Shown: one piece after another, positions 1-64,000 of the stretch
Layout of the letters: each line of letters starts with the position of its first letter
Position numbering within the stretch: position 1 is the first letter of the stretch
IMG/VR virus record: IMGVR_UViG_3300028591_000108
Location: 64,001 to 128,000 of that record
Strand: one strand, 5' to 3'
DNA: 64,000 bases
Origin: a virus
Lineage: Duplodnaviria > Caudoviricetes
The notes under the pieces: generated by a model
Seen by the model: only the letters and a program-made list of their open reading frames with translations
Databases searched by the model: none
What the model was told of the DNA's origin: nothing
Position numbers and translations under genes: made by a program

Positions 1-447
1 TCCGATGCGACTGCGGTTGCTGCGGAAATTCTTAATAGTAAAACCGCATATAAGAATGGCGAAAAAATAACAGGTACTATGCCTAATAGGGGCGCAGTTG
101 CTGGCACTATATCTACTGTCGCGGGCGAATATACTGTGCCGCAAGGTTACCACGATGGTAGCGGCAAGGTTGCTATTGCGGCGACAGAGTAGGCAAAACT
201 TGTAGCCGCAAATATTCGTGAAGGTATTACTGTATTAGGAGTCACTGGTACTATGAGCGGCAGTGAAGGCATGAAAGCGACCGCTGCGTCTGTTACTCCA
301 TATACTACAGCACAAACAATTACGCCTTCGAGTTTAGGTGATTTTAATAGCATAAGTCAAATCAATGTTGCCGCAATTGCTTATACAGAAAGTGACAATG
401 CGGCGGGTGGCGTTACAGTTACAATTGGTACTGTTGCGCCCGCGTGA
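1..447 (+). CDS. Tail/virion structural protein, C-terminal part (5' truncated by window)
   Basis: Frame 1 is open from base 1 when TAG(190) is read as Gln: ...GYHDGSGKVAIAATE-Q-AKLVAANIREGITVLGVTG..., typical of Firmicute phage tail proteins. Ends TGA 445-447. Confidence 0.75.
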
Positions 448-461
448 GGTGGTGAAACGTA

Positions 462-878
462 ATGGCAAATAATCCTTATATAAATAAAATAAATTATGGG
501 GATTAGACCTTAATTGATTTGACTGCGGATACAGTAGCGGCAGGCGCATTATTGAGTGGGTATACCGCACATAACGCTTCCGGCGCGATAATTACTGGTG
601 CTATTTAGGCAAAAACATAGAATGATGTGACTATTGAGGGAACCGAAGTTAATGTAATAGCGGGATATTATCCAGCTGTTAATAAAAATATAGATGGGAT
701 ATAGTTAACTGTCCCAGAAAGTAATACACATGATTTTTATATTGATTTTCCTGATACTATCGCACCCGCATCTGCTAGTGATTGGTCGCGCATTGTTTTT
801 AGTGTAGATGATGAGGGGAATTCAACGGTAACGGACAGTTAGATGAATTTAATCGCGGCTGAGGAGGTATCTTTTTAA
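462..878 (+). CDS. Tail-associated protein (TAG-recoded)
   Basis: RBS GAGGTGG. MANNPYINKINYGD-Q-TLIDLTADTV...GYTAHNASG with 5 in-frame TAG. TAA overlaps the next ATG. Absent from the ORF track. Confidence 0.75.
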
Positions 879-2800
879 TGAGTAATATGTATGTTTTATA
901 GGAATCAACCCTACAAGGATTGGGAAATGCTATGCGTAAGCATTTTGATACAACAGATACCTTTACGCCGTTGGAAATGATTGAAAAATTAAATATAAAA
1001 GAAACTGGCTCAGTTAATATACAAATGAATAATAATTCACATATTAATCCAGTTACTGGAAAATGGGAGCGTCCTGAAACTTGGCCAGATATAGATGCTC
1101 TCGCTGCGGAATGCAATGGAGAAGAAGACTGTCTGTATCTTACATATGATTTAACTGTTCATCCAGATTATCATTGGATTGGAATATATGTAAATATGTC
1201 GGAAGGAGATACTTGGTATTTAGATAGATATGATGAGGGTGAATTTACTCATACACATCTATCTGCGTCAAAAAATAATAGAATAAGATATGATTTAACA
1301 AATGAACCTGATAATAGTACAGTATAGGTTTGGCGGTTGACTTCTAACGGGCATATTAGCTGGTTTGGTTATGTACCAAACAGTACTGTAGAAGCAGAAA
1401 ACTTTGCTAATAACTCATAGCCTTGCGTTGACCGTGCGGGAATATTACCTTGGTGTGTACAGTTAGGCCCTGCTAGTGGCCTTAGTTATACAAGCCCAAG
1501 TAGTTATATCGGCGCAACATTATGGCTAGAACATGACGCTTTAACATTTGGAACAAAAGCAAGCGTTACTAGTTTACGCAATTTTTGGTATGATGCGAGA
1601 CGACTAGCCGTAATAGATACAAGTAATTGGAATACAAGTGGCTGGGCAGTTACAAGTTTAAATAATACATGGGTACATTGTTATTCTTTAATAGATTTGG
1701 AATTAAATAATTTAGATACAAGTCATTGGGAAGTAAATAATATGGTGAGCGCATGGAATGAATGCTTTTCACTACGACAATTGGATTTGAGTAAATGGGA
1801 CACAAGTAAGTGGTCTGTAGCAAATCTCGGGTCTACTTGGTATCGTTGTTATAGCTTACAAGAATTAGATATTAGTACTTGGGATACTTCGAATTGGGCG
1901 GTTACAACGATACAGGACTGCTGGTAGCAATGCGAGTCTTTAGAAAAGCTAGATTTAAATAATTGGGATACTTCCAATTGGCGAGTATCATCATTACAGA
2001 ATACTTGGGGTTACTGTTACAGTTTAAAAAAATTAAATATAGATGACTGGGATGTTAGTAATTGGCCGATAACTTCTCTATAGTAGGCTTGGACCAATTG
2101 CCGATCATTAAAACAATTAAATTTAAATAAATGGGATACTTAGAATTGGGAATTAACATCTTTATCAAATACTTGGGACGGATGTAATGGATTAGAACAA
2201 TTAAATATTAATGAATGGGACACTAGTAATTGGTCATTAACCACTTTAAGTTCTACTTGGAGATATTGTTATAGTTTATAGAAGTTAAATTTAAATGATT
2301 GGGATACTAATAATTGGATATTAACATCATTATACTACACTTGGGATTCTTGTTATTCATTACAAGAATTAAATATTAATGCATGGGATACACAAAATTG
2401 GGAAATACATGATATGCGTCATATAATTAGTAATTGTTATAATTTAAAAATCTTTGATATTGAAGACTGGGATACAACAAATTGGAGCAATATTAATTTT
2501 CAAGGCGTTTTCGATGGCACATGGACACTATAGATTTGTCGGCTTCCATTGGGGCTTCCAGTAACTTCTAACTTTTCATATCCTAACAACATAGCGTTAA
2601 TATATTATTCAGGATATGGTATTAATGCTAATCATAACCTTTCGAGTACCAAACTAACTGCCGACTCTATTAGGTCTATCTTCAATCGTCTACCAACTAT
2701 CTCTAACTCACTAACAATTACTCTCGGCGCAGAAAATCTTCTCAAAGTAACCGCCGAAGATATCGCAGTCGCAACTAACAAAGGCTGGACAGTAGCATAA
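878..2800 (+). CDS. BspA/DUF285-like leucine-rich repeat protein, putative receptor-binding/adhesin (~640 aa, TAG-recoded)
   Basis: Track ORFs 920, 1697 and 2549 share one frame separated by TAG. About 12 tandem ~28-aa repeats WxxCYSLxxLDLxxWDTSxWxV. C-terminus ...IAVATNKGWTVA. Confidence 0.8.
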
Positions 2801-2814
2801 GGAAGGTGATTTAA

Positions 2815-3588
2815 ATGGCAGACATAAATTTTGGCGTAAACCTAGTTCCTAAGAGCGATAGCCTTTACACGCTAGGAACCGCAAATTACAAATGGAATAT
2901 ATTCGCTAATTCTATTAATGGCACAGCATTAACTAATGCCTTCCTTCCGTCAGTTACTTCTGACAATAATGGACAAATTCTAAAGGTTGATAATGGCGTC
3001 TGGACTGTTGGCGAAGCGCCGACTTCTCTACCGCCTATTTCAATCTTAAATAACAATAGCGTTCTATAGGTACAAAATGGAGATTGGGCCGTTTTGCCGC
3101 TAGCTGTAATGTCGGGCGCGGACAGTTCAACAGATGGAACATCTGGCTTAGTACCCGCGCCTACCACTGCGGATGTAAATAAGTTCTTATCGGGCGATGG
3201 CACTTGGAAATCAGGTGGATTACCTATGGTTATATTAAAATATGGCTCTTCTACTTGGGATGATTTTATGGCAGCTTACAATAATAATGTAATAGTATAT
3301 TGTCGTGCTTCTTCTAATTCTAATCCTGCGAGCGGCAACTAGCTAAGAATGGCTTTTATGGCATATGTAAATGATGAAACTAATCCTACAGAAGTAGAGT
3401 TTCAATACTATCGTTCAGTATCTAGTCATAGCGCAACATAGATGGGTGACTAGGTATTTGTATATAAATTAAATAAAAATAGTGGGTGGTCTGTCACCAC
3501 TCGTGAAGCAAGTCTAAAACAAATAGTTGCGGGAACGGGTATAAGCGTATCCTGGTCTAGTAACAAAGCAACTATTAGTTTAGCATAA
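2815..3588 (+). CDS. Tail fibre-like protein (TAG-recoded)
   Basis: ORFs 2815 and 3094 join via TAG. Contains the GTSGLVPAP...KFLSGDGTW fibre motif. Ends TAA 3586-3588. Confidence 0.7.
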
Positions 3589-3602
3589 TTTGAGGTGATA
3601 AA

Positions 3603-3851
3603 ATGCGAAATGTATATTTTATAAGCCAAGCTTACCACAATAAAACCAATGATACTTGGACAAAAGGTATGGTAGTTAAGAGTGACCCCGAAAAAGATAA
3701 TGAGGCAGAAGCCCTACAAGTGTATCACTCATATCTTGGCGCATATGCCTATGGCCACGCGCCGGAAATTGATTTTGTATATTGTTGCTTAACCGCAGCA
3801 GATAATATACGTGAGCCATTAGAAGAGCGCTGGGAAGCTCCAGTTACCTAA
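3603..3851 (+). CDS. Hypothetical protein (one copy of the domain duplicated in 6741..7187)
   Basis: RBS GAGGTG. YFISQAYH..DTWTKG....ALQVYHSYL resembles FFVHSIRH.GDTYTKG....ACRSFHTQL. Confidence 0.65.
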   Translation: MRNVYFISQAYHNKTNDTWTKGMVVKSDPEKDNEAEALQVYHSYLGAYAYGHAPEIDFVYCCLTAADNIREPLEERWEAPVT

Positions 3852-3867
3852 AAGAAGGTAAAACACA

Positions 3868-3939
3868 ATGGAAAACAAATTCTTTCTACATCATATTCGT
3901 AAAAACGGACTTCAGCAAGAATATAAACATATTTATTAA
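3868..3939 (+). pseudogene. Truncated 5' duplicate of gene 6741..7187
   Basis: MENKFFLHHIRKNG..., 38/42 nt identical to 6741-6782, then stops after 23 codons. Confidence 0.65.
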
Positions 3940-3951
3940 TGAGGTGATTAA

Positions 3952-6726
3952 ATGCACATTTTATCAAAAATAGGTAACCGAGATAATGTGGTTACTTATG
4001 AACATATATGTGATACTGTTGCTGATATGCCAGCAATAGAATCACACTATATAACTCTAGGCTCTGTCTGTCTAGTACTTGGCGGCGAAAGTGGCATGTA
4101 GGTTTACATGGCAGATTCATAGAAATAGTGGCATAATATTATGACTGCCGTAAGTGAAGCAGGACAAAGTACCTCGGGTCTTACACTGCATATTTGTACT
4201 CCCGAAGAAATTAACGAAGGCGTGCCCGCAATTGAATAGCCGCTTGAATCTACATTATATCTTGTGCCTTCGGGTGAAGAAACTGGTAACTTATATAAAG
4301 AATATGTATATGTAAATGATAATTGGGAACTATTTGGCAGCGCCGATATTGACCTCAGCGGCTACGCACCAATTGCGAATCCTGTCTTCACTGGAAGTAT
4401 TAGTATGGGAAGAAAATCAAATACTACCGTTGGACAAGATAGTGTTACTATTGGAATGAATACTACTGCTTCTGCATATAAATCAATTGCAACAGGAAGC
4501 GGGACGATTGCGAGTTATATGTATGCTCATGCTGAAGGTATGAATACCACTGCAAATAACACAGCGACTCATGCGGAAGGAATAGGTAATCTTAGTGGAA
4601 CTTTTACTTATAATCATCAAACTTATACTGGTACCGGCGCGTATGGCACCTTCTCCCATGCAGAAGGCCAAAATACATGGGCAATGAGCCATGTCGCTCA
4701 TGCTGAAGGTATGGATACTAAAGCTTGCGGAACTGCATCGCACTCAGAAGGATAGAACACTTAGGCAAAAGGATATTTTTCTCACGCAGAAGGATTTAAC
4801 ACCACTACTGAAGGAACAGCAGCACATGCAGAAGGAAATTCTACTATCGCGCGCGGTAACTATTCTCATGCTAGTGGTGATAATACAATTGCTCAAGGCG
4901 CATATGAAACTGTAGTTGGGCGTTATAACTTAGTTACTACTTTTTCGGATTGGAGAGCCAATAACGAATATAAAGTTGGTGCTTTAATTACAAGACACGA
5001 AAATAATATTGACGTGATTTATCGCTGTAAAACCGAACACACCAGTGGATCTTCTTTTGATTCAAGTAAATGGGAACTTGGAGGAAAATACCTATTTGTA
5101 GTTGGTACAGGAACAAGTGAGTATGACCGCAATAATGCTTTTACTGTAAAATATGATGGTAGTATCGAGCAGGGTAAATATGCTACTGCTTCTAATAGTT
5201 TCTCTCATGCTCAAGGCTATTCAACATAGGCAAATGCGATATATTCACATGCTGAAGGCAATACTTCACGGGCGAATGGTGATTTTTCACACGCAGAGGG
5301 TAATGTAACTATTACGAGTGGTACGGGGTCACATTCGGAAGGTAATGGTACAACTGCAATAGGGTCATACTCACATGCCGAAGGTGATAATACAACTGCA
5401 TCAGGAGTATACTCACATGCAGAAGGGACAGGTTATAAAAATTATTCAATTACATATAAAGACGTAACTTATTCTAATACTGGCGCCCATGGTTAGAGTT
5501 CACATACAGAAGGTTACGGAACCTGGGCAATTGCTCCACACTCTCATGCGGAAGGATCTTCTGTTGTGGCAGGAAATTCATACGCTCATGCTGAAGGTGA
5601 TAGTCTTTCTATTAAAACTGTTAATGGAATTACATACCCCGCCGCAGGAGCATATGGAATAAGCTCTCATAGTGAAGGAAGAAACACTCTAGCAATTGCT
5701 AATTATTCACATACAGAAGGTCAAGCAACAGTAGCTTCAAGTGCTGGTGCGCATGCAGAAGGTGAAAGTACTACCGCATCTGGCTCTGCTGCACATGCAG
5801 AAGGAAGTTATACAACTGCATCTGGACAACAGTCGCACGCTGAAGGCTATTACTCTGTTGCTTCTAATAGTTACGCGCATGCGGAAGGGTATAGTGCAGA
5901 AGCCTCAGGATATAGTTCACATGCTGAAGGATATGATGCCAAAACCGCTGGAAGTTATGCACATGCCGAAGGATAGGGAAGTGGATCAGCTGCAATAACA
6001 TGGGGTAACTCTTCTTATTCTGGTTCGGGCGCATATGGAACGGCATCACACTCTGAGGGAATATCAACCTGGGCAATGGGTTCATCGTCACATGCAGAAG
6101 GTTCATATACAAAAGCGTTTGCGGAAAATGCACATGCGGAAGGCACCTCTTCAACTGCCTCATCCAATGCTTCACATGCTGAAGGAATACAAACAGCCGC
6201 ATCTGGACGCGCGAGCCATGCAGAAGGACAAAGTACTATTGCACAAGGGCTATGTTCACATGCAGAAGGCGAAAACACCAGAGCGGTTGGATCTTATTCG
6301 CATAGTGCAGGTACAGATACCATTGCTATGCATGACTATTCTCATGCCTGCGGTCAATCTACTGTTGCTTATGGTCATAATACGTTTGTTATTGGTAAAT
6401 ATAATATATCGTATGATTCTATTTCAGAATATGCTGCTGGCACAGAATATGCAGTAGGAGATTTAATTAAAATTACAACAGGTGATACATATATAATTTA
6501 TAGATGTATCACCGCGCATACTAGTGCAGAAACTTATACTCAAGATAGAGATAATTGGGAAGAACCCCATGCCTTTGTAATAGGTAACGGAAGTTCTCAA
6601 ACTCGTTCCAATGCATTTACAGTTAATTGGGATGGCAGTGTAGAAATGGGGCCAGTATTAAAAGTTGGTAATACTACCATAACTGAATCTCAATTATAGC
6701 AATTACTTGCTTTATTAAATACCTAA
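3952..6726 (+). CDS. YadA/Hep_Hag head-repeat trimeric adhesin-like tail fibre (~924 aa, TAG-recoded)
   Basis: ORFs 4264, 5014, 5566 and 6076 are in one frame joined by TAG. Dozens of 14-aa SHAEG..T.A.G repeats, two neck motifs (FVVG.G...R.NAFTV..DG) and two CBM5/12-like inserts (EYxVGxLI...IYRC...HTS). Confidence 0.85.
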
Positions 6727-6740
6727 TGGAGGTAATTTAA

Positions 6741-7187
6741 ATGGAAAACAAATTCTTTCTCCATCGTATTCGTAAAGATGGAGACGCTTATAATACAGGA
6801 ATCGAAGTACATGATACTCTCGACTCCGCAATTTAGTCCTTTCATGCACAAATGAAAATGGCCTATAACAATCCAAGCTACCCTAACATGACTTTCGTAT
6901 CATGTATGGTAACAGATGAGCAAGACCAAGTAGTAGGCAAATACAATGAAACTTGGTCTAAAGCAAATATATCTGATTTCTTTGTTCATTCTATTCGTCA
7001 TGATGGAGACACTTATACAAAAGGAATTGAAGTACAGCCTTGGTATGGCGCGGCTTGCCGCTCTTTCCATACTCAACTTGAATTTGGCTATAATAATTCC
7101 AAATTCCCAAACGTCACATTCGTTGCTAGTAAAATTACTGGCGGCAGCGGCATTATACATAAAACAGAATCGTGGACAAAAGAATAA
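6741..7187 (+). CDS. Hypothetical protein with internal tandem duplication (one TAG)
   Basis: RBS GGAGG. MENKFFLHRIRKDGDAYNTGIEV...AI-Q-SFHAQ is in frame with track ORF 6852. Two ~70-aa repeats. Confidence 0.75.
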
Positions 7188-7192
7188 CATAT

Positions 7193-7220
7193 GGCGGCAG
7201 AAATGCCGCCTCTTTTTTTA
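7193..7220 (+). terminator. Rho-independent terminator
   Basis: GGCGGCA-GAAA-TGCCGCC followed by a T-tract. Confidence 0.8.
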
Positions 7221-7221
7221 T

Positions 7222-7250
7222 TTGACTTTTATCTAAATTTATAATATAAT
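7222..7250 (+). promoter_or_regulatory. Sigma-A/70 consensus promoter (one of ~18 near-consensus copies)
   Basis: TTGACT-17-TATAAT. Similar sites at ~8106, 9271, 21705, 23312, 38712, 40363, 42051, 42161, 42408, 46827, 49514, 52046, 54090, 55154, 59778, 61823 and 63787. Confidence 0.8.
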
Positions 7251-7273
7251 ATGTATATAGAAAGGAGTAGATT

Positions 7274-7489
7274 ATGAATACAACAACTCTTCATGCTTTT
7301 ACAAGTCTAAGTGATTGGCAATGGCACAAAATGGACCCTCAAGAAATAGATATGTATGTGCGACAAGATTTGGCGCAACAGCTTGTTGATTTTATTATGG
7401 ATGAGGATTTGATTAAGATAGATATGGATAGAGATTTATCTACTAATACCATTACTATGCAAACACAGCTTAAAATTATTCAGGAGTAA
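7274..7489 (+). CDS. Hypothetical protein
   Basis: RBS AAGGAG after a sigma-A promoter. No in-frame TAG. Confidence 0.65.
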   Translation: MNTTTLHAFTSLSDWQWHKMDPQEIDMYVRQDLAQQLVDFIMDEDLIKIDMDRDLSTNTITMQTQLKIIQE

Positions 7490-7501
7490 TAATATTGGAC
7501 G

Positions 7502-7735
7502 GTGAAAATTAGAATGTTTACTGGCGACGAAATTTTTGGAACTCGTAATAAAGATGGATCATGGGACTTAGAAATAACAGGCATGGAATATAATTCAGAT
7601 GGCAGCTCACAAGAGCGAAAACTTACTATAAAAGGTGCAAGTGTTGAGGTAGAAATGTCAGCACATGAACCACCGAATGTTAAGATAATGACAGATGATA
7701 CTATTCATATTGTAGAGCGGCCTATCTTTCACTAA
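7502..7735 (+). CDS. Hypothetical protein
   Basis: GTG start, operon spacing. Confidence 0.55.
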   Translation: MKIRMFTGDEIFGTRNKDGSWDLEITGMEYNSDGSSQERKLTIKGASVEVEMSAHEPPNVKIMTDDTIHIVERPIFH

Positions 7736-7750
7736 CATAAGGAGGGCGCA

Positions 7751-8119
7751 ATGGAACAAGCAAACGATACCATATATATAAATGCAAACGATATATCAAC
7801 GTTACCACAAACATCATTATGGCCATCTATGACATTAAATTCAAACGCATGTACTATTATGCGTAATCCGTGGGAAGATAAATTAAAAGAATATTGTAGC
7901 TCTACTGATAAGCATTTGGATGAACTAGAAGAAGATATTGAATTCTTAGATAATATGCGTAAGGACACGAATGGTTAGCTAGCCTTTCATAATGATAAGA
8001 TTGGCGAGCTTGAGGCTAAAATAAAATCGCTTCAAAATGAGAATGTTCTATTACGTTCCGATTTAGACAATTTATATAATCAAATTTATATGTTGCAGCA
8101 GAAACTTGACAACCAATAA
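7751..8119 (+). CDS. Coiled-coil hypothetical protein (one TAG)
   Basis: RBS AAGGAGG. Reading through TAG 7976 continues the heptad pattern (LAFHNDKIGELEAKIKSLQNEN...) to TAA 8117-8119. Confidence 0.65.
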
Positions 8120-8156
8120 AAATTATAGTATAATAAAAGAAAAAAGGAGATAAAAA

Positions 8157-8618
8157 ATGAACGGTATTAAGATGTCAGATTGTCGGTTTTACACAGACGA
8201 GGGAGCGCGGACTGTTGTATGCGTTATTGCGGGTGAAGAAGTGGAGGATATACTAATTGGTTTTATTAGTGAAAACTTCGATTTCAATGATATCTGCATA
8301 GATTGGGCCCTTAAGCCGCGTTTTTACAAACAGCTAAAGATGCCTAAGTCTTTTATGGGCAAGGCAGTTTGCTCAGAAGACGATGAGTGGGACGAGGAGG
8401 CCGGTAAGCTTCTGGCTTTTAAGCGTGCGAAGACTAAGTTTTACAATAGTTTCTTCAAGCGTGCAAACATCCTAATGCGGGCGCTTGACAGCCGTCTAGA
8501 TGATATGGTAGAAGCGTTCGGGCAGTTGGGGCTTAAGATTGAGAATAATATGAATGCTATTGATAAGCAGCTTGATGATAAGAATCTTATTATTCCGCTA
8601 CCTGATGATAATGGTTAA
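8157..8618 (+). CDS. Hypothetical phage protein
   Basis: Promoter at 8106 and RBS AAGGAG. Motif GKAVCSEDDEWDEEAGKLLA. Confidence 0.75.
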   Translation: MNGIKMSDCRFYTDEGARTVVCVIAGEEVEDILIGFISENFDFNDICIDWALKPRFYKQLKMPKSFMGKAVCSEDDEWDEEAGKLLAFKRAKTKFYNSFFKRANILMRALDSRLDDMVEAFGQLGLKIENNMNAIDKQLDDKNLIIPLPDDNG

Positions 8619-8627
8619 AAAAATAAA

Positions 8628-8660
8628 GGGCGAGACTCAAAGTCTCGCCATTATTTTTTG
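8628..8660. terminator. Bidirectional terminator between convergent genes
   Basis: GGCGAGACT-CAA-AGTCTCGCC flanked by an A-tract upstream and a T-tract downstream. Confidence 0.7.
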
Positions 8661-9245
8661 TATTAGACCGCGTATTATATGTAATATTGCGGAACGACTC
8701 AAAGATATTTTTGCGCCCGGATAATAAAAACCTAGTATTTCTTTGTACGTTTTTCCGGCCCGTGCTGCGGCAATAGCGCCTTTCTAACTCATTCCTACTC
8801 CATGACCACTTTTCGCGCTAGAGTCCCACGGATCTGGCTGCGCGATTAGGTATGGTTTCTTAGTGCCCCATACTTCTTCACTGGAGTAAGTGTAGCCACC
8901 ATTTGCTTCGCAATAATTGGCGCTAATAACATTGCCATTATAAGTAAGTACCTATCCCTTAGTTTCCCATGCAGCTTTCGCGCAAGTAGCATATCCAATT
9001 CTATTTGCTCTATAGGCTTGCGCAGTTGAACTACTATCAGATATTACTTTTCCCGAAAGTACCCCTCTCGCGATTGCAAAACTTCTCGCCGCAACAGCCT
9101 AAGCTTTGCAAGTCTCAAGCGGTGCATTGCCAACTTCAGAAGCGACAACGCAAGTTACGTAATCCTCAAGGTCAACATCCACAATGGTATTTTTCGCGCA
9201 CCCATAATACTCCATATTAGTTTTGGTCGTAATTTTAACTTTCAT
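8637..9245 (-). CDS. spoIID: SpoIID/LytB-family lytic transglycosylase (202 aa, 3 in-frame TAG)
   Basis: Minus strand, RBS GGAGGTG. LEDYVTCVVASE...KA-Q(TAG)-AVAARSFA, DSSSTAQAY, GHGVGMS-Q(TAG)-KGA and YKEILGFYYPG are hallmark SpoIID motifs. Not in the ORF track. Confidence 0.88.
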
Positions 9246-9324
9246 ATATATCACCTCCAACTATAAGTATTTGACTTATAGCAAAATTGTGCTATAATAT
9301 TCTTATAGAAAGGAAGTAATTTAA

Positions 9325-9648
9325 ATGAGTTTAACTTATCAAGAAATAGTTGAAAAGATTAAAAGTAAAGACGGCGTATCTTCAGCAGAAATTACAACTG
9401 AACAAATACTTATGTTATTCCATGACAGATATCTTAAAACTATAGAATGGGAACATAATCTATATGAATTTAATTTAATTCCAATTGAAAATGAAAAATA
9501 TTATAAATATTGGGTATATGATAACTTTCATAGCACACATGCGCTTGAACAAATAGTTAAAATGTCTCTTGAGGGCAAGTCAGTGTATCTTTTAATTCAA
9601 GATGAAGGTTTTGAGGTTAAAACAGAAGTATTGGAGACAGAAAAATGA
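9325..9648 (+). CDS. Hypothetical protein
   Basis: Follows the promoter at 9271. TAG-free. Confidence 0.65.
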   Translation: MSLTYQEIVEKIKSKDGVSSAEITTEQILMLFHDRYLKTIEWEHNLYEFNLIPIENEKYYKYWVYDNFHSTHALEQIVKMSLEGKSVYLLIQDEGFEVKTEVLETEK

Positions 9649-10067
9649 ACGAACGTTATTTTAAGTTTGCGCGCGAAGCCGCGAAAGAATCTACATATCA
9701 TGGTTCTCATAACTTTTCTCCTGCGATCGGAGCGGTTTGCGTATACAAGGGCAGTATTGTAGCAAGCGCCTGTAATTCTAATAAAACTTCGCCGCTTCAG
9801 GCTAAATATAACGTATACAGATATAGCGGCAATAACACATTGCCCAAGGCTCATGCCGAAACAATTCTTTTGCAGAGATTGCGGTGGAAATTTGGCGACT
9901 CATTACAGTGGAATAAGGTACATATCTATCTGTATCGCGAATATGCCGATGGTTCGCTGGCGCCGTCTCGGCCCTGTCCCTCGTGCATGGCTATGCTGCG
10001 CGAATATGGCATCACTAAGATTTCTTATACTACCGAGGATGGATATGCTACAGAGCATCTAAAATAA
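9645..10067 (+). CDS. Zn-dependent nucleoside/nucleotide deaminase (CDA/TadA fold)
   Basis: HAE and PCPSC zinc-binding motifs, N-terminal IGAVCV strand. Confidence 0.8.
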   Translation: MNERYFKFAREAAKESTYHGSHNFSPAIGAVCVYKGSIVASACNSNKTSPLQAKYNVYRYSGNNTLPKAHAETILLQRLRWKFGDSLQWNKVHIYLYREYADGSLAPSRPCPSCMAMLREYGITKISYTTEDGYATEHLK

Positions 10068-10192
10068 TTTTAACCTTCGTAATAAAAACCTAAATATTAT
10101 TTTTACCTTATCCTCTCTATTATGAGGAAAAATGTTTCGGCGCCATCAAATGATGGCGCTATTTTAATTTTGAGAAAAAGGAGGTAAAATGA

Positions 10193-13100
10193 ATGGCTTA
10201 GAACTTATAGTTATATGATCGCAATAATTGGACAGACGGAATGCCAATTACAGCTACACGTATGAATACTATAGAAGAAGGTGTATCTATAAATCGTGCA
10301 GCTTTAATGACAATAGATGGCGATGTAGACGTCATGAAGGACCAAATTAATTAGCGTCCAACAACTGCAGGTATGCAGGCATATGTAGATTAGCAAGTTG
10401 GTTATGGCACGCAGGCATATAGAGAAGTCGTAGACGCGCATGACGGCGATGTATATTCTTCTCTTACCGACAGATTTATCACAGATGAAACCAACATTGC
10501 TGCTATCAAGGATATGCTAGGAACTAAAACTAATCCTGTTACAGAGGAATCTGAACCAGCATATTCTGGCACCAGCACTGTATACAATGCCGTCGATGCT
10601 GTAACAACAACTGCGAATCTTGTAAATGCAGAAGTGCGAAATGCAAGAGTTGATAGCGTTGCTAATAAAAACTATGATTCTTTATATTTACACCTAAGAA
10701 ACATAGATATTAGTATTAATAACGCGCAAGCAGACATTCTAACTATTGAAAATGCAGCAGGTGAAAATCAAACATTAGCTTCTCGTATGGCATAGTTAAC
10801 ACAATTGCAAGATGAAGTAGACGCAGCACGTCGTGCAGTGGCAGAAGGCGAAGATCCGGATACATTAGCAAAACGATTTGCATCTATTGATTCTCAGATT
10901 CAAGCAATACAAAACGATATTAATAGTTTGAGCAGTAATAAAGTAAATATTAGTGATATTGTTAATAATTTAACTAGCAATAACACTAATAAGCCACTAA
11001 GCGCCAATATGGGTAAAGCTTTACGTGATTTAGTTGGCGGAGTTTATGATGAAAACAATACTGTTACTGATGCTATTGACGCCGCAGAAGCAAGCGCGAA
11101 AGCGTATACAGATGAGAAAAATACTTATTATAATGTTGCAGAAATTAATGCGGCACATCGTAATCTAGGCATAGACCCAGAGACGGAAGAAGTAATAGTT
11201 GATTCTCTCAATAAGCGGTTCCGTGATGCTGAAGAAGATATTACTGCACTTCAAACTGAGGTTACTACGGCGCATGCAGACAACGCAAGTTTAAATACTC
11301 GCTTAACTACTCTTGAATCTGATGCGACGGCGATTGCGGCAGACCTGCACACAATTGCAACTGAGCTAGCAATGCTAGATGATTAGGATGCAATTAAAGA
11401 TACCAATACTAAGATTGATAACTTAGAAGCCGATATTCAAAGTTTTGCGCGCGAACTAGCTATGGCGCGTGATGAAAATGGGCGTTTGGTTGAGACAAGT
11501 ACACGCGTTGATACATTAGAAACGCAAGCTTCTAATATGGCAAATGCAATTTCTCATGCGGCCGAAGGTAATGACCCAGGTGGCCTAACTGAGCGTATTG
11601 TTGCATTAGAAACTGAACCTAAGTCTGCCACAGAAGTTGTTGCTGAATTGCCGTAGACTGGAGATGCAACTAAAGACTATTTAGTTGGCCCAAATGAGGA
11701 TGACAAATACTTCTATTATAAATGGATTGCAAATGAATGGCAACTGATTAGTGGTGATTCTGGCAGCGGAAGTTCTTCTGCGCTAATTGTTGCTGCATTA
11801 CCAGAGCCTTCTGCGGCGGATGTAAATATTGATTACTATGTAGGCAATAGTACCGATGGTTATACACACTATCGTTTTATTGCGGCATCAGCAGATGAAT
11901 CCGAAGGACATTTTATTAGAATTCTACCTAATAATTTAATTGGAGATATCTCTGTAGATCAATATGGCGGTCTTGTGGCTCATACAATTAATGATGATCA
12001 AACCAATTTATTAAGTAATTTTTATGCATTAAATGGTGTAACTTATACTCCTAATTATGATCCAAATGATGCTTCTGTATTAGTATCTCAGACGCTACAA
12101 TTTACAGGCACCGACGGACAACAGCTCGATCCAATTGTTATAGTTGGTGGCGGTGGAGGTAGTGGCACTGTATATAGCGTTAATATTGAATCTTCTACTC
12201 CTGCATCTCGTAGTATTCCATCTAATAGTACTGATCCTGTAACAATTCAAGCTAAAGTAGTAATGAAACAAGGAAATGAATTATTAGGCTCTGGAGCAAC
12301 TGCAGAAGGTTAGATTCAGTATCGTTAGTATGGAGCTTCTACTTGGTAGAATGGAGATCGTATTGAAGTAGATGCAGATGATCCGGCTATGCGTTATGTC
12401 ATTCCTAACAATACGAATTTTACTGTAGATGTAACCAAATATCTAGTAGAAGATAAAACAATGCAAATTCGTCTAGCTATTACTGCTTATCCCGGTGGTG
12501 AAGGCACTGAAGTTATTCGTAATCAAACTTTTAGTATTTCTAAAGTTAATATTGCTATTGCTGCCGAGGCATTTGATTATGGTTCTGTTAAGAGTAGTAA
12601 TTTCCAATTCAACTATCGTTGCTTTGGCTCAGGTATTGTAAAAACAGTTCATTTCTTAATTGATAATGAAGATGTAGTAACACCAGTTACAGTACCTGGG
12701 AACGTGCTTAGTTCTACAGTATTACCACAAAATATTCCAATGAATGGAAAAACAAATGGAATGCATACATTCTAGGTTTATTTTGTTACTAATACTGGTT
12801 TAGAATCTAATAGATTAAATTATTTCATACTATATAATACTGATGCTGAACGTCAAGCGCCTCTAATCGGTGCAGCCGCGGAAAATAGTAGTATAGTAGA
12901 TGGTGATGAATTAGTAGTAAATTATTCTGTTAATACAATTGGTAGTGAAACAACTGATAGCGTAGAAATTGAATTATATACTATGGAAGACGGAACTAAA
13001 AAAGTTCATTCCACAACTCTATTAACGAATGTAGATAATAATAAATTAGCAAGTCCTCCTTATCGTACTTTCGATTATCCTAGTTTAAAGAAAGATAATC

Positions 13101-16100
13101 CAACAGATCCAGATCCAGACCCAATTACTGTATATGTTAAATTAACAGCAACTCATAATGGTTTGAGTGATTCTTAGACTATAGCTGTTCAAGTTCGTTA
13201 TTTAAATACTACCTATAATTTACTGCCAGTAACAAATAACTTATTATTTAGTTATAGTGCTTATGGCCGTTCTAACAACAGCGCCAATAAAGATACATTT
13301 ATTTATCCTTTTACCAGTGTTAGTGGCGAAACTATTAATTTTACTGGTACGTTTAATAATTTTAACTGGGCTACTGACGGATATGTTGATGGTGAAAGTC
13401 TTATTATTGGCGGCGGAGCTACTTTAAACATCAATGTTCCTATATTTAATAGTAAATTTAATGATATTAGCATTGAAGAAAATACTAGTATAGGAAAAAT
13501 TACTACAAATGGTCGCACTATTGAAATTGATTATGAAGTACTCTCAACAACCAATTTAGGCGCGACAATCATTGATTGTATGACAACTGGTGCAAGTCCA
13601 AAAGGTTTCAGAGTCACTCCGCAGAACTGTTATTTATTAAATAGTGGTTCTAATATTGATATTGATGAAACAGGCTTTATTAAGAATGAAGAAAATGTGG
13701 CTGCTGCATATTTAAATCCGGGCATGCGCACACACTTAACTTTCGTCATTGAGCCCATGTCTACAGATGGTAGTGATCATCAATCAGTAAATATTTATGT
13801 TAATGGTGAATTTGCTAATGCATGCCCATATAATATAATTGGCAGTGATTTTGATAATAATGCTACGATTACAATTGGAAGCGATACATGCTTAATTAAG
13901 CTTTATAGTATTAAATTATATAATCGTGGCCTCACAGAAGCCCAAGTGTTGCATAATTATGAAGTTGCTCCTGTAGCAACTCGTGACAAACTTATTCGAC
14001 TAGAAGAAAATGATATTTTAAATGATTAGGGCCTAGTAGATTATGAAAGAGCGCGCAGAAAATATACTTGTTTATTATTAACAGGTATGGGAACTGTAAA
14101 TGGACATGCAGTACCAACTATGGCTCCATATAAGGGTTATCCTTCTGTTGTTGGGCGTGAAAAAGATAATGAAATAGTCGGTAAGACTGAATCTGGTTTA
14201 TTATTAACTAAACCAACAACTGAAAATACTGATGGTTATACAGTTGAGTTTGATTTATAGGATAAACTTATTGATCCTAATAATCTATATGGCTATGCTA
14301 GTTCTAATAACGTACAAGGAACATCTTCTTAGAAATTCCCCGTAAAGAACTTAAAAGTATATTTAGCAAAGGGCGACGATAGTAATATAATGGTATTTGA
14401 TGAAAATGAAACTATTTCTGTGAAATAGGTATATAAATATAGCATCAATACCGCCGCGGCAGCAGCATATACAAGTGTACATGGTAGTGAAACATCTTTA
14501 CCAGACTATATTAAAGATTGCGGAGCTAATATTGCTACTATTGTAAAAAATCTAGAAGAAGTGCCCACACAAGCGGAAGTAGTAGATAAAATTGTAGAAT
14601 ACTTAAATAATGAAGATACCGATGTTGGAGCAGCTTACTCTACCTATAGCACTGGCGATGAGTTAATAATTCATCCAATTAAGGCATATAAAAAGAGTAA
14701 AAAGGTTAAATATGCTTTACGTGATAATGGTATCGGTGAAAGTACTTTATGCTGGAAAGCAGATTACATGTCTACTGATCATGCTAATACTTTTAATGCG
14801 AATATCGCTAATACTCTATATAGTGCAGATGATAGATTATCTGATCGTTGGACAGATTAGACTCAATTTACAGTTTATGGCATTAAATGCTTACTATTTC
14901 AGAAAAATGGTGATGGGCAACCTGAATTTGTTGGTGATGGCTGCTTAAATAATGATAAAGGCAATCATGCTACATTTGGTTTAGAGACACCTGGCGATAC
15001 AGATGATAACACTATGTGCCAAAAGTGGGATTTCCGTAATAATACTGGTAGCTTATTATACTTTAAGCATGATGGTTTATTTGAAACTATTGACGGCAAA
15101 CCGGCGATAGCTAGAGAATTAGAGTGTATTTATCCAGATGAAGGCGATTTAGCTGATATTGGAATCACTCCTAATTACAATCATTTTTAGATTCTATCTT
15201 CTTGGTTAGGCAATCGCGCGAATTACTGGTATGAAAGTGATTCCAACAAGAAAGCCGCGAAGAAAAAAATCTTTATTGATGAATTTAGAAACCATTTTAA
15301 CTTTAATCATATTCTTATCTATTATCTATTTATGGAATATACTGCTTTATGCGATAACCGTGTAAAGAATATTCACATGAGAACTGATAATGCCGGAGAA
15401 GAAAGAATTAAGATTGCTAATAGTGATGAATATTATTTTGAAGGTAATAGCAATCCAAATTCTGGCCCTTGGACAATTGCTACTAACCTAGAAACTCGTA
15501 CAATGCAAGAACCTATTATGGACGAAAATGGTGATTACCAATTTGATGAAAATGGTAATATGCAATTAGGTAATGTATCTCACGTATTCGTTAAAGATAG
15601 TATTATTAATAGCATTGACTGGGAGCAAGGTGAGGGACATTCTAATTTTGCCATTTGGGCGCCAGTACTCTACGACCTTGACTCTTGTTTTAGCGCGGAT
15701 AACGTAGGATATCTAAAGATTCGTTATGATGCTGATTGGGATTATAGTCTATATAATAAATTGAAGTTTGCAGGCTATGACTCTATCTTATGGTTACAAG
15801 TAGAAGATTGTTTCCAAGATGATTTAAAAGCCACGGCTAAGAGACTATATAATCGTGTCGTTGGTCTAAATTATTCTACATTCTATCGTCAATAGATTAC
15901 TGATAATTTGGCTTCTTTATGTCCTGCAATTACTAACTAGGATATGATTCTTAAATATGATAAACCTTGGACTGAAGGATTCTTAGATTATAGTAAAAAT
16001 CCACCAGCACCAAGTACTGATGAATATAAATATCTACAACGCGGTACTCGTACCGGTCAAAAAGCTATTTTTATGAAACAGCGTTCTTTGTTCTTAGCTA

Positions 16101-19100
16101 GTAAATATGATGGAAATGAATTTACTCAAGATAAAATTACTTTCCGCGCAGGTACGCAAGTAAATCACGAAAATTCAATTCTAACTTTAACTGCTAATTA
16201 GAAATTATATCCTGGCGCATAGTTTGGTGATGTCAATGATACCACTAAAGTAACTCGTCGTGCAAATAAAGTATATGATTCTACATCAGGGGAATGGGTA
16301 GATATTAATGAAGAAGATTGGGTACCTGAATTTACACCATGTCAAATACAGCATTCTGGTAACATGAATAATACTGATGGTATTGAAATTTATGGCGCAT
16401 CTGTATTAAACGATATTGGTGATATTTCTCGTTTCCATCCTTGGCAGGTAAAAGTTGGTAATGCAGTTAACTTAAAGAAATTAATCATTGGTTCTGCCAC
16501 CTCAGGCTATTCCAATACATCTACAGATAAAATTAATGGACTAGATACTTGTGTATTATTGGAAGAAATTAATGTATGCAACCTAAAGAATTTAAGTTCA
16601 TTGCAATTGAGTAATAATGGTTTTATCAAAAAGGTCTATGCAACTGGTAGTGGTTTAAGAACTCTTGCGCTACCACGCGGCGGCGTGCTTGATACAATTG
16701 CATACGGCGAAAATACTACTGATATTACAATTATTAATTAGAGTCGCTTAATTAACTTTAGCTATGAAAATTCTAGCACTAATAATTATGGAAATGTAAC
16801 TCGTCTTTGGATTGAAAATACTCCTAATGTACCAGTACGTGAAATTATTACTGCAAGATTAACTTCTCGTTCTTCAGAGGATCAAGGTCTAAGGGCCGGT
16901 GGTTTACGTATTGTAGGTATTGATCTTGACTTAGGAGAAGATCAAAATTTCTTATAGTTAATTACAAGTGATTTAGTATTAGGAACTTATTTAACTGCAC
17001 AAGGCGGACATGTCGAAGGTAATAATCAACCACCATATATTAGTGGTAAGATTCATATTAGTTCAATTAGAGCTTCTTTATTAGCAAAAGTAAATGAAAT
17101 GTATCCAGATTTAATAGTATATAATACTATAGATGCAGAAGGAAAACCAAATAATAATGTTGAAACAGAATTTACTATTACATATCTAAATTATGATATG
17201 GACGAAGAACATCCTCTCTATGTTGATTATCGCTTAAGTAGTGAAAATGTAATTGACCCTGCCTATGATACAAATCCAATTACTAATACTTATTATATTG
17301 ATATTCCAACTAAGCCTGAAGATGCACAGTATAAATATAAATTTGGTACTCCAGATAGTAATAGTCCACGTGGATTTAAGCGCTTTAGCGGCTGGGTAGT
17401 AAAGGGTACTACTACTAATCCTACTAGTAGCACTAAACCAAATGGTAATATTACTTATGTTGCTTATTTCCCAACTTTGGAAAAATAGCAATATACTGTT
17501 AGATGGCTTAGCGACCGCAATGGAACAGAATTGCGTAGTGTATCTGTTCAGTATAATGATGATTTATCTGCAGAGGCTTCTCCTATAGAATTAGGAACAC
17601 TTACTCGCACAATGATTGATGGTAATATTAAAAAAGTTTTCTCTGGATGGAGTCGTCCATTAGGAAAAATTACTTCTAATGTTGATGTATACGCATTGTG
17701 GGAGACAAGTACTATTAATGATACTACACCATCTATTACTATGGAGACTCTTACTGCTGCAGATGTTTATGCTCTATCTTTAGTAGATAGCGCCCATAAA
17801 GCCGAATTGCTTGATGATAAATTAGGCACCCCAATTTTCATTAAAATGGGACAAGACTTTAATTATACTGAAGGCGTATAGATGGTTAATTTACTTGGTA
17901 ATAGCGATGAAATTCTGTTAGATGGTACTATTGATACAGTACATGTTTATAATGATATTAAACCGTTAGCTATAAATTCTGACTGGACTATTGCTATTGA
18001 CTATAAATTACTAATGGATAGCGCACAATCCTTTAATGATGGCTTAGAATTTGTATTAGCATCTTGCTATCAAAATGCGAATTCTTCTATTCAAGGATTT
18101 AAGATTTCATTAGTACATAGCGAAACCTCTTCTCAACATGCAATATAGGTTACTTGGGGTACCGCGTCTACCACCATTGATTATGCGCTTACTTCTACTA
18201 CAGATGATTAGTACTTTACATCATATAGAAATGTTGTTGTCCTTAGTCATAATTCTAATCTACCAAATGCATTACGTGTCTCATATGTTCTTCCAAATAC
18301 AGCAAATAGCCGAGCTCCAATTAATGCTAATTTTGGCTTATATGTCAATAATGAGCGTTTAACTTGGAATAGTAATGTACCTATTTCAGCACCATTAATT
18401 ATTGGCGGCAACTACGCAGGAACTACTACGACTATCGAAGAGCAAAGCTATTCTCGTCGTCCCGCATAGGGTGTTGTATATTGGGCCAAATTCTGGGATA
18501 CAGATTTAGGCGAAGCCAATTGCACTAAATTAGCAAGTTGGATACATGAAACAGTACCATTCTTACTAAGCGGTTATAATAACGGTAGTACAGGTTCAAC
18601 AGAACAAATTTATACTAGTAGCGCGCTTTCATTCGTTGCTGCACAAGGTATGGGAGATAGATATTTTTACGCTCGCCAGGCAGGAACTCCGGATGACAAT
18701 AACATGTATGGCTGGCATATGTCAGTTATGCGCTAGATTTGTAATAACTTAATTTATGCAGGAATGCCAGAAAATTATAAATCAATCATTCGTTCTACAC
18801 CTGTTAATTTCAATAGACGTAGCAGTGAAACAGGACAAACAATTTATGAGCCTGTAAATGATTATCTGTTCTTACCTGCTTATCGTGAGGTAGAGGAGGG
18901 CACAGTTAGTGGTACTTCTGAAGTAAATAGCCGTTGGTTAAATCCATGGCATTGGATGGCCCCAGCGAATTTAACAGTATTACAAGCATCTACTGGTTCA
19001 GAAGATATACTAGAGTCTAAAGCTGCCTCATCTATCGCATTTTTTCGTTATCGTTTCTCTGGTATGTATATATCTGAAAACAACCGTATCTTTAATACAA

Positions 19101-19456
19101 AGTCTGACCCTGCTGCTCAAATTGGATTACGGTATCGTGCAAGTGATGGCACAACTACCGCTGTTACAATTTAGCCCGGAGATGTATGGGTTAATCTATA
19201 GACTTCAACTGCTTTCATTTATATCTCAAATGAAGATATATCACGCGGAGTAACTTATGATCTACTTACTACGGGTGGAGCTTGGAAACGCGCGAAAGTA
19301 TGGCAATTAAGAACATACAATATGACCGTTCCTACTCCAACTATTAATGAAAACTTCTTTATGCATGTAGATTATAATGGAGCGATTAACACTAATCCAA
19401 CCGTCAGCACTCTTGATTCAGAAGGACGTCTATTATGTCCAGAATTTACAGTCTAA
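10193..19456 (+). CDS. Giant multidomain virion/tail protein (~3,087 aa, TAG-recoded): coiled coil, LamG-like, CotH-kinase-like, LRR and C-terminal domains
   Basis: Fifteen track ORFs from 10514 to 18764 are all in one frame, separated by TAG. RBS AAGGAGG at ~10178. Motifs IYVNGEF...IKLYSIKLYNRGL (LamG), QGTSS.KFPVKN, WKADYM, DNRVKN, YDLDS (CotH-like) and LEEINVCNLKNLSSL (LRR). I did not read every interval codon by codon. Confidence 0.8.
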
Positions 19457-19460
19457 TAAC

Positions 19461-19489
19461 GAGGGAGGGCTTCAGCCCTCCCTCTCTTT
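19461..19489 (+). terminator. Hairpin/terminator
   Basis: GAGGGAGGGC-TTCA-GCCCTCCCTC then TCTTT. Confidence 0.6.
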
Positions 19490-19502
19490 GGAGGGAAGAT
19501 AA

Positions 19503-20255
19503 ATGAAATATTATAAGATAATTATTGATAAGACCTTTATTGGTGCTGTTTATTCTGGATAGTTTGTTGTCGAGAATACCAAAAATCATAAGTTATACTT
19601 TTGTACCGAAGAAAAAGGGCAATATGTAAATTATAATGGTATTCTATACAGAGACTACTGGATGCAGCCAATATTTACTAACACTTTTGAATTCACTAAT
19701 GCCCAAATACTCGAAATTACAGAAGAAGAGTATAACACATATATGGACGCAATTCATAATAATGAAGAAATTGATGATGAAGAAGAACCAGATGATGATG
19801 AGCCAATCGTAATTCCGCCAACACAGGAAGAAATAGATGAAGGTCTGGAGTTCGTTAGGGCTTCTAAGATTGCAGAAATGTCCGCGGCTTGCCGCCATGC
19901 GATTGAAGGAGGAATTGATTTGGATGTACATGGTGAAATGCGTCATTTCTCTCTTACCACGCAAGACTAGCTTAACCTAATGAGTTTAGGTGTTATGGCA
20001 CAAACTCAAGATATAATCCCATATCATGCAGATGGAGAAACTTGCGTTTTCTTTACCGCAGAAGAAATTAATTAGATTGTCTCAGCGGCGACAGCGCATA
20101 AGATATACCACACGACATATTACAATGCGCTTAAAGAATATATCAATGCGCTTGAGACAATAGAAGCAATTGCCGCAATTACTTATGGAACTTCAATTCC
20201 AGACGAATATAAGTCTGAAGTATTAAGGGTGATTGAAAATGAAACGGCTTCTTAA
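19503..20255 (+). CDS. DUF4376-like tail assembly/chaperone protein (TAG-recoded)
   Basis: Extends track ORF 19662 through TAGs: KIAEMSAACRHAI...HFSLTTQD-Q-LNL...YHADGE...HTTYYNALK. Confidence 0.7.
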
Positions 20256-20655
20256 AAATATTATTTTGTTTTTAATCTTTGGCGCAATTTATTATGCATG
20301 TGAATGCATGTGGAAAGGTGGCCTGTCACATTGGACAATGTTTGTCCTAGGAGGATTAGTTGGCGTACTAATTGGCGGTATTAATGAAAAAATAGAATGG
20401 GATATGCCATTCTTTCAGCAATGCACAATTGGTATGGGCGTTGCTATCTTTAGCGAAGCATTCGCGGGCATTATCCTTAACATTATATTAAAACTTAATG
20501 TCTGGCATTATACACGTCTATCTTTCTTCTGGAATCAATGTAGTGTGCCTTTCTGTGTTATATGGTTTATACTTGCTTCTGCGTGTATCGTTTTAGATGA
20601 TGTACTGCGGTGGAAATTATTTGGAGAAGAAAAGCCCCACTATAGGTTGAGGTGA
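20239..20655 (+). CDS. Four-TM membrane protein (putative ABC-permease/DUF1113-like, common in lysis regions)
   Basis: GAIYYACE.MWKG.SHWTMF.LGG, E...G.ILN....NVW.Y motifs. Confidence 0.7.
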   Translation: MKRLLKNIILFLIFGAIYYACECMWKGGLSHWTMFVLGGLVGVLIGGINEKIEWDMPFFQQCTIGMGVAIFSEAFAGIILNIILKLNVWHYTRLSFFWNQCSVPFCVIWFILASACIVLDDVLRWKLFGEEKPHYRLR

Positions 20656-20660
20656 TGTGA

Positions 20661-21005
20661 ATGGCTAATAAAGTAGCCGCAGCGGCTCTACAATATAGTA
20701 AAAAACTTAGCAAATTTATTTGCTGGATATGGGCTATTTATCGGTTTGCTGCATTAATAGCAATTGCAATTGTACCTTCTGCCGCAGAAGCATTTGCTTC
20801 TTCAATTGTTGGTATGGATACCATTATGATGGCTAATGTATCTACATATTTAATTAATTCACTTGGCGAAAAATACCTTTATAGTGATAAGTTTTTACTT
20901 AAATGGATAGATAAAGGTGGTTTTAAAACTTTAATTACTAAGGTCGCTAATAAGCTAACCGAGGAAGATGGAGGTGAAGAAGATGGCGACAGTGAAAACG
21001 GCTGA
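20661..21005 (+). CDS. Membrane protein, putative holin
   Basis: Two hydrophobic segments, acidic tail, directly upstream of the endolysin. Confidence 0.55.
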   Translation: MANKVAAAALQYSKKLSKFICWIWAIYRFAALIAIAIVPSAAEAFASSIVGMDTIMMANVSTYLINSLGEKYLYSDKFLLKWIDKGGFKTLITKVANKLTEEDGGEEDGDSENG

Positions 21006-21708
21006 TTTGATTGCAAAATTTCAATATGCTTTAAACGATCATTGGGGCTATATACTTAATACAGCAGGAGAAAAATGGACTCAAGCGAAGTAGAATGCCA
21101 CAAAGATTGAAAATGCTAAACTTTATGGACAAAAATGGGTTGGCCATTATGTTGCCGATTGCAGTGGCTTATTCTCTTGGGCTTTTAAGCAACTTGGCGG
21201 CTATATGTATCATGGCAGTAACACAATGTGGAATAAATACTGTACTGCTAAGGGAGATCTTAGCGGCGGGAAGCGTACTGATGGACAGGAGTTGAAGCCA
21301 GGTACCGCAGTATTTGTTCTTAAAGATGGCCATGACCGTTCACATGTTGGACTTTACATTGGGGATGGTAAAGTTATTGAGGCCGCAAGCACCCAGTAGG
21401 GTGTTATTTAGTCTAGTATAACTCATAAGAAATGGGCCGAATGGGGCGAACTTAAAGGAGTGGATTACTCTGATGCATCCGTTTCGGCATCCAGCCCTGC
21501 ACCTGACCCAGCACCAATGCCAACTGTTGGTAGTGCAGTAGTTAATGATACAAGAGTAGCGTTGCGCTCTGCGCCATCTACTAGTGCGACAGTATTAACT
21601 CGCGTTGATAAGGGTGAACGTGTTCAAGTTTTAGATGATAAAACTTGGACAAAAGTTAGTTATTAGGGTAAAACTGGCTATATGATGACTAAATTCTTAA
21701 ATACTTGA
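20983..21708 (+). CDS. Endolysin: NlpC/P60 peptidase + SH3b (4 in-frame TAG)
   Basis: WGY..., ADCSGL, HVGLYIGDGKVIEA catalytic motifs. C-terminal SH3b VALRSAPST...WTKVSY-Q-GKTGYMM. Joins ORFs 21205 and 21460. Confidence 0.85.
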
Positions 21709-21750
21709 CATTTACAAATTTTTATGATATAATAAAAGAAAAAGGAGGAT

Positions 21751-22089
21751 ATGAGTATGACAGATGTAACTCAGATTCTTATTGGCGTAATTCTCATCCT
21801 AGTTGGTGTTTACGCAAGTTTTGTTCGTCCATGGATTAGTTCTAAGCTAACTCCAGAGCAGCTAAACCTTTTGCGCCAGTTCTCTTAGGTAGCAGTTACT
21901 GCCGCGGAGCAGATTCTTACTATCACTACTGGTAAGGATAAGAAAGCTTATGCTATGGATTTAGTAAAACAGCTTCTATCTAAGTATAATCTAACCTTCG
22001 ATGAAGAGATTATTAGTGCTGCAATTGAGGAACGAGTTTATGAAATGAACAAAGAAAAGGAACCTAAGAATGAAAATAGTGAAGGTTGA
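21751..22089 (+). CDS. Phage holin, LL-H-like (one TAG)
   Basis: N-terminal TM helix, then AVTAAEQI...GKDKKAYA...ISAAIEERVYEMN. Not in the track. Confidence 0.75.
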
Positions 22090-22333
22090 TGGCAATACAG
22101 CCCCCGTTAGGCTCCGTAAAGAGCCTAACGGGCAAATTATTACTTCTATCCCGCAAGGTGCAGTTGCCGATGTACTTGAGACTGAAGGTGATTGGAGTAA
22201 AGTATTGATAAATGGCATAACGGGATGGATGATGAATAAGTTTTTATATGATCAAGCGCCAAAATCAAATTTATCTGAATTAAAAACTAAGTTAAAGGAA
22301 GTTTTGGCGCTACTGGATCAATTGGAGGACTAA
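22070..22333 (+). CDS. SH3b domain protein
   Basis: VRLRKEP...IPQG...GDWSKV...GITGWMM plus a coiled-coil tail. Confidence 0.75.
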   Translation: MKIVKVDGNTAPVRLRKEPNGQIITSIPQGAVADVLETEGDWSKVLINGITGWMMNKFLYDQAPKSNLSELKTKLKEVLALLDQLED

Positions 22334-22334
22334 A

Positions 22335-22742
22335 ATGAGTAATTATTTTCAGGCTCAGAATTAGCAGCCATTAGTAAATGGCGGCGCATCTTTTACTCCA
22401 TATAATAATCCTTATTTTCCTATGCAGCAATAGCGTTTGCCCGTGTATACTGCCGCGCCAATTCATGGTGAAAATGCCGCTTGGCAATTCCCTATGGGAG
22501 CAAATAGTGAGATTTATTTGCCAGATGCAGATTAGGATATTATATGGTGGATTAGAACAGATGCTAATGGGAACAAGAATGTGCAAGGGTTTGATGTAAA
22601 ACCACATCAAGCGCCAGTGCAAGTAGATACTAATGATTTAGCGGCCCGTTTAGCCGCAGTGGAGGAATGGATAAATGCCAAGTCTAATAAGTCAAATGCG
22701 AAACGGTCAACCGGGACAGCCGGGACGGACGCAATCGCTTGA
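22335..22742 (+). CDS. Gln/Pro-rich hypothetical protein (TAG-recoded)
   Basis: RBS GGAGG. MSNYFQAQNQQP...IHGENAAWQFPMGANSEIYLPDADQDIIWWIRTDANG. Confidence 0.7.
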
Positions 22743-22962
22743 TAATTCTATACAGCAAGTTAAAGGAATGATGCAACAGCTTAAAATGGCATCTAACCGG
22801 CAATAGGCATTAATGGGGATGATACAACAGAATCCATAGTTTGCTCAGATTGCTCAAATGATGAAGGCTAATCCGAATGGATTGGAGGGAATTGCTAGAC
22901 AAATGGCACAAGAAAATGGAATAGATTTGAATGATCTGATAAAGCAATTGGGAGGAGTTTGA
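22675..22962 (+). CDS. Gln/Met-rich small helical protein (TAG-recoded)
   Basis: RBS GGAGG. ...MMQQLKMASNRQQALMGMIQQNPQF...ARQMAQENGIDL. Confidence 0.7.
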
Positions 22963-22963
22963 T

Positions 22964-23248
22964 ATGAATAAGATTAAATTCAATAACCTAGAAGTTTAGG
23001 TAGAAGAATATAATAAGAATACTTTTTTTAATGGAGAGTCAATGCAAAGTACGGCAACTTGTCAAGTTGTATGTAATGATATAAATGCATTATATGATTT
23101 AATGCATGATACTATTACCTCTATTCAAATTCGTCATAATGATGAATTAATTTATGATTCACAAAATATTCAAGCAAAAATTGACAATATTAATGAATAT
23201 TTGTCTATGGATCGCATGAATATTAATATAAGTTTTACATTCATATAA
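22964..23248 (+). CDS. Hypothetical protein (one TAG)
   Basis: RBS GGAGG. Extends track ORF 23042 upstream. Confidence 0.65.
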
Positions 23249-23271
23249 AATTTTATTATGAACGATACATA

Positions 23272-23300
23272 AGAGGGTGTTTAGACACCCTCTTTTTTTA
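23272..23300 (+). terminator. Rho-independent terminator
   Basis: AGAGGGTGT-TTAG-ACACCCTCT + T-tract. Confidence 0.75.
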
Positions 23301-23374
23301 CTATCTAATATTTGACAGTTCATCATGCTATGTGATATAATATATATAGAAATAATATTGGAGGTGAGCAACGG

Positions 23375-25939
23375 ATGGCAAGTGGCTCACAATTGATGAC
23401 AACTTATTATGCCAAAAGAATTATGGGCGATAATGCGGCGAGTACTGCGGATCAAGCATTATTATAGACAGGTTATGGTATTACAACTGATACATGGATA
23501 TTAAATAGAACAAATAGACCTAATTATGGGATTTTATATCATTATGACAATAATGGCGCGGATAAAATTAAATTTATTGGCGGCCTTAATAATACTAATG
23601 ATATTGAGACTGCTTGGATTTAGTTAGACGCTGGAGATACCTATATTTTAGGAAGAGTAGGAATTGGCTAGGATCCAACAGTAAATAATAATCCATATAA
23701 ATTATATATAAATGGAACAACATATGCTAATGCTCCAGTATATATTAATAATTCAACAGCAGTTGCTATGGAAGACGATAATGGAGCCTTAGTAATAGGC
23801 GATAAAGCCGGATTAAATATCGGAATAGATAATTGCAAAGTTCATGCTAGAAATAATTCAGCTGCGGCTAATCTATTATTGAACTCTGAAGGCGGAAATA
23901 TTCTACTAGGCGTCGACGATGATGACTATTATGTCAATATTCGTTCTGAGCAAGATGCAAGTAGTACGAGTACAGGAGCTTTACGTGTTGGTGGCGGTGC
24001 AGGTATTACCAAAAAATTATATGTAGGTGATGATATACATAGTGATGGCCATCTATATTTTGCGGCAGCTAAAAATATTTATATGAACTATAATGGTATA
24101 GATTATCCTATATTAGAAAATAGCGATGATTCAAATATAATTTTAAATGCGGCAACTGGTATATTAGATATTGGGCATAAGAATACCATAGGCATTAATA
24201 TGTATTACTCTACAGATGATTCCACTCGCACATAGTTTTTTACTATTAATAGTAATGGAGCATATGCAAATACTCGATTTGGAGTTAATGGGCAAGATAC
24301 AAATTATACTTTATATGTAAATGGGACAAGTCTTTTTAATGGTGCGCTTGATTTAAAAAGCGACATTAATTTATATACTAGTAGCGCCGATAGTCCTGAT
24401 ATCGTGTGGTGGTATGCAGATAAAGAACAAGAATAGGCTAGAATATGGATGGGTAGTGGCGGTACTAGCATTTTCGCGCCGAACTATAGATGTTATAAGT
24501 CTGATGGAACATCATTATATTCAGGAAACTTGGTTATAGGCGATGGTACTGGCGTAACTAATGCTGCGAGTTTTAGAAGTAAACTTAGTACATGGGCATT
24601 AATATCTGATTCATATAATACTATTATGCCAGCCGATGGTACAACAAATGGATGGTATAAATTTGGCACTACTGATGGGTATGGCATTTTACCTGCGGTA
24701 TCTGGCGGCGCGGAAAATGGCCATTCATATATTGGTACTTCTAGTTGGTATTGGAAGTATTTATATGTAGATAGAGCATATACGGGGAAGATTACTATTC
24801 AATAGCCTGCAGCACATCGTGATAATGGTATTGTTGGTGAATATAATTATTAGAAAGCCGGGGCAATATGGTCTATGGGCGCTTCTTATTAGATAAAAGC
24901 AGACGGCTCAGGACTAGGTAGTTTATACGGTGCTGCATATGGATATGCAGGATAGGCTTATATAGGTAGCAATACATATGCAGGAGGCCATCAATTCCTT
25001 TGGTGTGAAAATGGTACAGTAAAAGTCGCTTTAGGATAGAATATTTGGACTGCTGGTAAAGTGACTGCGACTGGTGGATACGCAGATAGAACAAATGGGA
25101 CAGCAACTTATTTAAATTATGGTGCAGCTGGATTGGCAGCTTCAGCAATATCATGGCTTACATGTTGGAATGGGTATGAATTGCGAGCAATTAGTAAAGC
25201 AGAAACCATGGCCGCAGTGCGTGGTGCAGCTAGCGGGTCATGGGCAATATCAGTAACCGGAAGTAGTGCAAGTTGCACTGGTAATGCAAATACTGCAAAC
25301 TATCAAAATTGCGTAGCCGGCAATGAAATCCGCTATGCACGCAATGGCAATATGACATCTGCAAATGATTTATGGCAAGGCTGGGCTTTCGCAGAAGGTA
25401 AAGTCGCAGTTATAAATGGATGGCGCTTTGGTAATGGTAATGGTGGTTTGGCGCCAATTTATGGCTCCAAAGTTTACAATGCAGTCTGGAATGACTTCGC
25501 AGAATACCGTGTTTCTGATATAACCGAAGGCGGCCGAGTCCTTATATCAGATGGCAAAGGCCATCTAGTCCTTAGTACGGAGCGTTTATAGCCAAGTGCT
25601 CGTGTCATATCGGATACATTTGGTTGTAGTGTTGGTATGTCTGATAATGCGAAAACGCCTATCGGAGTTGCTGGCCGCGTACTTGTGTATCCATACTAGC
25701 CACGCGAAAACTATAAGGTTGGAGATGCACTATGCGCAGCGCCAGATGGTACTGCAGATATTATGACACGTGAGGAAATTATATAGTATCCGGATAGAAT
25801 TATTGGTATTGTAGATGAAGTTCCTGATTATGAAATTTGGGATTAGATACATACTAATAAAAAAGATGATGGAGAAGTTGGAGAATAGAATCATACAAAT
25901 ATTGAAGTCAACGGTCGTATCTGGATTTATGTTCGCTAA
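23375..25939 (+). CDS. Tail fibre/spike with C-terminal chaperone-like domain (~854 aa, TAG-recoded)
   Basis: ORFs 23768, 24449 and 25061 are in one frame. TGALRVGGGAGI fibre motif. C-terminal NAVWNDFAEY...SDTFG...PIGVAGRVLV...GRIWIYVR. Confidence 0.75.
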
Positions 25940-26035
25940 CACATGACTTTTTCTCAAATATTTAATATAATATATTTATAAAGAATTCAACATGTGACGA
26001 GATACATGAGTTTTGAATTCTTTTATGATAAAGGA

Positions 26036-26071
26036 TTGCCCTGAACTGAAAGTTCAGGGCAACTTTTTTTT
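26036..26071 (+). terminator. Rho-independent terminator
   Basis: TTGCCCTGAACT-GAA-AGTTCAGGGCAA + T-tract. Confidence 0.75.
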
Positions 26072-26198
26072 ATTCTCTGGTAATAATTACCAAAATTAAG
26101 TTGTTTTTTTACCACCTATCATATGATTGGAGTAATCCAATCTTTTCTCTCATTATCATCCATTTGATAAAATTTATGAGCTAAAAGGAGGAATTAAT

Positions 26199-26840
26199 AT
26201 GGGAGAAAACGGATTAAGTGCATCTGATGTTGCTCTAATGTCTCGCGACGGCGACGGTTTCGGCGGCAATGGATGGGGCGGAATGATTTGGCTTTTCGCT
26301 ATTCTAGCCATGATGGGTGGCGGCTTCAATTGGGGCGGCGGTGGCTATCGTCCACAGTATGCAACCCAAGACTTTGTACAGAACGGTTTTAACTTCAACG
26401 ACTTATAGGATTAGAATCGTGACATTATGCAGGCTATCAATTATGGTGCTTCTCAGTCCATAGCAACTACTAATCAGGTCTATCATGACCTAATGAATGG
26501 TCTATCTGATAAGTACAATGAGCTACAGCGCGATATCGCTGGCCTAGCTATTGGTCAGGCTAATCAGCTCGCTCGTTTCAACGAATGTTGTTGTGAAACA
26601 AAGCAAGCCATCGCTCAGGTCAATTATGATGCCGCAATGCGCGATGCTGCAACCAATGCCAACTTTACTGCTCAGATTCAGGGTCTAAAAGACATGATTA
26701 AGGATGACAAGATGGAAGCGATGCAGAATCGTATCAACCAACTAGAACTCCAGAATCAACTACAGGGCGTTGTAAGATATCCAAATGGTTGGACTTATAA
26801 TGCCGGAAATTCTCCATTCTGTGGAGGATGCAACATGTAA
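26199..26840 (+). CDS. Gly-rich membrane-anchored coiled-coil protein with CCCET motif (2 TAG)
   Basis: ORFs 26199 and 26427 are joined by L-Q-D-Q. TM segment WGGMIWLFAILAMMGG, ECCCETKQAI, C-terminal CGGC. Confidence 0.8.
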
Positions 26841-26928
26841 TTAAGAGTGTATTCAGTACACCATAATATGTAAACTAATGGGCGTACTTATGTACGCCCT
26901 TATTTTTTATTATACGGAGGTAATTGAA

Positions 26929-27342
26929 ATGTTACAAACCTATTCAAGCAACCTAGCAGTCGAAGCCAATGCCCCATTTGTATTCAACAATGTAGTTGTA
27001 GATAAGGGTTGCGGCGAAAGCCTGAGCGCTCCAAGCACTATCCAGCTAAATAAACGTGGCGTTTATTTAGTAGAAATGGATGGCTTTGCTACTCCAGATG
27101 CCGCGACAGAAGTTTCCGTTCAGCTCTACGTCAATAATGTAGCACAGCCACAAGCAATCTCTACTTTCGTTCCTGCCGCAGTAACCGATACTCGCACCTT
27201 CGGCTTCAAGACTTTTGTTCGTGTACTTGAAAACAACTGCAACTGCAATTGTCTCACAAGCCCAACCACTCTTCAGTTTATAAATGGTACGACAGCGCTA
27301 ACTGATGCGCATATTAATGTAGTAGTAACACAGATTCGTTAA
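26929..27342 (+). CDS. BclA C-terminal-like beta-sandwich protein
   Basis: RBS GGAGG before ATG 26929. IQLNKRGVYLV...VQLYVN...NCNCNC...NVVVTQI. Confidence 0.6.
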   Translation: MLQTYSSNLAVEANAPFVFNNVVVDKGCGESLSAPSTIQLNKRGVYLVEMDGFATPDAATEVSVQLYVNNVAQPQAISTFVPAAVTDTRTFGFKTFVRVLENNCNCNCLTSPTTLQFINGTTALTDAHINVVVTQIR

Positions 27343-27390
27343 TATATAGGGCGGGTAATACCGCCCTTTTCTTTTTAAGGAGGATATATC

Positions 27391-27927
27391 ATGACAGTAG
27401 AAGAGATTTTTAATAAACTAGCTTCTCACATGGTAGAAGGAATAATGTATCATGATGATATGGCGAAGGCATATGATTTCTTAGCCCTCAGCGGCTTTGC
27501 GCGTTGTCATGATTATCATCATATTTGTGAGACAAAATCTTATCGTAAACTCTCCCATTACTATGCAACCCATTTTCATAAACTTCTTAAACTTGAACCA
27601 CTCAAGCAGCCGCAAATTGTCCCAGAAAGTTGGTATAAATACAAAACAACCGATGTTGATATTGCGACCAAGCGTAGTGCGGTTAAAGAGCTAATGGAGA
27701 AATGGGTAGCTTGGGAAACCGAAACAAAAGTACTTTATCAAGCTATGCGCCAAGAACTTTGCGCAATTGGTGAAGTTGCGGCGGCCCTATACCTTGAATG
27801 CTTCATCTGTGATGTAGATGAAGAACTGGCTTGGGCGCAGAAGAAGCAAATTAAATTTGAAACATTAGGCTATGACATTGGCGCTATAATACAATGTTCA
27901 GACGCTTTACATAAGAAATATAAATAA
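27391..27927 (+). CDS. Ferritin-like four-helix protein
   Basis: EGIMYH, H.YH..CE, WETET..LY and DVDEEL metal-ligand pattern. Confidence 0.6.
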   Translation: MTVEEIFNKLASHMVEGIMYHDDMAKAYDFLALSGFARCHDYHHICETKSYRKLSHYYATHFHKLLKLEPLKQPQIVPESWYKYKTTDVDIATKRSAVKELMEKWVAWETETKVLYQAMRQELCAIGEVAAALYLECFICDVDEELAWAQKKQIKFETLGYDIGAIIQCSDALHKKYK

Positions 27928-27939
27928 GGTGGTGGTAAT

Positions 27940-28317
27940 ATGATTAGAGTAATATAGCGACGCTTAATTATTCCTCGCGGCGATACGGGGACTTTTACTC
28001 TACCTTTACTTCCTGGGACAGAGCAAGGAGACATAGCGGTCTTCTCTATCTATGATCCGCTAAAGAAGGAAGTAATTTATCAAAGACAATATCCAATCAC
28101 AGAGGAAGAACTTAATATTCCTTTTGAGCATGAGGACACACTAGAAATAGAGCCAAGTAATAGGTATGAATGGGATGTTAAGATTTATAAAACACCCGTA
28201 TACGCAGATGGTGCCGATACATCCGATCCTAAAACAATTCCAACTACTGGCGCATCTATTGATTCCTATTATTCTGCCTTTAGTCTTCCTATCTGTGAAA
28301 TTAGGGAGTTTGCATGA
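27940..28317 (+). CDS. Baseplate/BppU-like structural protein (one TAG)
   Basis: MIRVI-Q-RRLIIPRGDTGTF...EDT......YEWDVKI. Stop overlaps the next start. Confidence 0.6.
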
Positions 28318-28784
28318 GATATATAGATACAAGACATCGAACCCGGGATTTATTGTTGGAATACGAGCCAACAATAATGCCATTGCATCCTCGCGCCGGA
28401 GGTTTAGCAGTATTATATCCTTGGGGCAATAATAACGATAGCGGCAGTGTAATGCCGCCATTCCCAAATCCTTCCGCAATTAGCTCTATCTATCCTTGGG
28501 AGATGCAAAATCTTGCCATCATGGGCGATTGGCTATTCAATTTTGCAGCGAATAGCGGCTACAAAGGCACGCGCGAAGAATTTTACAAGTATTTTGGTAC
28601 ATACCTTGAAACCAACAGACAAGAAATTCTATTTGAAACTTTCGATAATTTTCCTTCTGTTGGAACGGAAGATATGTTATATTTTGACCTTAATGATAAA
28701 ATCTTATATTATTGGGATAATGAATATATTCCAGTTAATGCAATGCTTATTGCAAATACAATTCTACATGGAGGTGACGCTTAA
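28314..28784 (+). CDS. Structural hypothetical protein
   Basis: GYKGTREEF and FPSVG....LY.D......YYWD motifs seen in tail proteins. Confidence 0.65.
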   Translation: MRYIDTRHRTRDLLLEYEPTIMPLHPRAGGLAVLYPWGNNNDSGSVMPPFPNPSAISSIYPWEMQNLAIMGDWLFNFAANSGYKGTREEFYKYFGTYLETNRQEILFETFDNFPSVGTEDMLYFDLNDKILYYWDNEYIPVNAMLIANTILHGGDA

Positions 28785-29497
28785 TGGCAGCGCATAATTT
28801 GCAAGTTACATTTCAAATTAGGCAGAGTATCGCGGAAAATTGGACCACTAGGAATCCAATTCTTTTCGAGGGTGAATTTGGACTAGAAACCGATACCTTT
28901 TTAATTAAAGTAGGCGATGGCATACGCGATTGGGCGCATCTACCATACTTAAATAAATTAAATACTACATACTTTAAGCATATGCAAGATGGCTCTTTAA
29001 CTTTTAGTGACACCTTTGCAGAGCAAATTAATAATCTAATTGCTCAAGCGGGCGGCGATGCGCATCTTGTTATTAATGATGATCCTACTGAAGATACCGA
29101 TCCTGTTAATTATAGCTTCCTACAGCGCTTTATTGCAGATGCAATCGCGCACGCAGGGCATTTAAAGCGCCAAGTTGTAGAAGAACTACCTCAACTTGAA
29201 GATGCTGATGAAAATACTATTTATCTAATGCCATCTGAAAGCGGCATTGGCTATGATGAGTATATGATCATCAACGGTATTTGGGATTTAGTAGGCGTAA
29301 CAAATGATGGCGGCGGTAGTGGTAGCTATGAATTACCAGTTGCTACCGAGGCGCGCCTTGGCGGCGTCAGAGCTTCAAGCGCAGATGACCGCATTAATGT
29401 AACACAAGAAGGCTTTATGACACTTAATCGTGTTTCCACTAGTAAATTATATGTGCCGACAGGAGATACTCTTATCTTATATGGCGGCACGGCTTAA
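28784..29497 (+). CDS. Tail fibre protein with Mtd-N/hyaluronidase-N-like domain
   Basis: WTTRNPILFEGEFGLETDT..IKVGDG..W..LPY and LPVATEARLGGV. Confidence 0.75.
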   Translation: MAAHNLQVTFQIRQSIAENWTTRNPILFEGEFGLETDTFLIKVGDGIRDWAHLPYLNKLNTTYFKHMQDGSLTFSDTFAEQINNLIAQAGGDAHLVINDDPTEDTDPVNYSFLQRFIADAIAHAGHLKRQVVEELPQLEDADENTIYLMPSESGIGYDEYMIINGIWDLVGVTNDGGGSGSYELPVATEARLGGVRASSADDRINVTQEGFMTLNRVSTSKLYVPTGDTLILYGGTA

Positions 29498-29510
29498 CGG
29501 GGTGAGCTAA

Positions 29511-31286
29511 ATGGCGGAAAATGTTCTTGAAACACGAATATAGTTACGCTATGGTACTTATTCCCAGTGGATGAATAGTGAAATTATTTTGCTACCGGGG
29601 GAAGCCGCAGTATGTATTTTCCCTCGTAGTAAAGTAATAGATAATGTTACAGATGATGAGCCGGACAATACGCCTCCTGCCTTTGGCATTAAGATAGGAG
29701 ATGGCACACGCTATTTCTACGAGTTACCCTGGGTATAGGCCATTGCCGCGGATGTATATTCATGGGCCAAAAGTTCAACTAAGCCGACATATACAGCAAC
29801 TGAAATCACAGGACTTGCGGAGTTTATAAATTAGTAGTCCGGTGGTGGTGGAAGTGGTGGCAGTGCAAGCAGCGGCTATCGTATTGTATATGATAGCGCA
29901 ACTTCTAAATATATTTTACAAATGTATGATGCTGATACAGATAGTTGGGTAAATACTACCAGTGAAATTGACTTATCTGCTATACTAAACCGCATCAATA
30001 CAATTGAACGATGGGCCAATGGTGCATAGTATAATCTTGGTAATATTGAAACGCCAATTTCTGCTTATATTTATGAAGAAGTTATTGCTTATATGAATTA
30101 GCTTGATTATAATGATCAAGCTGAACAGCATTAGTTTGTTACTTCTGTTAAATAGGTTGATGGTAAAATTTAGGTTGATCGTTCTGCTATCTCTGCCGCA
30201 GATATTACAAGTGGTGTTTTTAAAACAGAACAAGGTGGAACTGGTTTAACTAGTGTACGAGATGATGAAGTACTTATAGGTAGTGAAGAAGGCGATATTA
30301 CTACTAAGCGATTTGTAACCACATTAGAATCATCAGATCGCAATACTTTCGCCACTTCTGGCGCGATTATTGATTATATTAATAATGCTACTGCAGGTTT
30401 AACTGGCGCGATGCATTTTGTGGGTGAGGCACAAGTTACCATCAATAATGGATCTGCCGTCAATCCACAAATAAATGGGTATATTTTTGCCAATGCATAG
30501 CCAGGTGATGTTATCTTAGCTAATAATTCACAAGAATATGTATGGACTGGAGATTCTTGGCGTTTACTTGGCGATGAAGGTAGCTATGCTATTAAAGGCA
30601 GTATAACTAATGTTGATATTGCAGAAAATGCAGCAATTGCTCAATCAAAAATTGATGGATTAGATGTGACTTTAGATACAAAAGTCACAAAAGTAGAAGG
30701 TAAGGATTTATCTACTAATGATTTTACCGACGATGCTAAGCAAAAACTCGAAGATATTGAAAATGGCGCGTAGGTAAATGTCATTGAGCATGTATTTTTA
30801 AATGATTCTGAAATAACACCCGCTAAAATACAAGGGCTTGACAAATCAGTAGATCTTCAAATTGTCGGTATTACGCCTGAACAGAGTGAAAAACTAGCCG
30901 GCATTGAGGCAGAAGCACAAGTTAATGTTATTGAGCATATTGTAGTTGATGGTGTGGAATAGCCGCTTGATAATGCTAAAACTGTAAATATCACAACCAA
31001 TCCACATACTGAGCATGAAAATGTAATTGAATCTATTGCTATAAATGGAATAGTCTAGACTCCAGAAAATAAGTAGGTTAATATTATATTAGACCAAGTT
31101 GCATTAGATTTAGACGTTCTCGCGGGCGCACAGATTCCTAATGGTAATACGCTTTAGGAGGTTGAATAGATTAATAAAAAACTATAGCTTGCTCGCATTT
31201 CTGTAACTGGTAATGTTCATGATTTATTACAGACAGATAATACATATATAACAATAAATTGCGGCAGTAGTACTGACGTAGTATAA
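29511..31286 (+). CDS. Tail fibre protein (TAG-recoded, ~591 aa)
   Basis: MAENVLETRI-Q-LRYGT...IKIGDG...LPW, KVEGKDLSTNDFT and GA-Q-VNVIE repeats, C-terminal INCGSSTDVV. Absent from the track. Confidence 0.75.
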
Positions 31287-31297
31287 GGAGGGATAAG

Positions 31298-31813
31298 ATG
31301 ACAAATAATGGTACATTGCGTATGCGTATTTAGCTAAAAGCCGATACAGAAGCCAATTGGATAGCTCATCCTATCGTTCCTTTAGCTAATGAACTTATTA
31401 TATATGCGGCAGATAATGAACATAATTATGCTCGTTTAAAGGTAGGAGATGGTTCAACCAATGTGAATTCTCTGCCTTTTGTAGATGCCGGAACATTAAA
31501 CGGACATGAAACGGAAATAGTAAAATTAGCTAATGCAGAATTATTTCCCACGGTGGGCTCATCTGATAAATTATATGTTGACTTATCTACAAATAGCATT
31601 TATCATTATACTAATAGTATAGGATATTCATAGTTATCTAATTTTACTTATACAACTGATACAACAACAGTTCATAGTGTCTTACAATGGATGCCAGGAG
31701 TTATAACTAGCTTATAGGTTGATAATAATATATTAAAAATTAAAACAGGAGAACTTCCTTCTTTATTAACTCAAGATAAAGAAGTAGTAACAAATATCAT
31801 TAAGGAGGTTTGA
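31298..31813 (+). CDS. Tail fibre-associated protein (TAG-recoded)
   Basis: RI-Q-LKADTEANW...ELIIY...RLKVGDG...LPF. Confidence 0.7.
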
Positions 31814-31815
31814 GC

Positions 31816-32691
31816 ATGGCAACATATATAGGTTCACTTCAAATTGATTCAGATGCACCAGTTCTGCTTGGCTCTACTCTTTATGGTATTTGTAATAGCC
31901 CAGCAAACTTGGTTAATAAAACAGTAATTTTCAATAATTTTGATAATATGGTAGATGGAATTACAATTCATGTTAGATTTTCATATGGTAATAATATTTT
32001 AAATGGTGTTAATTTAGAAGTTGGTAACACGGCTTCAATACCAGTTAGTGGTAATTGTGTATGCGCGCCAAACGAAGTTATAGCTTTTACTTTAGACCGT
32101 ACTGGTAGCACAGCTGTATGGCGCTCACATCATAGCGTAAAAATTGAAACAGATAACGATATTGTAACTAAAATTGCAGGACAAAGTGTTAATTTGGTTA
32201 CTAGACGATATGTAGATGATATTGTTCAAGGCGGAGATTCTAGCGGTACGGTACATTATAGAGGTATTTCTGCATATGCACTTACAAACGGAGGTACAGA
32301 AACGGCTATTATAAATGAAAGTTTATTAGAGCCGGAAGTAGGAGATTTAGTAGTTTATGGCGCTAAAGAATTTATATGGACTGGACAAGCTTGGCATGAA
32401 ATTGGGGATGAAAGTTCTTATGCATTAAAATCTCACACAACCGATATCTAGTCTGCTATTACTTGGAATGCAGGTACAGTACCATCATTAGGCACGGACA
32501 TAGATGCAGATGATATTACAAATTGGCAGGCGGGTAGCGCTTCAGAAGCTACTGTGCGGAATGGCATATTAAAAATAAAAAACAGTACTACTCCTTCATT
32601 ATCATATGAATCACGCAAAATTCCTAATATAACTAATGTAGGCACAACTCCTTCTTTAAATGTCACGTCTACAGTAGTAGTTGTACCTTAA
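31816..32691 (+). CDS. Tail fibre-like protein (one TAG)
   Basis: Track ORF 31810 extended past TAG 32449 to TAA 32689. STLYGIC and GDLVVYGAKEFIWTG..W.EIGDE motifs. Confidence 0.7.
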
Positions 32692-32705
32692 GGTGGTGAG
32701 AGTAA

Positions 32706-35699
32706 ATGGCACATATTCATGCAATAGAAATCGAAAATGACGCTACTTATTTACTTGAACCGATATTACATATTTTGCCAACTATTGATGGTAATAAATA
32801 TACTGCTAATATACCTAATTTTGAACTAGTTGAAGGCGTCAAAATCTCAATGGAAATGCCTTCTACTAATGCTGCAAATCCGACACTTAATATTAACAAT
32901 AGCGGAGATAAAGTTATATCATATGAAGGAACGGTTTTAGACGAAGGGATGCTCTAGAGTGGCAGAACTTATCATTTAATATATCTAAGTTAGCAATGGC
33001 AAATTGTAGGTGATTTATTACAAATTCCTCTTGCAGCTAATGGAGTTCGTGGCGGCGCTCAACTAGGATATGTATCAGATAATGCTAGTCGCAAATATGC
33101 AGTTGAGCTTGATAATGAGCAAATGTATGTTCATGTCCCATGGGAAGGATCTAGTGTAAGTGATTGGAATGCTATTCAAAATTTACCCCATACCTTAGAA
33201 GGTTATGGTATTACGGATGCTTATATTAGAGATAATGTAATTACTTTAGGTAATACTAGCATTACACCTATTATAACAGTAAATGATAAAAGTGGTTCAG
33301 AAATTCGACTTACAGCTGAAGACATTGGATTAAAAAATCCATTATAGCTTATTGGAAAAGTTACTCAACAATCTCCATATTAGCCTAGTGATGGGACATA
33401 GGGAAATCCCCTTATTAATGGAATAAATTCCTATGTTCCACAAGTTGGTGATGTTATTCTTGATTATACAGGAGAATATGAGTATGTACTAACTGCAAGT
33501 GGACTATGGGAACGTATAGGCGGAGACGGAGCCTATAAAATTATTCAAACCGCCGTTGCCGCGCCATCAATTATTGAGACAAATAAATGGGTATCTTCTA
33601 TTAGTTAGAATGAAAATGGTGAAATCACGGTTCACTATAGTGGATTAGAGACTGATGGTCTTTGGAGCGGCAATGCAGCGACTGCAACTCAATTTGCTAC
33701 AGGGCAAAAGATATATGTAGATTTAACTACTAGATTTCATGAGCCAACCGCGGCTAATCCTCAAGATCAAATTACGACAATTCAAGGTGGTAAAGATATT
33801 GCCGAAATAATTGGTATAGATGGCATATTAGAAGTACGATCTGGCGGCACAGGAACAGATTTTTTTGCGCCAAATTAGGTTATTTTAAGCACAAATCCTT
33901 CAGAAGGATAGGCAGTAACTTTTACTTCACGCCCGTATTCAAATAGTATAAGTGCAGAAGCATTAAGTATTAGTACAAATTTTGTAACAGAATAGGATGT
34001 TTATTATGGATTACCTAAAATAAATAATCTTCATAATTATACATCAGATAATGATATATTCGCGCCAATTACAGGAGGATTACAATATTAGATATTAGTA
34101 TCCTCTAGTAGTACTACGGCGCCTCTTTGGGCTACTCATGCTTTTATCAGTAGCGCAGAAAGCGCAGTTAGTGATTAGTAGGCATTTACTACTCTTACAT
34201 TAGGTAATAATATTGATGTTTCAAATGAAATAGCTCATTCCGAAGGTCAGATTGAATTATACTCCGCCGCGACCAGTTCTCATATTTTAAAAGGAGATAG
34301 TACTACTACCCAGTATATACATATTTTACCTAATAGTGATGGCCATATAGCTCAAGTTTCATCCGCAGCAGCCGTAGGATCTCCTACATAGCCAGTATTT
34401 GTCGCCGCTAATGGCGTTATTACCCCTCTTACTTATGTTCCTAATCGTTTATATTATAGCATTGCTGCGGCAACCCCTGCAACAGAATCATCAGATTCTT
34501 TTACGGCTACTATTCATTATGCCGATGACAGCCATATTGGCTTGGGGGCTAGTAATTGGCCAGAAAATTGTACAGATACATTATATGTAACGGGCACAAC
34601 GAGTTTTAACGGTAATGTTTATCATAAAAGTAATGTCTATTTTGGAAATGCCACCGATTATTATATTGACGCAACTGCAACTGGATATTTACCAGATTTA
34701 CGAGTGGATAAAATTTAGTTAGACGAAGACTATATTAATTTTTATTCACATGTAAATGCAAATAATATATCTTCATCTGAACAAGAAAATACTAATTAGT
34801 CGCGTTTATTATTAGGATACATATAGGGCACGAATACCGGTATGCTCTTCCATCGGTGTACTCTAGAGGATAACGGTGCATCTGCTACCGATCCACAAAA
34901 TCTATTAACCTAGGATCCAATATTTAAATTTAATGGACACTTGCTTCCGGAAGAAACCAATACAAATGATTTAGGCGCCGATTTATTTAGATGGAAAGAT
35001 GCATATTTTTAGGGTAATATATATATGTAGAATGTCAGTACGCCTAATCTTGGCGCAACTAACACTGCAAATAAAATTATCTGGAAAAGCGCATACCATG
35101 ATGCAGAGATTTATTTTTCTGCAAGTTAGAGTGATGAAGCGGGTAAATTAGTATTACATTCTAAATCGCAAATCTCTAATACAAATGGTCGACTACATTC
35201 TACTATTGCAATTGCATTTGATGATAATGATACAGCATATATTAATTATAGCGATCCAAGCTTTTATCCTGCTGTAAATAATAGCGGCTATTTAGGCTTG
35301 TCAACAAATCGTTGGAGTAAAGTGTATATTGGTGATAATGATATTTATGGAGATGACTATACTCCAATTTATTGGAATGATGGAGCTCCTAAGGTAGTCG
35401 CGCCAGTATAGCAATATGCCTTTACTATTAATGCTAATACAAATGGAGTAACTCTTACTCATGAAGCATTAACAGCCGATACTTATGTTCTTCAAATTGT
35501 AATTACTTATGGAATAGAGAATTTAAATGCTCCTCTCACATGGAGTAGTTATGATCCACAAGGAAATAGATTAGGCAAAATACAATTACAATGTAGCACT
35601 TTGACTTCTGGTCAAGTAGAAGGATATGTTATTACCAGTCGTGGTAAGACATACACACCAGATGATATGGCAAATTATTTTACACCAATTAATCCATAA
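32706..35699 (+). CDS. Long tail fibre protein (~997 aa, TAG-recoded)
   Basis: ORFs 32706 and 33123 share a frame. LPHTLEGYGITDA, GNAATAT, VGSPT-Q-PVFV and LG....RW fibre motifs. Confidence 0.7.
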
Positions 35700-35887
35700 T
35701 TTTTGATATAAATAATCGCTGCTTTGCGCCGATTTTTTATAAAACTAATAAGGGCTCAGCCGTGCTGGCCCTTATTATTATTATTTTTAAACAGTATACT
35801 TAAAATAAGTTGCTTATTTATTACATATATTGTGACAATTAAAAAAACATCATTCGGGTCAAATGATGTTAATGGAGGCGAATAAAA

Positions 35888-36109
35888 ATGGCGGCAATAA
35901 TGAGTAAAAGAGGTAATTCTGATAATATAATTACTTATGAACATTTCTGCGACACTGCCGCGGATTTAGCAACTATTGATCCAAAGTATATTACGTTGGG
36001 ATCTATTGCAATAGTAGTAGATACTATGGAAGTATTTATTGCTAACAGCCAAAAACAATGGAAAAGTATGACTCCTGTTACAGAGGAAGAAAATGGGGGT
36101 GAGGGTTAA
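35888..36109 (+). CDS. Small protein homologous to the N-terminal domain of adhesin 3952..6726
   Basis: SKRGNSDNIITYEHFCDT..D...I...YITLGS vs SKIGNRDNVVTYEHICDT..D...I...YITLGS. Confidence 0.75.
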   Translation: MAAIMSKRGNSDNIITYEHFCDTAADLATIDPKYITLGSIAIVVDTMEVFIANSQKQWKSMTPVTEEENGGEG

Positions 36110-38055
36110 TGGATATATTAGACGTAATGCTCGCAAGAGCAATGACACCACAAGGAAAAACCGAAGCTTACGTAGCTAAAGCTAATGCAGCCGCTGCGAA
36201 GGCAGAACAAGCAAGACAAGATGCAGACACAGCAATCGCTTCCGTTACCGCCGCGGCGGATACTATCACGCAAAAGCAAGCAGAGGCCGAAACTTTGCTA
36301 GCAACTGCGCAAGAAGCTTTAGAGACAGTACAAGAAGCACAAGCTAATACAATCACAACAGAAGACATAGATGATGAGATTTCTAAGTTAGCTTTCGAAC
36401 TAACTCAAACCTCATCTAATACTTATAATGGTCGTGGCTATAAAGTTCTATATCCAGACAATGCTACAACCTTTACTATGCCCGAAGTGGTTAAATTATA
36501 CAAATCTACGGGCAATAACGAAGATGGCAGTATGACGCAAAAAGCTATTACAGCCGCACTCGCGCAGAAAGCCGACACATCCACAACTGCAACTAAAGCT
36601 TATGTTGATAATGCAATCACACGCATCCCATCTGGCGGTGGTTCCGGCTCTGGCGGAGTCAGTAATCTTGGCGCACAGAATGCCGGTAAAATTGTTATTG
36701 TCGGCTCCGACGGTAACATCAAAGCCGGTGATGCAACACAAGAAGCAATCATTCAGGCACTAGTAAAAGCCGGGACTTACAGCGCTGATGGCACACTTGG
36801 TCTATTAATCGACTATGAAAATAAGTCCTTTGAGCGTACTCAGGATGCCGCAAGTCGTAGGGCTGGAAGTGACTTTAATGGATACACTATGTACGGCGGC
36901 CGCATGCGTTGTAATGTAGACGATGACGGCACAATTACTGCCTTCTATGGAGATACTAATTATCGTGAAGATGGTTCTAATGGTTAGGTAATGATTTATC
37001 AACCCAAATTCTACTACTCTCGCACCTTTATTAAAGATAGTGCAGGCAGTCGCGGAGTTACTATTCAAAAGGAGAATCTAATTCTAAGTGCTGATGAGCG
37101 TGCAGGCTTTGAACTTCATCCTCTCTTTAAACTTGGAAATGAAGAACTTGATTATGTACTTCTCCCCGCCTTTGAAGGTAGTGTCTATGACACTAGCGCA
37201 GACGAATATCTTCTAAACGATGAGAATGTTACTTTCTCTGAAGATAAACTCAGCTCTATTGCGGGCGCAAAAATCTTTACTGGCGTTGGAAAAAATCTAA
37301 ATCTAACCCAAATTAAAACAATGGCATCTAACCGCGGTGAAGGTTGGCAACTTACTAATTTTGAATTTGAATCTGCTAATCAGATGCTAGAGATGGTTGA
37401 ATTTGGTACTATGAATGGACAATCTGCATTAGAAAAAGGTGCGGTCAATGTTGCCCGTAATAATGCCACTAGTTGCGCTATTATTACTGGTTCCACTTCC
37501 AGTATTGGTAATGGCACCGGCGCTGCGCCTCAAACCATTATTGACCGCGACGGCACTAAAGAAACCGTTACAACCGCAGGCTTACGCGCGATTAGCTATC
37601 GTGGTATGGAAAATCCATGGGGTAGTATGTGGCGACTTATTGCTAATATTACAACTCGCGGCGGTAGCAACTCTGAAGGCGGCATAGTATATCATGATGA
37701 AACGCCATTAGGATTCCAGCTTCCCGGTGCGGCGCCGAACTGGATTTCTGCTATGGGCTATCAAAATCCAGACTATACTTGGGCTTATTTACCGATTGAG
37801 TGTGCCAATAATGCCAATAGTGCCTTCCCAGTTGGCGATGCACTTTGGACTAATAGCGCTCTAAATGGTACCAATCTATTCGGTATTGGCGGTCTTTATA
37901 GCTCTGGCGATGGAGCAGGTCTATTTAACTATAGCGCGGATGTGGCTGTGAATGCAACACTACGCTACTTCAATGGGCGTATTATGTATATTCCTACTAA
38001 AAATGCAACCTATGAAGCCAACATTAATAAATGGCGGCAACATTATGGAGGTTGA
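36109..38055 (+). CDS. Tail/receptor-binding protein (~648 aa, single TAG at 36985)
   Basis: EDGSNG-Q-VMIYQPKFYY joins two track ORFs. GFELHPLF and SYRGMENPWG motifs. Confidence 0.8.
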
Positions 38056-38061
38056 TAAAAG

Positions 38062-38307
38062 ATGAAAGATTACGGAACTATTTATGGTACGGTTGAACCA
38101 CAGCCAATTGAAATTACAGCTACTTCTGTCTTCATCGCTTCTAATGTTGAACCATATGAAGAAGAAGTTGGCGAACATACCGTTTCTGGTTATAAATATA
38201 ACTACAAAGAATATGGCAAGGATGAATATCTATTACAGTAGGCCACAAGTATCTCCTCCTTAAAGGAGGAGCTTGCCGCCGCAAAGATACTATTGGGGGT
38301 GGAGTAA
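38062..38307 (+). CDS. Small tail-associated protein (one TAG)
   Basis: RBS GGAGG. MKDYG...PQPIEIT..SVFIASN...YKEYGKDEYL. Confidence 0.65.
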
Positions 38308-38715
38308 TTGACATTACTTGAATTAGCGCGCAAGCTACGCCCTTATATAGAAAAAGCAGCTTTATCTTTATCTGATGAAGATTCACTTGAAGCAGTTCAG
38401 TTATTTCCTACTTGGAATGCTACTGCCGCATATTTACAGGGAGACAAGGTACAATACGAGAATATATTGTACAAATGTCTCTAGTCCCATGCGGCGCAAG
38501 AAGCATGGACTCCTACCGCCGCTCCAAGTTTATGGGCTAAGGTACTAATTCCAGATGCGAATGTAATTCCAGAGTGGGAGCAGCCAGATAGCACTAACCC
38601 CTATATGCGTGGCGATCGTGTTATGTTCGAAGGTAAAGTATATGAAAGTGCAATTGATAATAATATCTGGTCACCAAGTGCTTATCCAGCTGGGTGGTAG
38701 GAAGTAAATATTTGA
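38308..38715 (+). CDS. Carbohydrate-binding (CBM5/12-like) protein (2 TAG)
   Basis: TTG start. LFPTW...Y..GDKV.Y...LYKCL-Q-SHAAQEAWTP..APSLW and W.QP....PY.RGD.V...GKVYES.IDNN.WSP..YPAGW-Q. Confidence 0.8.
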
Positions 38716-38800
38716 CTTTTTTATTTGTATATGATATAATTATTATAGGATAAGGAAGAAAGATCTTTATCCTATAATAATTATTTTTAAGGAGAAAGAT

Positions 38801-39082
38801 ATGAAAAAAGCTATTACAATTACCAACGCCGAAAGCGAAAACATATCGCGTCTATTTTATAAATATAACGCTTATATGAATATGTTAGAATACCTTGCAG
38901 CACGTATTACTGATAGTACTATTTATGAAAAGAAATGGGAAGAAGCCGCAAATATTTGGATTGAACTAGATCGCGCAAAAGTCGCTGTTGAAAAGAAATA
39001 TAAGCCTGCCGGTGATTGGGACAGATACGAATTTAATTTTGATGATTCGCAGGTGGTGTTTATTAAAGATGAGAACTCATGA
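38801..39082 (+). CDS. Radical SAM maturase partner protein (CXXX-repeat modification system protein-like)
   Basis: 93-aa helical protein ending YEFNFDDSQVVF, overlapping the radical SAM start. The resemblance to the TIGR04116 partner is from memory. Confidence 0.5.
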   Translation: MKKAITITNAESENISRLFYKYNAYMNMLEYLAARITDSTIYEKKWEEAANIWIELDRAKVAVEKKYKPAGDWDRYEFNFDDSQVVFIKDENS

Positions 39083-40358
39083 TTATTCCACCGAAATTAT
39101 CGAACGTTATCGTGACGAAGACCCAAAGGCAGTATGTCGTAATATTACATTTTAGGTAACAGATGATTGTTGTTTAAAATGTTCTTATTGTTATTAGACT
39201 CATAAAGGTCATGCTATGATGACCACTGAAGTGGCTAAATCAATTGTTGATTTATTATTTAGATTGTATGATGAAAATAATGAAGATATGGTAATAAATC
39301 ATCATACTTATGGCATTGTATTAGATATGATCGGCGGCGAACCCTTCATGAACGTAGAAGTCATGGATTATATTGTAGATTATTTTATTAAAGAATGTTA
39401 TCGTCGTGATCATATTTGGCTTACTAATTTTAGAATTAGTATTAGTACTAATGGTCTACTTTATTTTGAGCCATAGGTATAGGCATTTTTAAAAAAATAT
39501 GCAAATTTAATTAGTATGAATGTCACAATTGATGGGCCAAAAGAGATACATGACCTTTGTCGAGTAGATTTTTCTAACAATGGTAGCTTTGATCGTGCTA
39601 TCGCCGCATGGGAGGACTGGTATATAATTAAACATAATAATATACCAGATACTAAAATAACAATTGCTCCTGAAAATTTACCTAAAATGGGAGAAATATT
39701 TAATTTCTTTTTATCAAAAGGATGCAAATCTATTCATGCCAACCCTATTTTTGAGCATAAATGGACCACAGAAGAAGCTAGTTTATATTATAAAATATTA
39801 ATTAAATTAGCTGACAAGCTATTGGAAGTAGACGGCGCAGAAAGCTCCTTATTCTCTGAGTTCAAAGGAAATCCACTTCCAGAATCAGACACTAATAACT
39901 ATTGTGGCGGTACTTCTGCAATGCTAGCTTTTGACCCACAAGGATTGGCATATCCATGTTTACGTTATATGGCTAGTTCATTAGATACTAATCGAAAGCC
40001 TTTAATTATTGGCAATACAGATGGTATTTATAATACTCCAGAATATCGTGCAATATATGATGATATGCAAACAGTTACACGCCAATCGCAATCAACGCAA
40101 GAGTGTTTAGAATGTCCAGTGGCTTCAGGCTGCTAGTGGTGTAGTGCTGAAAATTATAATGAATTTGGTACCTATAATAAGCGTAGTACTAACATATGCT
40201 GGATGCACCGTGCTGAAGCACTCGCGGGTGTATACTACTGGAACAACTATTATAGGAAACATAATTTACCATAGCGTAAAAAATTACATTTACCGGTAGG
40301 TCTGGCAATGCAAATAATTACATTAAAAGAATATAATAAGTTATTATTATTAACTTAA
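39069..40358 (+). CDS. Radical SAM/SPASM peptide maturase (CXXX-repeat target family-like, 6 TAG)
   Basis: ITF-Q-VTDDCCLKCSYCY-Q (CxxxCxxC), GGEP, STNG, TIDG. SPASM cysteines YCGG, YPC, CLECPVASGC-Q-WC...IC. Confidence 0.85.
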
Positions 40359-40459
40359 ATATTTGACTTTTTTCAATTTTTATGTTATAATAAATAAAAG
40401 ATTAGGAAAGGAACTAATCTTTTAAAATATTTTTTCATTACATGAGGAGGTAATGAGAT

Positions 40460-40801
40460 ATGATTAAAATTTATTCTGACAAAACTGGTAGTTTTTATAA
40501 CACAGTAGAGGAAGCCAATCGCGCTGAATTTGAACTAAAGGAAAAGGAAAATTTAGCAAAGATTGAAAAGGAGCGTAAAGAACGTGAGTTAAAAGAAAAG
40601 AAGGAAAAGGAAGTCGCCGAACGTAAAGTTGCTGCAGAAAAGGTTGAAACTGCGCGCAAAGAAATGACCAAAGCCCAGCATGAATATAGTAAAGCACTTC
40701 GTGAGTTTATCAATAAATATGGAACATATCATTTTTCTAGCTCGGATCCAGCAGATATTCCTACTTTGTTCGATATTTTTGATAAGTTCTTGACTATCTA
40801 A
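40460..40801 (+). CDS. Lys/Glu-rich coiled-coil hypothetical protein
   Basis: Promoter 40363, RBS GGAGG, TAG-free. Confidence 0.7.
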   Translation: MIKIYSDKTGSFYNTVEEANRAEFELKEKENLAKIEKERKERELKEKKEKEVAERKVAAEKVETARKEMTKAQHEYSKALREFINKYGTYHFSSSDPADIPTLFDIFDKFLTI

Positions 40802-41466
40802 TGGCTACTTATACAGTTTATATTGGTAGAGATGGTTATTTTTGGCGATATATTTAGTCAGTATGTACTTCTTTTGCCACTGTAAATCGTGGCGCAAATA
40901 CTTATAGTTCTGATGTCGCTACAAAACCCAAGACTTCATCTGAAGTATTAAAACTTGCTGCTGGTGAATTTCCTATTTCTATTAGTTTTAGCGGTAAATG
41001 GAGAACTTAGTAGAATGCAGCAGTTAGACTATGGTTTGCGGATGCAAATGATTATTCAAATAATCGATATGATTTAGGCACTTTACGGGAAGATACTGCT
41101 ACGAGTGGCAATATGTCACGATTTAACTTAACTAAAGATATGACTAAACTTAATGGTAAAACTTTAGCTTTGTATAAAGATACTAGTATTACTTCTGGTG
41201 AAGGATGGGGTTTTATCCTAGGTACCACATCTACTCCTATGGTTACAGTAACTATTAAAACTGTGACAAAACCTACTGTATCCGCAGGCTCGATAATTAC
41301 TAAAACTTAGATGGACACGCTAAAAGACTATTAGACACACCGTGGAAAAAGCCCAACTGCAGTTACATAGTATGATACCGCTAAAGCTAGTGTAGCTAAT
41401 ACATATGGAAAAAGTACTGTCACAGCAGGTAGTACTATAATTGATGATTCTTGGTATAATGGCTAA
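40801..41466 (+). CDS. Thr/Ser-rich putative virion protein (TAG-recoded)
   Basis: ATG overlaps the upstream TAA. In frame with track ORF 41113, 6 TAG including a tandem TAG-TAG. Last recoded gene before the tRNA cluster. Confidence 0.65.
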
Positions 41467-41502
41467 TATGGCTTAGGACTGAGCCATAATCAGTCCTTTC
41501 GA

Positions 41503-41588
41503 TGCCCGTAGGTGTGCGGCTGCACGGGCGGTCTCTAAAACCGCGGCCTCTGAAGCGAACGGACTGGGTTCGACTCCCAGGCGGGCAG
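41503..41588 (+). tRNA. Amber suppressor tRNA, anticodon CTA (predicted Gln-inserting)
   Basis: Acceptor TGCCCGT/GCGGGCA + G73, D stem GTGT/GCAC, anticodon arm GCGGT-CTCTAAA-ACCGC, 19-nt variable region, T arm CTGGG-TTCGACT-CCCAG. Confidence 0.85.
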
Positions 41589-41597
41589 TTAAACTAT

Positions 41598-41658
41598 CGA
41601 CACATACAGCAAATATATTTCCAGCATTTTAGATAATTGGAGATTATCAGTGTGTCGA
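41598..41658 (+). ncRNA. CAGCAA-stem small RNA, copy 1
   Basis: CGACACAT-ACAGCAA...GTGTGTCG closing stem. Confidence 0.55.
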
Positions 41659-41664
41659 GTATTT

Positions 41665-41735
41665 GCACCATTGGTGTAAAGGTAACACAGGTGCCTTCCA
41701 AGCATCTGATGCCCGTCCGATTCGGGTATGGTGCT
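41665..41735 (+). tRNA. trnG: tRNA-Gly(TCC)
   Basis: GCACCAT/ATGGTGC, GGTGC-CTTCCAA-GCATC. Confidence 0.85.
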
Positions 41736-42217
41736 CTTAGGTTCTTCTCTAGCCTATCGCGACAATAGAGAAGCGGTATGAAAGCGCCGTATAAGTACTT
41801 CAGGCACTGATACTATGTCTTAGCTTGCCTAGGAAAGTAAAGTATCCGACGAGTTATAACGTTCGTAAAAGGTGATATAACCGTACTAATGCTACGGATG
41901 TGCATTCACCAATCCTTGAGGTGCGAAGAGAGGCGTAAGGCGACACGACACATCGCCCGATGGCAGAGGAATAGCGAGCCTCGGCGCCATAATTTTCCGT
42001 ATCTTTGAGTGCTAGCGCCACTAGCTAATCGAATTTACGGAATTTTTTATTTGACTTTATCCCAAATTTCATGTATAATATATATGTAAGGAGGGTGAGA
42101 GAAGCTATGTTAGACGATTTTATTATGAATTTTTCTTATGATGAATTGGAAGATGAGTATTTGACTAGAGAAGAAATTTATGTTATAATTAATGAAGAAA
42201 GGGAAGGAGAATGAAGG

Positions 42218-42400
42218 ATGGAAAGAATTAGTTTCTGGTATGAGTTTGAAGACAAAGACGGCAAGGTTTCAAATAATGACATTCAGGTTAGTGTAGAGAA
42301 TGAGAATCGTATTCCGCGCGGTGAGGTATGCGAAGTTTTTACAAGATTTCTTGCATCCATAGGTTTTTCTACAGAAGGACTCTCTAAACTCTTTGATTAA
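42218..42400 (+). CDS. Hypothetical protein
   Basis: Promoter 42161 and RBS AAGGAG. Confidence 0.55.
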   Translation: MERISFWYEFEDKDGKVSNNDIQVSVENENRIPRGEVCEVFTRFLASIGFSTEGLSKLFD

Positions 42401-42565
42401 TTAATATTTGACTTCCAATAAAAATTATTGTATAATAATTATGTTGAATGAGGGAAGATGACAGTTTGGACTGGGAATGGGGAGCAAGTGCCAAGAGTTC
42501 CGCTAGAGATACCTCAATAAAAACGTTTAAGTGCAGAAATAAAATCCTAATAACTTGCATTATAA

Positions 42566-42638
42566 CCGCCACAAGCTCAATTGGTTGAGCACCCGGCTTA
42601 TATCCGGTTGGTTCAGGGTTCGAGCCCCTGGTGGCGGA
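42566..42638 (+). tRNA. trnI: tRNA-Ile(TAT)
   Basis: CCGCCAC/GTGGCGG, CCCGG-CTTATAT-CCGGT, canonical T arm. Confidence 0.8.
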
Positions 42639-43282
42639 CGCGGGCGGAGCACCTAGCCGGTGAAAGTATCAAAGGGTGCAAGGCGCAGTCAATCGTTAGT
42701 CGGCGCTCAAGTATAAGCAGGTAACGACGCGAAGAGGGAGGCGGTATTCCTAGACTCTCCACCCTGAGCAGTGTAAACGCTCAATAAAGGAATATTCGGC
42801 TAGGACGCGGATTGGGGTTTACGGTGATCCAACTGCGCGTAAACAAAAGGACAACCTACATGTACATGGCATCGGCGGATGTAAAACGAGACTCAGTGAC
42901 ACTGAGGATAATTACACGTAAGCCAAGCAGAGACTTGGTATGCCCGAAAACCGTAGGGAGGAGTGGATCTCCTCGCTGGCCGCAAGCTAGAATAGATGGT
43001 TCGATTCCATCTGCGGCGTACCCAAATTAGGTTGGGAGTAGGGCAAATTATATTAGATAAGATGGTTTTCTAAGAGTGTTAAATAACTGGCACTGGTATT
43101 AAGCAGTTGTGACTGTATCTCAGGGTCGTTCTGAGAAGAGGGACAGCCTATACATAGAGAACTGGTTCGAGTCCAGCGGGTCGCCAATATCGGTGACTAG
43201 GCAGAGGGTGCGCTTATGGATAAGGTTTTTGAAGCAAAAATTACCTCGGTTAGTTTGATAGCTACAAACTAACTTTTTATAT

Positions 43283-43355
43283 CGCACGGTCGTCTAAAGG
43301 CTTAGGACGGTTGGCTCATACCCAACAAATACAAGTTCGATTCTTGTCTGTGCCA
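43283..43355 (+). tRNA. trnM: tRNA-Met(CAT), initiator-like (C1:C72 mismatch)
   Basis: GTTGG-CTCATAC-CCAAC, unpaired first base pair. Confidence 0.8.
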
Positions 43356-43437
43356 CTTTGGTAAGGGAATCCCACCTGAGCCAACATAAGAGTGTTCGTA
43401 AGCCGTAAGCGAGGGCCGTAATACTCGCTTGCTACTT

Positions 43438-43509
43438 GGCCTTATCGTATAGAGGTTATTACATCCGGCTGTCTACCGGAAAACCAGAGTTCGATTCTCT
43501 GTAAGGTCG
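43438..43509 (+). tRNA. trnD: tRNA-Asp(GTC)
   Basis: GGCCTTA/TAAGGTC, TCCGG-CTGTCTA-CCGGA. Confidence 0.85.
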
Positions 43510-43512
43510 CTT

Positions 43513-43628
43513 TAGACGTATCAGCAATATTCTTCGCTTTGGGAGCCCGTCAAGTGTTGGTTCGATTCCAACCCTCCCAACTGATGGGAGGTCGCTCAAT
43601 TGGTAGAAGCGCGGTTATAGTACGTCTA
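43513..43628 (+). ncRNA. CAGCAA-stem RNA copy 2 with circularly permuted tRNA module (YrlA/Y-RNA-like)
   Basis: TAGACGTA/TACGTCTA stem encloses a T arm (GTTGG-TTCGATT-CCAAC), a closed acceptor hairpin CCTCCCA-ACTGA-TGGGAGG, then a D arm (GCTCAATTGGTAGAAGC). Confidence 0.7.
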
Positions 43629-43633
43629 GTTTT

Positions 43634-43707
43634 GGCCCGGTAGCTCAGTCCAGTAGAGCGTCTGACCGTTAATCAGAAAGTCCCAGGAGCAAAGCCTGGT
43701 CGGGCCG
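43634..43707 (+). tRNA. trnN: tRNA-Asn(GTT), atypical C33 and T loop
   Basis: GGCCCGG/TCGGGCC, TCTGA-CCGTTAA-TCAGA, T loop AGCAAAG. Confidence 0.75.
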
Positions 43708-43981
43708 CGCTACTTCAACATTCCTTTCACCTCTGTAGCATTTGGTGGAAAAATGTTAGTGCTTGGGCACCGCACTATAAAACGTGCCCACTAATATGCC
43801 AGCAATAGAAACTCTGGTCCAGTTCCACACCTTGTTGGCAGCGTAAAAAGCAATAATAGGAGCTTCTCACAAGGAGTTTGGTACTATTACTCCACGGATA
43901 CAGACCCGTGGCGGAAGGCATGACCTGAAATGAAAGGTGGCGCCCTAGCAGATGGCAAGTTCGCAATAATCTGCTATTTAT

Positions 43982-44058
43982 GCCCGATTGGTGTAATAGG
44001 TTAGCACAGCACCCTTTCAAGGTGCAGACGTGGAGTTCAAATCTCCCATTGGGTACCA
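43982..44058 (+). tRNA. trnE: tRNA-Glu(TTC)
   Basis: GCACC-CTTTCAA-GGTGC, encoded CCA. Confidence 0.8.
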
Positions 44059-44290
44059 TTCAACCACATAAAGCCTGAATTGACAGGATATGACTGGCCA
44101 GTTGAGGTCTGGCGGCAGACTGATGCGGACTTGTTGAAACATTGGTTTGTGTCTCGTGAGCGACGACAGCCGTGGTGAGGCAGCTATGCCAAAAGAGTGA
44201 TACTAAAATAGCATGTATACGGAATAGACAGACCGACCTGCTATAGCAGGAGGCACGAGGTATCCACCATATAGGCGAGGGCCTCGGTAA

Positions 44291-44351
44291 TAGGCACACG
44301 CAGCAAACCTATAAGGAACAACTTTCTATTAAAAAGTTTTAAATGTGCCTA
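44291..44351 (+). ncRNA. CAGCAA-stem small RNA, copy 3
   Basis: TAGGCACA-CGCAGCAA...TGTGCCTA. Confidence 0.55.
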
Positions 44352-44764
44352 GTATCTCGGTAGAAATGCCATTGCGAAGATAGCTGCCAGCAGCATCTAA
44401 CGTTCTACCATATGAAATGGCATCTTGCGCTTTCGACGCACAGTGGCAGTAGCAAGTAAAAAATAGACCACCTGGCCGTGCAATAGAGCAGTAAAGTGTA
44501 CGTTAAAAAATCGGATTCTGCTATCCTACGCTAAAGCGTAATCCGCTTGCCGTAGATAAGGCTTCTCTTGGCCGCGAGGATGTTCCTCGAAATCAAGACA
44601 TTTGGTCCCCGAGACAGTAAAACAGGCATTTCTAGAGTGCAAAGATAGTTCGTTACGGGGTTACATACTATCACAAATACGGGAGTGACGAGAAGTTACC
44701 TCACTTAATACTCTACTTGACCATAGACGTATGGCGAACAAATCCTGTATTTTCTTATCTTTAT

Positions 44765-44848
44765 CCGGGTGTAGCCGAACGGCCCAGGCAACAGACTTAA
44801 AATCTGTCGGAGCAAAGCTCCTTGTGGGTTCGAATCCCACCACCCGGA
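44765..44848 (+). tRNA. trnL: tRNA-Leu(TAA)
   Basis: CCGGGTG/CACCCGG, ACAGA-CTTAAAA-TCTGT, long variable arm. Confidence 0.9.
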
Positions 44849-44949
44849 CTTTCCATTAGGTGGAGCTTGGAACCTACCGCCTTTTGGCTGTGATGTATGG
44901 GACGCCATAATTGGCGCCCTTATTTTTAAACAACAAGGAGGAATGTACT

Positions 44950-45327
44950 ATGAAGAAACTTATCGCACTATTACTAACTCTTATGCTCTGTTTTCCTGTA
45001 TTCGCCTATGCTGATGGCGAAGACGACGTTGTTTCAGATACTCACACAGAACACGTTGAAGTTTATACTCCTGTCGAACGTGGCAATTATTCTGTTTCTA
45101 TTAGTTCTTCCCTTGATGGGCAGTCTAAGGTAAAAACAGGAACAAAAGTCACTCTAACTGCTCACCTATCTGGTTTCCGTGATGGAGTAGATACTTGGGA
45201 AATTACTTGGCAGGAGAATGATGGTTCAGGTTGGTCCGATGTTGGCTCCGGTAGCACCTATGACTTTAACATTGACGAAGATAATGTAAATCATAAATGG
45301 CGCGTCGTAGTCCATGTAAAATGGTAA
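44950..45327 (+). CDS. Secreted Ig-like small protein
   Basis: RBS AAGGAGG. Signal peptide MKKLIALLLTLMLCFPVFAYA, then G.KVTLTA...WQ.NDGSGW. Confidence 0.75.
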   Translation: MKKLIALLLTLMLCFPVFAYADGEDDVVSDTHTEHVEVYTPVERGNYSVSISSSLDGQSKVKTGTKVTLTAHLSGFRDGVDTWEITWQENDGSGWSDVGSGSTYDFNIDEDNVNHKWRVVVHVKW

Positions 45328-45342
45328 TTAAGGTGAAGGAAT

Positions 45343-46823
45343 ATGAAAAAACTTATAATACTGGTATTTATTTTACTAATACCCTTTCTTGCCTTATCTG
45401 AAGAAGGTGGAGAAGAAGATATTTATTCTAATGAATATACGCATAATGTTGAAATAATTTCATATTCCTATGATGATGGAGAAGTAGTTTTTTCTGCTGA
45501 TGTAGAATTAACTAATATGTTGGGTATTGTTACCATTCAACAAGATGTAAAAGTTTTTAATTATTTTTACGATAGAACTACACGCAAATATGCTGTACCG
45601 ATGGAAACAACGGTGAAAAATACAGGGATGGATGCGTATTTGCGCGTATATCTTAATGCATTTCGCACCGTTAAAGCAACTGGCGAAGACGAAGCTATTG
45701 ACTGGAGTCTTGTTGAAGTAGGACTATTAGATGAAAATGGTAATTTCCTAACAACTACAACTGATTATGTGTTATTGGGTGATTGCCTATATATGACACA
45801 GCCGACTCCATCTGGTCAATCTATTTATATTGATTACTATGGTTGGCTTAATAATTATCAACATTTGGCTACTAGTTCATATATTAAGACTTTACCTTCA
45901 AGTGAAGCAGTCCAAAAATATAACTTCTATCCAGACTTTACATCTAATGATCCTTGGAATAGTATTAATATTGAACAGCAAAATACTAATATTGATAATG
46001 CGGTCAGTAAGTTCGCATTAAATGTAACTATCGGTAATCAAGATGATATTAATGCTGACCCGCCAGAAGATACTGGATATAAACTGCCGGGAGATACTAC
46101 TTCATTTGAAGTGACTATTAAAATGCCAGCAACAGGATACTTATATCATTTTGTTATCATACGGGCCGCTGATGCTGCGCTGCGAGAAATCTTAACCGAT
46201 GAATTAACCGTATATGTTATTACTGATGATGGAGAAGAACAACAAATAAATTGGTATGGCAAAGTTGGAGAATATGTAAAAGATACAATTTTAAAGTTTA
46301 TTTATAAATTAAATATTCCAGAAACTTTAAATAATCCATTTGTAGGAGATCAGTTTCAAATTAAGGATGAGTATATAGTTGTAGCAACGCCATCCCCAAC
46401 TCCAACATCGACACCAACTCCTACTCCGACACTCACTCCTACACCAACTCCAAGCCCAACTCCTACATCAACTGCTACAGCAACACCTACACCAAGCCCA
46501 ACTCCAACTTCTATACCTACAGCAACTCCAACCGCTACTCCTACACCAACATTAACTCCAACTTCAACTCCAACTATAACGCCAACACCACTCCTACTTT
46601 GGCACCGACATTTACACCAGTTATTACTCCTGCGCCAACACCAATAGCGACGCCTATAATAACTAAGAAACCAAAGCCTACAGCGACGCCTCGGCCATCG
46701 AATATGCCGCAGCATACTCCTGGTCCACCAATGCGTACAATTCCATTATGGATATTGGAACTTTATAAAACACCATTAGGTTTAGATATAATGTATAATC
46801 AAGTTGGAGATTGTTTTGATTAA
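45343..46823 (+). CDS. Secreted protein with Pro-Thr repeat stalk, frameshifted near 46590
   Basis: Signal peptide and PT repeats from 46385 to ~46690. The PT register continues in another frame (track ORF 46599) and ends ...[19 protein letters not shown]. Confidence 0.65.
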
Positions 46824-46888
46824 TATTTGACTTATTATAAAAATTTTGTTATAATTTTATTGTACCGAGGGGATGAAACCCCTCATAT

Positions 46889-46962
46889 GCTTCCATAGCT
46901 CAATTGGCCAGAGCAATCGCTTCGTAAGCGATGGGTTGCAAGTTCAAGTCTTGCTGGAAGCT
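46889..46962 (+). tRNA. trnT: tRNA-Thr(CGT)
   Basis: GCTTCCA/TGGAAGC, ATCGC-TTCGTAA-GCGAT. Confidence 0.85.
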
Positions 46963-47230
46963 CTATACGCTTGGTCCGAGCCGTTCAAGAGTAAGCAAGG
47001 AACCCAGCTTACAGGATATTTCCCAACATACCATCATGCGTGGATGAAATAAGAAGAGATGGCGCCCGGTCCAACCGCAGGGCGTTATAAGCGAGCGGTT
47101 GGTAATAGTCCTAGGATCTCACAAGCAGGGACTATAATGAACGGCGTGAGCGCAAGATACTACGAGACAGATCCGGAAGGTAACAGTTCCGTTAAAGTGA
47201 AGAGCGATCGGCTTCATCTGAAAGTTTTAT

Positions 47231-47304
47231 GCCTCTCTAATCCAAATGGCAGAGATAGCACGCTAAGAACGTGTACAGTGTGAGTCCGAATCTCACGAGA
47301 GGTA
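47231..47304 (+). tRNA. trnL: tRNA-Leu(AAG), short variable loop
   Basis: GCCTCTC/GAGAGGT + A73, GCACG-CTAAGAA-CGTGT. Confidence 0.7.
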
Positions 47305-47422
47305 CGACTGTTGTTCAGCTGACAACCCAGTGGATGGATTTGACGCATCCCGTGCTACTACTGCGAGAGGGTCACGCTTAGGCTTTGCAAGCGGACCACG
47401 GCCCATGAAGGTAGCACATTAT

Positions 47423-47494
47423 CTCCGGCTAGTCTAAGGGACAGAACGTGTGGCTACGGACCATAAAATCGGCGTTCGAATCGTCGGCTGGAGA
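47423..47494 (+). tRNA. trnR: tRNA-Arg(ACG)
   Basis: CTCCGGC/GCTGGAG, TGTGG-CTACGGA-CCATA. Confidence 0.8.
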
Positions 47495-47536
47495 CTTCGC
47501 GCGAAAGCGCAAATTCATTTTGGAGGTACCTACTAT

Positions 47537-48076
47537 ATGAATGAACCAAGACTAAAGATTCTTCCCCCATGGACGATTCTAGTAAGGAAGCTAGAAGCCT
47601 TATTTGACGGTGATCCTCAGATTGCTTTCAATGTTGACTTTAGTGGAGAACATCCTTCTGTTGTTCTTTCCTGTAACAATGGAGATAAGGTTGCTGCACT
47701 AATGCAGATTCTACCTGAAGAAATTAACTTTGGCAATGTTACACTAAAGGTAATGGTAGATGGAACCCCAAGCAACCGCACCTTTAAGAGTAAGGTTGAA
47801 CTATTTGATACTGCTTTTTTCAAGAATCCTGCCTATGCGTATTCTGTTTGCCCTGCAGAAGAGGGATATCAGTGGATTGGCACTACTTATGTTGTATTCA
47901 ACAACTGTGTTGTACAGTTCGCAGCTGATAACCTAAATGATTGTCATGGAGTAATTAGTACTCTATATGAGACAATTGCTAGTGAACTTCTAACTGGGCC
48001 TGCAACTGAAGGCGTATTCTTCAATACTAATGTTGAGCGCGCAGGTCTTGGAATGCCGCTTGGCGAGTGGCCATAA
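47537..48076 (+). CDS. Conserved hypothetical protein
   Basis: RBS GGAGG before ATG 47537. LPPW...LF.GDP.I, YVVF...VVQF.ADNL.D..G..STLY. Confidence 0.75.
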   Translation: MNEPRLKILPPWTILVRKLEALFDGDPQIAFNVDFSGEHPSVVLSCNNGDKVAALMQILPEEINFGNVTLKVMVDGTPSNRTFKSKVELFDTAFFKNPAYAYSVCPAEEGYQWIGTTYVVFNNCVVQFAADNLNDCHGVISTLYETIASELLTGPATEGVFFNTNVERAGLGMPLGEWP

Positions 48077-48219
48077 CTTTCCTTGAGCGGAAATTTCCGC
48101 TCGTTATGCCCAGATGGTGAACCAGTGAACACCATCTGGTTTAAAAAAATTTAGTAAACTGAAAGAAAAAAAAATAGTTTGTTTACTTTAATAATACTCT
48201 TTATATGGAGGTGAGCGAT

Positions 48220-48826
48220 ATGAAAAAATGGGAAAAATTTTCGGATAAAGAATTAGAAATTATCGTTCAAAATAGCATTTCATATAGAGAGGTTGCACAA
48301 AAATTAGGATATGCAGAACGTAGTGGCGGTGGGTGTGATGCCGCGCGTGAAATGATTGAAGCTAAGGGTTTTAATATAGACCATTTTTTAGGTCAAGGAT
48401 GGAATAAAAGTAATTTTGATTATGAGCGTTTTCAAGCAGGTAAAGTAATTAAAAGTGCCGCTGCAATTCCAGCTTTAGTACAATTACGAGGACATAAATG
48501 TGAGAATTGTGGTGCAGAAACTTGGTTAGGAAATCCTATTCCATTAGAAGTACATCATATTAACGGTGACAGATTAAATAATACATTAGAGAACTTACAG
48601 CTGTTATGTCCTAATTGTCATGCTCTTACTGATAATTTTAAGGGTAAAAATAACACTGGTGACAAAAAAAGTAGAAGACGAAGTATTAGTAGAAGCACTT
48701 AAAAATAGTTCTAGTATTCGTCAAGCATTAATTTCTGTTGGACTAGCGGGTCGCGGCGGAAACTATGAACGTGCTCACGAATTAATTGATAAATATAATA
48801 TTACTAAATTTCAAAAAGGTGAGTAA
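48220..48826 (+). CDS. HNH homing endonuclease, frameshift at A7 run 48664-48670
   Basis: CENC...LEVHHINGDRLNN.LENLQLLCPNCH. The C-terminal domain (KNSSSIRQAL...GGNY) resembles the N-terminus (QNSISYREVA...GGG) but lies in the +1 frame. Confidence 0.8.
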
Positions 48827-48836
48827 TCACCTTTAT

Positions 48837-48912
48837 GCCAGAGTAGACAACCGGTGAAGTCCGCGCACTGAAAATGCGCTATTGATTGGTCCGACTCCAA
48901 TCTCTGGCACCA
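48837..48912 (+). tRNA. trnF: tRNA-Phe(GAA)
   Basis: GCCAGAG/CTCTGGC-ACCA, GCGCA-CTGAAAA-TGCGC. Confidence 0.85.
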
Positions 48913-49020
48913 TAATGGATTGGGAGGTGAGCCGGTAGATGAACTTCTCCATTGGCGATGAACCAAAATCAATCCAAAATCTCCTATTGGTTGGTGCGAC
49001 CCCAACTCTGGGCACCATAT

Positions 49021-49096
49021 GCCCGTTTAGCTCAGTTGGCAGAGCTTCCGGCTTACATCCGGACGGTCGGCAGTTCAAGTCTGTCAGCGGGTACCA
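49021..49096 (+). tRNA. trnV: tRNA-Val(TAC)
   Basis: TCCGG-CTTACAT-CCGGA, encoded CCA. Confidence 0.88.
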
Positions 49097-49204
49097 AATC
49101 CTATAATAGCCAGTGATAGTATGGACACTAGGGACGCCCTTTAAAGTTGTTCGCGGTAGTGAGAATAACCTTCGCCGTGGCGAAGTAAAAGAGCCACGGG
49201 ATAT

Positions 49205-49277
49205 GCGCCATTAGCTCAGCAGGCAGAGCACCGCACTTTTAATGCGGGTGTCCCGGTTTCGAGTACCGGATGGCACA
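49205..49277 (+). tRNA. trnK: tRNA-Lys(TTT)
   Basis: CCGCA-CTTTTAA-TGCGG. Confidence 0.82.
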
Positions 49278-49298
49278 CTAATTATAAAGGAGATTAAA

Positions 49299-49517
49299 AT
49301 GAGAATTATTTCTGGAGCTCATAGATTGCCTGGACATGCGTTTTGTGAATGTGGCACTGAATTTGAATTTGATTACGACGAGATTACAAAGGGCAATAAT
49401 AAACGACATGGTGCATATATTTATTGGTATAATTCTATTACTTGCCCAGTTTGCAAGAAAGAAATAGAGTTGCCAGATAATTTGGATAGTGTTTGTCCTT
49501 GGGTGCCAGATAATTGA
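49299..49517 (+). CDS. Small zinc-ribbon protein
   Basis: RBS AAGGAG. CECG...CPVC. Confidence 0.6.
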   Translation: MRIISGAHRLPGHAFCECGTEFEFDYDEITKGNNKRHGAYIYWYNSITCPVCKKEIELPDNLDSVCPWVPDN

Positions 49518-49572
49518 CATTAAATAAAATTTATAGTATAATTATTTCAGTAAGAAGGAAAGGAGTTCTATT

Positions 49573-49803
49573 ATGAGAAATCCAAATCGTATTGATAAGT
49601 TTTGTGATGAGCTTAAAGCGATTTGGCATCAAGTGCCAGATTGGCGCTTTGGGCAACTGATGGAAAATATGCTTAGTGCAAGACTACAAGCAGTATCAGA
49701 CCCTAATGGTTTCTTTTATACTGAAGATGAAGAATTGTTTGCTTTCTTTAAAAGTTATATGAATGAAATTATAAAAGAAGGTAGACAAAATAAAGATTGG
49801 TAA
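49573..49803 (+). CDS. DUF1040/YihD-like hypothetical protein
   Basis: MRNPNRI......W...PDWRFGQL...FY.ED. Confidence 0.65.
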   Translation: MRNPNRIDKFCDELKAIWHQVPDWRFGQLMENMLSARLQAVSDPNGFFYTEDEELFAFFKSYMNEIIKEGRQNKDW

Positions 49804-50013
49804 TTACATAATCCACCTGACATGGCTGTGACTACAAGGCGCGGAAAGGTGGCGGCAATCTCTTGCCCAAGTAAGTTGAAACGATATACACTCTTGGGAT
49901 GAAAAGCCTTAATGATGCGAAGATAGAGATATCACGTGAGTTTAGATACATGTGTGTGTAGTCGGTCTCCCTGTGGCCCGTTACGTTAGTAAGTTGGCAC
50001 AGGGGAAGCTTCT

Positions 50014-50159
50014 AGGAGTGTAAGATAACGGTAGTCGCGCGGTCTCCGGGGCGATAGTGTAAAGAACACGCTAGGAAAGCAAGGGCCTAGTAATTGAAGG
50101 GCAGTACTGAGGCGCTCCACCAAAAACCGCTCGTGTTGGTTCGAATCCAGCCGCTCCTG
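50014..50159 (+). tRNA. trnW: tRNA-Trp(CCA) interrupted by a 75-nt tRNA-like insert (50048-50122) between positions 35/36
   Basis: Exon 1 AGGAGTG...GCGGT-CTCC and exon 2 AAA-ACCGC...GTTGG-TTCGAAT-CCAGC-CGCTCCT-G join to give the loop CTCCAAA. Confidence 0.8.
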
Positions 50160-50163
50160 CTTA

Positions 50164-50227
50164 AAGACTCGTCAGCAACATTTTTCAAGCATCTGACTTT
50201 TAATCTGACTAGCTATAAACGAGTCTT
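50164..50227 (+). ncRNA. CAGCAA-stem RNA copy 4 with tRNA-Lys anticodon-arm-like cargo
   Basis: AAGACTCG-TCAGCAA...AGCATCTGACTTTTAATC...CGAGTCTT. Confidence 0.6.
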
Positions 50228-50234
50228 GTTTTAT

Positions 50235-50308
50235 GCCTTTCTATCCCAATTGGAAGAGGAAACCGACTCAAAATCGGCTCAGTTTGGGTTCAAATCCCAA
50301 GTTAGGCA
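50235..50308 (+). tRNA. trnL: tRNA-Leu(CAA), short variable loop, two acceptor mismatches
   Basis: ACCGA-CTCAAAA-TCGGC, T arm TTGGG-TTCAAAT-CCCAA. Confidence 0.65.
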
Positions 50309-50525
50309 CTCGCGCCATATAACTTAGGCGCATGGATTACATGTCATCCTTACTATTATACAATTTATTTAGACGTGCTTGAGGGTTCCCACCCGCTGTT
50401 GAGAAGAAGCAGAAAGGGATTATGGTGAGACTCGATAATACCGTAAATACTTTCGAGAAGTATAGGACAATGTTTGAAAAGCCGGATTTCTGTAATTGGG
50501 GCGATAACACCATCTAGTCCTATAT

Positions 50526-50599
50526 GCCCGAGTAACAGAATTGGCATATGTACGCGGTTCAGAGCCGTGGTTTTGTGGGTTCGACTCCCACCTTGGGCA
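50526..50599 (+). tRNA. trnL: tRNA-Leu(CAG), short variable loop
   Basis: GCCCGAG/CTTGGGC, CGCGG-TTCAGAG-CCGTG. Confidence 0.75.
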
Positions 50600-50908
50600 C
50601 TTATGTTTATCTTAGATAGGCCCAGTATACTAAAGCGATATAAAGTTCATGGGTTTCGCGTAGAGAAGATAAACATCGCGCCAAAGATACAAATTAAAAT
50701 AAATATGGCGCAATGAGTGCTGCTCCCACTCATATTACTAAAATATTATTGAAACATTACAAATGGAGCAATTTAATTAAAGATGTGCGATCGGTAGCAC
50801 AAGAAATAATTCCGAAATAATAGCACGGGTTAGAAGGGCCGGAATTCTATAATTGGGGCCTAAACACCATCCTGAAGTGCTGTTATGCCCACTACTTTGG
50901 GCAATTAT

Positions 50909-50979
50909 GGGGATATAGTATAACAGTAAAACAGTAGCTTTGCAAGCTTCAGACCGGGGAGCGTCACCCCGTATCTCCA
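50909..50979 (+). tRNA. trnA: tRNA-Ala(TGC)
   Basis: GGGGATA/TATCTCC with G3:U70, loop TTTGCAA, atypical T loop. Confidence 0.75.
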
Positions 50980-50989
50980 CATTATTATA

Positions 50990-51060
50990 GGCTCCGAAAT
51001 CTGGCGGCCGGATACTTGTCTGCAAAACTTGTTTAGTCAGTTCGACTCTGACCGGAGCCT
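50990..51060 (+). tRNA. trnC: tRNA-Cys(GCA)
   Basis: GGCTCCG/CGGAGCC + U73, loop CTGCAAA, weak anticodon stem. Confidence 0.7.
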
Positions 51061-51078
51061 CAATTTGGAGGATTATTT

Positions 51079-51381
51079 ATGATAGGCAATTATAAAATAA
51101 TAACATTATGTGGGAGCACCCGCTTCAAGGAGGATTTTGAGCGTGTTAACAGAGAACTTACTTTAGCGGGCAATATTGTCATCAGTGTTGGTTGTTTTGG
51201 CCATTCTGGTGATACTTTTACAGAGGAACAAAAAGTAATGCTTGATGATATTCATAAGCGCAAGATTGATATGGCCGATGAAATCTTTGTAATTAATAAA
51301 GATAAATATATTGGCGCAAGTACTCGTAGTGAAATTGAATATGCGATTTTACATGATAAGCCAGTGAGGTATATGGAATGA
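51079..51381 (+). CDS. Nucleoside 2-deoxyribosyltransferase-like/DUF4406-like protein
   Basis: ITLCGSTRF...HKRKIDMADEIFVIN...YIG.ST..EIEYA. Confidence 0.65.
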   Translation: MIGNYKIITLCGSTRFKEDFERVNRELTLAGNIVISVGCFGHSGDTFTEEQKVMLDDIHKRKIDMADEIFVINKDKYIGASTRSEIEYAILHDKPVRYME

Positions 51382-51626
51382 GAAAAGGCCGCGGTATAGA
51401 TCATTATTGGGAAGTAAGAAAATATTTAGGCGATATAGCTTTATATGCTCATTGCAAATGCGGATTTGAATATGCTTGTTCTTCCAATAAAAGAAAACCA
51501 GATGGAAGTGTTAGTTTTGAGCAAGAAATTACTAAGCTATACTTATATTGTCCTTATTGTGGAGCACGAAAAAAATGGTATAATGATATACCCAGAAAAA
51601 TAGATAGACTTCAATATGGCGGGTGA
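51378..51626 (+). CDS. Zinc-ribbon hypothetical protein
   Basis: CKCG...YCPYCG. Confidence 0.6.
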   Translation: MRKGRGIDHYWEVRKYLGDIALYAHCKCGFEYACSSNKRKPDGSVSFEQEITKLYLYCPYCGARKKWYNDIPRKIDRLQYGG

Positions 51627-51700
51627 ACCCGGCAAGGCGTGGGACCTGTCTCGAAAACAGTGGGAGCGTAAAGCTTATGGTTCGAGTCCATCGCCCGTCG
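51618..51700 (+). tRNA. trnS: tRNA-Ser(CGA)
   Basis: GGCGGGT/GCCCGTC + G73, CTGT-CTCGAAA-ACAG, long variable arm. Confidence 0.75.
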
Positions 51701-51706
51701 TCATAT

Positions 51707-51792
51707 GTCAAGAGAACTCAGGCGGCCCTGAGCATCCGTTGGAAGCGGATTGGTCTTGTAAAAGGGATGGAGGTCGGCACTTCCTCTTGGCG
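51707..51792 (+). tRNA. trnS: tRNA-Ser(GGA)
   Basis: GTCAAGA/TCTTGGC, ATCCG-TTGGAAG-CGGAT, long variable arm, atypical T loop. Confidence 0.7.
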
Positions 51793-51818
51793 TATTATAT
51801 CAGATGGAGTTGATGTAT

Positions 51819-52058
51819 ATGAGAAATCGTGCAGAAAAACGTCATAATGATTGGAAGAAAGCAATTCGGAAACGGAAGATTGTTGAAGAAGTCTACCAGT
51901 GGCCCGAAGGATGGTATGATAACTTACATCAATATAGTAAGAATAAAGTACATTGTTCTTGCCATGTATGTCGCGGCTGGACTAAACATGGTGAAAATAA
52001 TATTTCAGATAGACGAAAACTTGAAGAAATGAAAGAACAAATACTTGACAATGAATAA
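51819..52058 (+). CDS. Basic hypothetical protein
   Basis: R.EKR....KKAIRK...SKNKVHCSC.VC. Confidence 0.6.
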   Translation: MRNRAEKRHNDWKKAIRKRKIVEEVYQWPEGWYDNLHQYSKNKVHCSCHVCRGWTKHGENNISDRRKLEEMKEQILDNE

Positions 52059-52179
52059 AATTTCTGATATAATAATAATGTAAAAAGGAGATAATAGTAG
52101 AAAGAAGAGGCAACTAAAAAGTTTGTTGCAAAAGTAACATGGTAATCATCTCCTTCTTGTGCGGCGAAAGCCGCGTTTA

Positions 52180-52309
52180 TCCACGGTGGCGGAATAGGTA
52201 GACGCTAGAAAAGCTCGGCGCTCGACAGGACAGAAGCGTAGGGTTGCCACCCTGTCGGTGGATGCACGTATGTGTTACCCATATAAGGTGCAAATCCTTA
52301 TCCGTGGAA
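52180..52309 (+). ncRNA. tRNA-like RNA with ~75-nt expanded anticodon domain
   Basis: Acceptor TCCACGG/CCGTGGA, Leu-like D arm GCGGAATAGGTAGACGC, T arm TAAGG-TGCAAAT-CCTTA, no 7-nt anticodon loop. Confidence 0.6.
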
Positions 52310-52315
52310 TTATAA

Positions 52316-52388
52316 CGAGAATGTGGTGTAATCTGGTAACACGGGTGCTTCGGGAGCACCAGTTGCGGTTCAAATCCGACATTTTCGA
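52316..52388 (+). tRNA. trnP: tRNA-Pro(CGG)
   Basis: GGTGC-TTCGGGA-GCACC, acceptor CGAGAATG/CATTTTCG, irregular T stem. Confidence 0.7.
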
Positions 52389-52393
52389 CACAA

Positions 52394-52501
52394 TAGACGG
52401 TTACAGCAATTATTGCATACAAGGTGTCATTGGTTCAAATCCAATCTTCTCCATTGGAGAAGTAGCTCAATTGGTAGAGCAATTGATTATGAAACTGTCT
52501 A
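52394..52501 (+). ncRNA. CAGCAA-stem RNA copy 5 with circularly permuted tRNA module (YrlA/Y-RNA-like)
   Basis: TAGACGGTT/AACTGTCTA stem, T arm ATTGG-TTCAAAT-CCAAT, closed acceptor CTTCTCC-ATT-GGAGAAG, D arm GCTC-AATTGGTA-GAGC. Confidence 0.72.
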
Positions 52502-52508
52502 GTATTTA

Positions 52509-52601
52509 TAGGCCATTACAGCAAATTATATATAAATGGTGAAAGAAATGTTTGAGAAACATAACTGAGAAGGTTCGATCCCTTCAAATTTAAATGGCCT
52601 A
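52509..52601 (+). ncRNA. CAGCAA-stem RNA copy 6 with T-arm cargo
   Basis: TAGGCCATT-ACAGCAA...GAAGG-TTCGATC-CCTTC...AATGGCCTA. Confidence 0.62.
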
Positions 52602-52723
52602 GTTTTAGTTGAATATTCGCTCCGTTCTGGAGCTAATAGATTGCCGCGTTGGATTGCTCCTATTTGAAAGAGGCAGAGTAGTATCTGCAACTCTTCCGCG
52701 GCGTTTTTCTTATTGGAGGAATT

Positions 52724-52909
52724 ATGGAAGATAAATTAAAAGGAATTTATGGCTGTTTAAAAATAATGGATATGATGCTTTGTAATTATACTTATGATCC
52801 ATCTCATGGCGTGATACCATTTAAATCTACACAAGAAATGGCAAAATATTTCAGAGCTATGCTACACGCAATTTTACCAGAGGAATATAGATATTATAAA
52901 GGAGAATGA
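52724..52909 (+). CDS. Hypothetical protein
   Basis: RBS GGAGG, TAG-free. Confidence 0.55.
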   Translation: MEDKLKGIYGCLKIMDMMLCNYTYDPSHGVIPFKSTQEMAKYFRAMLHAILPEEYRYYKGE

Positions 52910-52994
52910 CACTATGGCGGAATGGTAACGCACCGACCTGCTAAGTCGAGGTTGCTTGTAAAAGGGTATGCACGTTCGAGCCGTGCTAGTGTCG
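52908..52994 (+). tRNA. trnS: tRNA-Ser(GCT)
   Basis: GACACTA/TAGTGTC, CGAC-CTGCTAA-GTCG, long variable arm. Confidence 0.82.
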
Positions 52995-52999
52995 CTTAT

Positions 53000-53153
53000 A
53001 GTCCCTTAGCGTAATGGTAGCGCAGTGGACTTTCGGCTCATAGTTTATTTGGCAAAATACTTTTAAACTAGTTGAGAGATATCAAGAGAAATAGGTTCGA
53101 TCCCTATTGAGCCGACGACTCCACACGTGTTGGTCCGATTCCAACAGGGACTG
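53000..53153 (+). tRNA. trnQ: tRNA-Gln(TTG) interrupted by an 83-nt tRNA-shaped insert (53034-53116) between positions 35/36
   Basis: Exon 1 AGTCCCT...GTGGA-CTTT and exon 2 GAC-TCCAC...GTTGG-TCCGATT-CCAAC-AGGGACT-G join to give the loop CTTTGAC. Confidence 0.82.
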
Positions 53154-53171
53154 CTTTTAGGAGGGATTATT

Positions 53172-53495
53172 ATGGCTAAAGATGAAACTCCAATTTATGA
53201 AATCTATGTAATGAGTGAACCTTGGCATTTGGATTCTGATAAGTTTCCAAGCTGTGGTCATCGAGAACGAGTAGGTTTTTACTACGAAAAAGATACTGCT
53301 ATTCGCGCAGTAGAAGAAAATTGGTGTGACCTTCAAGACTATTATGCTCAAGCCGCAGAGGTTTGTAAAGTAGAACCTGGTCTTTATTCCGTTCCCTCTC
53401 GGCGTGAATATTGGTACTTCCTATGGAACCAACAAGAAAAGAAATTTGAACTCGCGCGAAAGCCTAAGCTTGGATTATGGGAGGCAGGGTATTGA
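53172..53495 (+). CDS. Hypothetical protein
   Basis: RBS GGAGG before ATG 53172. The track start lies inside tRNA-Gln. Confidence 0.7.
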   Translation: MAKDETPIYEIYVMSEPWHLDSDKFPSCGHRERVGFYYEKDTAIRAVEENWCDLQDYYAQAAEVCKVEPGLYSVPSRREYWYFLWNQQEKKFELARKPKLGLWEAGY

Positions 53496-53935
53496 AACTT
53501 TATACATCTTATTGGGCGCAAGTGCGTAATTTTCCAAAAAACCTAGTCGGCCTTTCAACAACTATATGGAACCCACGCTGGAGAAAAATGGGTAAAGATG
53601 CGCGTGGAGTAATATGTGTTGATTGCCCTCCTTTTAAACCAGGACATAGCTGCGATGGTTTATGTAATGGGAAGTGTAATCCAAAACATCCAGAAGATTG
53701 CTTATTCCTCCAACACTATAAAGCTCAACTAGATAAAATTAATCCAATTACAATTCAAAATAGTTTAGGGAAACTTGCTGCACAAATTTGTCATGATGAA
53801 CATCTACCAGATGTAGATTTTGCTTTTTTATTTTATGAAACACCAACTAATCCTTGTAGTGAGCGAGTAATGGTACAACGTTGGTTCCAAGAACATGGAT
53901 ATGAAATTAAAGAATGGCAGAAACTAAAATCTTAA
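53492..53935 (+). CDS. DUF488-like protein
   Basis: LYTSYWA...PRW...Y..QL......FLFYETP...CSER..V..WF. Confidence 0.6.
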   Translation: MKLYTSYWAQVRNFPKNLVGLSTTIWNPRWRKMGKDARGVICVDCPPFKPGHSCDGLCNGKCNPKHPEDCLFLQHYKAQLDKINPITIQNSLGKLAAQICHDEHLPDVDFAFLFYETPTNPCSERVMVQRWFQEHGYEIKEWQKLKS

Positions 53936-54143
53936 AGCAAGCCTTAGCTTTTAATAAAAGTTTTATGCGTGCTTGTTATCATCCTAAAGCTCGTGTGCGA
54001 AAAAAGAATTATAAGCGCGCGAAACATATTATGAATTGGCAATGTAAAATTTATGGACATATGCTAGTTCCACAAAAATGGTTAAATATTTGACTTTATC
54101 GAAAATTTCTGGTATAATATAAATACAGAAAGGAGAGATAGAG

Positions 54144-54506
54144 ATGCGTAAGTATAGCATGAAGTCCCATAAGCGTAAAAATCATCAGCGTTGGTTTAAT
54201 CAGTATGTGCGTTATATCAACAAGAACATAGAAGAGGATGACCTTTGGCTTGGGCGTTTCTGTGTAAAACAGAAACGCACAAAAATGGAATGGTTTGAAG
54301 ACGGTAGCGGCGGTCTTATGACCGCAGAGCTTATTATGTGGGATAAAAAAACCCATACTGTTCGCGTTGGATGGTATAATGGCCTTGACATGGATTGGAA
54401 ATTTTGGCGCGATTTTAACCAGTTTATTATTGAAGATTGCAAAGTCTGGGAAGAAGAACCTAATGTGCGCGAAAACCGCGTCGACTATCGAAAGGAGCGT
54501 AAATGA
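54144..54506 (+). CDS. Hypothetical protein
   Basis: Promoter 54090, RBS AAGGAG. Confidence 0.7.
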   Translation: MRKYSMKSHKRKNHQRWFNQYVRYINKNIEEDDLWLGRFCVKQKRTKMEWFEDGSGGLMTAELIMWDKKTHTVRVGWYNGLDMDWKFWRDFNQFIIEDCKVWEEEPNVRENRVDYRKERK

Positions 54507-54730
54507 TGTTTTATAAATATAAGGTTGGCTGGTATGATAGTTATGCGGACAAAGAGACTTATGATGAGGGTATTGTATTCGCCCGCGAGTGGAGCCAGGC
54601 CGCAGACCATGTAGTAAAAAGCTACGGGGATGATAATGTTTTTGACTTGTATCTGAAAGAAATAATGACTGATGAAGAAGATTATTGCCTTTCCAAAGAA
54701 GAAGTCGACAGTGCTTTTAAAGAAGATTAA
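54503..54730 (+). CDS. Hypothetical acidic protein
   Basis: RBS AAGGAG, overlapping start. Confidence 0.65.
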   Translation: MMFYKYKVGWYDSYADKETYDEGIVFAREWSQAADHVVKSYGDDNVFDLYLKEIMTDEEDYCLSKEEVDSAFKED

Positions 54731-55120
54731 TAAGATACCGCAGAAAGGATGATGCGGGATAAAAATATCAACCATCTTTGACATAATCAAGAATCTGAAA
54801 TTGGTCACAGTTATGTCTTGAGACCTAAAGCCCTATTGACTCAATCGGACTATGCGTGTAAGCGATACTGTCAAAATATCGAACTGCAATTCTTAATAGC
54901 CCTGTTCGAGGCACAACCGCGCTAAAAGAGTCTGAAACGCTAGGCACTTCGAGTACGCGGCCAGCTCGTTAAATCGGCCTCAGAGGTACCGGTCACTCTG
55001 TATAATAACGACCGTGTATCATAGGTGTGTAGGCGGCGGCACCTAAACTCGCCACCCTGCGGCGCCAGTGGGATAATGCATTTAAGCAAAAGTCGCCCCA
55101 TTAAGACTGGCAATCATAAT

Positions 55121-55152
55121 CGGCGGCAAGTTACACTTGTCGCCATTTTTTT
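55121..55152 (+). terminator. Rho-independent terminator
   Basis: GGCGGCAAG-TTACA-CTTGTCGCC + T-tract. Confidence 0.7.
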
Positions 55153-55506
55153 ATTTGACTTTTTCTTAAAATTAGTGTATAATTTTTATGTAAGAAAGGG
55201 AAGATAGAAATGGAAAATAGCATTGAATACGATAAGTGGGACGCTCATATTCATGAGTATAACGAGCATACCGGTTTTCCAGAAGTAACACATTCGCGTG
55301 CTGCTGATTTTAATCCTCTGAATTCGATTGAATTTATCCTACATGGAAAAATGCCGGAAGAATATACGAAGGAGTATCAAAATTAATATGGATGCAGAAG
55401 CTTGGATTGTATTAATTTGCCTGCTTATTATAATTGTAATCGTGGCCATAGGTGATCCACCAGATAAATGGGGCGAACAATTTGAAGAAGATAAAGGAGA
55501 CAGAAA

Positions 55507-56322
55507 ATGAATTTTGATATTTATACTGAAGAAATGAGTAAATCGGTGTGGGATAAAGCTTTCTTTATGGATAAAATTATCGGTGCGAAGCTTGTTATTG
55601 ACTTTGGATGCGCTGACGGCGCTATGATTCGTATGCTTGCGCCGTTGTTTCCCAACACCACTTTCTATGGTTATGACATTAATGATGATTTGATTATTGA
55701 GGCTTGGCGCAAACTTGAATCTCCTGCGGATAAAAATACTTTCTTCTTTCATAAGGAGAGAAGCTTTGCCGATCGACATGATAGTTTTGAAGATATGATT
55801 GCTATGGCAATGCAGTATTACAAGCCTGATGAAATTTGTATTAACTTTTCTTCTGTGCTACATGAAGTTTTTTCTTCTAGCCCTAGTGGTAAAGAAACTA
55901 TTCGACGCCTTGTTAAAGAACTGCAGCCGAAGTACATTACTATTCGAGATATGTATTGGCACGCGGTTTCTAGCGTAAATGTACTACGTTGCTCAGAAGA
56001 TAAGATCCGAGCGCAGGTAGAAGAAAAGTATCTCAATGATTATGAAGCTACGTTTGATTATATACACTCTCCCCAGTCTATTACTCATTTCCTTATGAAG
56101 TACCAGTGGAAAGACAATGGATGGGAAGATGAAATGAAAGAAAACTATTTTTCCTATACTATTGAGGATTTTCTCAATGCTATGTGCCGATGGCAGTATA
56201 CTACTGTATTTGAATCTCATTATCAGCTTCCTTATTTGACAGAAAAATGGAAGAATGAATATGATTTCTTTGTGCCAGAAGCGCATACTCATGCACAGTT
56301 TATTCTTAGGAGGAATGATTAA
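55507..56322 (+). CDS. Class I SAM-dependent methyltransferase
   Basis: VIDFGCADG motif I, GYDIN, NFSSVLHEV, ITIRD. Confidence 0.8.
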   Translation: MNFDIYTEEMSKSVWDKAFFMDKIIGAKLVIDFGCADGAMIRMLAPLFPNTTFYGYDINDDLIIEAWRKLESPADKNTFFFHKERSFADRHDSFEDMIAMAMQYYKPDEICINFSSVLHEVFSSSPSGKETIRRLVKELQPKYITIRDMYWHAVSSVNVLRCSEDKIRAQVEEKYLNDYEATFDYIHSPQSITHFLMKYQWKDNGWEDEMKENYFSYTIEDFLNAMCRWQYTTVFESHYQLPYLTEKWKNEYDFFVPEAHTHAQFILRRND

Positions 56323-56849
56323 TGGCGATTTTATATATTCTTTGCGGCCCGAGCGCTTGTGGTAAAAGCACTTGGCGCGACACTTTTATTGCAGAGCATA
56401 GCGATAAGGATATTCGATATGTTTCTCGTGACGAAATTCGTTTTTCTATGCTTGAAGAAGGCGAAGATTATTTTGCTCATGAGAAAGAAGTTTTCAAGAA
56501 GTTTGTTAGCACCTTGGCGCAGACTCTTGTTGACGGATTTGACGTAATTGCAGACGCTACTCATCTTAATGAGTTTTCGCGCAAGAAGCTTACCAACGCA
56601 CTTGACCGTATTGGCGTAGATTATGAAATTAAGTATGTAGTATTCTATACCTTGTACTCCGAATGCTGTGAGCGGGATGCAATGCGCGAAGGCATGGCAT
56701 ACGTAGGTCCTGATGTTATTCGTGGAATGTTCCGCTCCTTTAAGGCGCCGACTCTTGAAGAAGATCGTCGCGCCACAGAAATTATTGAAGTAGGAAATAA
56801 GAAAGGAGATTTTTCCTTTCTGATAGACCCCTACTGGAAGGAGATGTAA
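56322..56849 (+). CDS. Polynucleotide kinase-like P-loop kinase (AAA_33)
   Basis: LCGPSACGKSTW, VSRDEIR, ADATHL..R and C.ERD..R, as in T4 Pnk-type kinase domains. Confidence 0.82.
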   Translation: MAILYILCGPSACGKSTWRDTFIAEHSDKDIRYVSRDEIRFSMLEEGEDYFAHEKEVFKKFVSTLAQTLVDGFDVIADATHLNEFSRKKLTNALDRIGVDYEIKYVVFYTLYSECCERDAMREGMAYVGPDVIRGMFRSFKAPTLEEDRRATEIIEVGNKKGDFSFLIDPYWKEM

Positions 56850-56850
56850 G

Positions 56851-57417
56851 ATGGGTGATATTTGGCTCTCGTCAGATTTACATCTGATGCATAATAAGCC
56901 ATTCTTATACGAACCTCGTGGCTTTACTTCTACCGAGGAAATGTGTGAAGCTATTGTAGAACGTTGGAACTCAGTTGTAAGAGACGAAGATCTTGTTTAT
57001 AATCTAGGCGATATTGCTCTTAGCGATGTTGATGCAGCTATTCCTTATCTACAGCGGCTTAAGGGACACCAAATATGGATTCTCGGGAACCACGATACTT
57101 TAGGAAAGATAGAGAAAATCTTGCCTGCATGTCCCAAAATCCAGCTTCTTGGCACTGAAAGGACTTCTTATGCCACTGTCATTAAGAGCGGAAAATGGAG
57201 CTTTTATCTATCGCATTATCCCACTTTGACTGGAAATAACGAAACTTGGCGTAAAGTAGCTAATCTTTGTGGCCATAGTCATACGCAAGACAAATGGGTT
57301 GACTGGGACAAAATGTGCTATCATGTAGAGATGGATGCCCATGACTGCTATCCAGTAAATTTGGAACATATTAAAGATCAAATTCGAAAGAAATATTTGA
57401 CTTCTCTTGAAAATTGA
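56851..57417 (+). CDS. Calcineurin-like metallophosphoesterase
   Basis: SDLH, LGD, GNHD, SHYP, GHSH motifs. Confidence 0.88.
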   Translation: MGDIWLSSDLHLMHNKPFLYEPRGFTSTEEMCEAIVERWNSVVRDEDLVYNLGDIALSDVDAAIPYLQRLKGHQIWILGNHDTLGKIEKILPACPKIQLLGTERTSYATVIKSGKWSFYLSHYPTLTGNNETWRKVANLCGHSHTQDKWVDWDKMCYHVEMDAHDCYPVNLEHIKDQIRKKYLTSLEN

Positions 57418-57556
57418 GTTATAATAATTATGTTAAAAGATAATAAATGTTTGATTGGATCACCATGCAAACATTGTGATCCTTCAGTATGTTTATTTTA
57501 TAAACACTCTTACAGTCGTGACAACGACCAAGATGAAAAGGAGAATAAAAAGGAAA

Positions 57557-57919
57557 ATGAAAGATTGCGTATGTATGCACCCCGGACATGTGGAATATCT
57601 GGGACTAGGAGAACTAGAGACTGTTGAAATTCCAATAAATTATCATTATGAACGGCATCATTGTGGTGGCGGTTATACATGCGATGATTTTAAAAAAGAG
57701 CTTATTCGTCCTAAAGTATTCCTACTTACTGGGTTTCACCCTGGACGCTTATTTAAAGTTATACACGGTCTTTCTGAACGAATTCAAGTTTGTCCATTTT
57801 GTGGTCGTAATACAGCTGAGTGGCATGAAGAGCATGATGTAGATGAATATCCGCAAGCTTTTATTGATTTATATGAACGTCCCTCAAATGTGATGGAAGG
57901 TATAGAAGGATATTTATAA
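57557..57919 (+). CDS. Hypothetical protein (Cys/His motifs)
   Basis: Likely start at ATG 57557. CPFCG motif. Confidence 0.55.
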   Translation: MKDCVCMHPGHVEYLGLGELETVEIPINYHYERHHCGGGYTCDDFKKELIRPKVFLLTGFHPGRLFKVIHGLSERIQVCPFCGRNTAEWHEEHDVDEYPQAFIDLYERPSNVMEGIEGYL

Positions 57920-57963
57920 TTCTACAATCTAGTTTTAAACCAAGATGAAAAAGGAGAAAGAAA

Positions 57964-58218
57964 ATGATCTATCGCCGGAAGTCAGAGACAGTTGAAGCAA
58001 TCATGTTTGACGGCTCTAATTTAGAGCAAATTCGGCAGTTCCTGAAAGATTATTTCAAATATGGCCATATTATGGAAGATGGACATTTATTTTTAATGCT
58101 AAATAGTAATAATGCGCTTTATAGCGCACAGGTTTATGATTATATTGTAGTAGATAAAATGCATGGATTTACTATGAATAAGAAAGCCTTTGAAAATACT
58201 TATATCCCGCGGTCTTGA
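57964..58218 (+). CDS. Hypothetical phage protein
   Basis: YRRK...VEAIMFDG.N...DYIV......F...Y pattern. Confidence 0.65.
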   Translation: MIYRRKSETVEAIMFDGSNLEQIRQFLKDYFKYGHIMEDGHLFLMLNSNNALYSAQVYDYIVVDKMHGFTMNKKAFENTYIPRS

Positions 58219-58247
58219 TAAAGACTAAGATGAAAAGGAGAAAAAAA

Positions 58248-59741
58248 ATGAACGAACTACTAAAGAATCTGAAGACTGAAACTAATTACCGTTATACCGA
58301 GAACGGCGCCCTGACTCATAAGTCTACGCTAAATAAAGTGCTGGATATGTTTGCTATGGGCGGTTCTATGCGTAATCGCTCTGACGATGATGTTATTAAC
58401 ATGTTCAAGCAGGCATACGAAGAGGATAGGACTCTTGCGCTAAAGTGTCTCTTCTATCTGCGCGATGTACGCGGCGGTGCAGGTGAGAGACGATTTTTCC
58501 GCATTTGTATCAAGTGGCTTGCTAATGAATGTCCGGAAGAGATGGAACACCTAATTCCCCTCATTAGTGAATATGGCCGCTACGACGACCTTTTTGAGCT
58601 ATTTGGCACTCCTTGCGAAGCCGCGATGATAGGATATATTTTCCATGTCCTTAATAAGAATGAAGATCATCTTATTTATAAATGGATGCCTTCGATCAAT
58701 GCATCTTCTAAAGAAAGCAAAATTCGTGGACGTAAATTCGTGCATGAATTCGGCATGACTGAGCGTCAGTATCGTCAGATGCTTTCTGAAGGCCGCAAAG
58801 CCTGTCACTTGGTCGAAACTCTTATGAGCCAGAATCAGTGGAACCAGATTGCATTTGATAAGCTGCCTTCTCGCGCAGGTCTTCTATATAAGAATGCTTT
58901 CATGCGCCGTGAGGAAACTAAAGAACGCTATGCTGAGTTTATGTCCCGCAAGGACACTAAGGTAAATGCGAGTGTACTGAATCCTGTTGAAATCGCGCAC
59001 CAGATTCTTGGTACGTGGAGTACTCCCTCTGCTACTGAGCGTCAGGCTTGGCAGAAGTATTGGGATAATCTGAAAGATTATTACAATGGCCGCGAAGAGC
59101 CTGGCATTGCAGTAGTTGATGTCAGTGGCAGTATGAGTGGCACTCCTATGGAAGCCGCAGTTTCTATGGGTGCGTATATTGCCGAACGCGGGAAAGGCCC
59201 GTTCCAGAATCATTTTATTACTTTCAGCGCTAATCCGCAGCTAGTAGAATTTGAAGGCGTAGATATCTATGATAAGTTTAAACGTGCGGTACGTGCAGAC
59301 TGGGGACAGAATACGAACCTTGAAGCAGTATTTGATATGCTGCTGGAGACTGGTCTACGCAATCATGTGCCAGATGCCGAAATGCCGAAGACGATTTACA
59401 TATTTTCGGATATGGAATTCGATCACGGTTTGACTTGCGGCGCGCGTTCCCTTGATCGTTGGGACTATAATATGCGTTCTATGAATCGCTCGCAGATTGA
59501 TACACTCATTGAGGCTAAGACTAAAGAATGGATGTGGGCAGGATATACCGCACCGAGAGTAATCTTCTGGAACCTCAATGCTCGGCAGCCCAACATTCCC
59601 GCTATTGGCCCGGGATTCTCCTATTGTAGCGGTTTCTCTATGAGCGCGCTTGAAGGAGTACTTTCCGGTAAAGATGGTATCAAAATGATGCGAACTGTAC
59701 TAGAAGGAGAGCGCTATGCGCCAATTTCTAGTGTTCTATAA
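58248..59741 (+). CDS. DUF2828 / TROVE(Ro60-like)-vWA domain protein
   Basis: TENGA..H.ST...LD.F, LFYLRDVRGGAGERR.FR, EYGRYDDL, KWMPS, vWA MIDAS DVSGSM, NTNL..VFD, SDMEFD, FWNL. Confidence 0.82.
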   Translation: MNELLKNLKTETNYRYTENGALTHKSTLNKVLDMFAMGGSMRNRSDDDVINMFKQAYEEDRTLALKCLFYLRDVRGGAGERRFFRICIKWLANECPEEMEHLIPLISEYGRYDDLFELFGTPCEAAMIGYIFHVLNKNEDHLIYKWMPSINASSKESKIRGRKFVHEFGMTERQYRQMLSEGRKACHLVETLMSQNQWNQIAFDKLPSRAGLLYKNAFMRREETKERYAEFMSRKDTKVNASVLNPVEIAHQILGTWSTPSATERQAWQKYWDNLKDYYNGREEPGIAVVDVSGSMSGTPMEAAVSMGAYIAERGKGPFQNHFITFSANPQLVEFEGVDIYDKFKRAVRADWGQNTNLEAVFDMLLETGLRNHVPDAEMPKTIYIFSDMEFDHGLTCGARSLDRWDYNMRSMNRSQIDTLIEAKTKEWMWAGYTAPRVIFWNLNARQPNIPAIGPGFSYCSGFSMSALEGVLSGKDGIKMMRTVLEGERYAPISSVL

Positions 59742-59823
59742 ATTCTCTCTTTCTGAAAAGTCAAGCAATCAAATGCTTGACTTTTTTCATATTTTTTGAT
59801 ATAATTAATTTATAAGGAGGAAG

Positions 59824-60585
59824 ATGATGGATATTATAGAAGCAGTTAAAAGACATCATCAATGGGTAAAAGATAAAGGTTATGAAACAGTAATGACTGT
59901 CTTAATTGGCAGCCAAAATTATTGTTTAGACAATGAAAATAGTGATATTGATACTTTTACTTTTATTTTTCCTACCATTGACGATTTATCAGCCGCGTGC
60001 GAACCGGATAGTGGTGAATTTGAAGTCGAAGATGGAAAATGTATGTATAAAGATATTCGACTTGCGCTTAATCTTTTAAAGAAAGCATCTCCAAATAGTG
60101 TTGAATGCTTTGTCGGAGCGTATAAATATTATGAACCTAAATATGCTACTATCTTAGAAAAATATTTAGATAATGAGTATATTTTAAATAAAATGGTACA
60201 TTGCAATTATTCTCATATGTTATATGCAATGGCTGGAATGGCACATCAGCTTACTAAACGCAATATGCCTGCCGGAAAACGCTATTCTCATGCCTTACGT
60301 CTATATAGTATGAAAGATAACTTTTTGAATTTTACAGATACATCTCAATTGCTTAAATTATTGCCTCGTGATTATCAAGAAGCTCTACATGCTAAGAGAG
60401 ATACATTGGAATCTCATAATGCATATTATAATGATGGCTGTGAAAGTATTGCAAATCTTTTAGACGATTGTCGCAATGAGTTTAAAAAAACAGTTATTCA
60501 ACAAGCGATTGAAACAGAAGGAAAACAATTAATTGAATTAATGCAATATGAATTAATGCATTATTATATTAAATATATTTTATAA
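59824..60585 (+). CDS. Pol-beta superfamily nucleotidyltransferase (RlaP/YcgL-like)
   Basis: IGSQNY.LD.E.SDIDT, KDIR....LL.K.SPN.VE, K.YSHALRL. Confidence 0.75.
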   Translation: MMDIIEAVKRHHQWVKDKGYETVMTVLIGSQNYCLDNENSDIDTFTFIFPTIDDLSAACEPDSGEFEVEDGKCMYKDIRLALNLLKKASPNSVECFVGAYKYYEPKYATILEKYLDNEYILNKMVHCNYSHMLYAMAGMAHQLTKRNMPAGKRYSHALRLYSMKDNFLNFTDTSQLLKLLPRDYQEALHAKRDTLESHNAYYNDGCESIANLLDDCRNEFKKTVIQQAIETEGKQLIELMQYELMHYYIKYIL

Positions 60586-60596
60586 GAGGAGACATA

Positions 60597-61001
60597 ATGG
60601 ATCTAAAAATTCACAATGGGATGCGCGTCCTATATAAACACAATGGGCAATGGTGCGTTGGAAAACTTACAAATCAAGAGTCGCCAGTGCTTACTGAAAA
60701 GGGATTATTTGTATTTGTTATTCCTAAAAACTATATGGATGCAGAAGAAGTACCATATCTGCATGATGTAGAAATTAATGATTTGTTCCTAGAAGCGGTC
60801 CCAGTAGAAGATTGGATGGCTCAGTATGGCTATCTAATGCCAAAAGAAGATTATATTAATTTCATTAAAAGCGAAGACTTTGATAAGAATGTTGAACGTG
60901 CGTATGTATCAGATGGTGAATATTATTATTATAATGTAAACAAATACTCAGAACAATGGTTGAATAAACAGCCATTTGATTTTATAGTGAGGGAAGAATG
61001 A
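60597..61001 (+). CDS. Hypothetical protein
   Basis: RBS GAGGAG. Confidence 0.7.
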   Translation: MDLKIHNGMRVLYKHNGQWCVGKLTNQESPVLTEKGLFVFVIPKNYMDAEEVPYLHDVEINDLFLEAVPVEDWMAQYGYLMPKEDYINFIKSEDFDKNVERAYVSDGEYYYYNVNKYSEQWLNKQPFDFIVREE

Positions 61002-61600
61002 AACCGAAATTAACATGGCATAATATCCTAGGCCATTGGAAAACAATTCGTACTCATAGAAAATGGGTTAGATATTATTGCAATCTTGCTGGTATCCGTT
61101 GGCGCGGATTAAAACATGATTTATCGAAATATTCGCCCACTGAATTTTTTGAATCCGCGCGTTATTGGACTGGGACTAGTTCTCCAATAAACGAAGCTAA
61201 GAAACAGCAGGGCTATTCGCGCGCATGGCTACATCATCGCGGCCGCAATCCTCATCATTGGGCATACTGGGCAGATAATTTTAGCGAAGGGCTGACAGTA
61301 TATCCGATGCCCATGAATGATTTTGTAGAATTGGTTTGTGATTTTCTCGCGGCTGGTCGGGCTTATAGTGGTGACATGTTTTCATATAGTAATGAGCGTC
61401 TTTGGTGGCTTCATGAGCGTGATCATGGTTCGCGCGCAATGAACGAGAAAAATAAGAAAATGCTTGATGTTATTTTTTCTGACTTAGAGTTCGCGGATAA
61501 TCATCTGCTGAGTGGTTGTCCTACTGGACTATTAACCATGACTCCAGAAACCCTAATTAAAACTGGTTACATTCAAGAAGTTTGGAGGGCTAATCAATGA
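60998..61600 (+). CDS. DUF5662-like HD-fold protein
   Basis: H..TI.TH, HDLSKYSPTEF, AWLHH.GRNPHHW.YW, ELVCD..AA. Confidence 0.72.
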   Translation: MKPKLTWHNILGHWKTIRTHRKWVRYYCNLAGIRWRGLKHDLSKYSPTEFFESARYWTGTSSPINEAKKQQGYSRAWLHHRGRNPHHWAYWADNFSEGLTVYPMPMNDFVELVCDFLAAGRAYSGDMFSYSNERLWWLHERDHGSRAMNEKNKKMLDVIFSDLEFADNHLLSGCPTGLLTMTPETLIKTGYIQEVWRANQ

Positions 61601-61818
61601 AGTGGATTAAGCGCGAAATAAAATTAGAAGATGTCGAAGCGATAGCTTCCCAAGGCATGGCAATGGCTAAAGCAGGAAATCCACTTGTAGAGAAACTTAG
61701 ATGTGTATATCAACTTGAAAATGATCCTGTAATCTATATGATTCCGTTATTAGATTATATAGATACAGTACCAGACCAAAAAATCATCTCCTTTCAACTT
61801 TGTCAAATGGTCGAATAA
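61597..61818 (+). CDS. Hypothetical protein
   Basis: RBS GGAGG, overlapping start. Confidence 0.55.
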   Translation: MKWIKREIKLEDVEAIASQGMAMAKAGNPLVEKLRCVYQLENDPVIYMIPLLDYIDTVPDQKIISFQLCQMVE

Positions 61819-61875
61819 CCATTTGACTTTTTTTAAATTTATGTTATAATTTTTATAGAAAGAGAGGTAAGAGGA

Positions 61876-62595
61876 ATGGTCGCAAAAACTTATCAAAGTT
61901 TAGAAATCCAAGGAGAGCCTTTTAAAGAGAATAAGCGTTTGTATGTTAATGTGCTTACTGCCAAGGGGCCAAAAAAAGTCCGCTGGTATACAGATGCTGA
62001 GTATCGACGCATGTATCCTGATGCGCCAGTAGAAAATAAATTAATGGACTTCAATGCTAAACATGCTTTTGGCTTTGACGAAAAAGGCTATATTACTTTA
62101 TATAAAGGAGACAAGCGAGTAGTAGAGAGGTGGGCTGAAAATGACCGTACTAATATTTGGCGTAATACTACTTTTGGGTATTATACTCCTAGTAAATTTC
62201 CCACGCCCAAAACCGTAAGCGGAATTGAACCTATTCAGCTAAAGTGGGAACAAGTACAAGATTATGAAGACAGGATGAAACCCCATGAAGAAGTCGCTAA
62301 GTTGGTCAGCCATCTTCTTGGTACTGATGTTATTAGCAGCAGTACCTACCAAGGACAAGAAAATGACTGGCTTGAAAAAGAAGTTGTTGTTAAAGAGAAT
62401 CTCGCGCGTGAAGATCATTTTGGCGAAAAGCATACGCATTTTATGCGCGATGCCGAAGGTAATACTTATGTATGGGAAACAGGCACCAAAAATCTTGAAG
62501 TTGGTATGGCTCTTAAGCTGAGAATGAAGGTTAAGACGCATAAAGAAATTAATGGAGAAAAGTGTACTGTAGTTTGGTACTGTAAAATTATATGA
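61876..62595 (+). CDS. Hypothetical protein with C-terminal OB-fold-like region
   Basis: Promoter 61823. F.D.EGN.YVW.T......G.......VK.H....G...T. Confidence 0.7.
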   Translation: MVAKTYQSLEIQGEPFKENKRLYVNVLTAKGPKKVRWYTDAEYRRMYPDAPVENKLMDFNAKHAFGFDEKGYITLYKGDKRVVERWAENDRTNIWRNTTFGYYTPSKFPTPKTVSGIEPIQLKWEQVQDYEDRMKPHEEVAKLVSHLLGTDVISSSTYQGQENDWLEKEVVVKENLAREDHFGEKHTHFMRDAEGNTYVWETGTKNLEVGMALKLRMKVKTHKEINGEKCTVVWYCKII

Positions 62596-62798
62596 TTGTT
62601 TTAAGTAATTACTATAAAGGACTTGTATGCCGCTGTAATAACTGCGGCGCACTACTCGGATATAAGCCAGAGGATGTACATAACAATTCTTATGTAACAT
62701 GTCCGCGATGCAAATTTGAAATTTTAACTAAAATGCAACTTGATTATGATGGGCTGGTAAGAGAGGAGAAAAAAGATGGCGAAGCTGTGGTTCGGTAA
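62592..62798 (+). CDS. Zinc-ribbon protein
   Basis: CNNCG...CPRC. Confidence 0.6.
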   Translation: MIVLSNYYKGLVCRCNNCGALLGYKPEDVHNNSYVTCPRCKFEILTKMQLDYDGLVREEKKDGEAVVR

Positions 62799-63057
62799 TT
62801 CGTTTGGCAAGAGACGAATAATTGCAGAATGTAATACTTTTGCGGAAGTAATGACTGAAATTGATAAGTTTATTGCTGATGCGAATGATAGATGGCCGAA
62901 TAAGAGGCCATTCAAGAGATACTATACTCGTATTTGGAATGAGAATGGCGAATCTGTATTTGATGTAGGCAGCCATACAGAATTTTTCTACTTTGACCTA
63001 CCTTATCCAGAAGATGAACATGGTTTTGTCGATGAAAGCGAGGTATTTAATAAATGA
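62776..63057 (+). CDS. Hypothetical phage protein
   Basis: YYTR.W......FDVGSHTEFF. Confidence 0.65.
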   Translation: MAKLWFGNSFGKRRIIAECNTFAEVMTEIDKFIADANDRWPNKRPFKRYYTRIWNENGESVFDVGSHTEFFYFDLPYPEDEHGFVDESEVFNK

Positions 63058-63332
63058 TAACTAGCGCGGCGGTTCGCATCTATGATAAGAAGCAAGATAA
63101 AGAAATCATTTTGCCCGTGCATCGTCATTGTGATGCTTTCTATATCCTAAGAGAACTTGGATATTCTAAGGATGATTTTGAAAGCAATCTCAATGATCAG
63201 GGTTTCCTTGATGAGCATGATAATTTTTATAATAGAGTGGAGGCATGGAAACATGCTTATCTTCATGACCAGATTAATCCTGATGCTATGGGAAATTCTA
63301 TGCAATCATTATTTAGTGAGGATTTGTGGTAA
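63054..63332 (+). CDS. Hypothetical phage protein
   Basis: RH.D, QGFLD....FY.R.EA..HA, LFSEDLW. Confidence 0.7.
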   Translation: MITSAAVRIYDKKQDKEIILPVHRHCDAFYILRELGYSKDDFESNLNDQGFLDEHDNFYNRVEAWKHAYLHDQINPDAMGNSMQSLFSEDLW

Positions 63333-63544
63333 TGAGCAACGAATTTAAAGATTATTTATGGAATACAATAAGCGACGTCGTACTTAATTCTGGTATAATG
63401 GATAAGATTGAAGAAATACCAAATCCTTCCTATTCAAAAACTTACGTCTATGGATGGAAGAATGGGCAAAAAGTTTTATTGCAAGTTTGGTTTGATGACG
63501 AGCTTGAAGAATGGCGAATGGAGCATAGGGAGACAGATAAATGA
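63326..63544 (+). CDS. Hypothetical protein
   Basis: Operon spacing. Confidence 0.55.
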   Translation: MVMSNEFKDYLWNTISDVVLNSGIMDKIEEIPNPSYSKTYVYGWKNGQKVLLQVWFDDELEEWRMEHRETDK

Positions 63545-63780
63545 AAAAAATTATTCTTGTTGTTACATTAATTTTAACCTGTCTTTTAATTGCTGGATGT
63601 ACTTCAACAAAAACTTCCACGAATACGGATTATGGCATGGGCATGATTATTATGCCAGACGGCTCTATTATTAAAGGAGAATGTAGTAATTTTTGTCGTA
63701 TTTCAGGTGACTGGGCACTAGTTACAATTGATGGTGTAACATATGCTGCCAGTGATTGGCGTATTGTAAGATGGAAATAA
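63541..63780 (+). CDS. Putative lipoprotein
   Basis: MKKIILVVTLILTCLLIAG-C lipobox. Confidence 0.65.
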   Translation: MKKIILVVTLILTCLLIAGCTSTKTSTNTDYGMGMIIMPDGSIIKGECSNFCRISGDWALVTIDGVTYAASDWRIVRWK

Positions 63781-64000
63781 AGTAATTGACATTTTCTAAA
63801 TTTATGATATAATTATTATGTAAGAAAGAGAGAAAGGATGATTTAAATGGCCTGCATTTGTGAAAAAGATGGTTATCATTATTTTGAAAAACGTGATTCT
63901 ATTACATATAGAGATTTATATTATTTATATTCTGAAAATGGCGGGCCTAATGCTTCTAAGGTAGTAACAGAAAAGAATGTAGATTTGTATCTAAGAGTGA

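Follow-up and report, generated by a model that had tools for sequence, protein, structure and literature searches.

A tRNA-Trp gene split inside its anticodon by a CCA-ended tRNA-like RNA gene in a TAG-recoded phage

In a TAG-recoded phage, a tRNA-Trp(CCA) gene is interrupted within its anticodon by a 75-nt RNA of tRNA-like shape, which begins exactly at its own G1 and ends exactly at its own CCA. The 146 bp locus is best read as two genes in one transcript, the tRNA-Trp and the 75-nt RNA, both in the same orientation. The insert is not junk. It is a member of a conserved, covarying family of CCA-ended tRNA-like RNAs, here called family A. We propose that RNase P and a 3′ endonuclease would release the inner RNA, and that an Rnl5-type ligase of the phage would reseal the tRNA-Trp; judged from sequence comparison, these enzymatic steps have an even chance of being correct. 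The family membership of the insert, the free-standing copies of the family and the three insertion positions within one anticodon are new here. The occurrence of an identical insert in diverged alleles and the tmRNA-like top half of the insert are also new.

The stretch of DNA analysed, hereafter the window, comprises 64,000 nt (bases 64001-128000) of an IMG/VR phage record of 141.9 kb, which is 78% complete according to CheckV. When TAG was read as a sense codon, the long open frames summed to 53.3 kb, approximately double the 25.8 kb otherwise obtained, and a frame of 3087 aa opened. The use of TAG was limited to the virion genes (1-41466). A tRNA array of ~12 kb (41500-53150) comes next, and then standard-code early genes. 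In the array, 18 tRNA genes were called by ARAGORN and several more were added by Rfam. CCA is encoded in only three of the 18 ordinary ARAGORN-called genes, and 11 of them carry C74. The tRNAs at 43634-43707, 50909-50979 and 50990-51060 (Asn, Ala(UGC) and Cys) were seen by Rfam and missed by default ARAGORN; the Asn and Ala tRNAs have the non-canonical T loops AGCAAAG and AGCGUCA. A further tRNA(CUA), with a long variable region, is found at 41503-41588, and its anticodon arm is one base (C35 to U) off that of the spliced tRNA-Trp.

Other features of the array and its surroundings were recorded on the way. Just before the array, at 40394-40456, there is an above-threshold match to the cow-rumen-4 RNA motif (59.6 bits), which fits a rumen origin. 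Sub-threshold matches to YrlA, a bacterial Y-RNA-like RNA, lie inside the array at 52394-52504 and 43555-43610 (34.9 and 22.8 bits, with a gathering score of 69). A vWA-domain protein is encoded 6 kb downstream of them, and together these may represent a Ro/Y-RNA-like module. The ~210 nt directly upstream of the split tRNA-Trp (49800-50013) are G+C-rich and 91% identical in the related locus L078. This stretch had no table-11 ORF of at least 120 aa and no Rfam match, and it may be another structured RNA. Several ORFs in the array had no recognisable family, and a search with a 438-aa array protein gave no relatives. The locus was without a match in the INPHARED phage records.

The borders of the insert were defined with the help of uninterrupted relatives. 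Related loci were gathered via the neighboring vWA-domain protein (58215-59741), which gave 8 and then 19 phage loci. L075 and L076 carry an uninterrupted tRNA-Trp(CCA). Its bases 1-34 are 97% identical to exon 1 of the window and its next 37 bases are 89% identical to exon 2, with nothing between the two matches. Because the intact gene matches both halves back to back, the insert is exactly 50048-50122 (Table 1). The initial annotation, which had described a tRNA-Trp(CCA) split by this segment between positions 35 and 36, was thus confirmed. The insert is absent from four orthologous tRNA-Trp genes and present in L078. Its removal restores the loop CUCC/AAA, with the anticodon CCA.

Table 1 Split tRNA-Trp locus, second nested gene and RNA-repair-like genes. 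Positions refer to the window, except for the RNA ligase, which lies beyond its end.
Feature	Position	Strand	Basis
tRNA-Trp(CCA), exon 1: acceptor 5′ strand, D arm, anticodon stem 5′ strand, loop bases 32-35	50014-50047	+	ARAGORN and intact relatives
Insert: 75-nt CCA-ended tRNA-like RNA (family A)	50048-50122	+	Comparison, covariation, model R1
tRNA-Trp, exon 2: loop bases 36-38, anticodon stem 3′ strand, variable loop, T arm, acceptor 3′ strand, G73	50123-50159	+	
Second nested gene: tRNA-Gln(UUG), split at 35/36	53000-53154 (exons 53000-53033 and 53117-53154)	+	ARAGORN
Inner 83-nt tRNA(CUA), amber suppressor with long variable arm, ending A73-C74	53034-53116	+	Rfam tRNA, 43 bits
P-loop kinase (AAA_33), candidate for RNA 5′-end healing	56322-56849	+	Pfam, 1.3e-14
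Calcineurin-like phosphoesterase, candidate for 3′-end healing	56851-57417	+	Pfam Metallophos, 5e-6
RlaP-family nucleotidyltransferase ('RNA repair pathway DNA polymerase beta family')	59824-60585	+	Pfam PF10127, 1.8e-6
RNA ligase, Rnl5-type, ATP-dependent	G000:C1:128143-129375 (143 nt past the window end)		PHA02142 OB domain and PF09414

The joined exons were called tRNA-Trp(CCA) by ARAGORN, and a reading of the sequence places the outer body in the bacterial tRNA-Trp type (A1:U72, G5:C68, A9, G73). When introns were allowed, ARAGORN reported a tRNA at 50014-50160 with a 75-nt insert placed 2 nt further left and called it Leu(CAA), because the junction shifted by 2 nt also yields a 7-nt loop. 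We rejected the leucine identity, since the body lacks a long variable arm and shares homology with tRNA-Trp. When viral contigs were searched with nothing but the exon pattern, 73 matches came up, all due to chance, and at none of them was there a tRNA.

In the inner RNA, bases 50048-50054 pair with 50112-50118 to form the acceptor stem, which includes G3:U70, and the tail is ACCA (50119-50122). Three arms are enclosed: a D-like arm (50057-50069), an arm with a 10-nt loop (50071-50090) and a T-like arm with the loop GGCAGUA (50095-50111). The sequence agrees with the earlier description of an insert running from GGGGCG to CGCUCC-ACCA, with G3:U70, A73 and an encoded CCA at the junction. Covariation among seven homologues supports all four helices. 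In this comparison 83% of the cells were paired, versus 37-46% in slid controls, and ten pairs were altered on both sides; the observed value was reached in none of 500 shuffles. The D arm, the 10-nt-loop arm and the weak T arm, previously proposed from the window alone, are each backed by this analysis. The single-sequence fold of the insert was not significant (z = -1.6), so that the support for the structure comes from the comparison with relatives. Model R1 scored the window insert with 82.8 bits. Searched alone against Rfam, the insert gave no match at E<=10, and it was not called by ARAGORN. Together with the 10-nt loop and the T loop GGCAGUA, this led us to reject a standard tRNA as the identity of the inner RNA.

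Homologues were collected with two search patterns. The first combined the acceptor stem and the T loop and found six viral loci. The second, built from the internal 10-nt loop and the T loop and therefore blind to the acceptor stem, added eight viral loci and 19 metagenome contigs. After collapse, family A had 20 distinct members of 47-75 nt, the short ones retaining only the acceptor stem, the T arm and CCA. Most are free-standing (14/20), mainly in phage tRNA arrays, and six are nested, a tally in which the 47-nt copy within tRNA-Ile(UAU) of L102 was counted as nested. The free-standing copies are mostly preceded by an ..AU/G leader, and many share a syntenic place before a 52-aa ORF. Nested copies were found in tRNA-Trp (twice), in an amber-suppressor tRNA(CUA), in tRNA-Lys(UUU) (three times) and in tRNA-Ile(UAU). 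They occupy the sites 34/35, 35/36 and 36/37, and all three sites occur in tRNA-Lys(UUU). The initial annotation had named homologous inserts at random tRNA positions as an argument against a mechanism; they were found only inside anticodons or as free-standing genes, never elsewhere in tRNAs. Bacterial genomes gave 20 pattern matches, of which 16 were unstructured chance matches and four were alphaproteobacterial tmRNA genes, so the RNA was not found as a host gene.

The arrangement is not limited to tRNA-Trp. In the same array, a tRNA-Gln(UUG) gene is interrupted by a tRNA(CUA) (Table 1), and an intact tRNA-Gln in L077 matches both of its halves contiguously. The inserts in the Trp and Gln genes had been described as unrelated, and indeed no significant similarity between them was detected, with 172 of 500 shuffles scoring as high. 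The splitting of a tRNA-Gln by a tRNA(CUA) in a TAG-recoded phage would couple suppressor release and tRNA-Gln survival in one transcript. According to the tRNA calls on the record, the phage has no Trp or Gln tRNA other than these split ones. A second insert family, family B, is unrelated to family A. Its acceptor starts with GUC and ends with GGC-NCCA, its T loop is canonical, and its nested copies are found in relatives, within Gln, Val, Thr and Glu tRNAs.

A structural scan was run for 7-bp stems closing on NCCA, the removal of which restores a 5-bp stem and a 7-nt loop and leaves joined exons accepted by ARAGORN. It recovered ten distinct nested cases, and with two more from other searches the total is at least 12. 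The restored loops of the ten scan cases have U33 and a purine at 37, and they are read as proper tRNA by ARAGORN. Nested inserts are always in sense orientation and extend from base 1 of their own acceptor stem to NCCA. In all 12 cases, their removal restores a 7-nt loop with an anticodon that fits the outer body. The recurrence of the design in at least 12 independent cases across related phages is in line with the earlier suggestion of a mechanism, not a one-off accident. That suggestion had invoked a shared structure and position. The shared structure holds, and the fixed position does not, as insertion varies between three sites of the anticodon.

Related phages showed further variants. 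The complete 239.6-kb genome of a TAG-recoded relative (G006) carries a tRNA(CUA) split by a family A insert (L096 1988-2062, corresponding to G006:C1:201925-201999). An intact 70-nt tRNA(CUA) is found ~90 nt upstream of it (G006:C1:201768-201837), and a tRNA-Gln of the same genome is split by an 85-nt family B insert (199127-199283). The split suppressor looks like an orthologue of the tRNA(CUA) at 41503-41588 of the window. In L080 (1255-1415), a tRNA-His(GUG) has an 86-nt insert after position 36, with a closing stem, a T-like arm and a CAAU tail replacing NCCA. This insert may be a decayed or a divergent member of the class.

Comparison of alleles gave signs of both mobility and selection. 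Between the window and L078, the flanks are 75-94% identical, the insert is 97% identical (2/75 positions differ) and the exons are 80% identical (14/71 differ), with 7 of 34 positions changed in exon 1. In L145, the insert is identical to that of the window at 75/75 positions and exon 2 has one change; exon 1 differs at 10 of 34 positions. An identical insert next to a diverged exon 1 indicates that the insert was passed between alleles that had diverged, much as homing introns are. Such exchange between phages may be driven by an HNH endonuclease, a candidate whose free-standing gene (48205-48702) lies within the tRNA array, 1.3 kb upstream of the split tRNA-Trp. Among the exon changes between the window and L078, the pairs 11:24, 49:65 and 6:67 were altered on both sides. 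Four further changes affect one base only and leave a standard or wobble pair in place, and one mismatch arose, as read from the alignment. The cloverleaf of the outer tRNA is thus preserved despite the exon differences, and the tRNA may be functional after excision.

The end-processing signals of the inner RNA, namely a 7-bp acceptor stacked on the T arm, G1 and NCCA, led to a proposal in three steps. RNase P would cut 5′ of the inner G1 and leave exon 1 with a 3′-OH. An endonuclease, either RNase Z/BN-like or a phage enzyme, would cut right after the CCA and leave exon 2 with a 5′-phosphate. The two halves would be held together by the outer acceptor and anticodon stems and sealed by the Rnl5-type ligase. 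The products would be a 71-nt tRNA-Trp with the loop CUCCAAA and a free 75-nt RNA. Such a tRNA would be 'born broken', to be mended by the phage with its own tRNA-repair enzymes. A CCA-bearing minihelix is a minimal substrate of RNase P, and the 3′-OH of an RNase P product and the 5′-phosphate of an RNase Z-type product are the ends joined by the Rnl5 ligase class.

Several observations support this proposal. Family A is free-standing in tRNA arrays and must be matured there like any tRNA. Since the nested copies show the same ends as the free copies, the same maturation would cut the outer tRNA inside the anticodon. The boundaries of the insert are set by the inner RNA, and its removal restores the tRNA. 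All nested copies are in sense orientation, as RNA-level removal requires. The outer tRNA stays intact, and the split genes have no other Trp or Gln tRNA beside them in the phage. Lastly, an RNA ligase gene adjoins the window and repair-like genes lie downstream of the array.

The nearest solved relative of the ligase is the Naegleria RNA ligase 5cot (2e-31), and the protein matches TIGR02306, the DRB0094 family. It is encoded by an early, standard-code gene. The ligase was present in 7/7 reasonably complete records with nested tRNAs, which are related to each other, and absent from one complete genome with only a free-standing copy. It was present also in G001, where no nested tRNA was seen, and in G005, which has a free-standing copy only, so the association between ligase and nested tRNAs does not discriminate. 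The genes for the kinase, the phosphoesterase and RlaP follow the array 3-10 kb further downstream. The kinase is weakly similar to the bacterial Pnkp kinase domain (NCBIfam bacter_Pnkp, 1.2e-5, below the curated cut-off). The order of the RNA-repair-like genes at 56322-61600 is AAA_33 kinase, metallophosphoesterase, DUF2828/DUF7788/vWA protein, RlaP and DUF5662; past the window end come the Rnl5-type ligase and then another phosphoesterase. The 78%-complete phage record had no archaeal splicing endonuclease (PF01974), RtcB, T4 Rnl1, reverse transcriptase, CCA-adding enzyme or SmpB.

The 3′ cut is a weak point of the proposal. An encoded CCA is inhibitory to RNase Z in many bacteria, where exonucleases trim the precursors that bear CCA, and such trimming could not yield an intact exon 2. 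A phage-encoded endonuclease for this cut was not found in the 78%-complete record. The Gln insert ends with A73-C74 and not with CCA, so that the 3′ cut would occur at no single fixed distance from the acceptor stem, although C74 is also carried by 11 of the 18 ordinary ARAGORN-called genes of this phage. The sealing step meets a difficulty as well: Rnl5-type ligases are known for the sealing of nicks in duplexes, not of breaks in anticodon loops, which counts against the proposal. No splint RNA complementary to the exon junction was detected in the window, where the only match was the antisense of the suppressor tRNA's near-identical anticodon arm. Furthermore, the introns of Lak megaphages have a leader of ~30 nt before their inner tRNA-like part, and these cannot be explained by RNase P and a ligase alone. 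The near-identical inserts in diverged exons also count against the proposal, as they could reflect a recent invasion that left little time for decay of the outer gene.

Such an invasion is part of a competing explanation, in which the inner RNA is the sole product and the tRNA-Trp halves are discarded, the outer tRNA being either an expression scaffold or a recently invaded dead gene. We regard this as unlikely, although a number of results fit it. The insert is far better conserved than the exons (75/75 positions in L145, 73/75 in L078) and stands alone as a gene in most phages. Host tRNA-Trp is available in any case, and in G006 an intact tRNA(CUA) adjoins the split one. It is harder to reconcile with the restoration of a fitting 7-nt anticodon loop in 12/12 cases, with outer stems that keep their pairing via two-sided changes, and with split genes that are the phage's only ones for Trp and Gln. 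Moreover, a scaffold would need no insert inside the anticodon triplet.

A dedicated phage or host endonuclease could also recognise the site where the outer anticodon stem meets the inner helix, with the neighboring kinase and phosphoesterase healing the ends before ligation, in the manner of healing-and-sealing tRNA repair. This would give a role to the P-loop kinase and the two metallophosphoesterases beside the ligase, which would be superfluous for RNase P and RNase Z products. Several array ORFs have no recognisable family, and Lak-type introns with 5′ leaders need more than RNase P. We nevertheless consider such an enzyme improbable, to a similar degree as a discarded outer tRNA. The boundaries follow the mature ends of the inner RNA and not a fixed place in the outer tRNA (34/35, 35/36, 36/37), and no candidate nuclease, RtcB, T4 Rnl1 or splicing endonuclease was found in the 78%-complete genome. 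As for the healing enzymes, they could just as well serve to counter anticodon nucleases of the host.

Much less probable is a small selfish DNA element, a miniature transposon or homing insert, without RNA-level processing and with a dead tRNA gene. The presence of the insert varies among close relatives, near-identical inserts sit in diverged alleles, exon 2 was apparently co-converted in L145, the HNH endonuclease gene is nearby, and the acceptor stem doubles as a 7-bp terminal inverted repeat. However, the sequence around the insert showed no target-site duplication, every copy is sense-oriented, the ends are G1 and NCCA, the free-standing copies are syntenic in tRNA arrays, and no reverse transcriptase was found. 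Owing to the G:U pairs, the fold is specific to one strand, an indication of RNA and an argument against a selfish DNA element. An insert can be mobile and still be removed at the RNA level, as group I introns are. Known intron types, whether self-splicing group I or archaeal bulge-helix-bulge, occur in anticodon loops but were excluded here: the 75-nt insert has no ~200-nt ribozyme core and no Rfam match at E<=10, no intron or ribozyme match was found across the array (41000-54000), both splice sites lie in one internal loop with no two 3-nt bulges around a 4-bp helix (sequence reading), the PF01974 splicing endonuclease is absent from the phage, and the outer tRNA-Trp is bacterial in identity.

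Under excision by end-maturation, the inner RNA would be a second product. It may accept alanine and may mimic the tRNA-like domain (TLD) of tmRNA or tRNA-Ala. G3:U70 was kept in 17 of the 20 distinct family A members, a tally in which much of the sample had been retrieved with patterns demanding G3:U70; of the other three, two carry G3-C70 and one A3-U70. Either A or G serves as the discriminator, and several members have G73, not A73. An alanine identity of the insert is therefore plausible but weaker than initially stated, being frequent in family A and not universal.

By sequence reading, the acceptor of the insert (GGGGC/GCUCC-ACCA) has the G3:U70 stem and ACCA end of tmRNA and TLD-only RNAs, and the T loop GGCAGUA resembles the alphaproteobacterial GGCgGUA (RF01849). 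The four properly folding bacterial matches are alphaproteobacterial two-piece tmRNA genes, and both their T loop GGCgGUA and their CUCCACCA end match family A. One family A member, L095, has the tmRNA 5′ motif and matched RF04321 (23.4 bits) and RF01849 (10.6 bits), in both cases below threshold. In contrast, the window insert is without the tmRNA D-loop analogue (GGAUCGAC-type 5′ motif), which is replaced by a stem-loop D arm and a second arm, and it has no Rfam match. The comparison with tmRNA made previously is thus favored by the motif and partial model matches of L095, and disfavored by the window insert, which matches no Rfam model. The T loop was rejected as a tmRNA-specific mark, because it is present also in a tRNA-Cys-like gene of related phages. 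In L106, this gene is on the reverse strand at 2435-2510, with the T loop GGCAGCA. With no Rfam match, a non-specific T loop and no SmpB gene found in the 78%-complete phage record, both alanine charging and tmRNA mimicry are no more than plausible. A TLD-only tmRNA is encoded by mycobacteriophage DS6A (Hudson, Lau & Williams 2014, PMC4131195), and TLD-only RNA was reported to be able to inhibit tmRNA, perhaps by titrating SmpB (PMC4131195). The insert is likewise without a tag-coding region.

Protein-dependent tRNA splicing is regarded as an archaeal and eukaryotic trait, and the tRNA introns of bacteria and phages are taken to be group I introns that splice themselves. In 2019, introns of phage tRNAs that are too short to be ribozymes were reported as 'enigmatic', and they have stayed unexplained. 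They were described in Lak megaphages, with the comment that one 'may itself encode a tRNA' (Devoto et al. 2019, PMC6784885, Fig. 4, Table S6), and the 'enigmatic' remark was repeated for 262 alternatively coded jumbo phages (Wei et al. 2026, PMC13037316). In the literature on phage tRNA introns, we found no paper proposing a mechanism. The phages studied here resemble Lak phages in several respects. Both are TAG-recoded gut or rumen phages with anticodon-loop inserts that have a tRNA-like acceptor and T arm, are near-identical across samples and are variable in presence, and both have a phage RNA ligase of the Rnl2/Rnl5 family. As with Lak introns, the window insert is better conserved (97-100%) than the exons (~80% versus L078). 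There are also differences. Lak introns have a leader hairpin of ~30 nt, and their 3′ ends lie 2-3 nt beyond the inner acceptor strand, whereas the window insert has no 5′ leader hairpin, starts exactly with G1 and ends exactly with CCA. The window insert furthermore belongs to a family with free-standing copies and lies within the anticodon triplet itself, and the lineage consists of 140-240 kb rumen phages, different from Lak.

Repair of anticodon loops is known from phage T4, in which Pnk and Rnl1 reseal the loops of host tRNA-Lys cut by the host nuclease PrrC. The phage studied here has a ligase, with weakly assigned candidates for kinase and phosphatase partners, that could serve tRNAs broken in the anticodon loop. 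The break in T4 is made by a host defence nuclease, whereas here it would be programmed into the phage's own gene, and the ligase is of the Rnl5 type, not Rnl1. Group I introns are found in the anticodon loops of bacterial and phage tRNAs, and archaeal tRNA-Trp introns encode a C/D box guide RNA. The insert is like these in its anticodon-loop location and variable presence, and the archaeal intron is itself a functional small RNA. It differs in having neither a ribozyme core nor a bulge-helix-bulge, and in its proposed excision by tRNA end-maturation enzymes.

Taken further, the locus may exemplify a third route of tRNA splicing, next to self-splicing and to the route via an endonuclease and a ligase, with a tRNA-shaped intron, excision by the cell's end-maturation enzymes and rejoining by a phage RNA ligase. 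This route might time tRNA supply and the switch to TAG, and its alanine-type RNA might blunt ribosome rescue. We put this wider view forward tentatively and, on balance, doubt it. Since a tRNA(CUA) is split in relatives and is itself an insert here, the route could time both tRNA supply and the TAG-recoded late switch. If this is true, the alanine-type RNA, once released, may dampen the rescue of ribosomes at in-frame TAG codons. The locus and its relatives give the 'enigmatic' introns a testable anatomy: a small-RNA gene with its own mature ends, repeated invasion of anticodons and an accompanying RNA ligase. If confirmed, this would be a new splicing route and a natural role for phage ligases of the Rnl5/Rnl2 type, and recoded phages might gain a further level at which genetic-code switching is controlled.

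Follow-up and report, generated by a model that had tools for sequence, protein, structure and literature searches.

A tRNA-shaped candidate intron in the anticodon of a rumen phage tRNA-Gln(UUG) gene

How can a tRNA gene yield a tRNA when its anticodon is interrupted by a second tRNA-shaped sequence? This question is raised by a phage tRNA-Gln(UUG) gene at positions 53000-53153 (+ strand) of the window, i.e. of the whole stretch of 64,000 nucleotides that was analyzed. Anticodon bases 35 and 36 of this gene are separated by an insert of 83 nt. The source of the split gene is a rumen phage. The anatomy of the locus, its allelic series, the covariation of its stems, the rule that places the boundaries and the gene content were all observed directly. 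We consider the chances about even that the locus is a functional tRNA-Gln(UUG) gene with a protein-dependent tRNA-mimic intron, which tRNA end-processing enzymes would cut out before the exons are ligated.

The interrupted tRNA-Gln gene and its insert

A preliminary description of this DNA had noted that deletion of 53034-53116 leaves a clean tRNA-Gln. ARAGORN indeed recognized the joined exons (53000-53033 and 53117-53153) as a 71-nt tRNA-Gln(ttg) with the anticodon arm GTGGA-CTTTGAC-TCCAC. They form a cloverleaf with the anticodon UUG and are orthologous to intact tRNA-Gln genes; the intact 71-nt alleles (L002, L005, L006, L011 and others) share 94-96% identity with them. With the loop masked, the nearest tRNA bodies are also Gln(ttg). 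The software is ambiguous by one base at the junction, and the intron mode of ARAGORN reports Glu(UUC). The junction is placed at CTTT|GAC, giving Gln(UUG), because the intact alleles in relatives decide it. The parts of the locus are as follows.

53000..53033, + strand: 5' exon with the acceptor 5' strand, D arm, anticodon-stem 5' strand and loop bases 32-35 (CTTT); from ARAGORN and the intact alleles
53034..53116, + strand: tRNA-shaped insert of 83 nt, candidate intron; from Rfam RF00005, a whole-tRNA call by ARAGORN and five diverged homologous copies
53034..53040, + strand: inner acceptor stem, 5' strand CGGCTCA, pairing with 53108-53114; the stem and the insert begin with the same base
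53043..53058, + strand: inner D arm, 4-bp stem and 8-nt loop; from the ARAGORN and Rfam alignments, the stem being invariant in five alleles
53060..53088, + strand: inner central arm, a 5-bp stem (53060-53064/53084-53088) closing a 19-nt loop; from a compensatory closing pair
53091..53107, + strand: inner T arm ATAGG-TTCGATC-CCTAT with a canonical T loop
53108..53114, + strand: inner acceptor stem, 3' strand TGAGCCG; from ARAGORN, Rfam and allele comparison
53115..53116, + strand: insert tail, discriminator A73 and C74; the 3' exon begins directly after it
53117..53153, + strand: 3' exon with loop bases 36-38 (GAC), anticodon-stem 3' strand, variable loop, T arm, acceptor 3' strand and discriminator G

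The cloverleaf that had been proposed for the removed 83 nt was recovered by both Rfam and ARAGORN. The Rfam tRNA model (RF00005) matched the insert as a full model, from model position 1 to 71 and over window positions 53034-53115, with 43.0 bits (gathering score 29; the E-value of 9e-8 refers to 701 bases searched). The two exon junctions lie exactly at the edges of this inner tRNA, one at its first base and the other at its tRNA-like 3' end. A free-standing parent for the insert was sought among 707 tRNA genes of related loci, and none of these is close.

The center of the insert can be folded in two ways. ARAGORN proposes a stem of 53061-53065/53073-53077 with the loop AACUAGU, which is read as the anticodon CUA, and a long variable arm; this 5-bp stem consists of A/U and G.U pairs only, and among the alleles it has one-sided changes only. 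The preliminary description had favored the large loop, and the Rfam alignment (3 bp, 21 unaligned nt) resembles that fold. Its closing pair 53064-53084 (alignment columns 65-85) is UA, UG or CG across the alleles, which is compensatory. The covariation therefore favors the fold with the 19-nt loop, in agreement with the earlier view of a non-decoding tRNA mimic. The insert does not show the set of features expected of an elongator tRNA, namely a 7-nt loop with U33 and purine 37, a stable 5-bp stem and a conserved anticodon and identity. Neither L104 nor L097 conserves the central arm, and the inner CUA probably does not decode.

Alleles in related phages and the insert boundaries

An assembly chimera had been named as an alternative. 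The locus is no such chimera, since the 154-nt architecture occurs, with sequence differences, on five more contigs from metagenomes (L054, L057, L064, L078 and L104), and both inner and outer stems carry compensatory changes in them. These copies of the same type were recovered solely by means of an exon 21-mer in metagenome contigs. A BLAST search of GenBank phages with window 52300-54300 gave no match, and neither the insert/exon junction nor the 3' part of the insert was detected when viral contigs were scanned for exact patterns.

Next we consider the stems. In the five alleles of the own type 99.5% of the cells are paired, compared with 37-49% in slid controls, and the compensatory pairs number two in the outer anticodon stem, one in the outer T stem and one in the inner T stem (UA to CG in L064). 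The inner acceptor stem has a U.G at one pair in L057. In the diverged copy of L104 it reads CGGCTTG/CAAGCCG with two pairs altered on both sides, and the T stem is wholly different but still paired; both stems are thus preserved by double changes. In the six alleles of the own type the insert ends in AC or CC.

The comparison of intact and interrupted alleles that had been called for is informative. In relatives the tRNA-Gln gene is intact in 25 loci and carries small inserts in 28; some viral and metagenome loci represent one contig present in two collections, and the argument uses distinct sequences and not locus counts. The small inserts belong to seven families: the own type of 83 nt, one of 86 nt, a 43-nt minihelix ending in ACCA, one of 66 nt ending in ACCA, one of 76 nt ending in GCCA, and two of 70 nt and 71 nt. 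All seven leave either CTT|TGAC or CTTT|GAC, with zero bases lost or duplicated. The same series also includes an insert which bears an ORF.

Degenerate exons had been proposed as evidence against splicing. The exons show no such decay: in the interrupted alleles (10 distinct sequences) 99.0% of the stem pairs are kept, compared with 99.6% in the intact ones. Three exon haplotypes are common to intact alleles and to up to four insert families each (five families overall). Because the haplotypes are shared with intact alleles, the conservation of the exons could partly reflect recent insertion or recombination and not long purifying selection. Close relatives thus have intact alleles or very different inserts on identical exons, and the earlier idea that the insert gates the supply of Gln-tRNA is unsupported. 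We infer that the insert belongs to a mobile, fast-turnover population of tRNA- and minihelix-shaped inserts in the tRNA anticodon loops of this clade.

The inserts of this population follow a common boundary rule: inner base +1 directly follows the last base of the 5' exon, and 7 nt is taken as the length of the loop. A 7-bp acceptor-like stem opens every insert, with no gap at the junction. At the 3' end most inserts have N-C or N-CCA, which are the two 3'-end types of the tRNA genes of the clade itself; 33% of the free-standing tRNA genes in these phages (524 distinct) encode CCA, and those without CCA have N73-C74 in 282 of 353 cases (80%), mostly followed by T. The anticodon deduced by the rule is the same as that of the closest intact tRNA body for the Gln families and for most others, including Asn (5 loci), Lys (one of two), Leu-UAA, Val and Thr (one of two); in this test the script set the register wrongly at five loci, and two others gave an ambiguous result. 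Applied to window 50014-50160, the rule gives a clean tRNA-Trp. The labels from the intron mode of ARAGORN (Glu, Pro, Thr, His, Trp and others) were discarded, since both the boundary rule and the tRNA bodies contradict them; for most of the nested genes examined this mode gives the wrong amino acid.

The insert of the tRNA-Trp gene (window 50048-50122) is 71% identical to a Lys insert in L009, with compensatory changes in the stems. Judged by this similarity, one insert family occupies different tRNAs and different loop positions. Among the inserts the position varies from 32/33 to 36/37. The distance from the inner stem to the inferred 3' cut also varies by family and is 1, 2 or 4 nt, which means that a single ruler-type enzyme would be insufficient unless it reads the trailer sequence.

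A candidate splicing pathway and its alternatives

Splicing and each of its enzymatic steps are predicted here from sequence. The polycistronic tRNA transcript would fold into a cloverleaf nested in a cloverleaf. Host RNase P would cleave 5' of insert base +1, between 53033 and 53034, and leave a 3'-OH on the 5' exon. The activity which makes the 3' ends of the phage's own tRNAs (RNase Z or similar) would cleave after C74 of the insert, between 53116 and 53117, and leave a 5'-phosphate on the 3' exon. The tRNA halves would be held together by the outer acceptor and anticodon stems, and an Rnl5-type ATP-dependent RNA ligase of the phage would close the nick in the anticodon loop to restore CUUUGAC. 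The mature tRNA-Gln would then contain the exon-exon junction GGACTTTGACTCC.

The 3' cut of this pathway has to lie two bases beyond the inner acceptor stem, after C74. The textbook site of RNase Z is after N73, not after C74. There is a precedent for a 3' cut of the CCA type in Thermotoga maritima RNase Z, which cuts CCA-containing precursors exactly after A76 (PMC1540738). A search for an RNase Z-like metallo-beta-lactamase (PF12706) found none in five related phage genomes; the controls worked.

A candidate for the ligase, P0003, is encoded just beyond the end of the window (G000:C1:128143-129375). It has the architecture of Rnl5 proteins (DraRnl/NgrRnl), with an N-terminal OB module (PF21189, residues 11-92, 77 bits) and a C-terminal nucleotidyltransferase (PF09414, residues 222-400, 77 bits) with the KxDG lysine motif, which reads EKIDG in the translation. 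P0003 matches NgrRnl (PDB 5cot) across both modules with an E-value of 2e-31, and TIGR02306 with 110.9 bits, which is under the equivalog cut-off of 151. By these matches P0003 is a diverged relative. Ligases of this type seal breaks with 3'-OH/5'-PO4 ends (PMC4408790, PMC5397189), and the 3'-OH/5'-P ends that RNase P and RNase Z would produce, which had been described earlier as ligatable, would suit it. Characterized Rnl5 ligases favor duplex nicks over loop breaks (PMC4408790), and this preference counts against sealing in an anticodon loop; their cellular role has been termed uncharted (PMC5397189).

The genome also encodes a separate ATP DNA ligase. RtcB was not found in it, with working controls, and Rnl1 (PF09511) had no match in this genome and five relatives, nor in any control genome, so that this negative carries no weight. 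Clear homologs of the Rnl5-type ligase are present in G001, G003, G005 and G008; divergent proteins of the same architecture occur in G002, G004 and G007, with scores at or just under the Pfam thresholds. No specific correlation between ligase and insert emerges, because G001 has the ligase while its tRNA-Gln gene is intact. The ordinary explanation of a phage RNA-repair module is defense against host anticodon nucleases.

Further genes for possible RNA-repair enzymes lie in the window, with the kinase, phosphoesterase and RlaP genes 2.4-7.5 kb downstream of tRNA-Gln.

55507-56322, + strand: methyltransferase; from a Pfam scan
56322-56849, + strand: P-loop AAA_33 kinase; from a Pfam scan
56851-57417, + strand: calcineurin-like phosphoesterase; from a Pfam scan
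59824..60585, + strand: RlaP-family Pol-beta nucleotidyltransferase, RNA-ligase-associated; from PF10127

From their proximity we infer that the genes at 55507..57417 are a candidate trans-acting RNA end-healing set for the intron. An activity of RlaP has been described in a preprint (10.64898/2025.12.29.696909).

Excision by tRNA end-processing enzymes has to be weighed against other readings of the locus. The gene may not be spliced at all: the insert would then be a mobile tRNA-like element in a dispensable tRNA gene, its inner RNA a useful or selfish product, such as a Y-RNA-like tRNA mimic or decoy, the tRNA-Gln halves would be by-products, and the host would supply tRNA-Gln. This agrees with the identical exons of intact and interrupted alleles, which imply that insertions or exchanges are recent, with the YrlA-like tRNA-mimic RNAs and TROVE-like DUF2828 protein of the phage, and with a literature that holds no demonstrated bacterial or phage pathway for such splicing. 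However, old and diverged copies of the insert (L104 compared with the own type) still lie within flawless exons, and at least 12 families in eight tRNA species have kept the exact 7-nt loop and the cognate anticodon. The minihelix inserts of 43-49 nt are poor candidates as products, and a free-standing gene in the tRNA array could express such an RNA equally well. We regard this reading as fairly unlikely. Splicing could also proceed by healing and sealing, for which T4 Pnkp and bacterial Pnkp-Hen1 are models of end-healing: a metal-independent phage or host endonuclease would act at both junctions and generate 2',3'-cyclic phosphate and 5'-OH ends, the kinase and phosphoesterase would heal them and the ligase would seal them. 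An AAA_33 kinase, two or three calcineurin-like phosphoesterases, a methyltransferase and RlaP do adjoin the tRNA array and the ligase, and the variable positions (32/33 to 36/37) and tails fit a nuclease other than a ruler of tRNA ends. This route is unlikely nevertheless; it would leave unexplained the mimicry of RNase P and 3'-processing substrates (flush 7-bp stem, T arm, NCCA or N-C tail, compensatory upkeep), and no candidate endonuclease was found, EndA (PF01974) being among those sought in five related phage genomes (the control search matched archaea only).

The remaining two readings have lower standing. The insert could be a working amber-suppressor tRNA (CUA) nested in tRNA-Gln, a TAG decoder made together with or at the expense of tRNA-Gln. 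The phage uses TAG as a sense codon: the clade consists of TAG=Gln rumen phages, and the earlier suggestion of a Gln-recoded phage is borne out by TAG codons which align with invariant Gln. ARAGORN also gives CUA in four of the six alleles of the own type. But such a decoder would have to use an AACUAGU loop, in which position 33 is A and position 37 is G, and its stem would contain no pairs except A-U and G.U; L064 folds otherwise, and L104 and L097 are without the motif. The discriminator varies between A and C among the alleles, C1-G72 and a class II shape are unfit for Gln identity although TAG stands for invariant Gln, and the remaining insert families entirely lack an anticodon arm. Moreover, a canonical suppressor tRNA with U1-A72, G73 and the loop CUCUAAA already exists at 41503-41588. 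A suppressor was rejected as the main reading of the inner element, and we consider it very improbable. Finally, the RNA might cleave or splice itself, as a group I or group II intron or by small ribozymes flanking the insert. Anticodon loops of bacterial and phage tRNAs are classic sites of group I introns, and long inserts that may be of the group I type occupy the same site in L056 and L100, as well as a CUA tRNA in L013 and L014. The insert, however, has only 83 nt, and sister families only 43 nt; Rfam searches at E up to 1 match the tRNA family alone and no intron or ribozyme, and the conserved features are those of tRNA. A self-acting RNA therefore seems the most remote of these readings.

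Relation to known introns and tRNA mimics

The preliminary description knew of no described class of this kind. The kind is not entirely new, since there is a precedent in Lak megaphages, whose "enigmatic" tRNA introns also have intron-less alleles (Devoto et al. 2019, Nat Microbiol, PMC6784885). In that work an intron of a Lak tRNA-Thr(UGU) "itself may encode a tRNA", and the boundary called by software was one base off (PMC6784885). By description, the two systems share a TAG-recoded gut phage, an interruption of the anticodon loop, a tRNA-like insert and intron-less alleles; here, too, the insert itself is predicted as a tRNA and intact loci (25) exist. They differ in that the present phages belong to another lineage (about 140-190 kb, rumen) and the insert lies in another tRNA. 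The Lak study does not propose a mechanism or a boundary rule, presents no allelic series and draws no connection to an RNA ligase (PMC6784885).

Group I introns of tRNA genes, e.g. in cyanobacterial tRNA-Leu(UAA) and tRNA-fMet, resemble the present inserts in their location in the anticodon loop, their patchy occurrence among close relatives and the clean restoration of the loop. They are ribozymes that splice themselves, possess a conserved core and reach a length of about 200 nt or more. The insert, in contrast, is only 83 nt long, lacks this core and matches the tRNA family only (Rfam at E up to 1), as expected from the earlier remark that it is too short for this class.

Archaeal and eukaryal tRNA introns have a bulge-helix-bulge (BHB), are cut by the endonuclease EndA/Sen and are ligated by RtcB or Trl1 (PMC4090602, PMC3400036). 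They share with our proposal a protein-dependent removal and the ligation of halves which are still paired, and in archaea also variable positions. A BHB was defined as two 3-nt bulges with a 4-bp helix between them at the splice sites, plus an available endonuclease. As had been noted before, there is none here: the splice sites oppose each other across an internal loop (CTTT/ACGAC) at the base of a 7-bp helix, with no EndA in the five genomes and no RtcB in the phage's own. The ends also differ, being cyclic phosphate/5'-OH in archaea and eukarya as against the predicted 3'-OH/5'-P, and recognition would here depend on the tRNA shape of the intron.

Such guidance by shape is familiar. In mitochondrial tRNA punctuation, in the MALAT1 mascRNA and in plant t-elements a tRNA-shaped module guides the cuts of RNase P and RNase Z. 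These signals release their flanks, whereas in the present case the flanks would need to be rejoined into a tRNA. Damage by host nucleases is repaired by T4 Pnkp/Rnl1 and by bacterial Pnkp-Hen1. The T4 system likewise combines a phage kinase, a phosphatase and an RNA ligase which reseals a tRNA broken in the anticodon loop (reviewed in PMC3400036); in contrast to T4 Rnl1, the ligase of this phage has the Rnl5 architecture.

The clade and the Lak megaphages may both have a third kind of tRNA splicing, apart from ribozyme and EndA/BHB introns. In this kind a tRNA-mimic intron would be excised by RNase P and a 3'-end endonuclease (after C74 or A76) and the phage ligase would reseal the 3'-OH/5'-P ends, with introns being mobile between loops. 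We put this generalization forward tentatively, with appreciably less than even confidence. Within it, the introns may have originated from a repair ligase that inserted free tRNA-like RNAs into nuclease-broken tRNAs.

If the gene is spliced as proposed, bacteria-infecting viruses would have a protein-only tRNA splicing route without a textbook counterpart, made up of RNase P, a 3'-end endonuclease and an RNA ligase. Rnl5-type ligases would gain a physiological substrate, and the presence of phage RNA-repair modules next to tRNA arrays would be explained. The same would hold for many "missing" or mis-called phage tRNAs, which would affect both the estimated tRNA repertoires of phages and the estimates of suppressor tRNAs for recoded ones. 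The allelic series of tRNA-Gln (intact, seven small families, ORF-bearing insert) is a natural experiment for splicing and intron mobility, and a tRNA-shaped cassette that can be excised may be of use in RNA engineering.

YrlA RNAs (RF02553) are also non-decoding tRNA mimics with acceptor, D and T arms, but they are free-standing with a permuted order of arms, whereas the insert has the normal order and lies inside a tRNA. A sub-threshold match to YrlA was observed at window 52394-52504, and a TROVE-like DUF2828 gene is present.

Alleles of an interrupted tRNA-Gln gene

The preliminary description of this locus, a tRNA-Gln(UUG) gene split in its anticodon loop by an insert that is itself a cloverleaf, agrees with the sequence as re-read. 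The nested tRNA genes of the window are as follows.

53000-53153, + strand: tRNA-Gln(UUG) gene, exons 53000-53033 and 53117-53153
53034-53116, + strand: 83-nt tRNA-like insert of tRNA-Gln
50014-50160, + strand: tRNA-Trp(CCA) gene by the boundary rule below, exons 50014-50047 and 50123-50160
50048-50122, + strand: 75-nt insert of tRNA-Trp

Without intron mode, ARAGORN reported the inner element as the only tRNA at the Gln locus; the joined exons gave a clean 71-nt tRNA-Gln(UUG). Intron mode misplaced the boundary by one base and called Glu(UUC). The insert matches the Rfam tRNA model end to end (43 bits; gathering score 29).

Relatives were located through the downstream ORF and by scanning viral and metagenome contigs for a 21-base exon word. 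The orthologous tRNA-Gln gene was identified at 57 loci with both ends definable, leaving out a few that were truncated or more diverged; because some loci are one contig in two collections, the comparisons below use distinct sequences. Both intact and interrupted alleles, a search for which had been proposed, are present.

Alleles of the tRNA-Gln gene at 57 orthologous loci
Intact (71 nt): 25 loci
83-nt insert of the window's type (own type): 6 loci (own, L054, L057, L064, L078, L104)
86-nt tRNA-like insert, unrelated to the own type: 9 loci
43-nt minihelix (acceptor and T arm), tail ACCA: 5 loci
66-nt insert, tail ACCA: 3 loci
76-nt insert, tail GCCA: 2 loci
70-nt insert: 2 loci
71-nt insert: 1 locus
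487-nt ORF-bearing insert after the D arm: 4 loci (L038:877-1434, L044:4496-5053, L051, L094)

The small inserts invariably leave CTT/TGAC or CTTT/GAC, so that loop bases are neither lost nor duplicated. The 487-nt insert interrupts the gene in a different way. At its start a ribosome-binding site precedes an ORF (METKICTKCG...). It is probably a small nuclease-type mobile element and also occurs in L043, L085 and L091, which are too truncated or diverged for both ends to be defined and lie outside the 57. Loci L056 and L100 have a further long insert after CTT of the loop, with a 5' end that is not tRNA-like.

Degenerate exons in relatives, which would have spoken against splicing, were looked for, and the exons are intact: 99.0% of 21 cloverleaf pairs are kept in interrupted alleles (10 distinct exon sequences) versus 99.6% in intact alleles (11 distinct sequences). 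The interrupted genes are not decaying. Three exon haplotypes occur in intact alleles and also in interrupted ones, with as many as four insert families on a single haplotype and five over all three. Insert turnover or recombination must therefore be fast, and exon integrity is thus not pure evidence for long purifying selection. In five own-type alleles, pairing in the nested double cloverleaf amounts to 99.5%, compared with 37-49% in slid controls, with compensatory changes in the outer anticodon stem (two pairs), the outer T stem (one) and the inner T stem (one). In the diverged own-type copy L104 the inner T stem is another sequence and two acceptor pairs are changed on both sides, with pairing retained in both stems; its exons are identical to an intact-allele haplotype.

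The Trp insert begins with GGGGCGA, ends with CGCTCC-ACCA and has a weak T arm; here ARAGORN's intron mode miscalls Leu(CAA). This insert is 71% identical, with compensatory stem changes, to that of a tRNA-Lys gene in a related locus (L009), in a different host tRNA and with the loop position shifted by one. Another insert family is found in Leu genes at loop positions 35/36 and 32/33. These comparisons are evidence that inserts move between tRNAs.

Structure and boundaries of the inserts

Every insert family begins, directly at the 5' junction, with a 7-bp acceptor-like stem, has a T-arm-like hairpin immediately 5' of that stem's 3' strand, and ends in a short tail. The acceptor stem and T arm are the module by which RNase P, RNase Z and the CCA enzyme recognise their substrates. 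The middle of the 83-nt insert is not a conserved anticodon arm. In own-type alleles the stem closing its 19-nt loop contains one compensatory pair (UA, UG, CG), and the discriminator is A or C; the related L097 family has a hairpin arm there whose loop is 4 nt, and in other families the anticodon arm is missing or only a short hairpin.

ARAGORN intron mode gave 82 nested candidates in related loci, among which 39 distinct sequences have the inner stem and T arm. The 5' junction was placed immediately before inner base +1 with the loop fixed at 7 nt, and the closest intact tRNA body was sought with the loop masked. Its anticodon agrees with the deduced one in all Gln families and most others (Asn at five loci, Lys in L009, Leu-UAA at three, Val, and Thr in one of two). 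The script mis-registered five rows, and two were ambiguous (the L055 family, L017 at 7428, 8769, 12016 and 14737). Judged against this rule and the tRNA bodies, most intron-mode labels for nested genes were wrong.

The tails between inner stem and 3' exon are NCCA (commonest), NCAA, N-C, N-T, A-A or N alone. CCA is encoded by 33% of 524 distinct free-standing tRNA genes of the clade; 282 of the 353 (80%) without it have C74, usually followed by T (N73-C74-U75), in a tally covering all tRNA genes at 41.5-53.2 kb of the window and in L002-L105. Native genes thus share the two main types of insert tail, and the A73-C74 tail of the own insert copies a native tRNA gene end. The near-constant C74 implies either selection on this base in the precursor or 3' cleavage beyond it; if native 3' processing keeps C74, the putative 3' splice site (53116/53117) coincides with the native cleavage site.

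A candidate splicing route and its rivals

Excision by RNase P and a 3'-end endonuclease, followed by ligation, would be the most economical reading of the locus. RNase P would cut at inner base +1; a tRNA 3'-end endonuclease would then cut after C74 in the own insert and after A76 in CCA-type inserts, and a ligase would seal the still paired halves. RNase Z of T. maritima cuts after A76 on CCA-containing precursors (PMC1540738).

A candidate ligase of 410 aa is encoded just past the window end (own genome, G000:C1:128143-129375). An OB module (PF21189) at the N-terminus is followed by an RNA-ligase nucleotidyltransferase domain (PF09414) that carries a KxDG motif; the closest solved relative is NgrRnl (E 2e-31), and the protein's score is under the TIGR02306 equivalog cut-off. 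Rnl5 enzymes join 3'-OH/5'-PO4 breaks, and their physiological role has been termed uncharted (PMC4408790, PMC5397189). Homologues occur in the related phage genomes G001, G003, G005 and G008, and divergent proteins of the same architecture in G002, G004 and G007; the ATP DNA ligase is a separate gene. Between tRNA and ligase lie genes for a methyltransferase, an AAA_33 kinase, a calcineurin-like phosphoesterase, a DUF2828/DUF7788 protein, RlaP and DUF5662. RlaP extends the 3' ends of damaged RNA by one or two nucleotides (preprint 10.64898/2025.12.29.696909). The RNA repair block (window 55507-61600 and G000:C1:128143-131038, with the Rnl5-type ligase and then another phosphoesterase) has no in-frame TAG in its genes.

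The proposed route has weak points. The spacing between the inner stem and the 3' cut varies, the characterised Rnl5 enzymes prefer duplex nicks (PMC4408790), and the repair module can also be explained as ordinary counter-defence. RtcB was not found in the own phage genome, nor an RNase Z-like metallo-beta-lactamase or EndA in five phage genomes, so excision would fall to host enzymes or unrecognised phage proteins; an Rnl1 search gave no match in the phage, but the control genomes likewise gave none.

The junctions might instead be joined by heal-and-seal chemistry, or the insert might be an unspliced selfish or product-releasing element. An inner suppressor tRNA, as ARAGORN's CUA fold would have it, is improbable; among own-type alleles this fold shows only a one-sided change, it would entail A33 and no G-C pair, and L064, L104 and the L097 family lack it. 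As for a ribozyme, an Rfam search of the locus with E up to 1 matched no family besides tRNA.

The preliminary description knew of no such intron class. Full-text literature searches indeed found no paper on such a splicing route; a tRNA-shaped intron, however, was reported in 2019. Among the tRNA introns of Lak megaphages, which were called "enigmatic", the intron of tRNA-Thr(UGU) was itself predicted to be a tRNA gene, and alleles without an intron are known (Devoto et al. 2019, PMC6784885). The own locus adds a case from a new lineage to a kind that has barely been described. New here are the allelic series within one gene, the boundary rule tested against tRNA body identity, the match of insert tails to native tRNA gene ends, the evidence for insert movement between tRNAs and the gene context.

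Recoding and the tRNA array

The source record is a 141.9-kb IMG/VR virus sequence with an estimated completeness of 78%, of which the window covers bases 64001-128000. TAG is a sense codon in this phage; reading through it lengthens the longest open frame from 515 to 3087 codons. The suspected recoding to Gln was borne out in a radical-SAM gene (SPASM-type peptide maturase-like, 38895-40358) with seven in-frame TAG codons, three of which align with Gln invariant in 107-108 of 108 homologues. Homologues of the gene product include P0010, P0011 and P0020, and several homologues of about 765 aa bear intein/homing-endonuclease domains (PF14528, PF14890).

The array comprises about 22 tRNA genes on the + strand at 41.5-53.2 kb. 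At 43634-43707, 50909-50979 and 50990-51060 the Rfam tRNA model scores above its gathering threshold where ARAGORN made no call, so the tRNA set exceeds the 18 ARAGORN calls. A canonical amber-suppressor tRNA lies at 41503-41588 (U1-A72, G73, loop CUCUAAA). Its long variable region contains CCTCTGAAG, a motif that recurs in CUA tRNAs of relatives (L044:1810-1901, L020:6528-6622); in two others, L013 and L014, the CUA tRNA is interrupted 3' of the anticodon by 177 nt that may be a group I intron.

An HNH endonuclease ORF within the array (48205-48702) is a candidate player in tRNA gene allele turnover. Sub-threshold matches to the Y-RNA-like family YrlA occur at 52394-52504 (34.9 bits, full length, E 1.4e-4) and 43555-43610 (22.8 bits, partial); with the TROVE-like DUF2828/DUF7788 gene at 58215-59741, they suggest a possible phage Ro/Y-RNA-like system. 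Just 5' of the array, at 40394-40456, an Rfam "cow-rumen-4" RNA scores 59.6 bits, above its gathering score, which fits a rumen origin of the phage.
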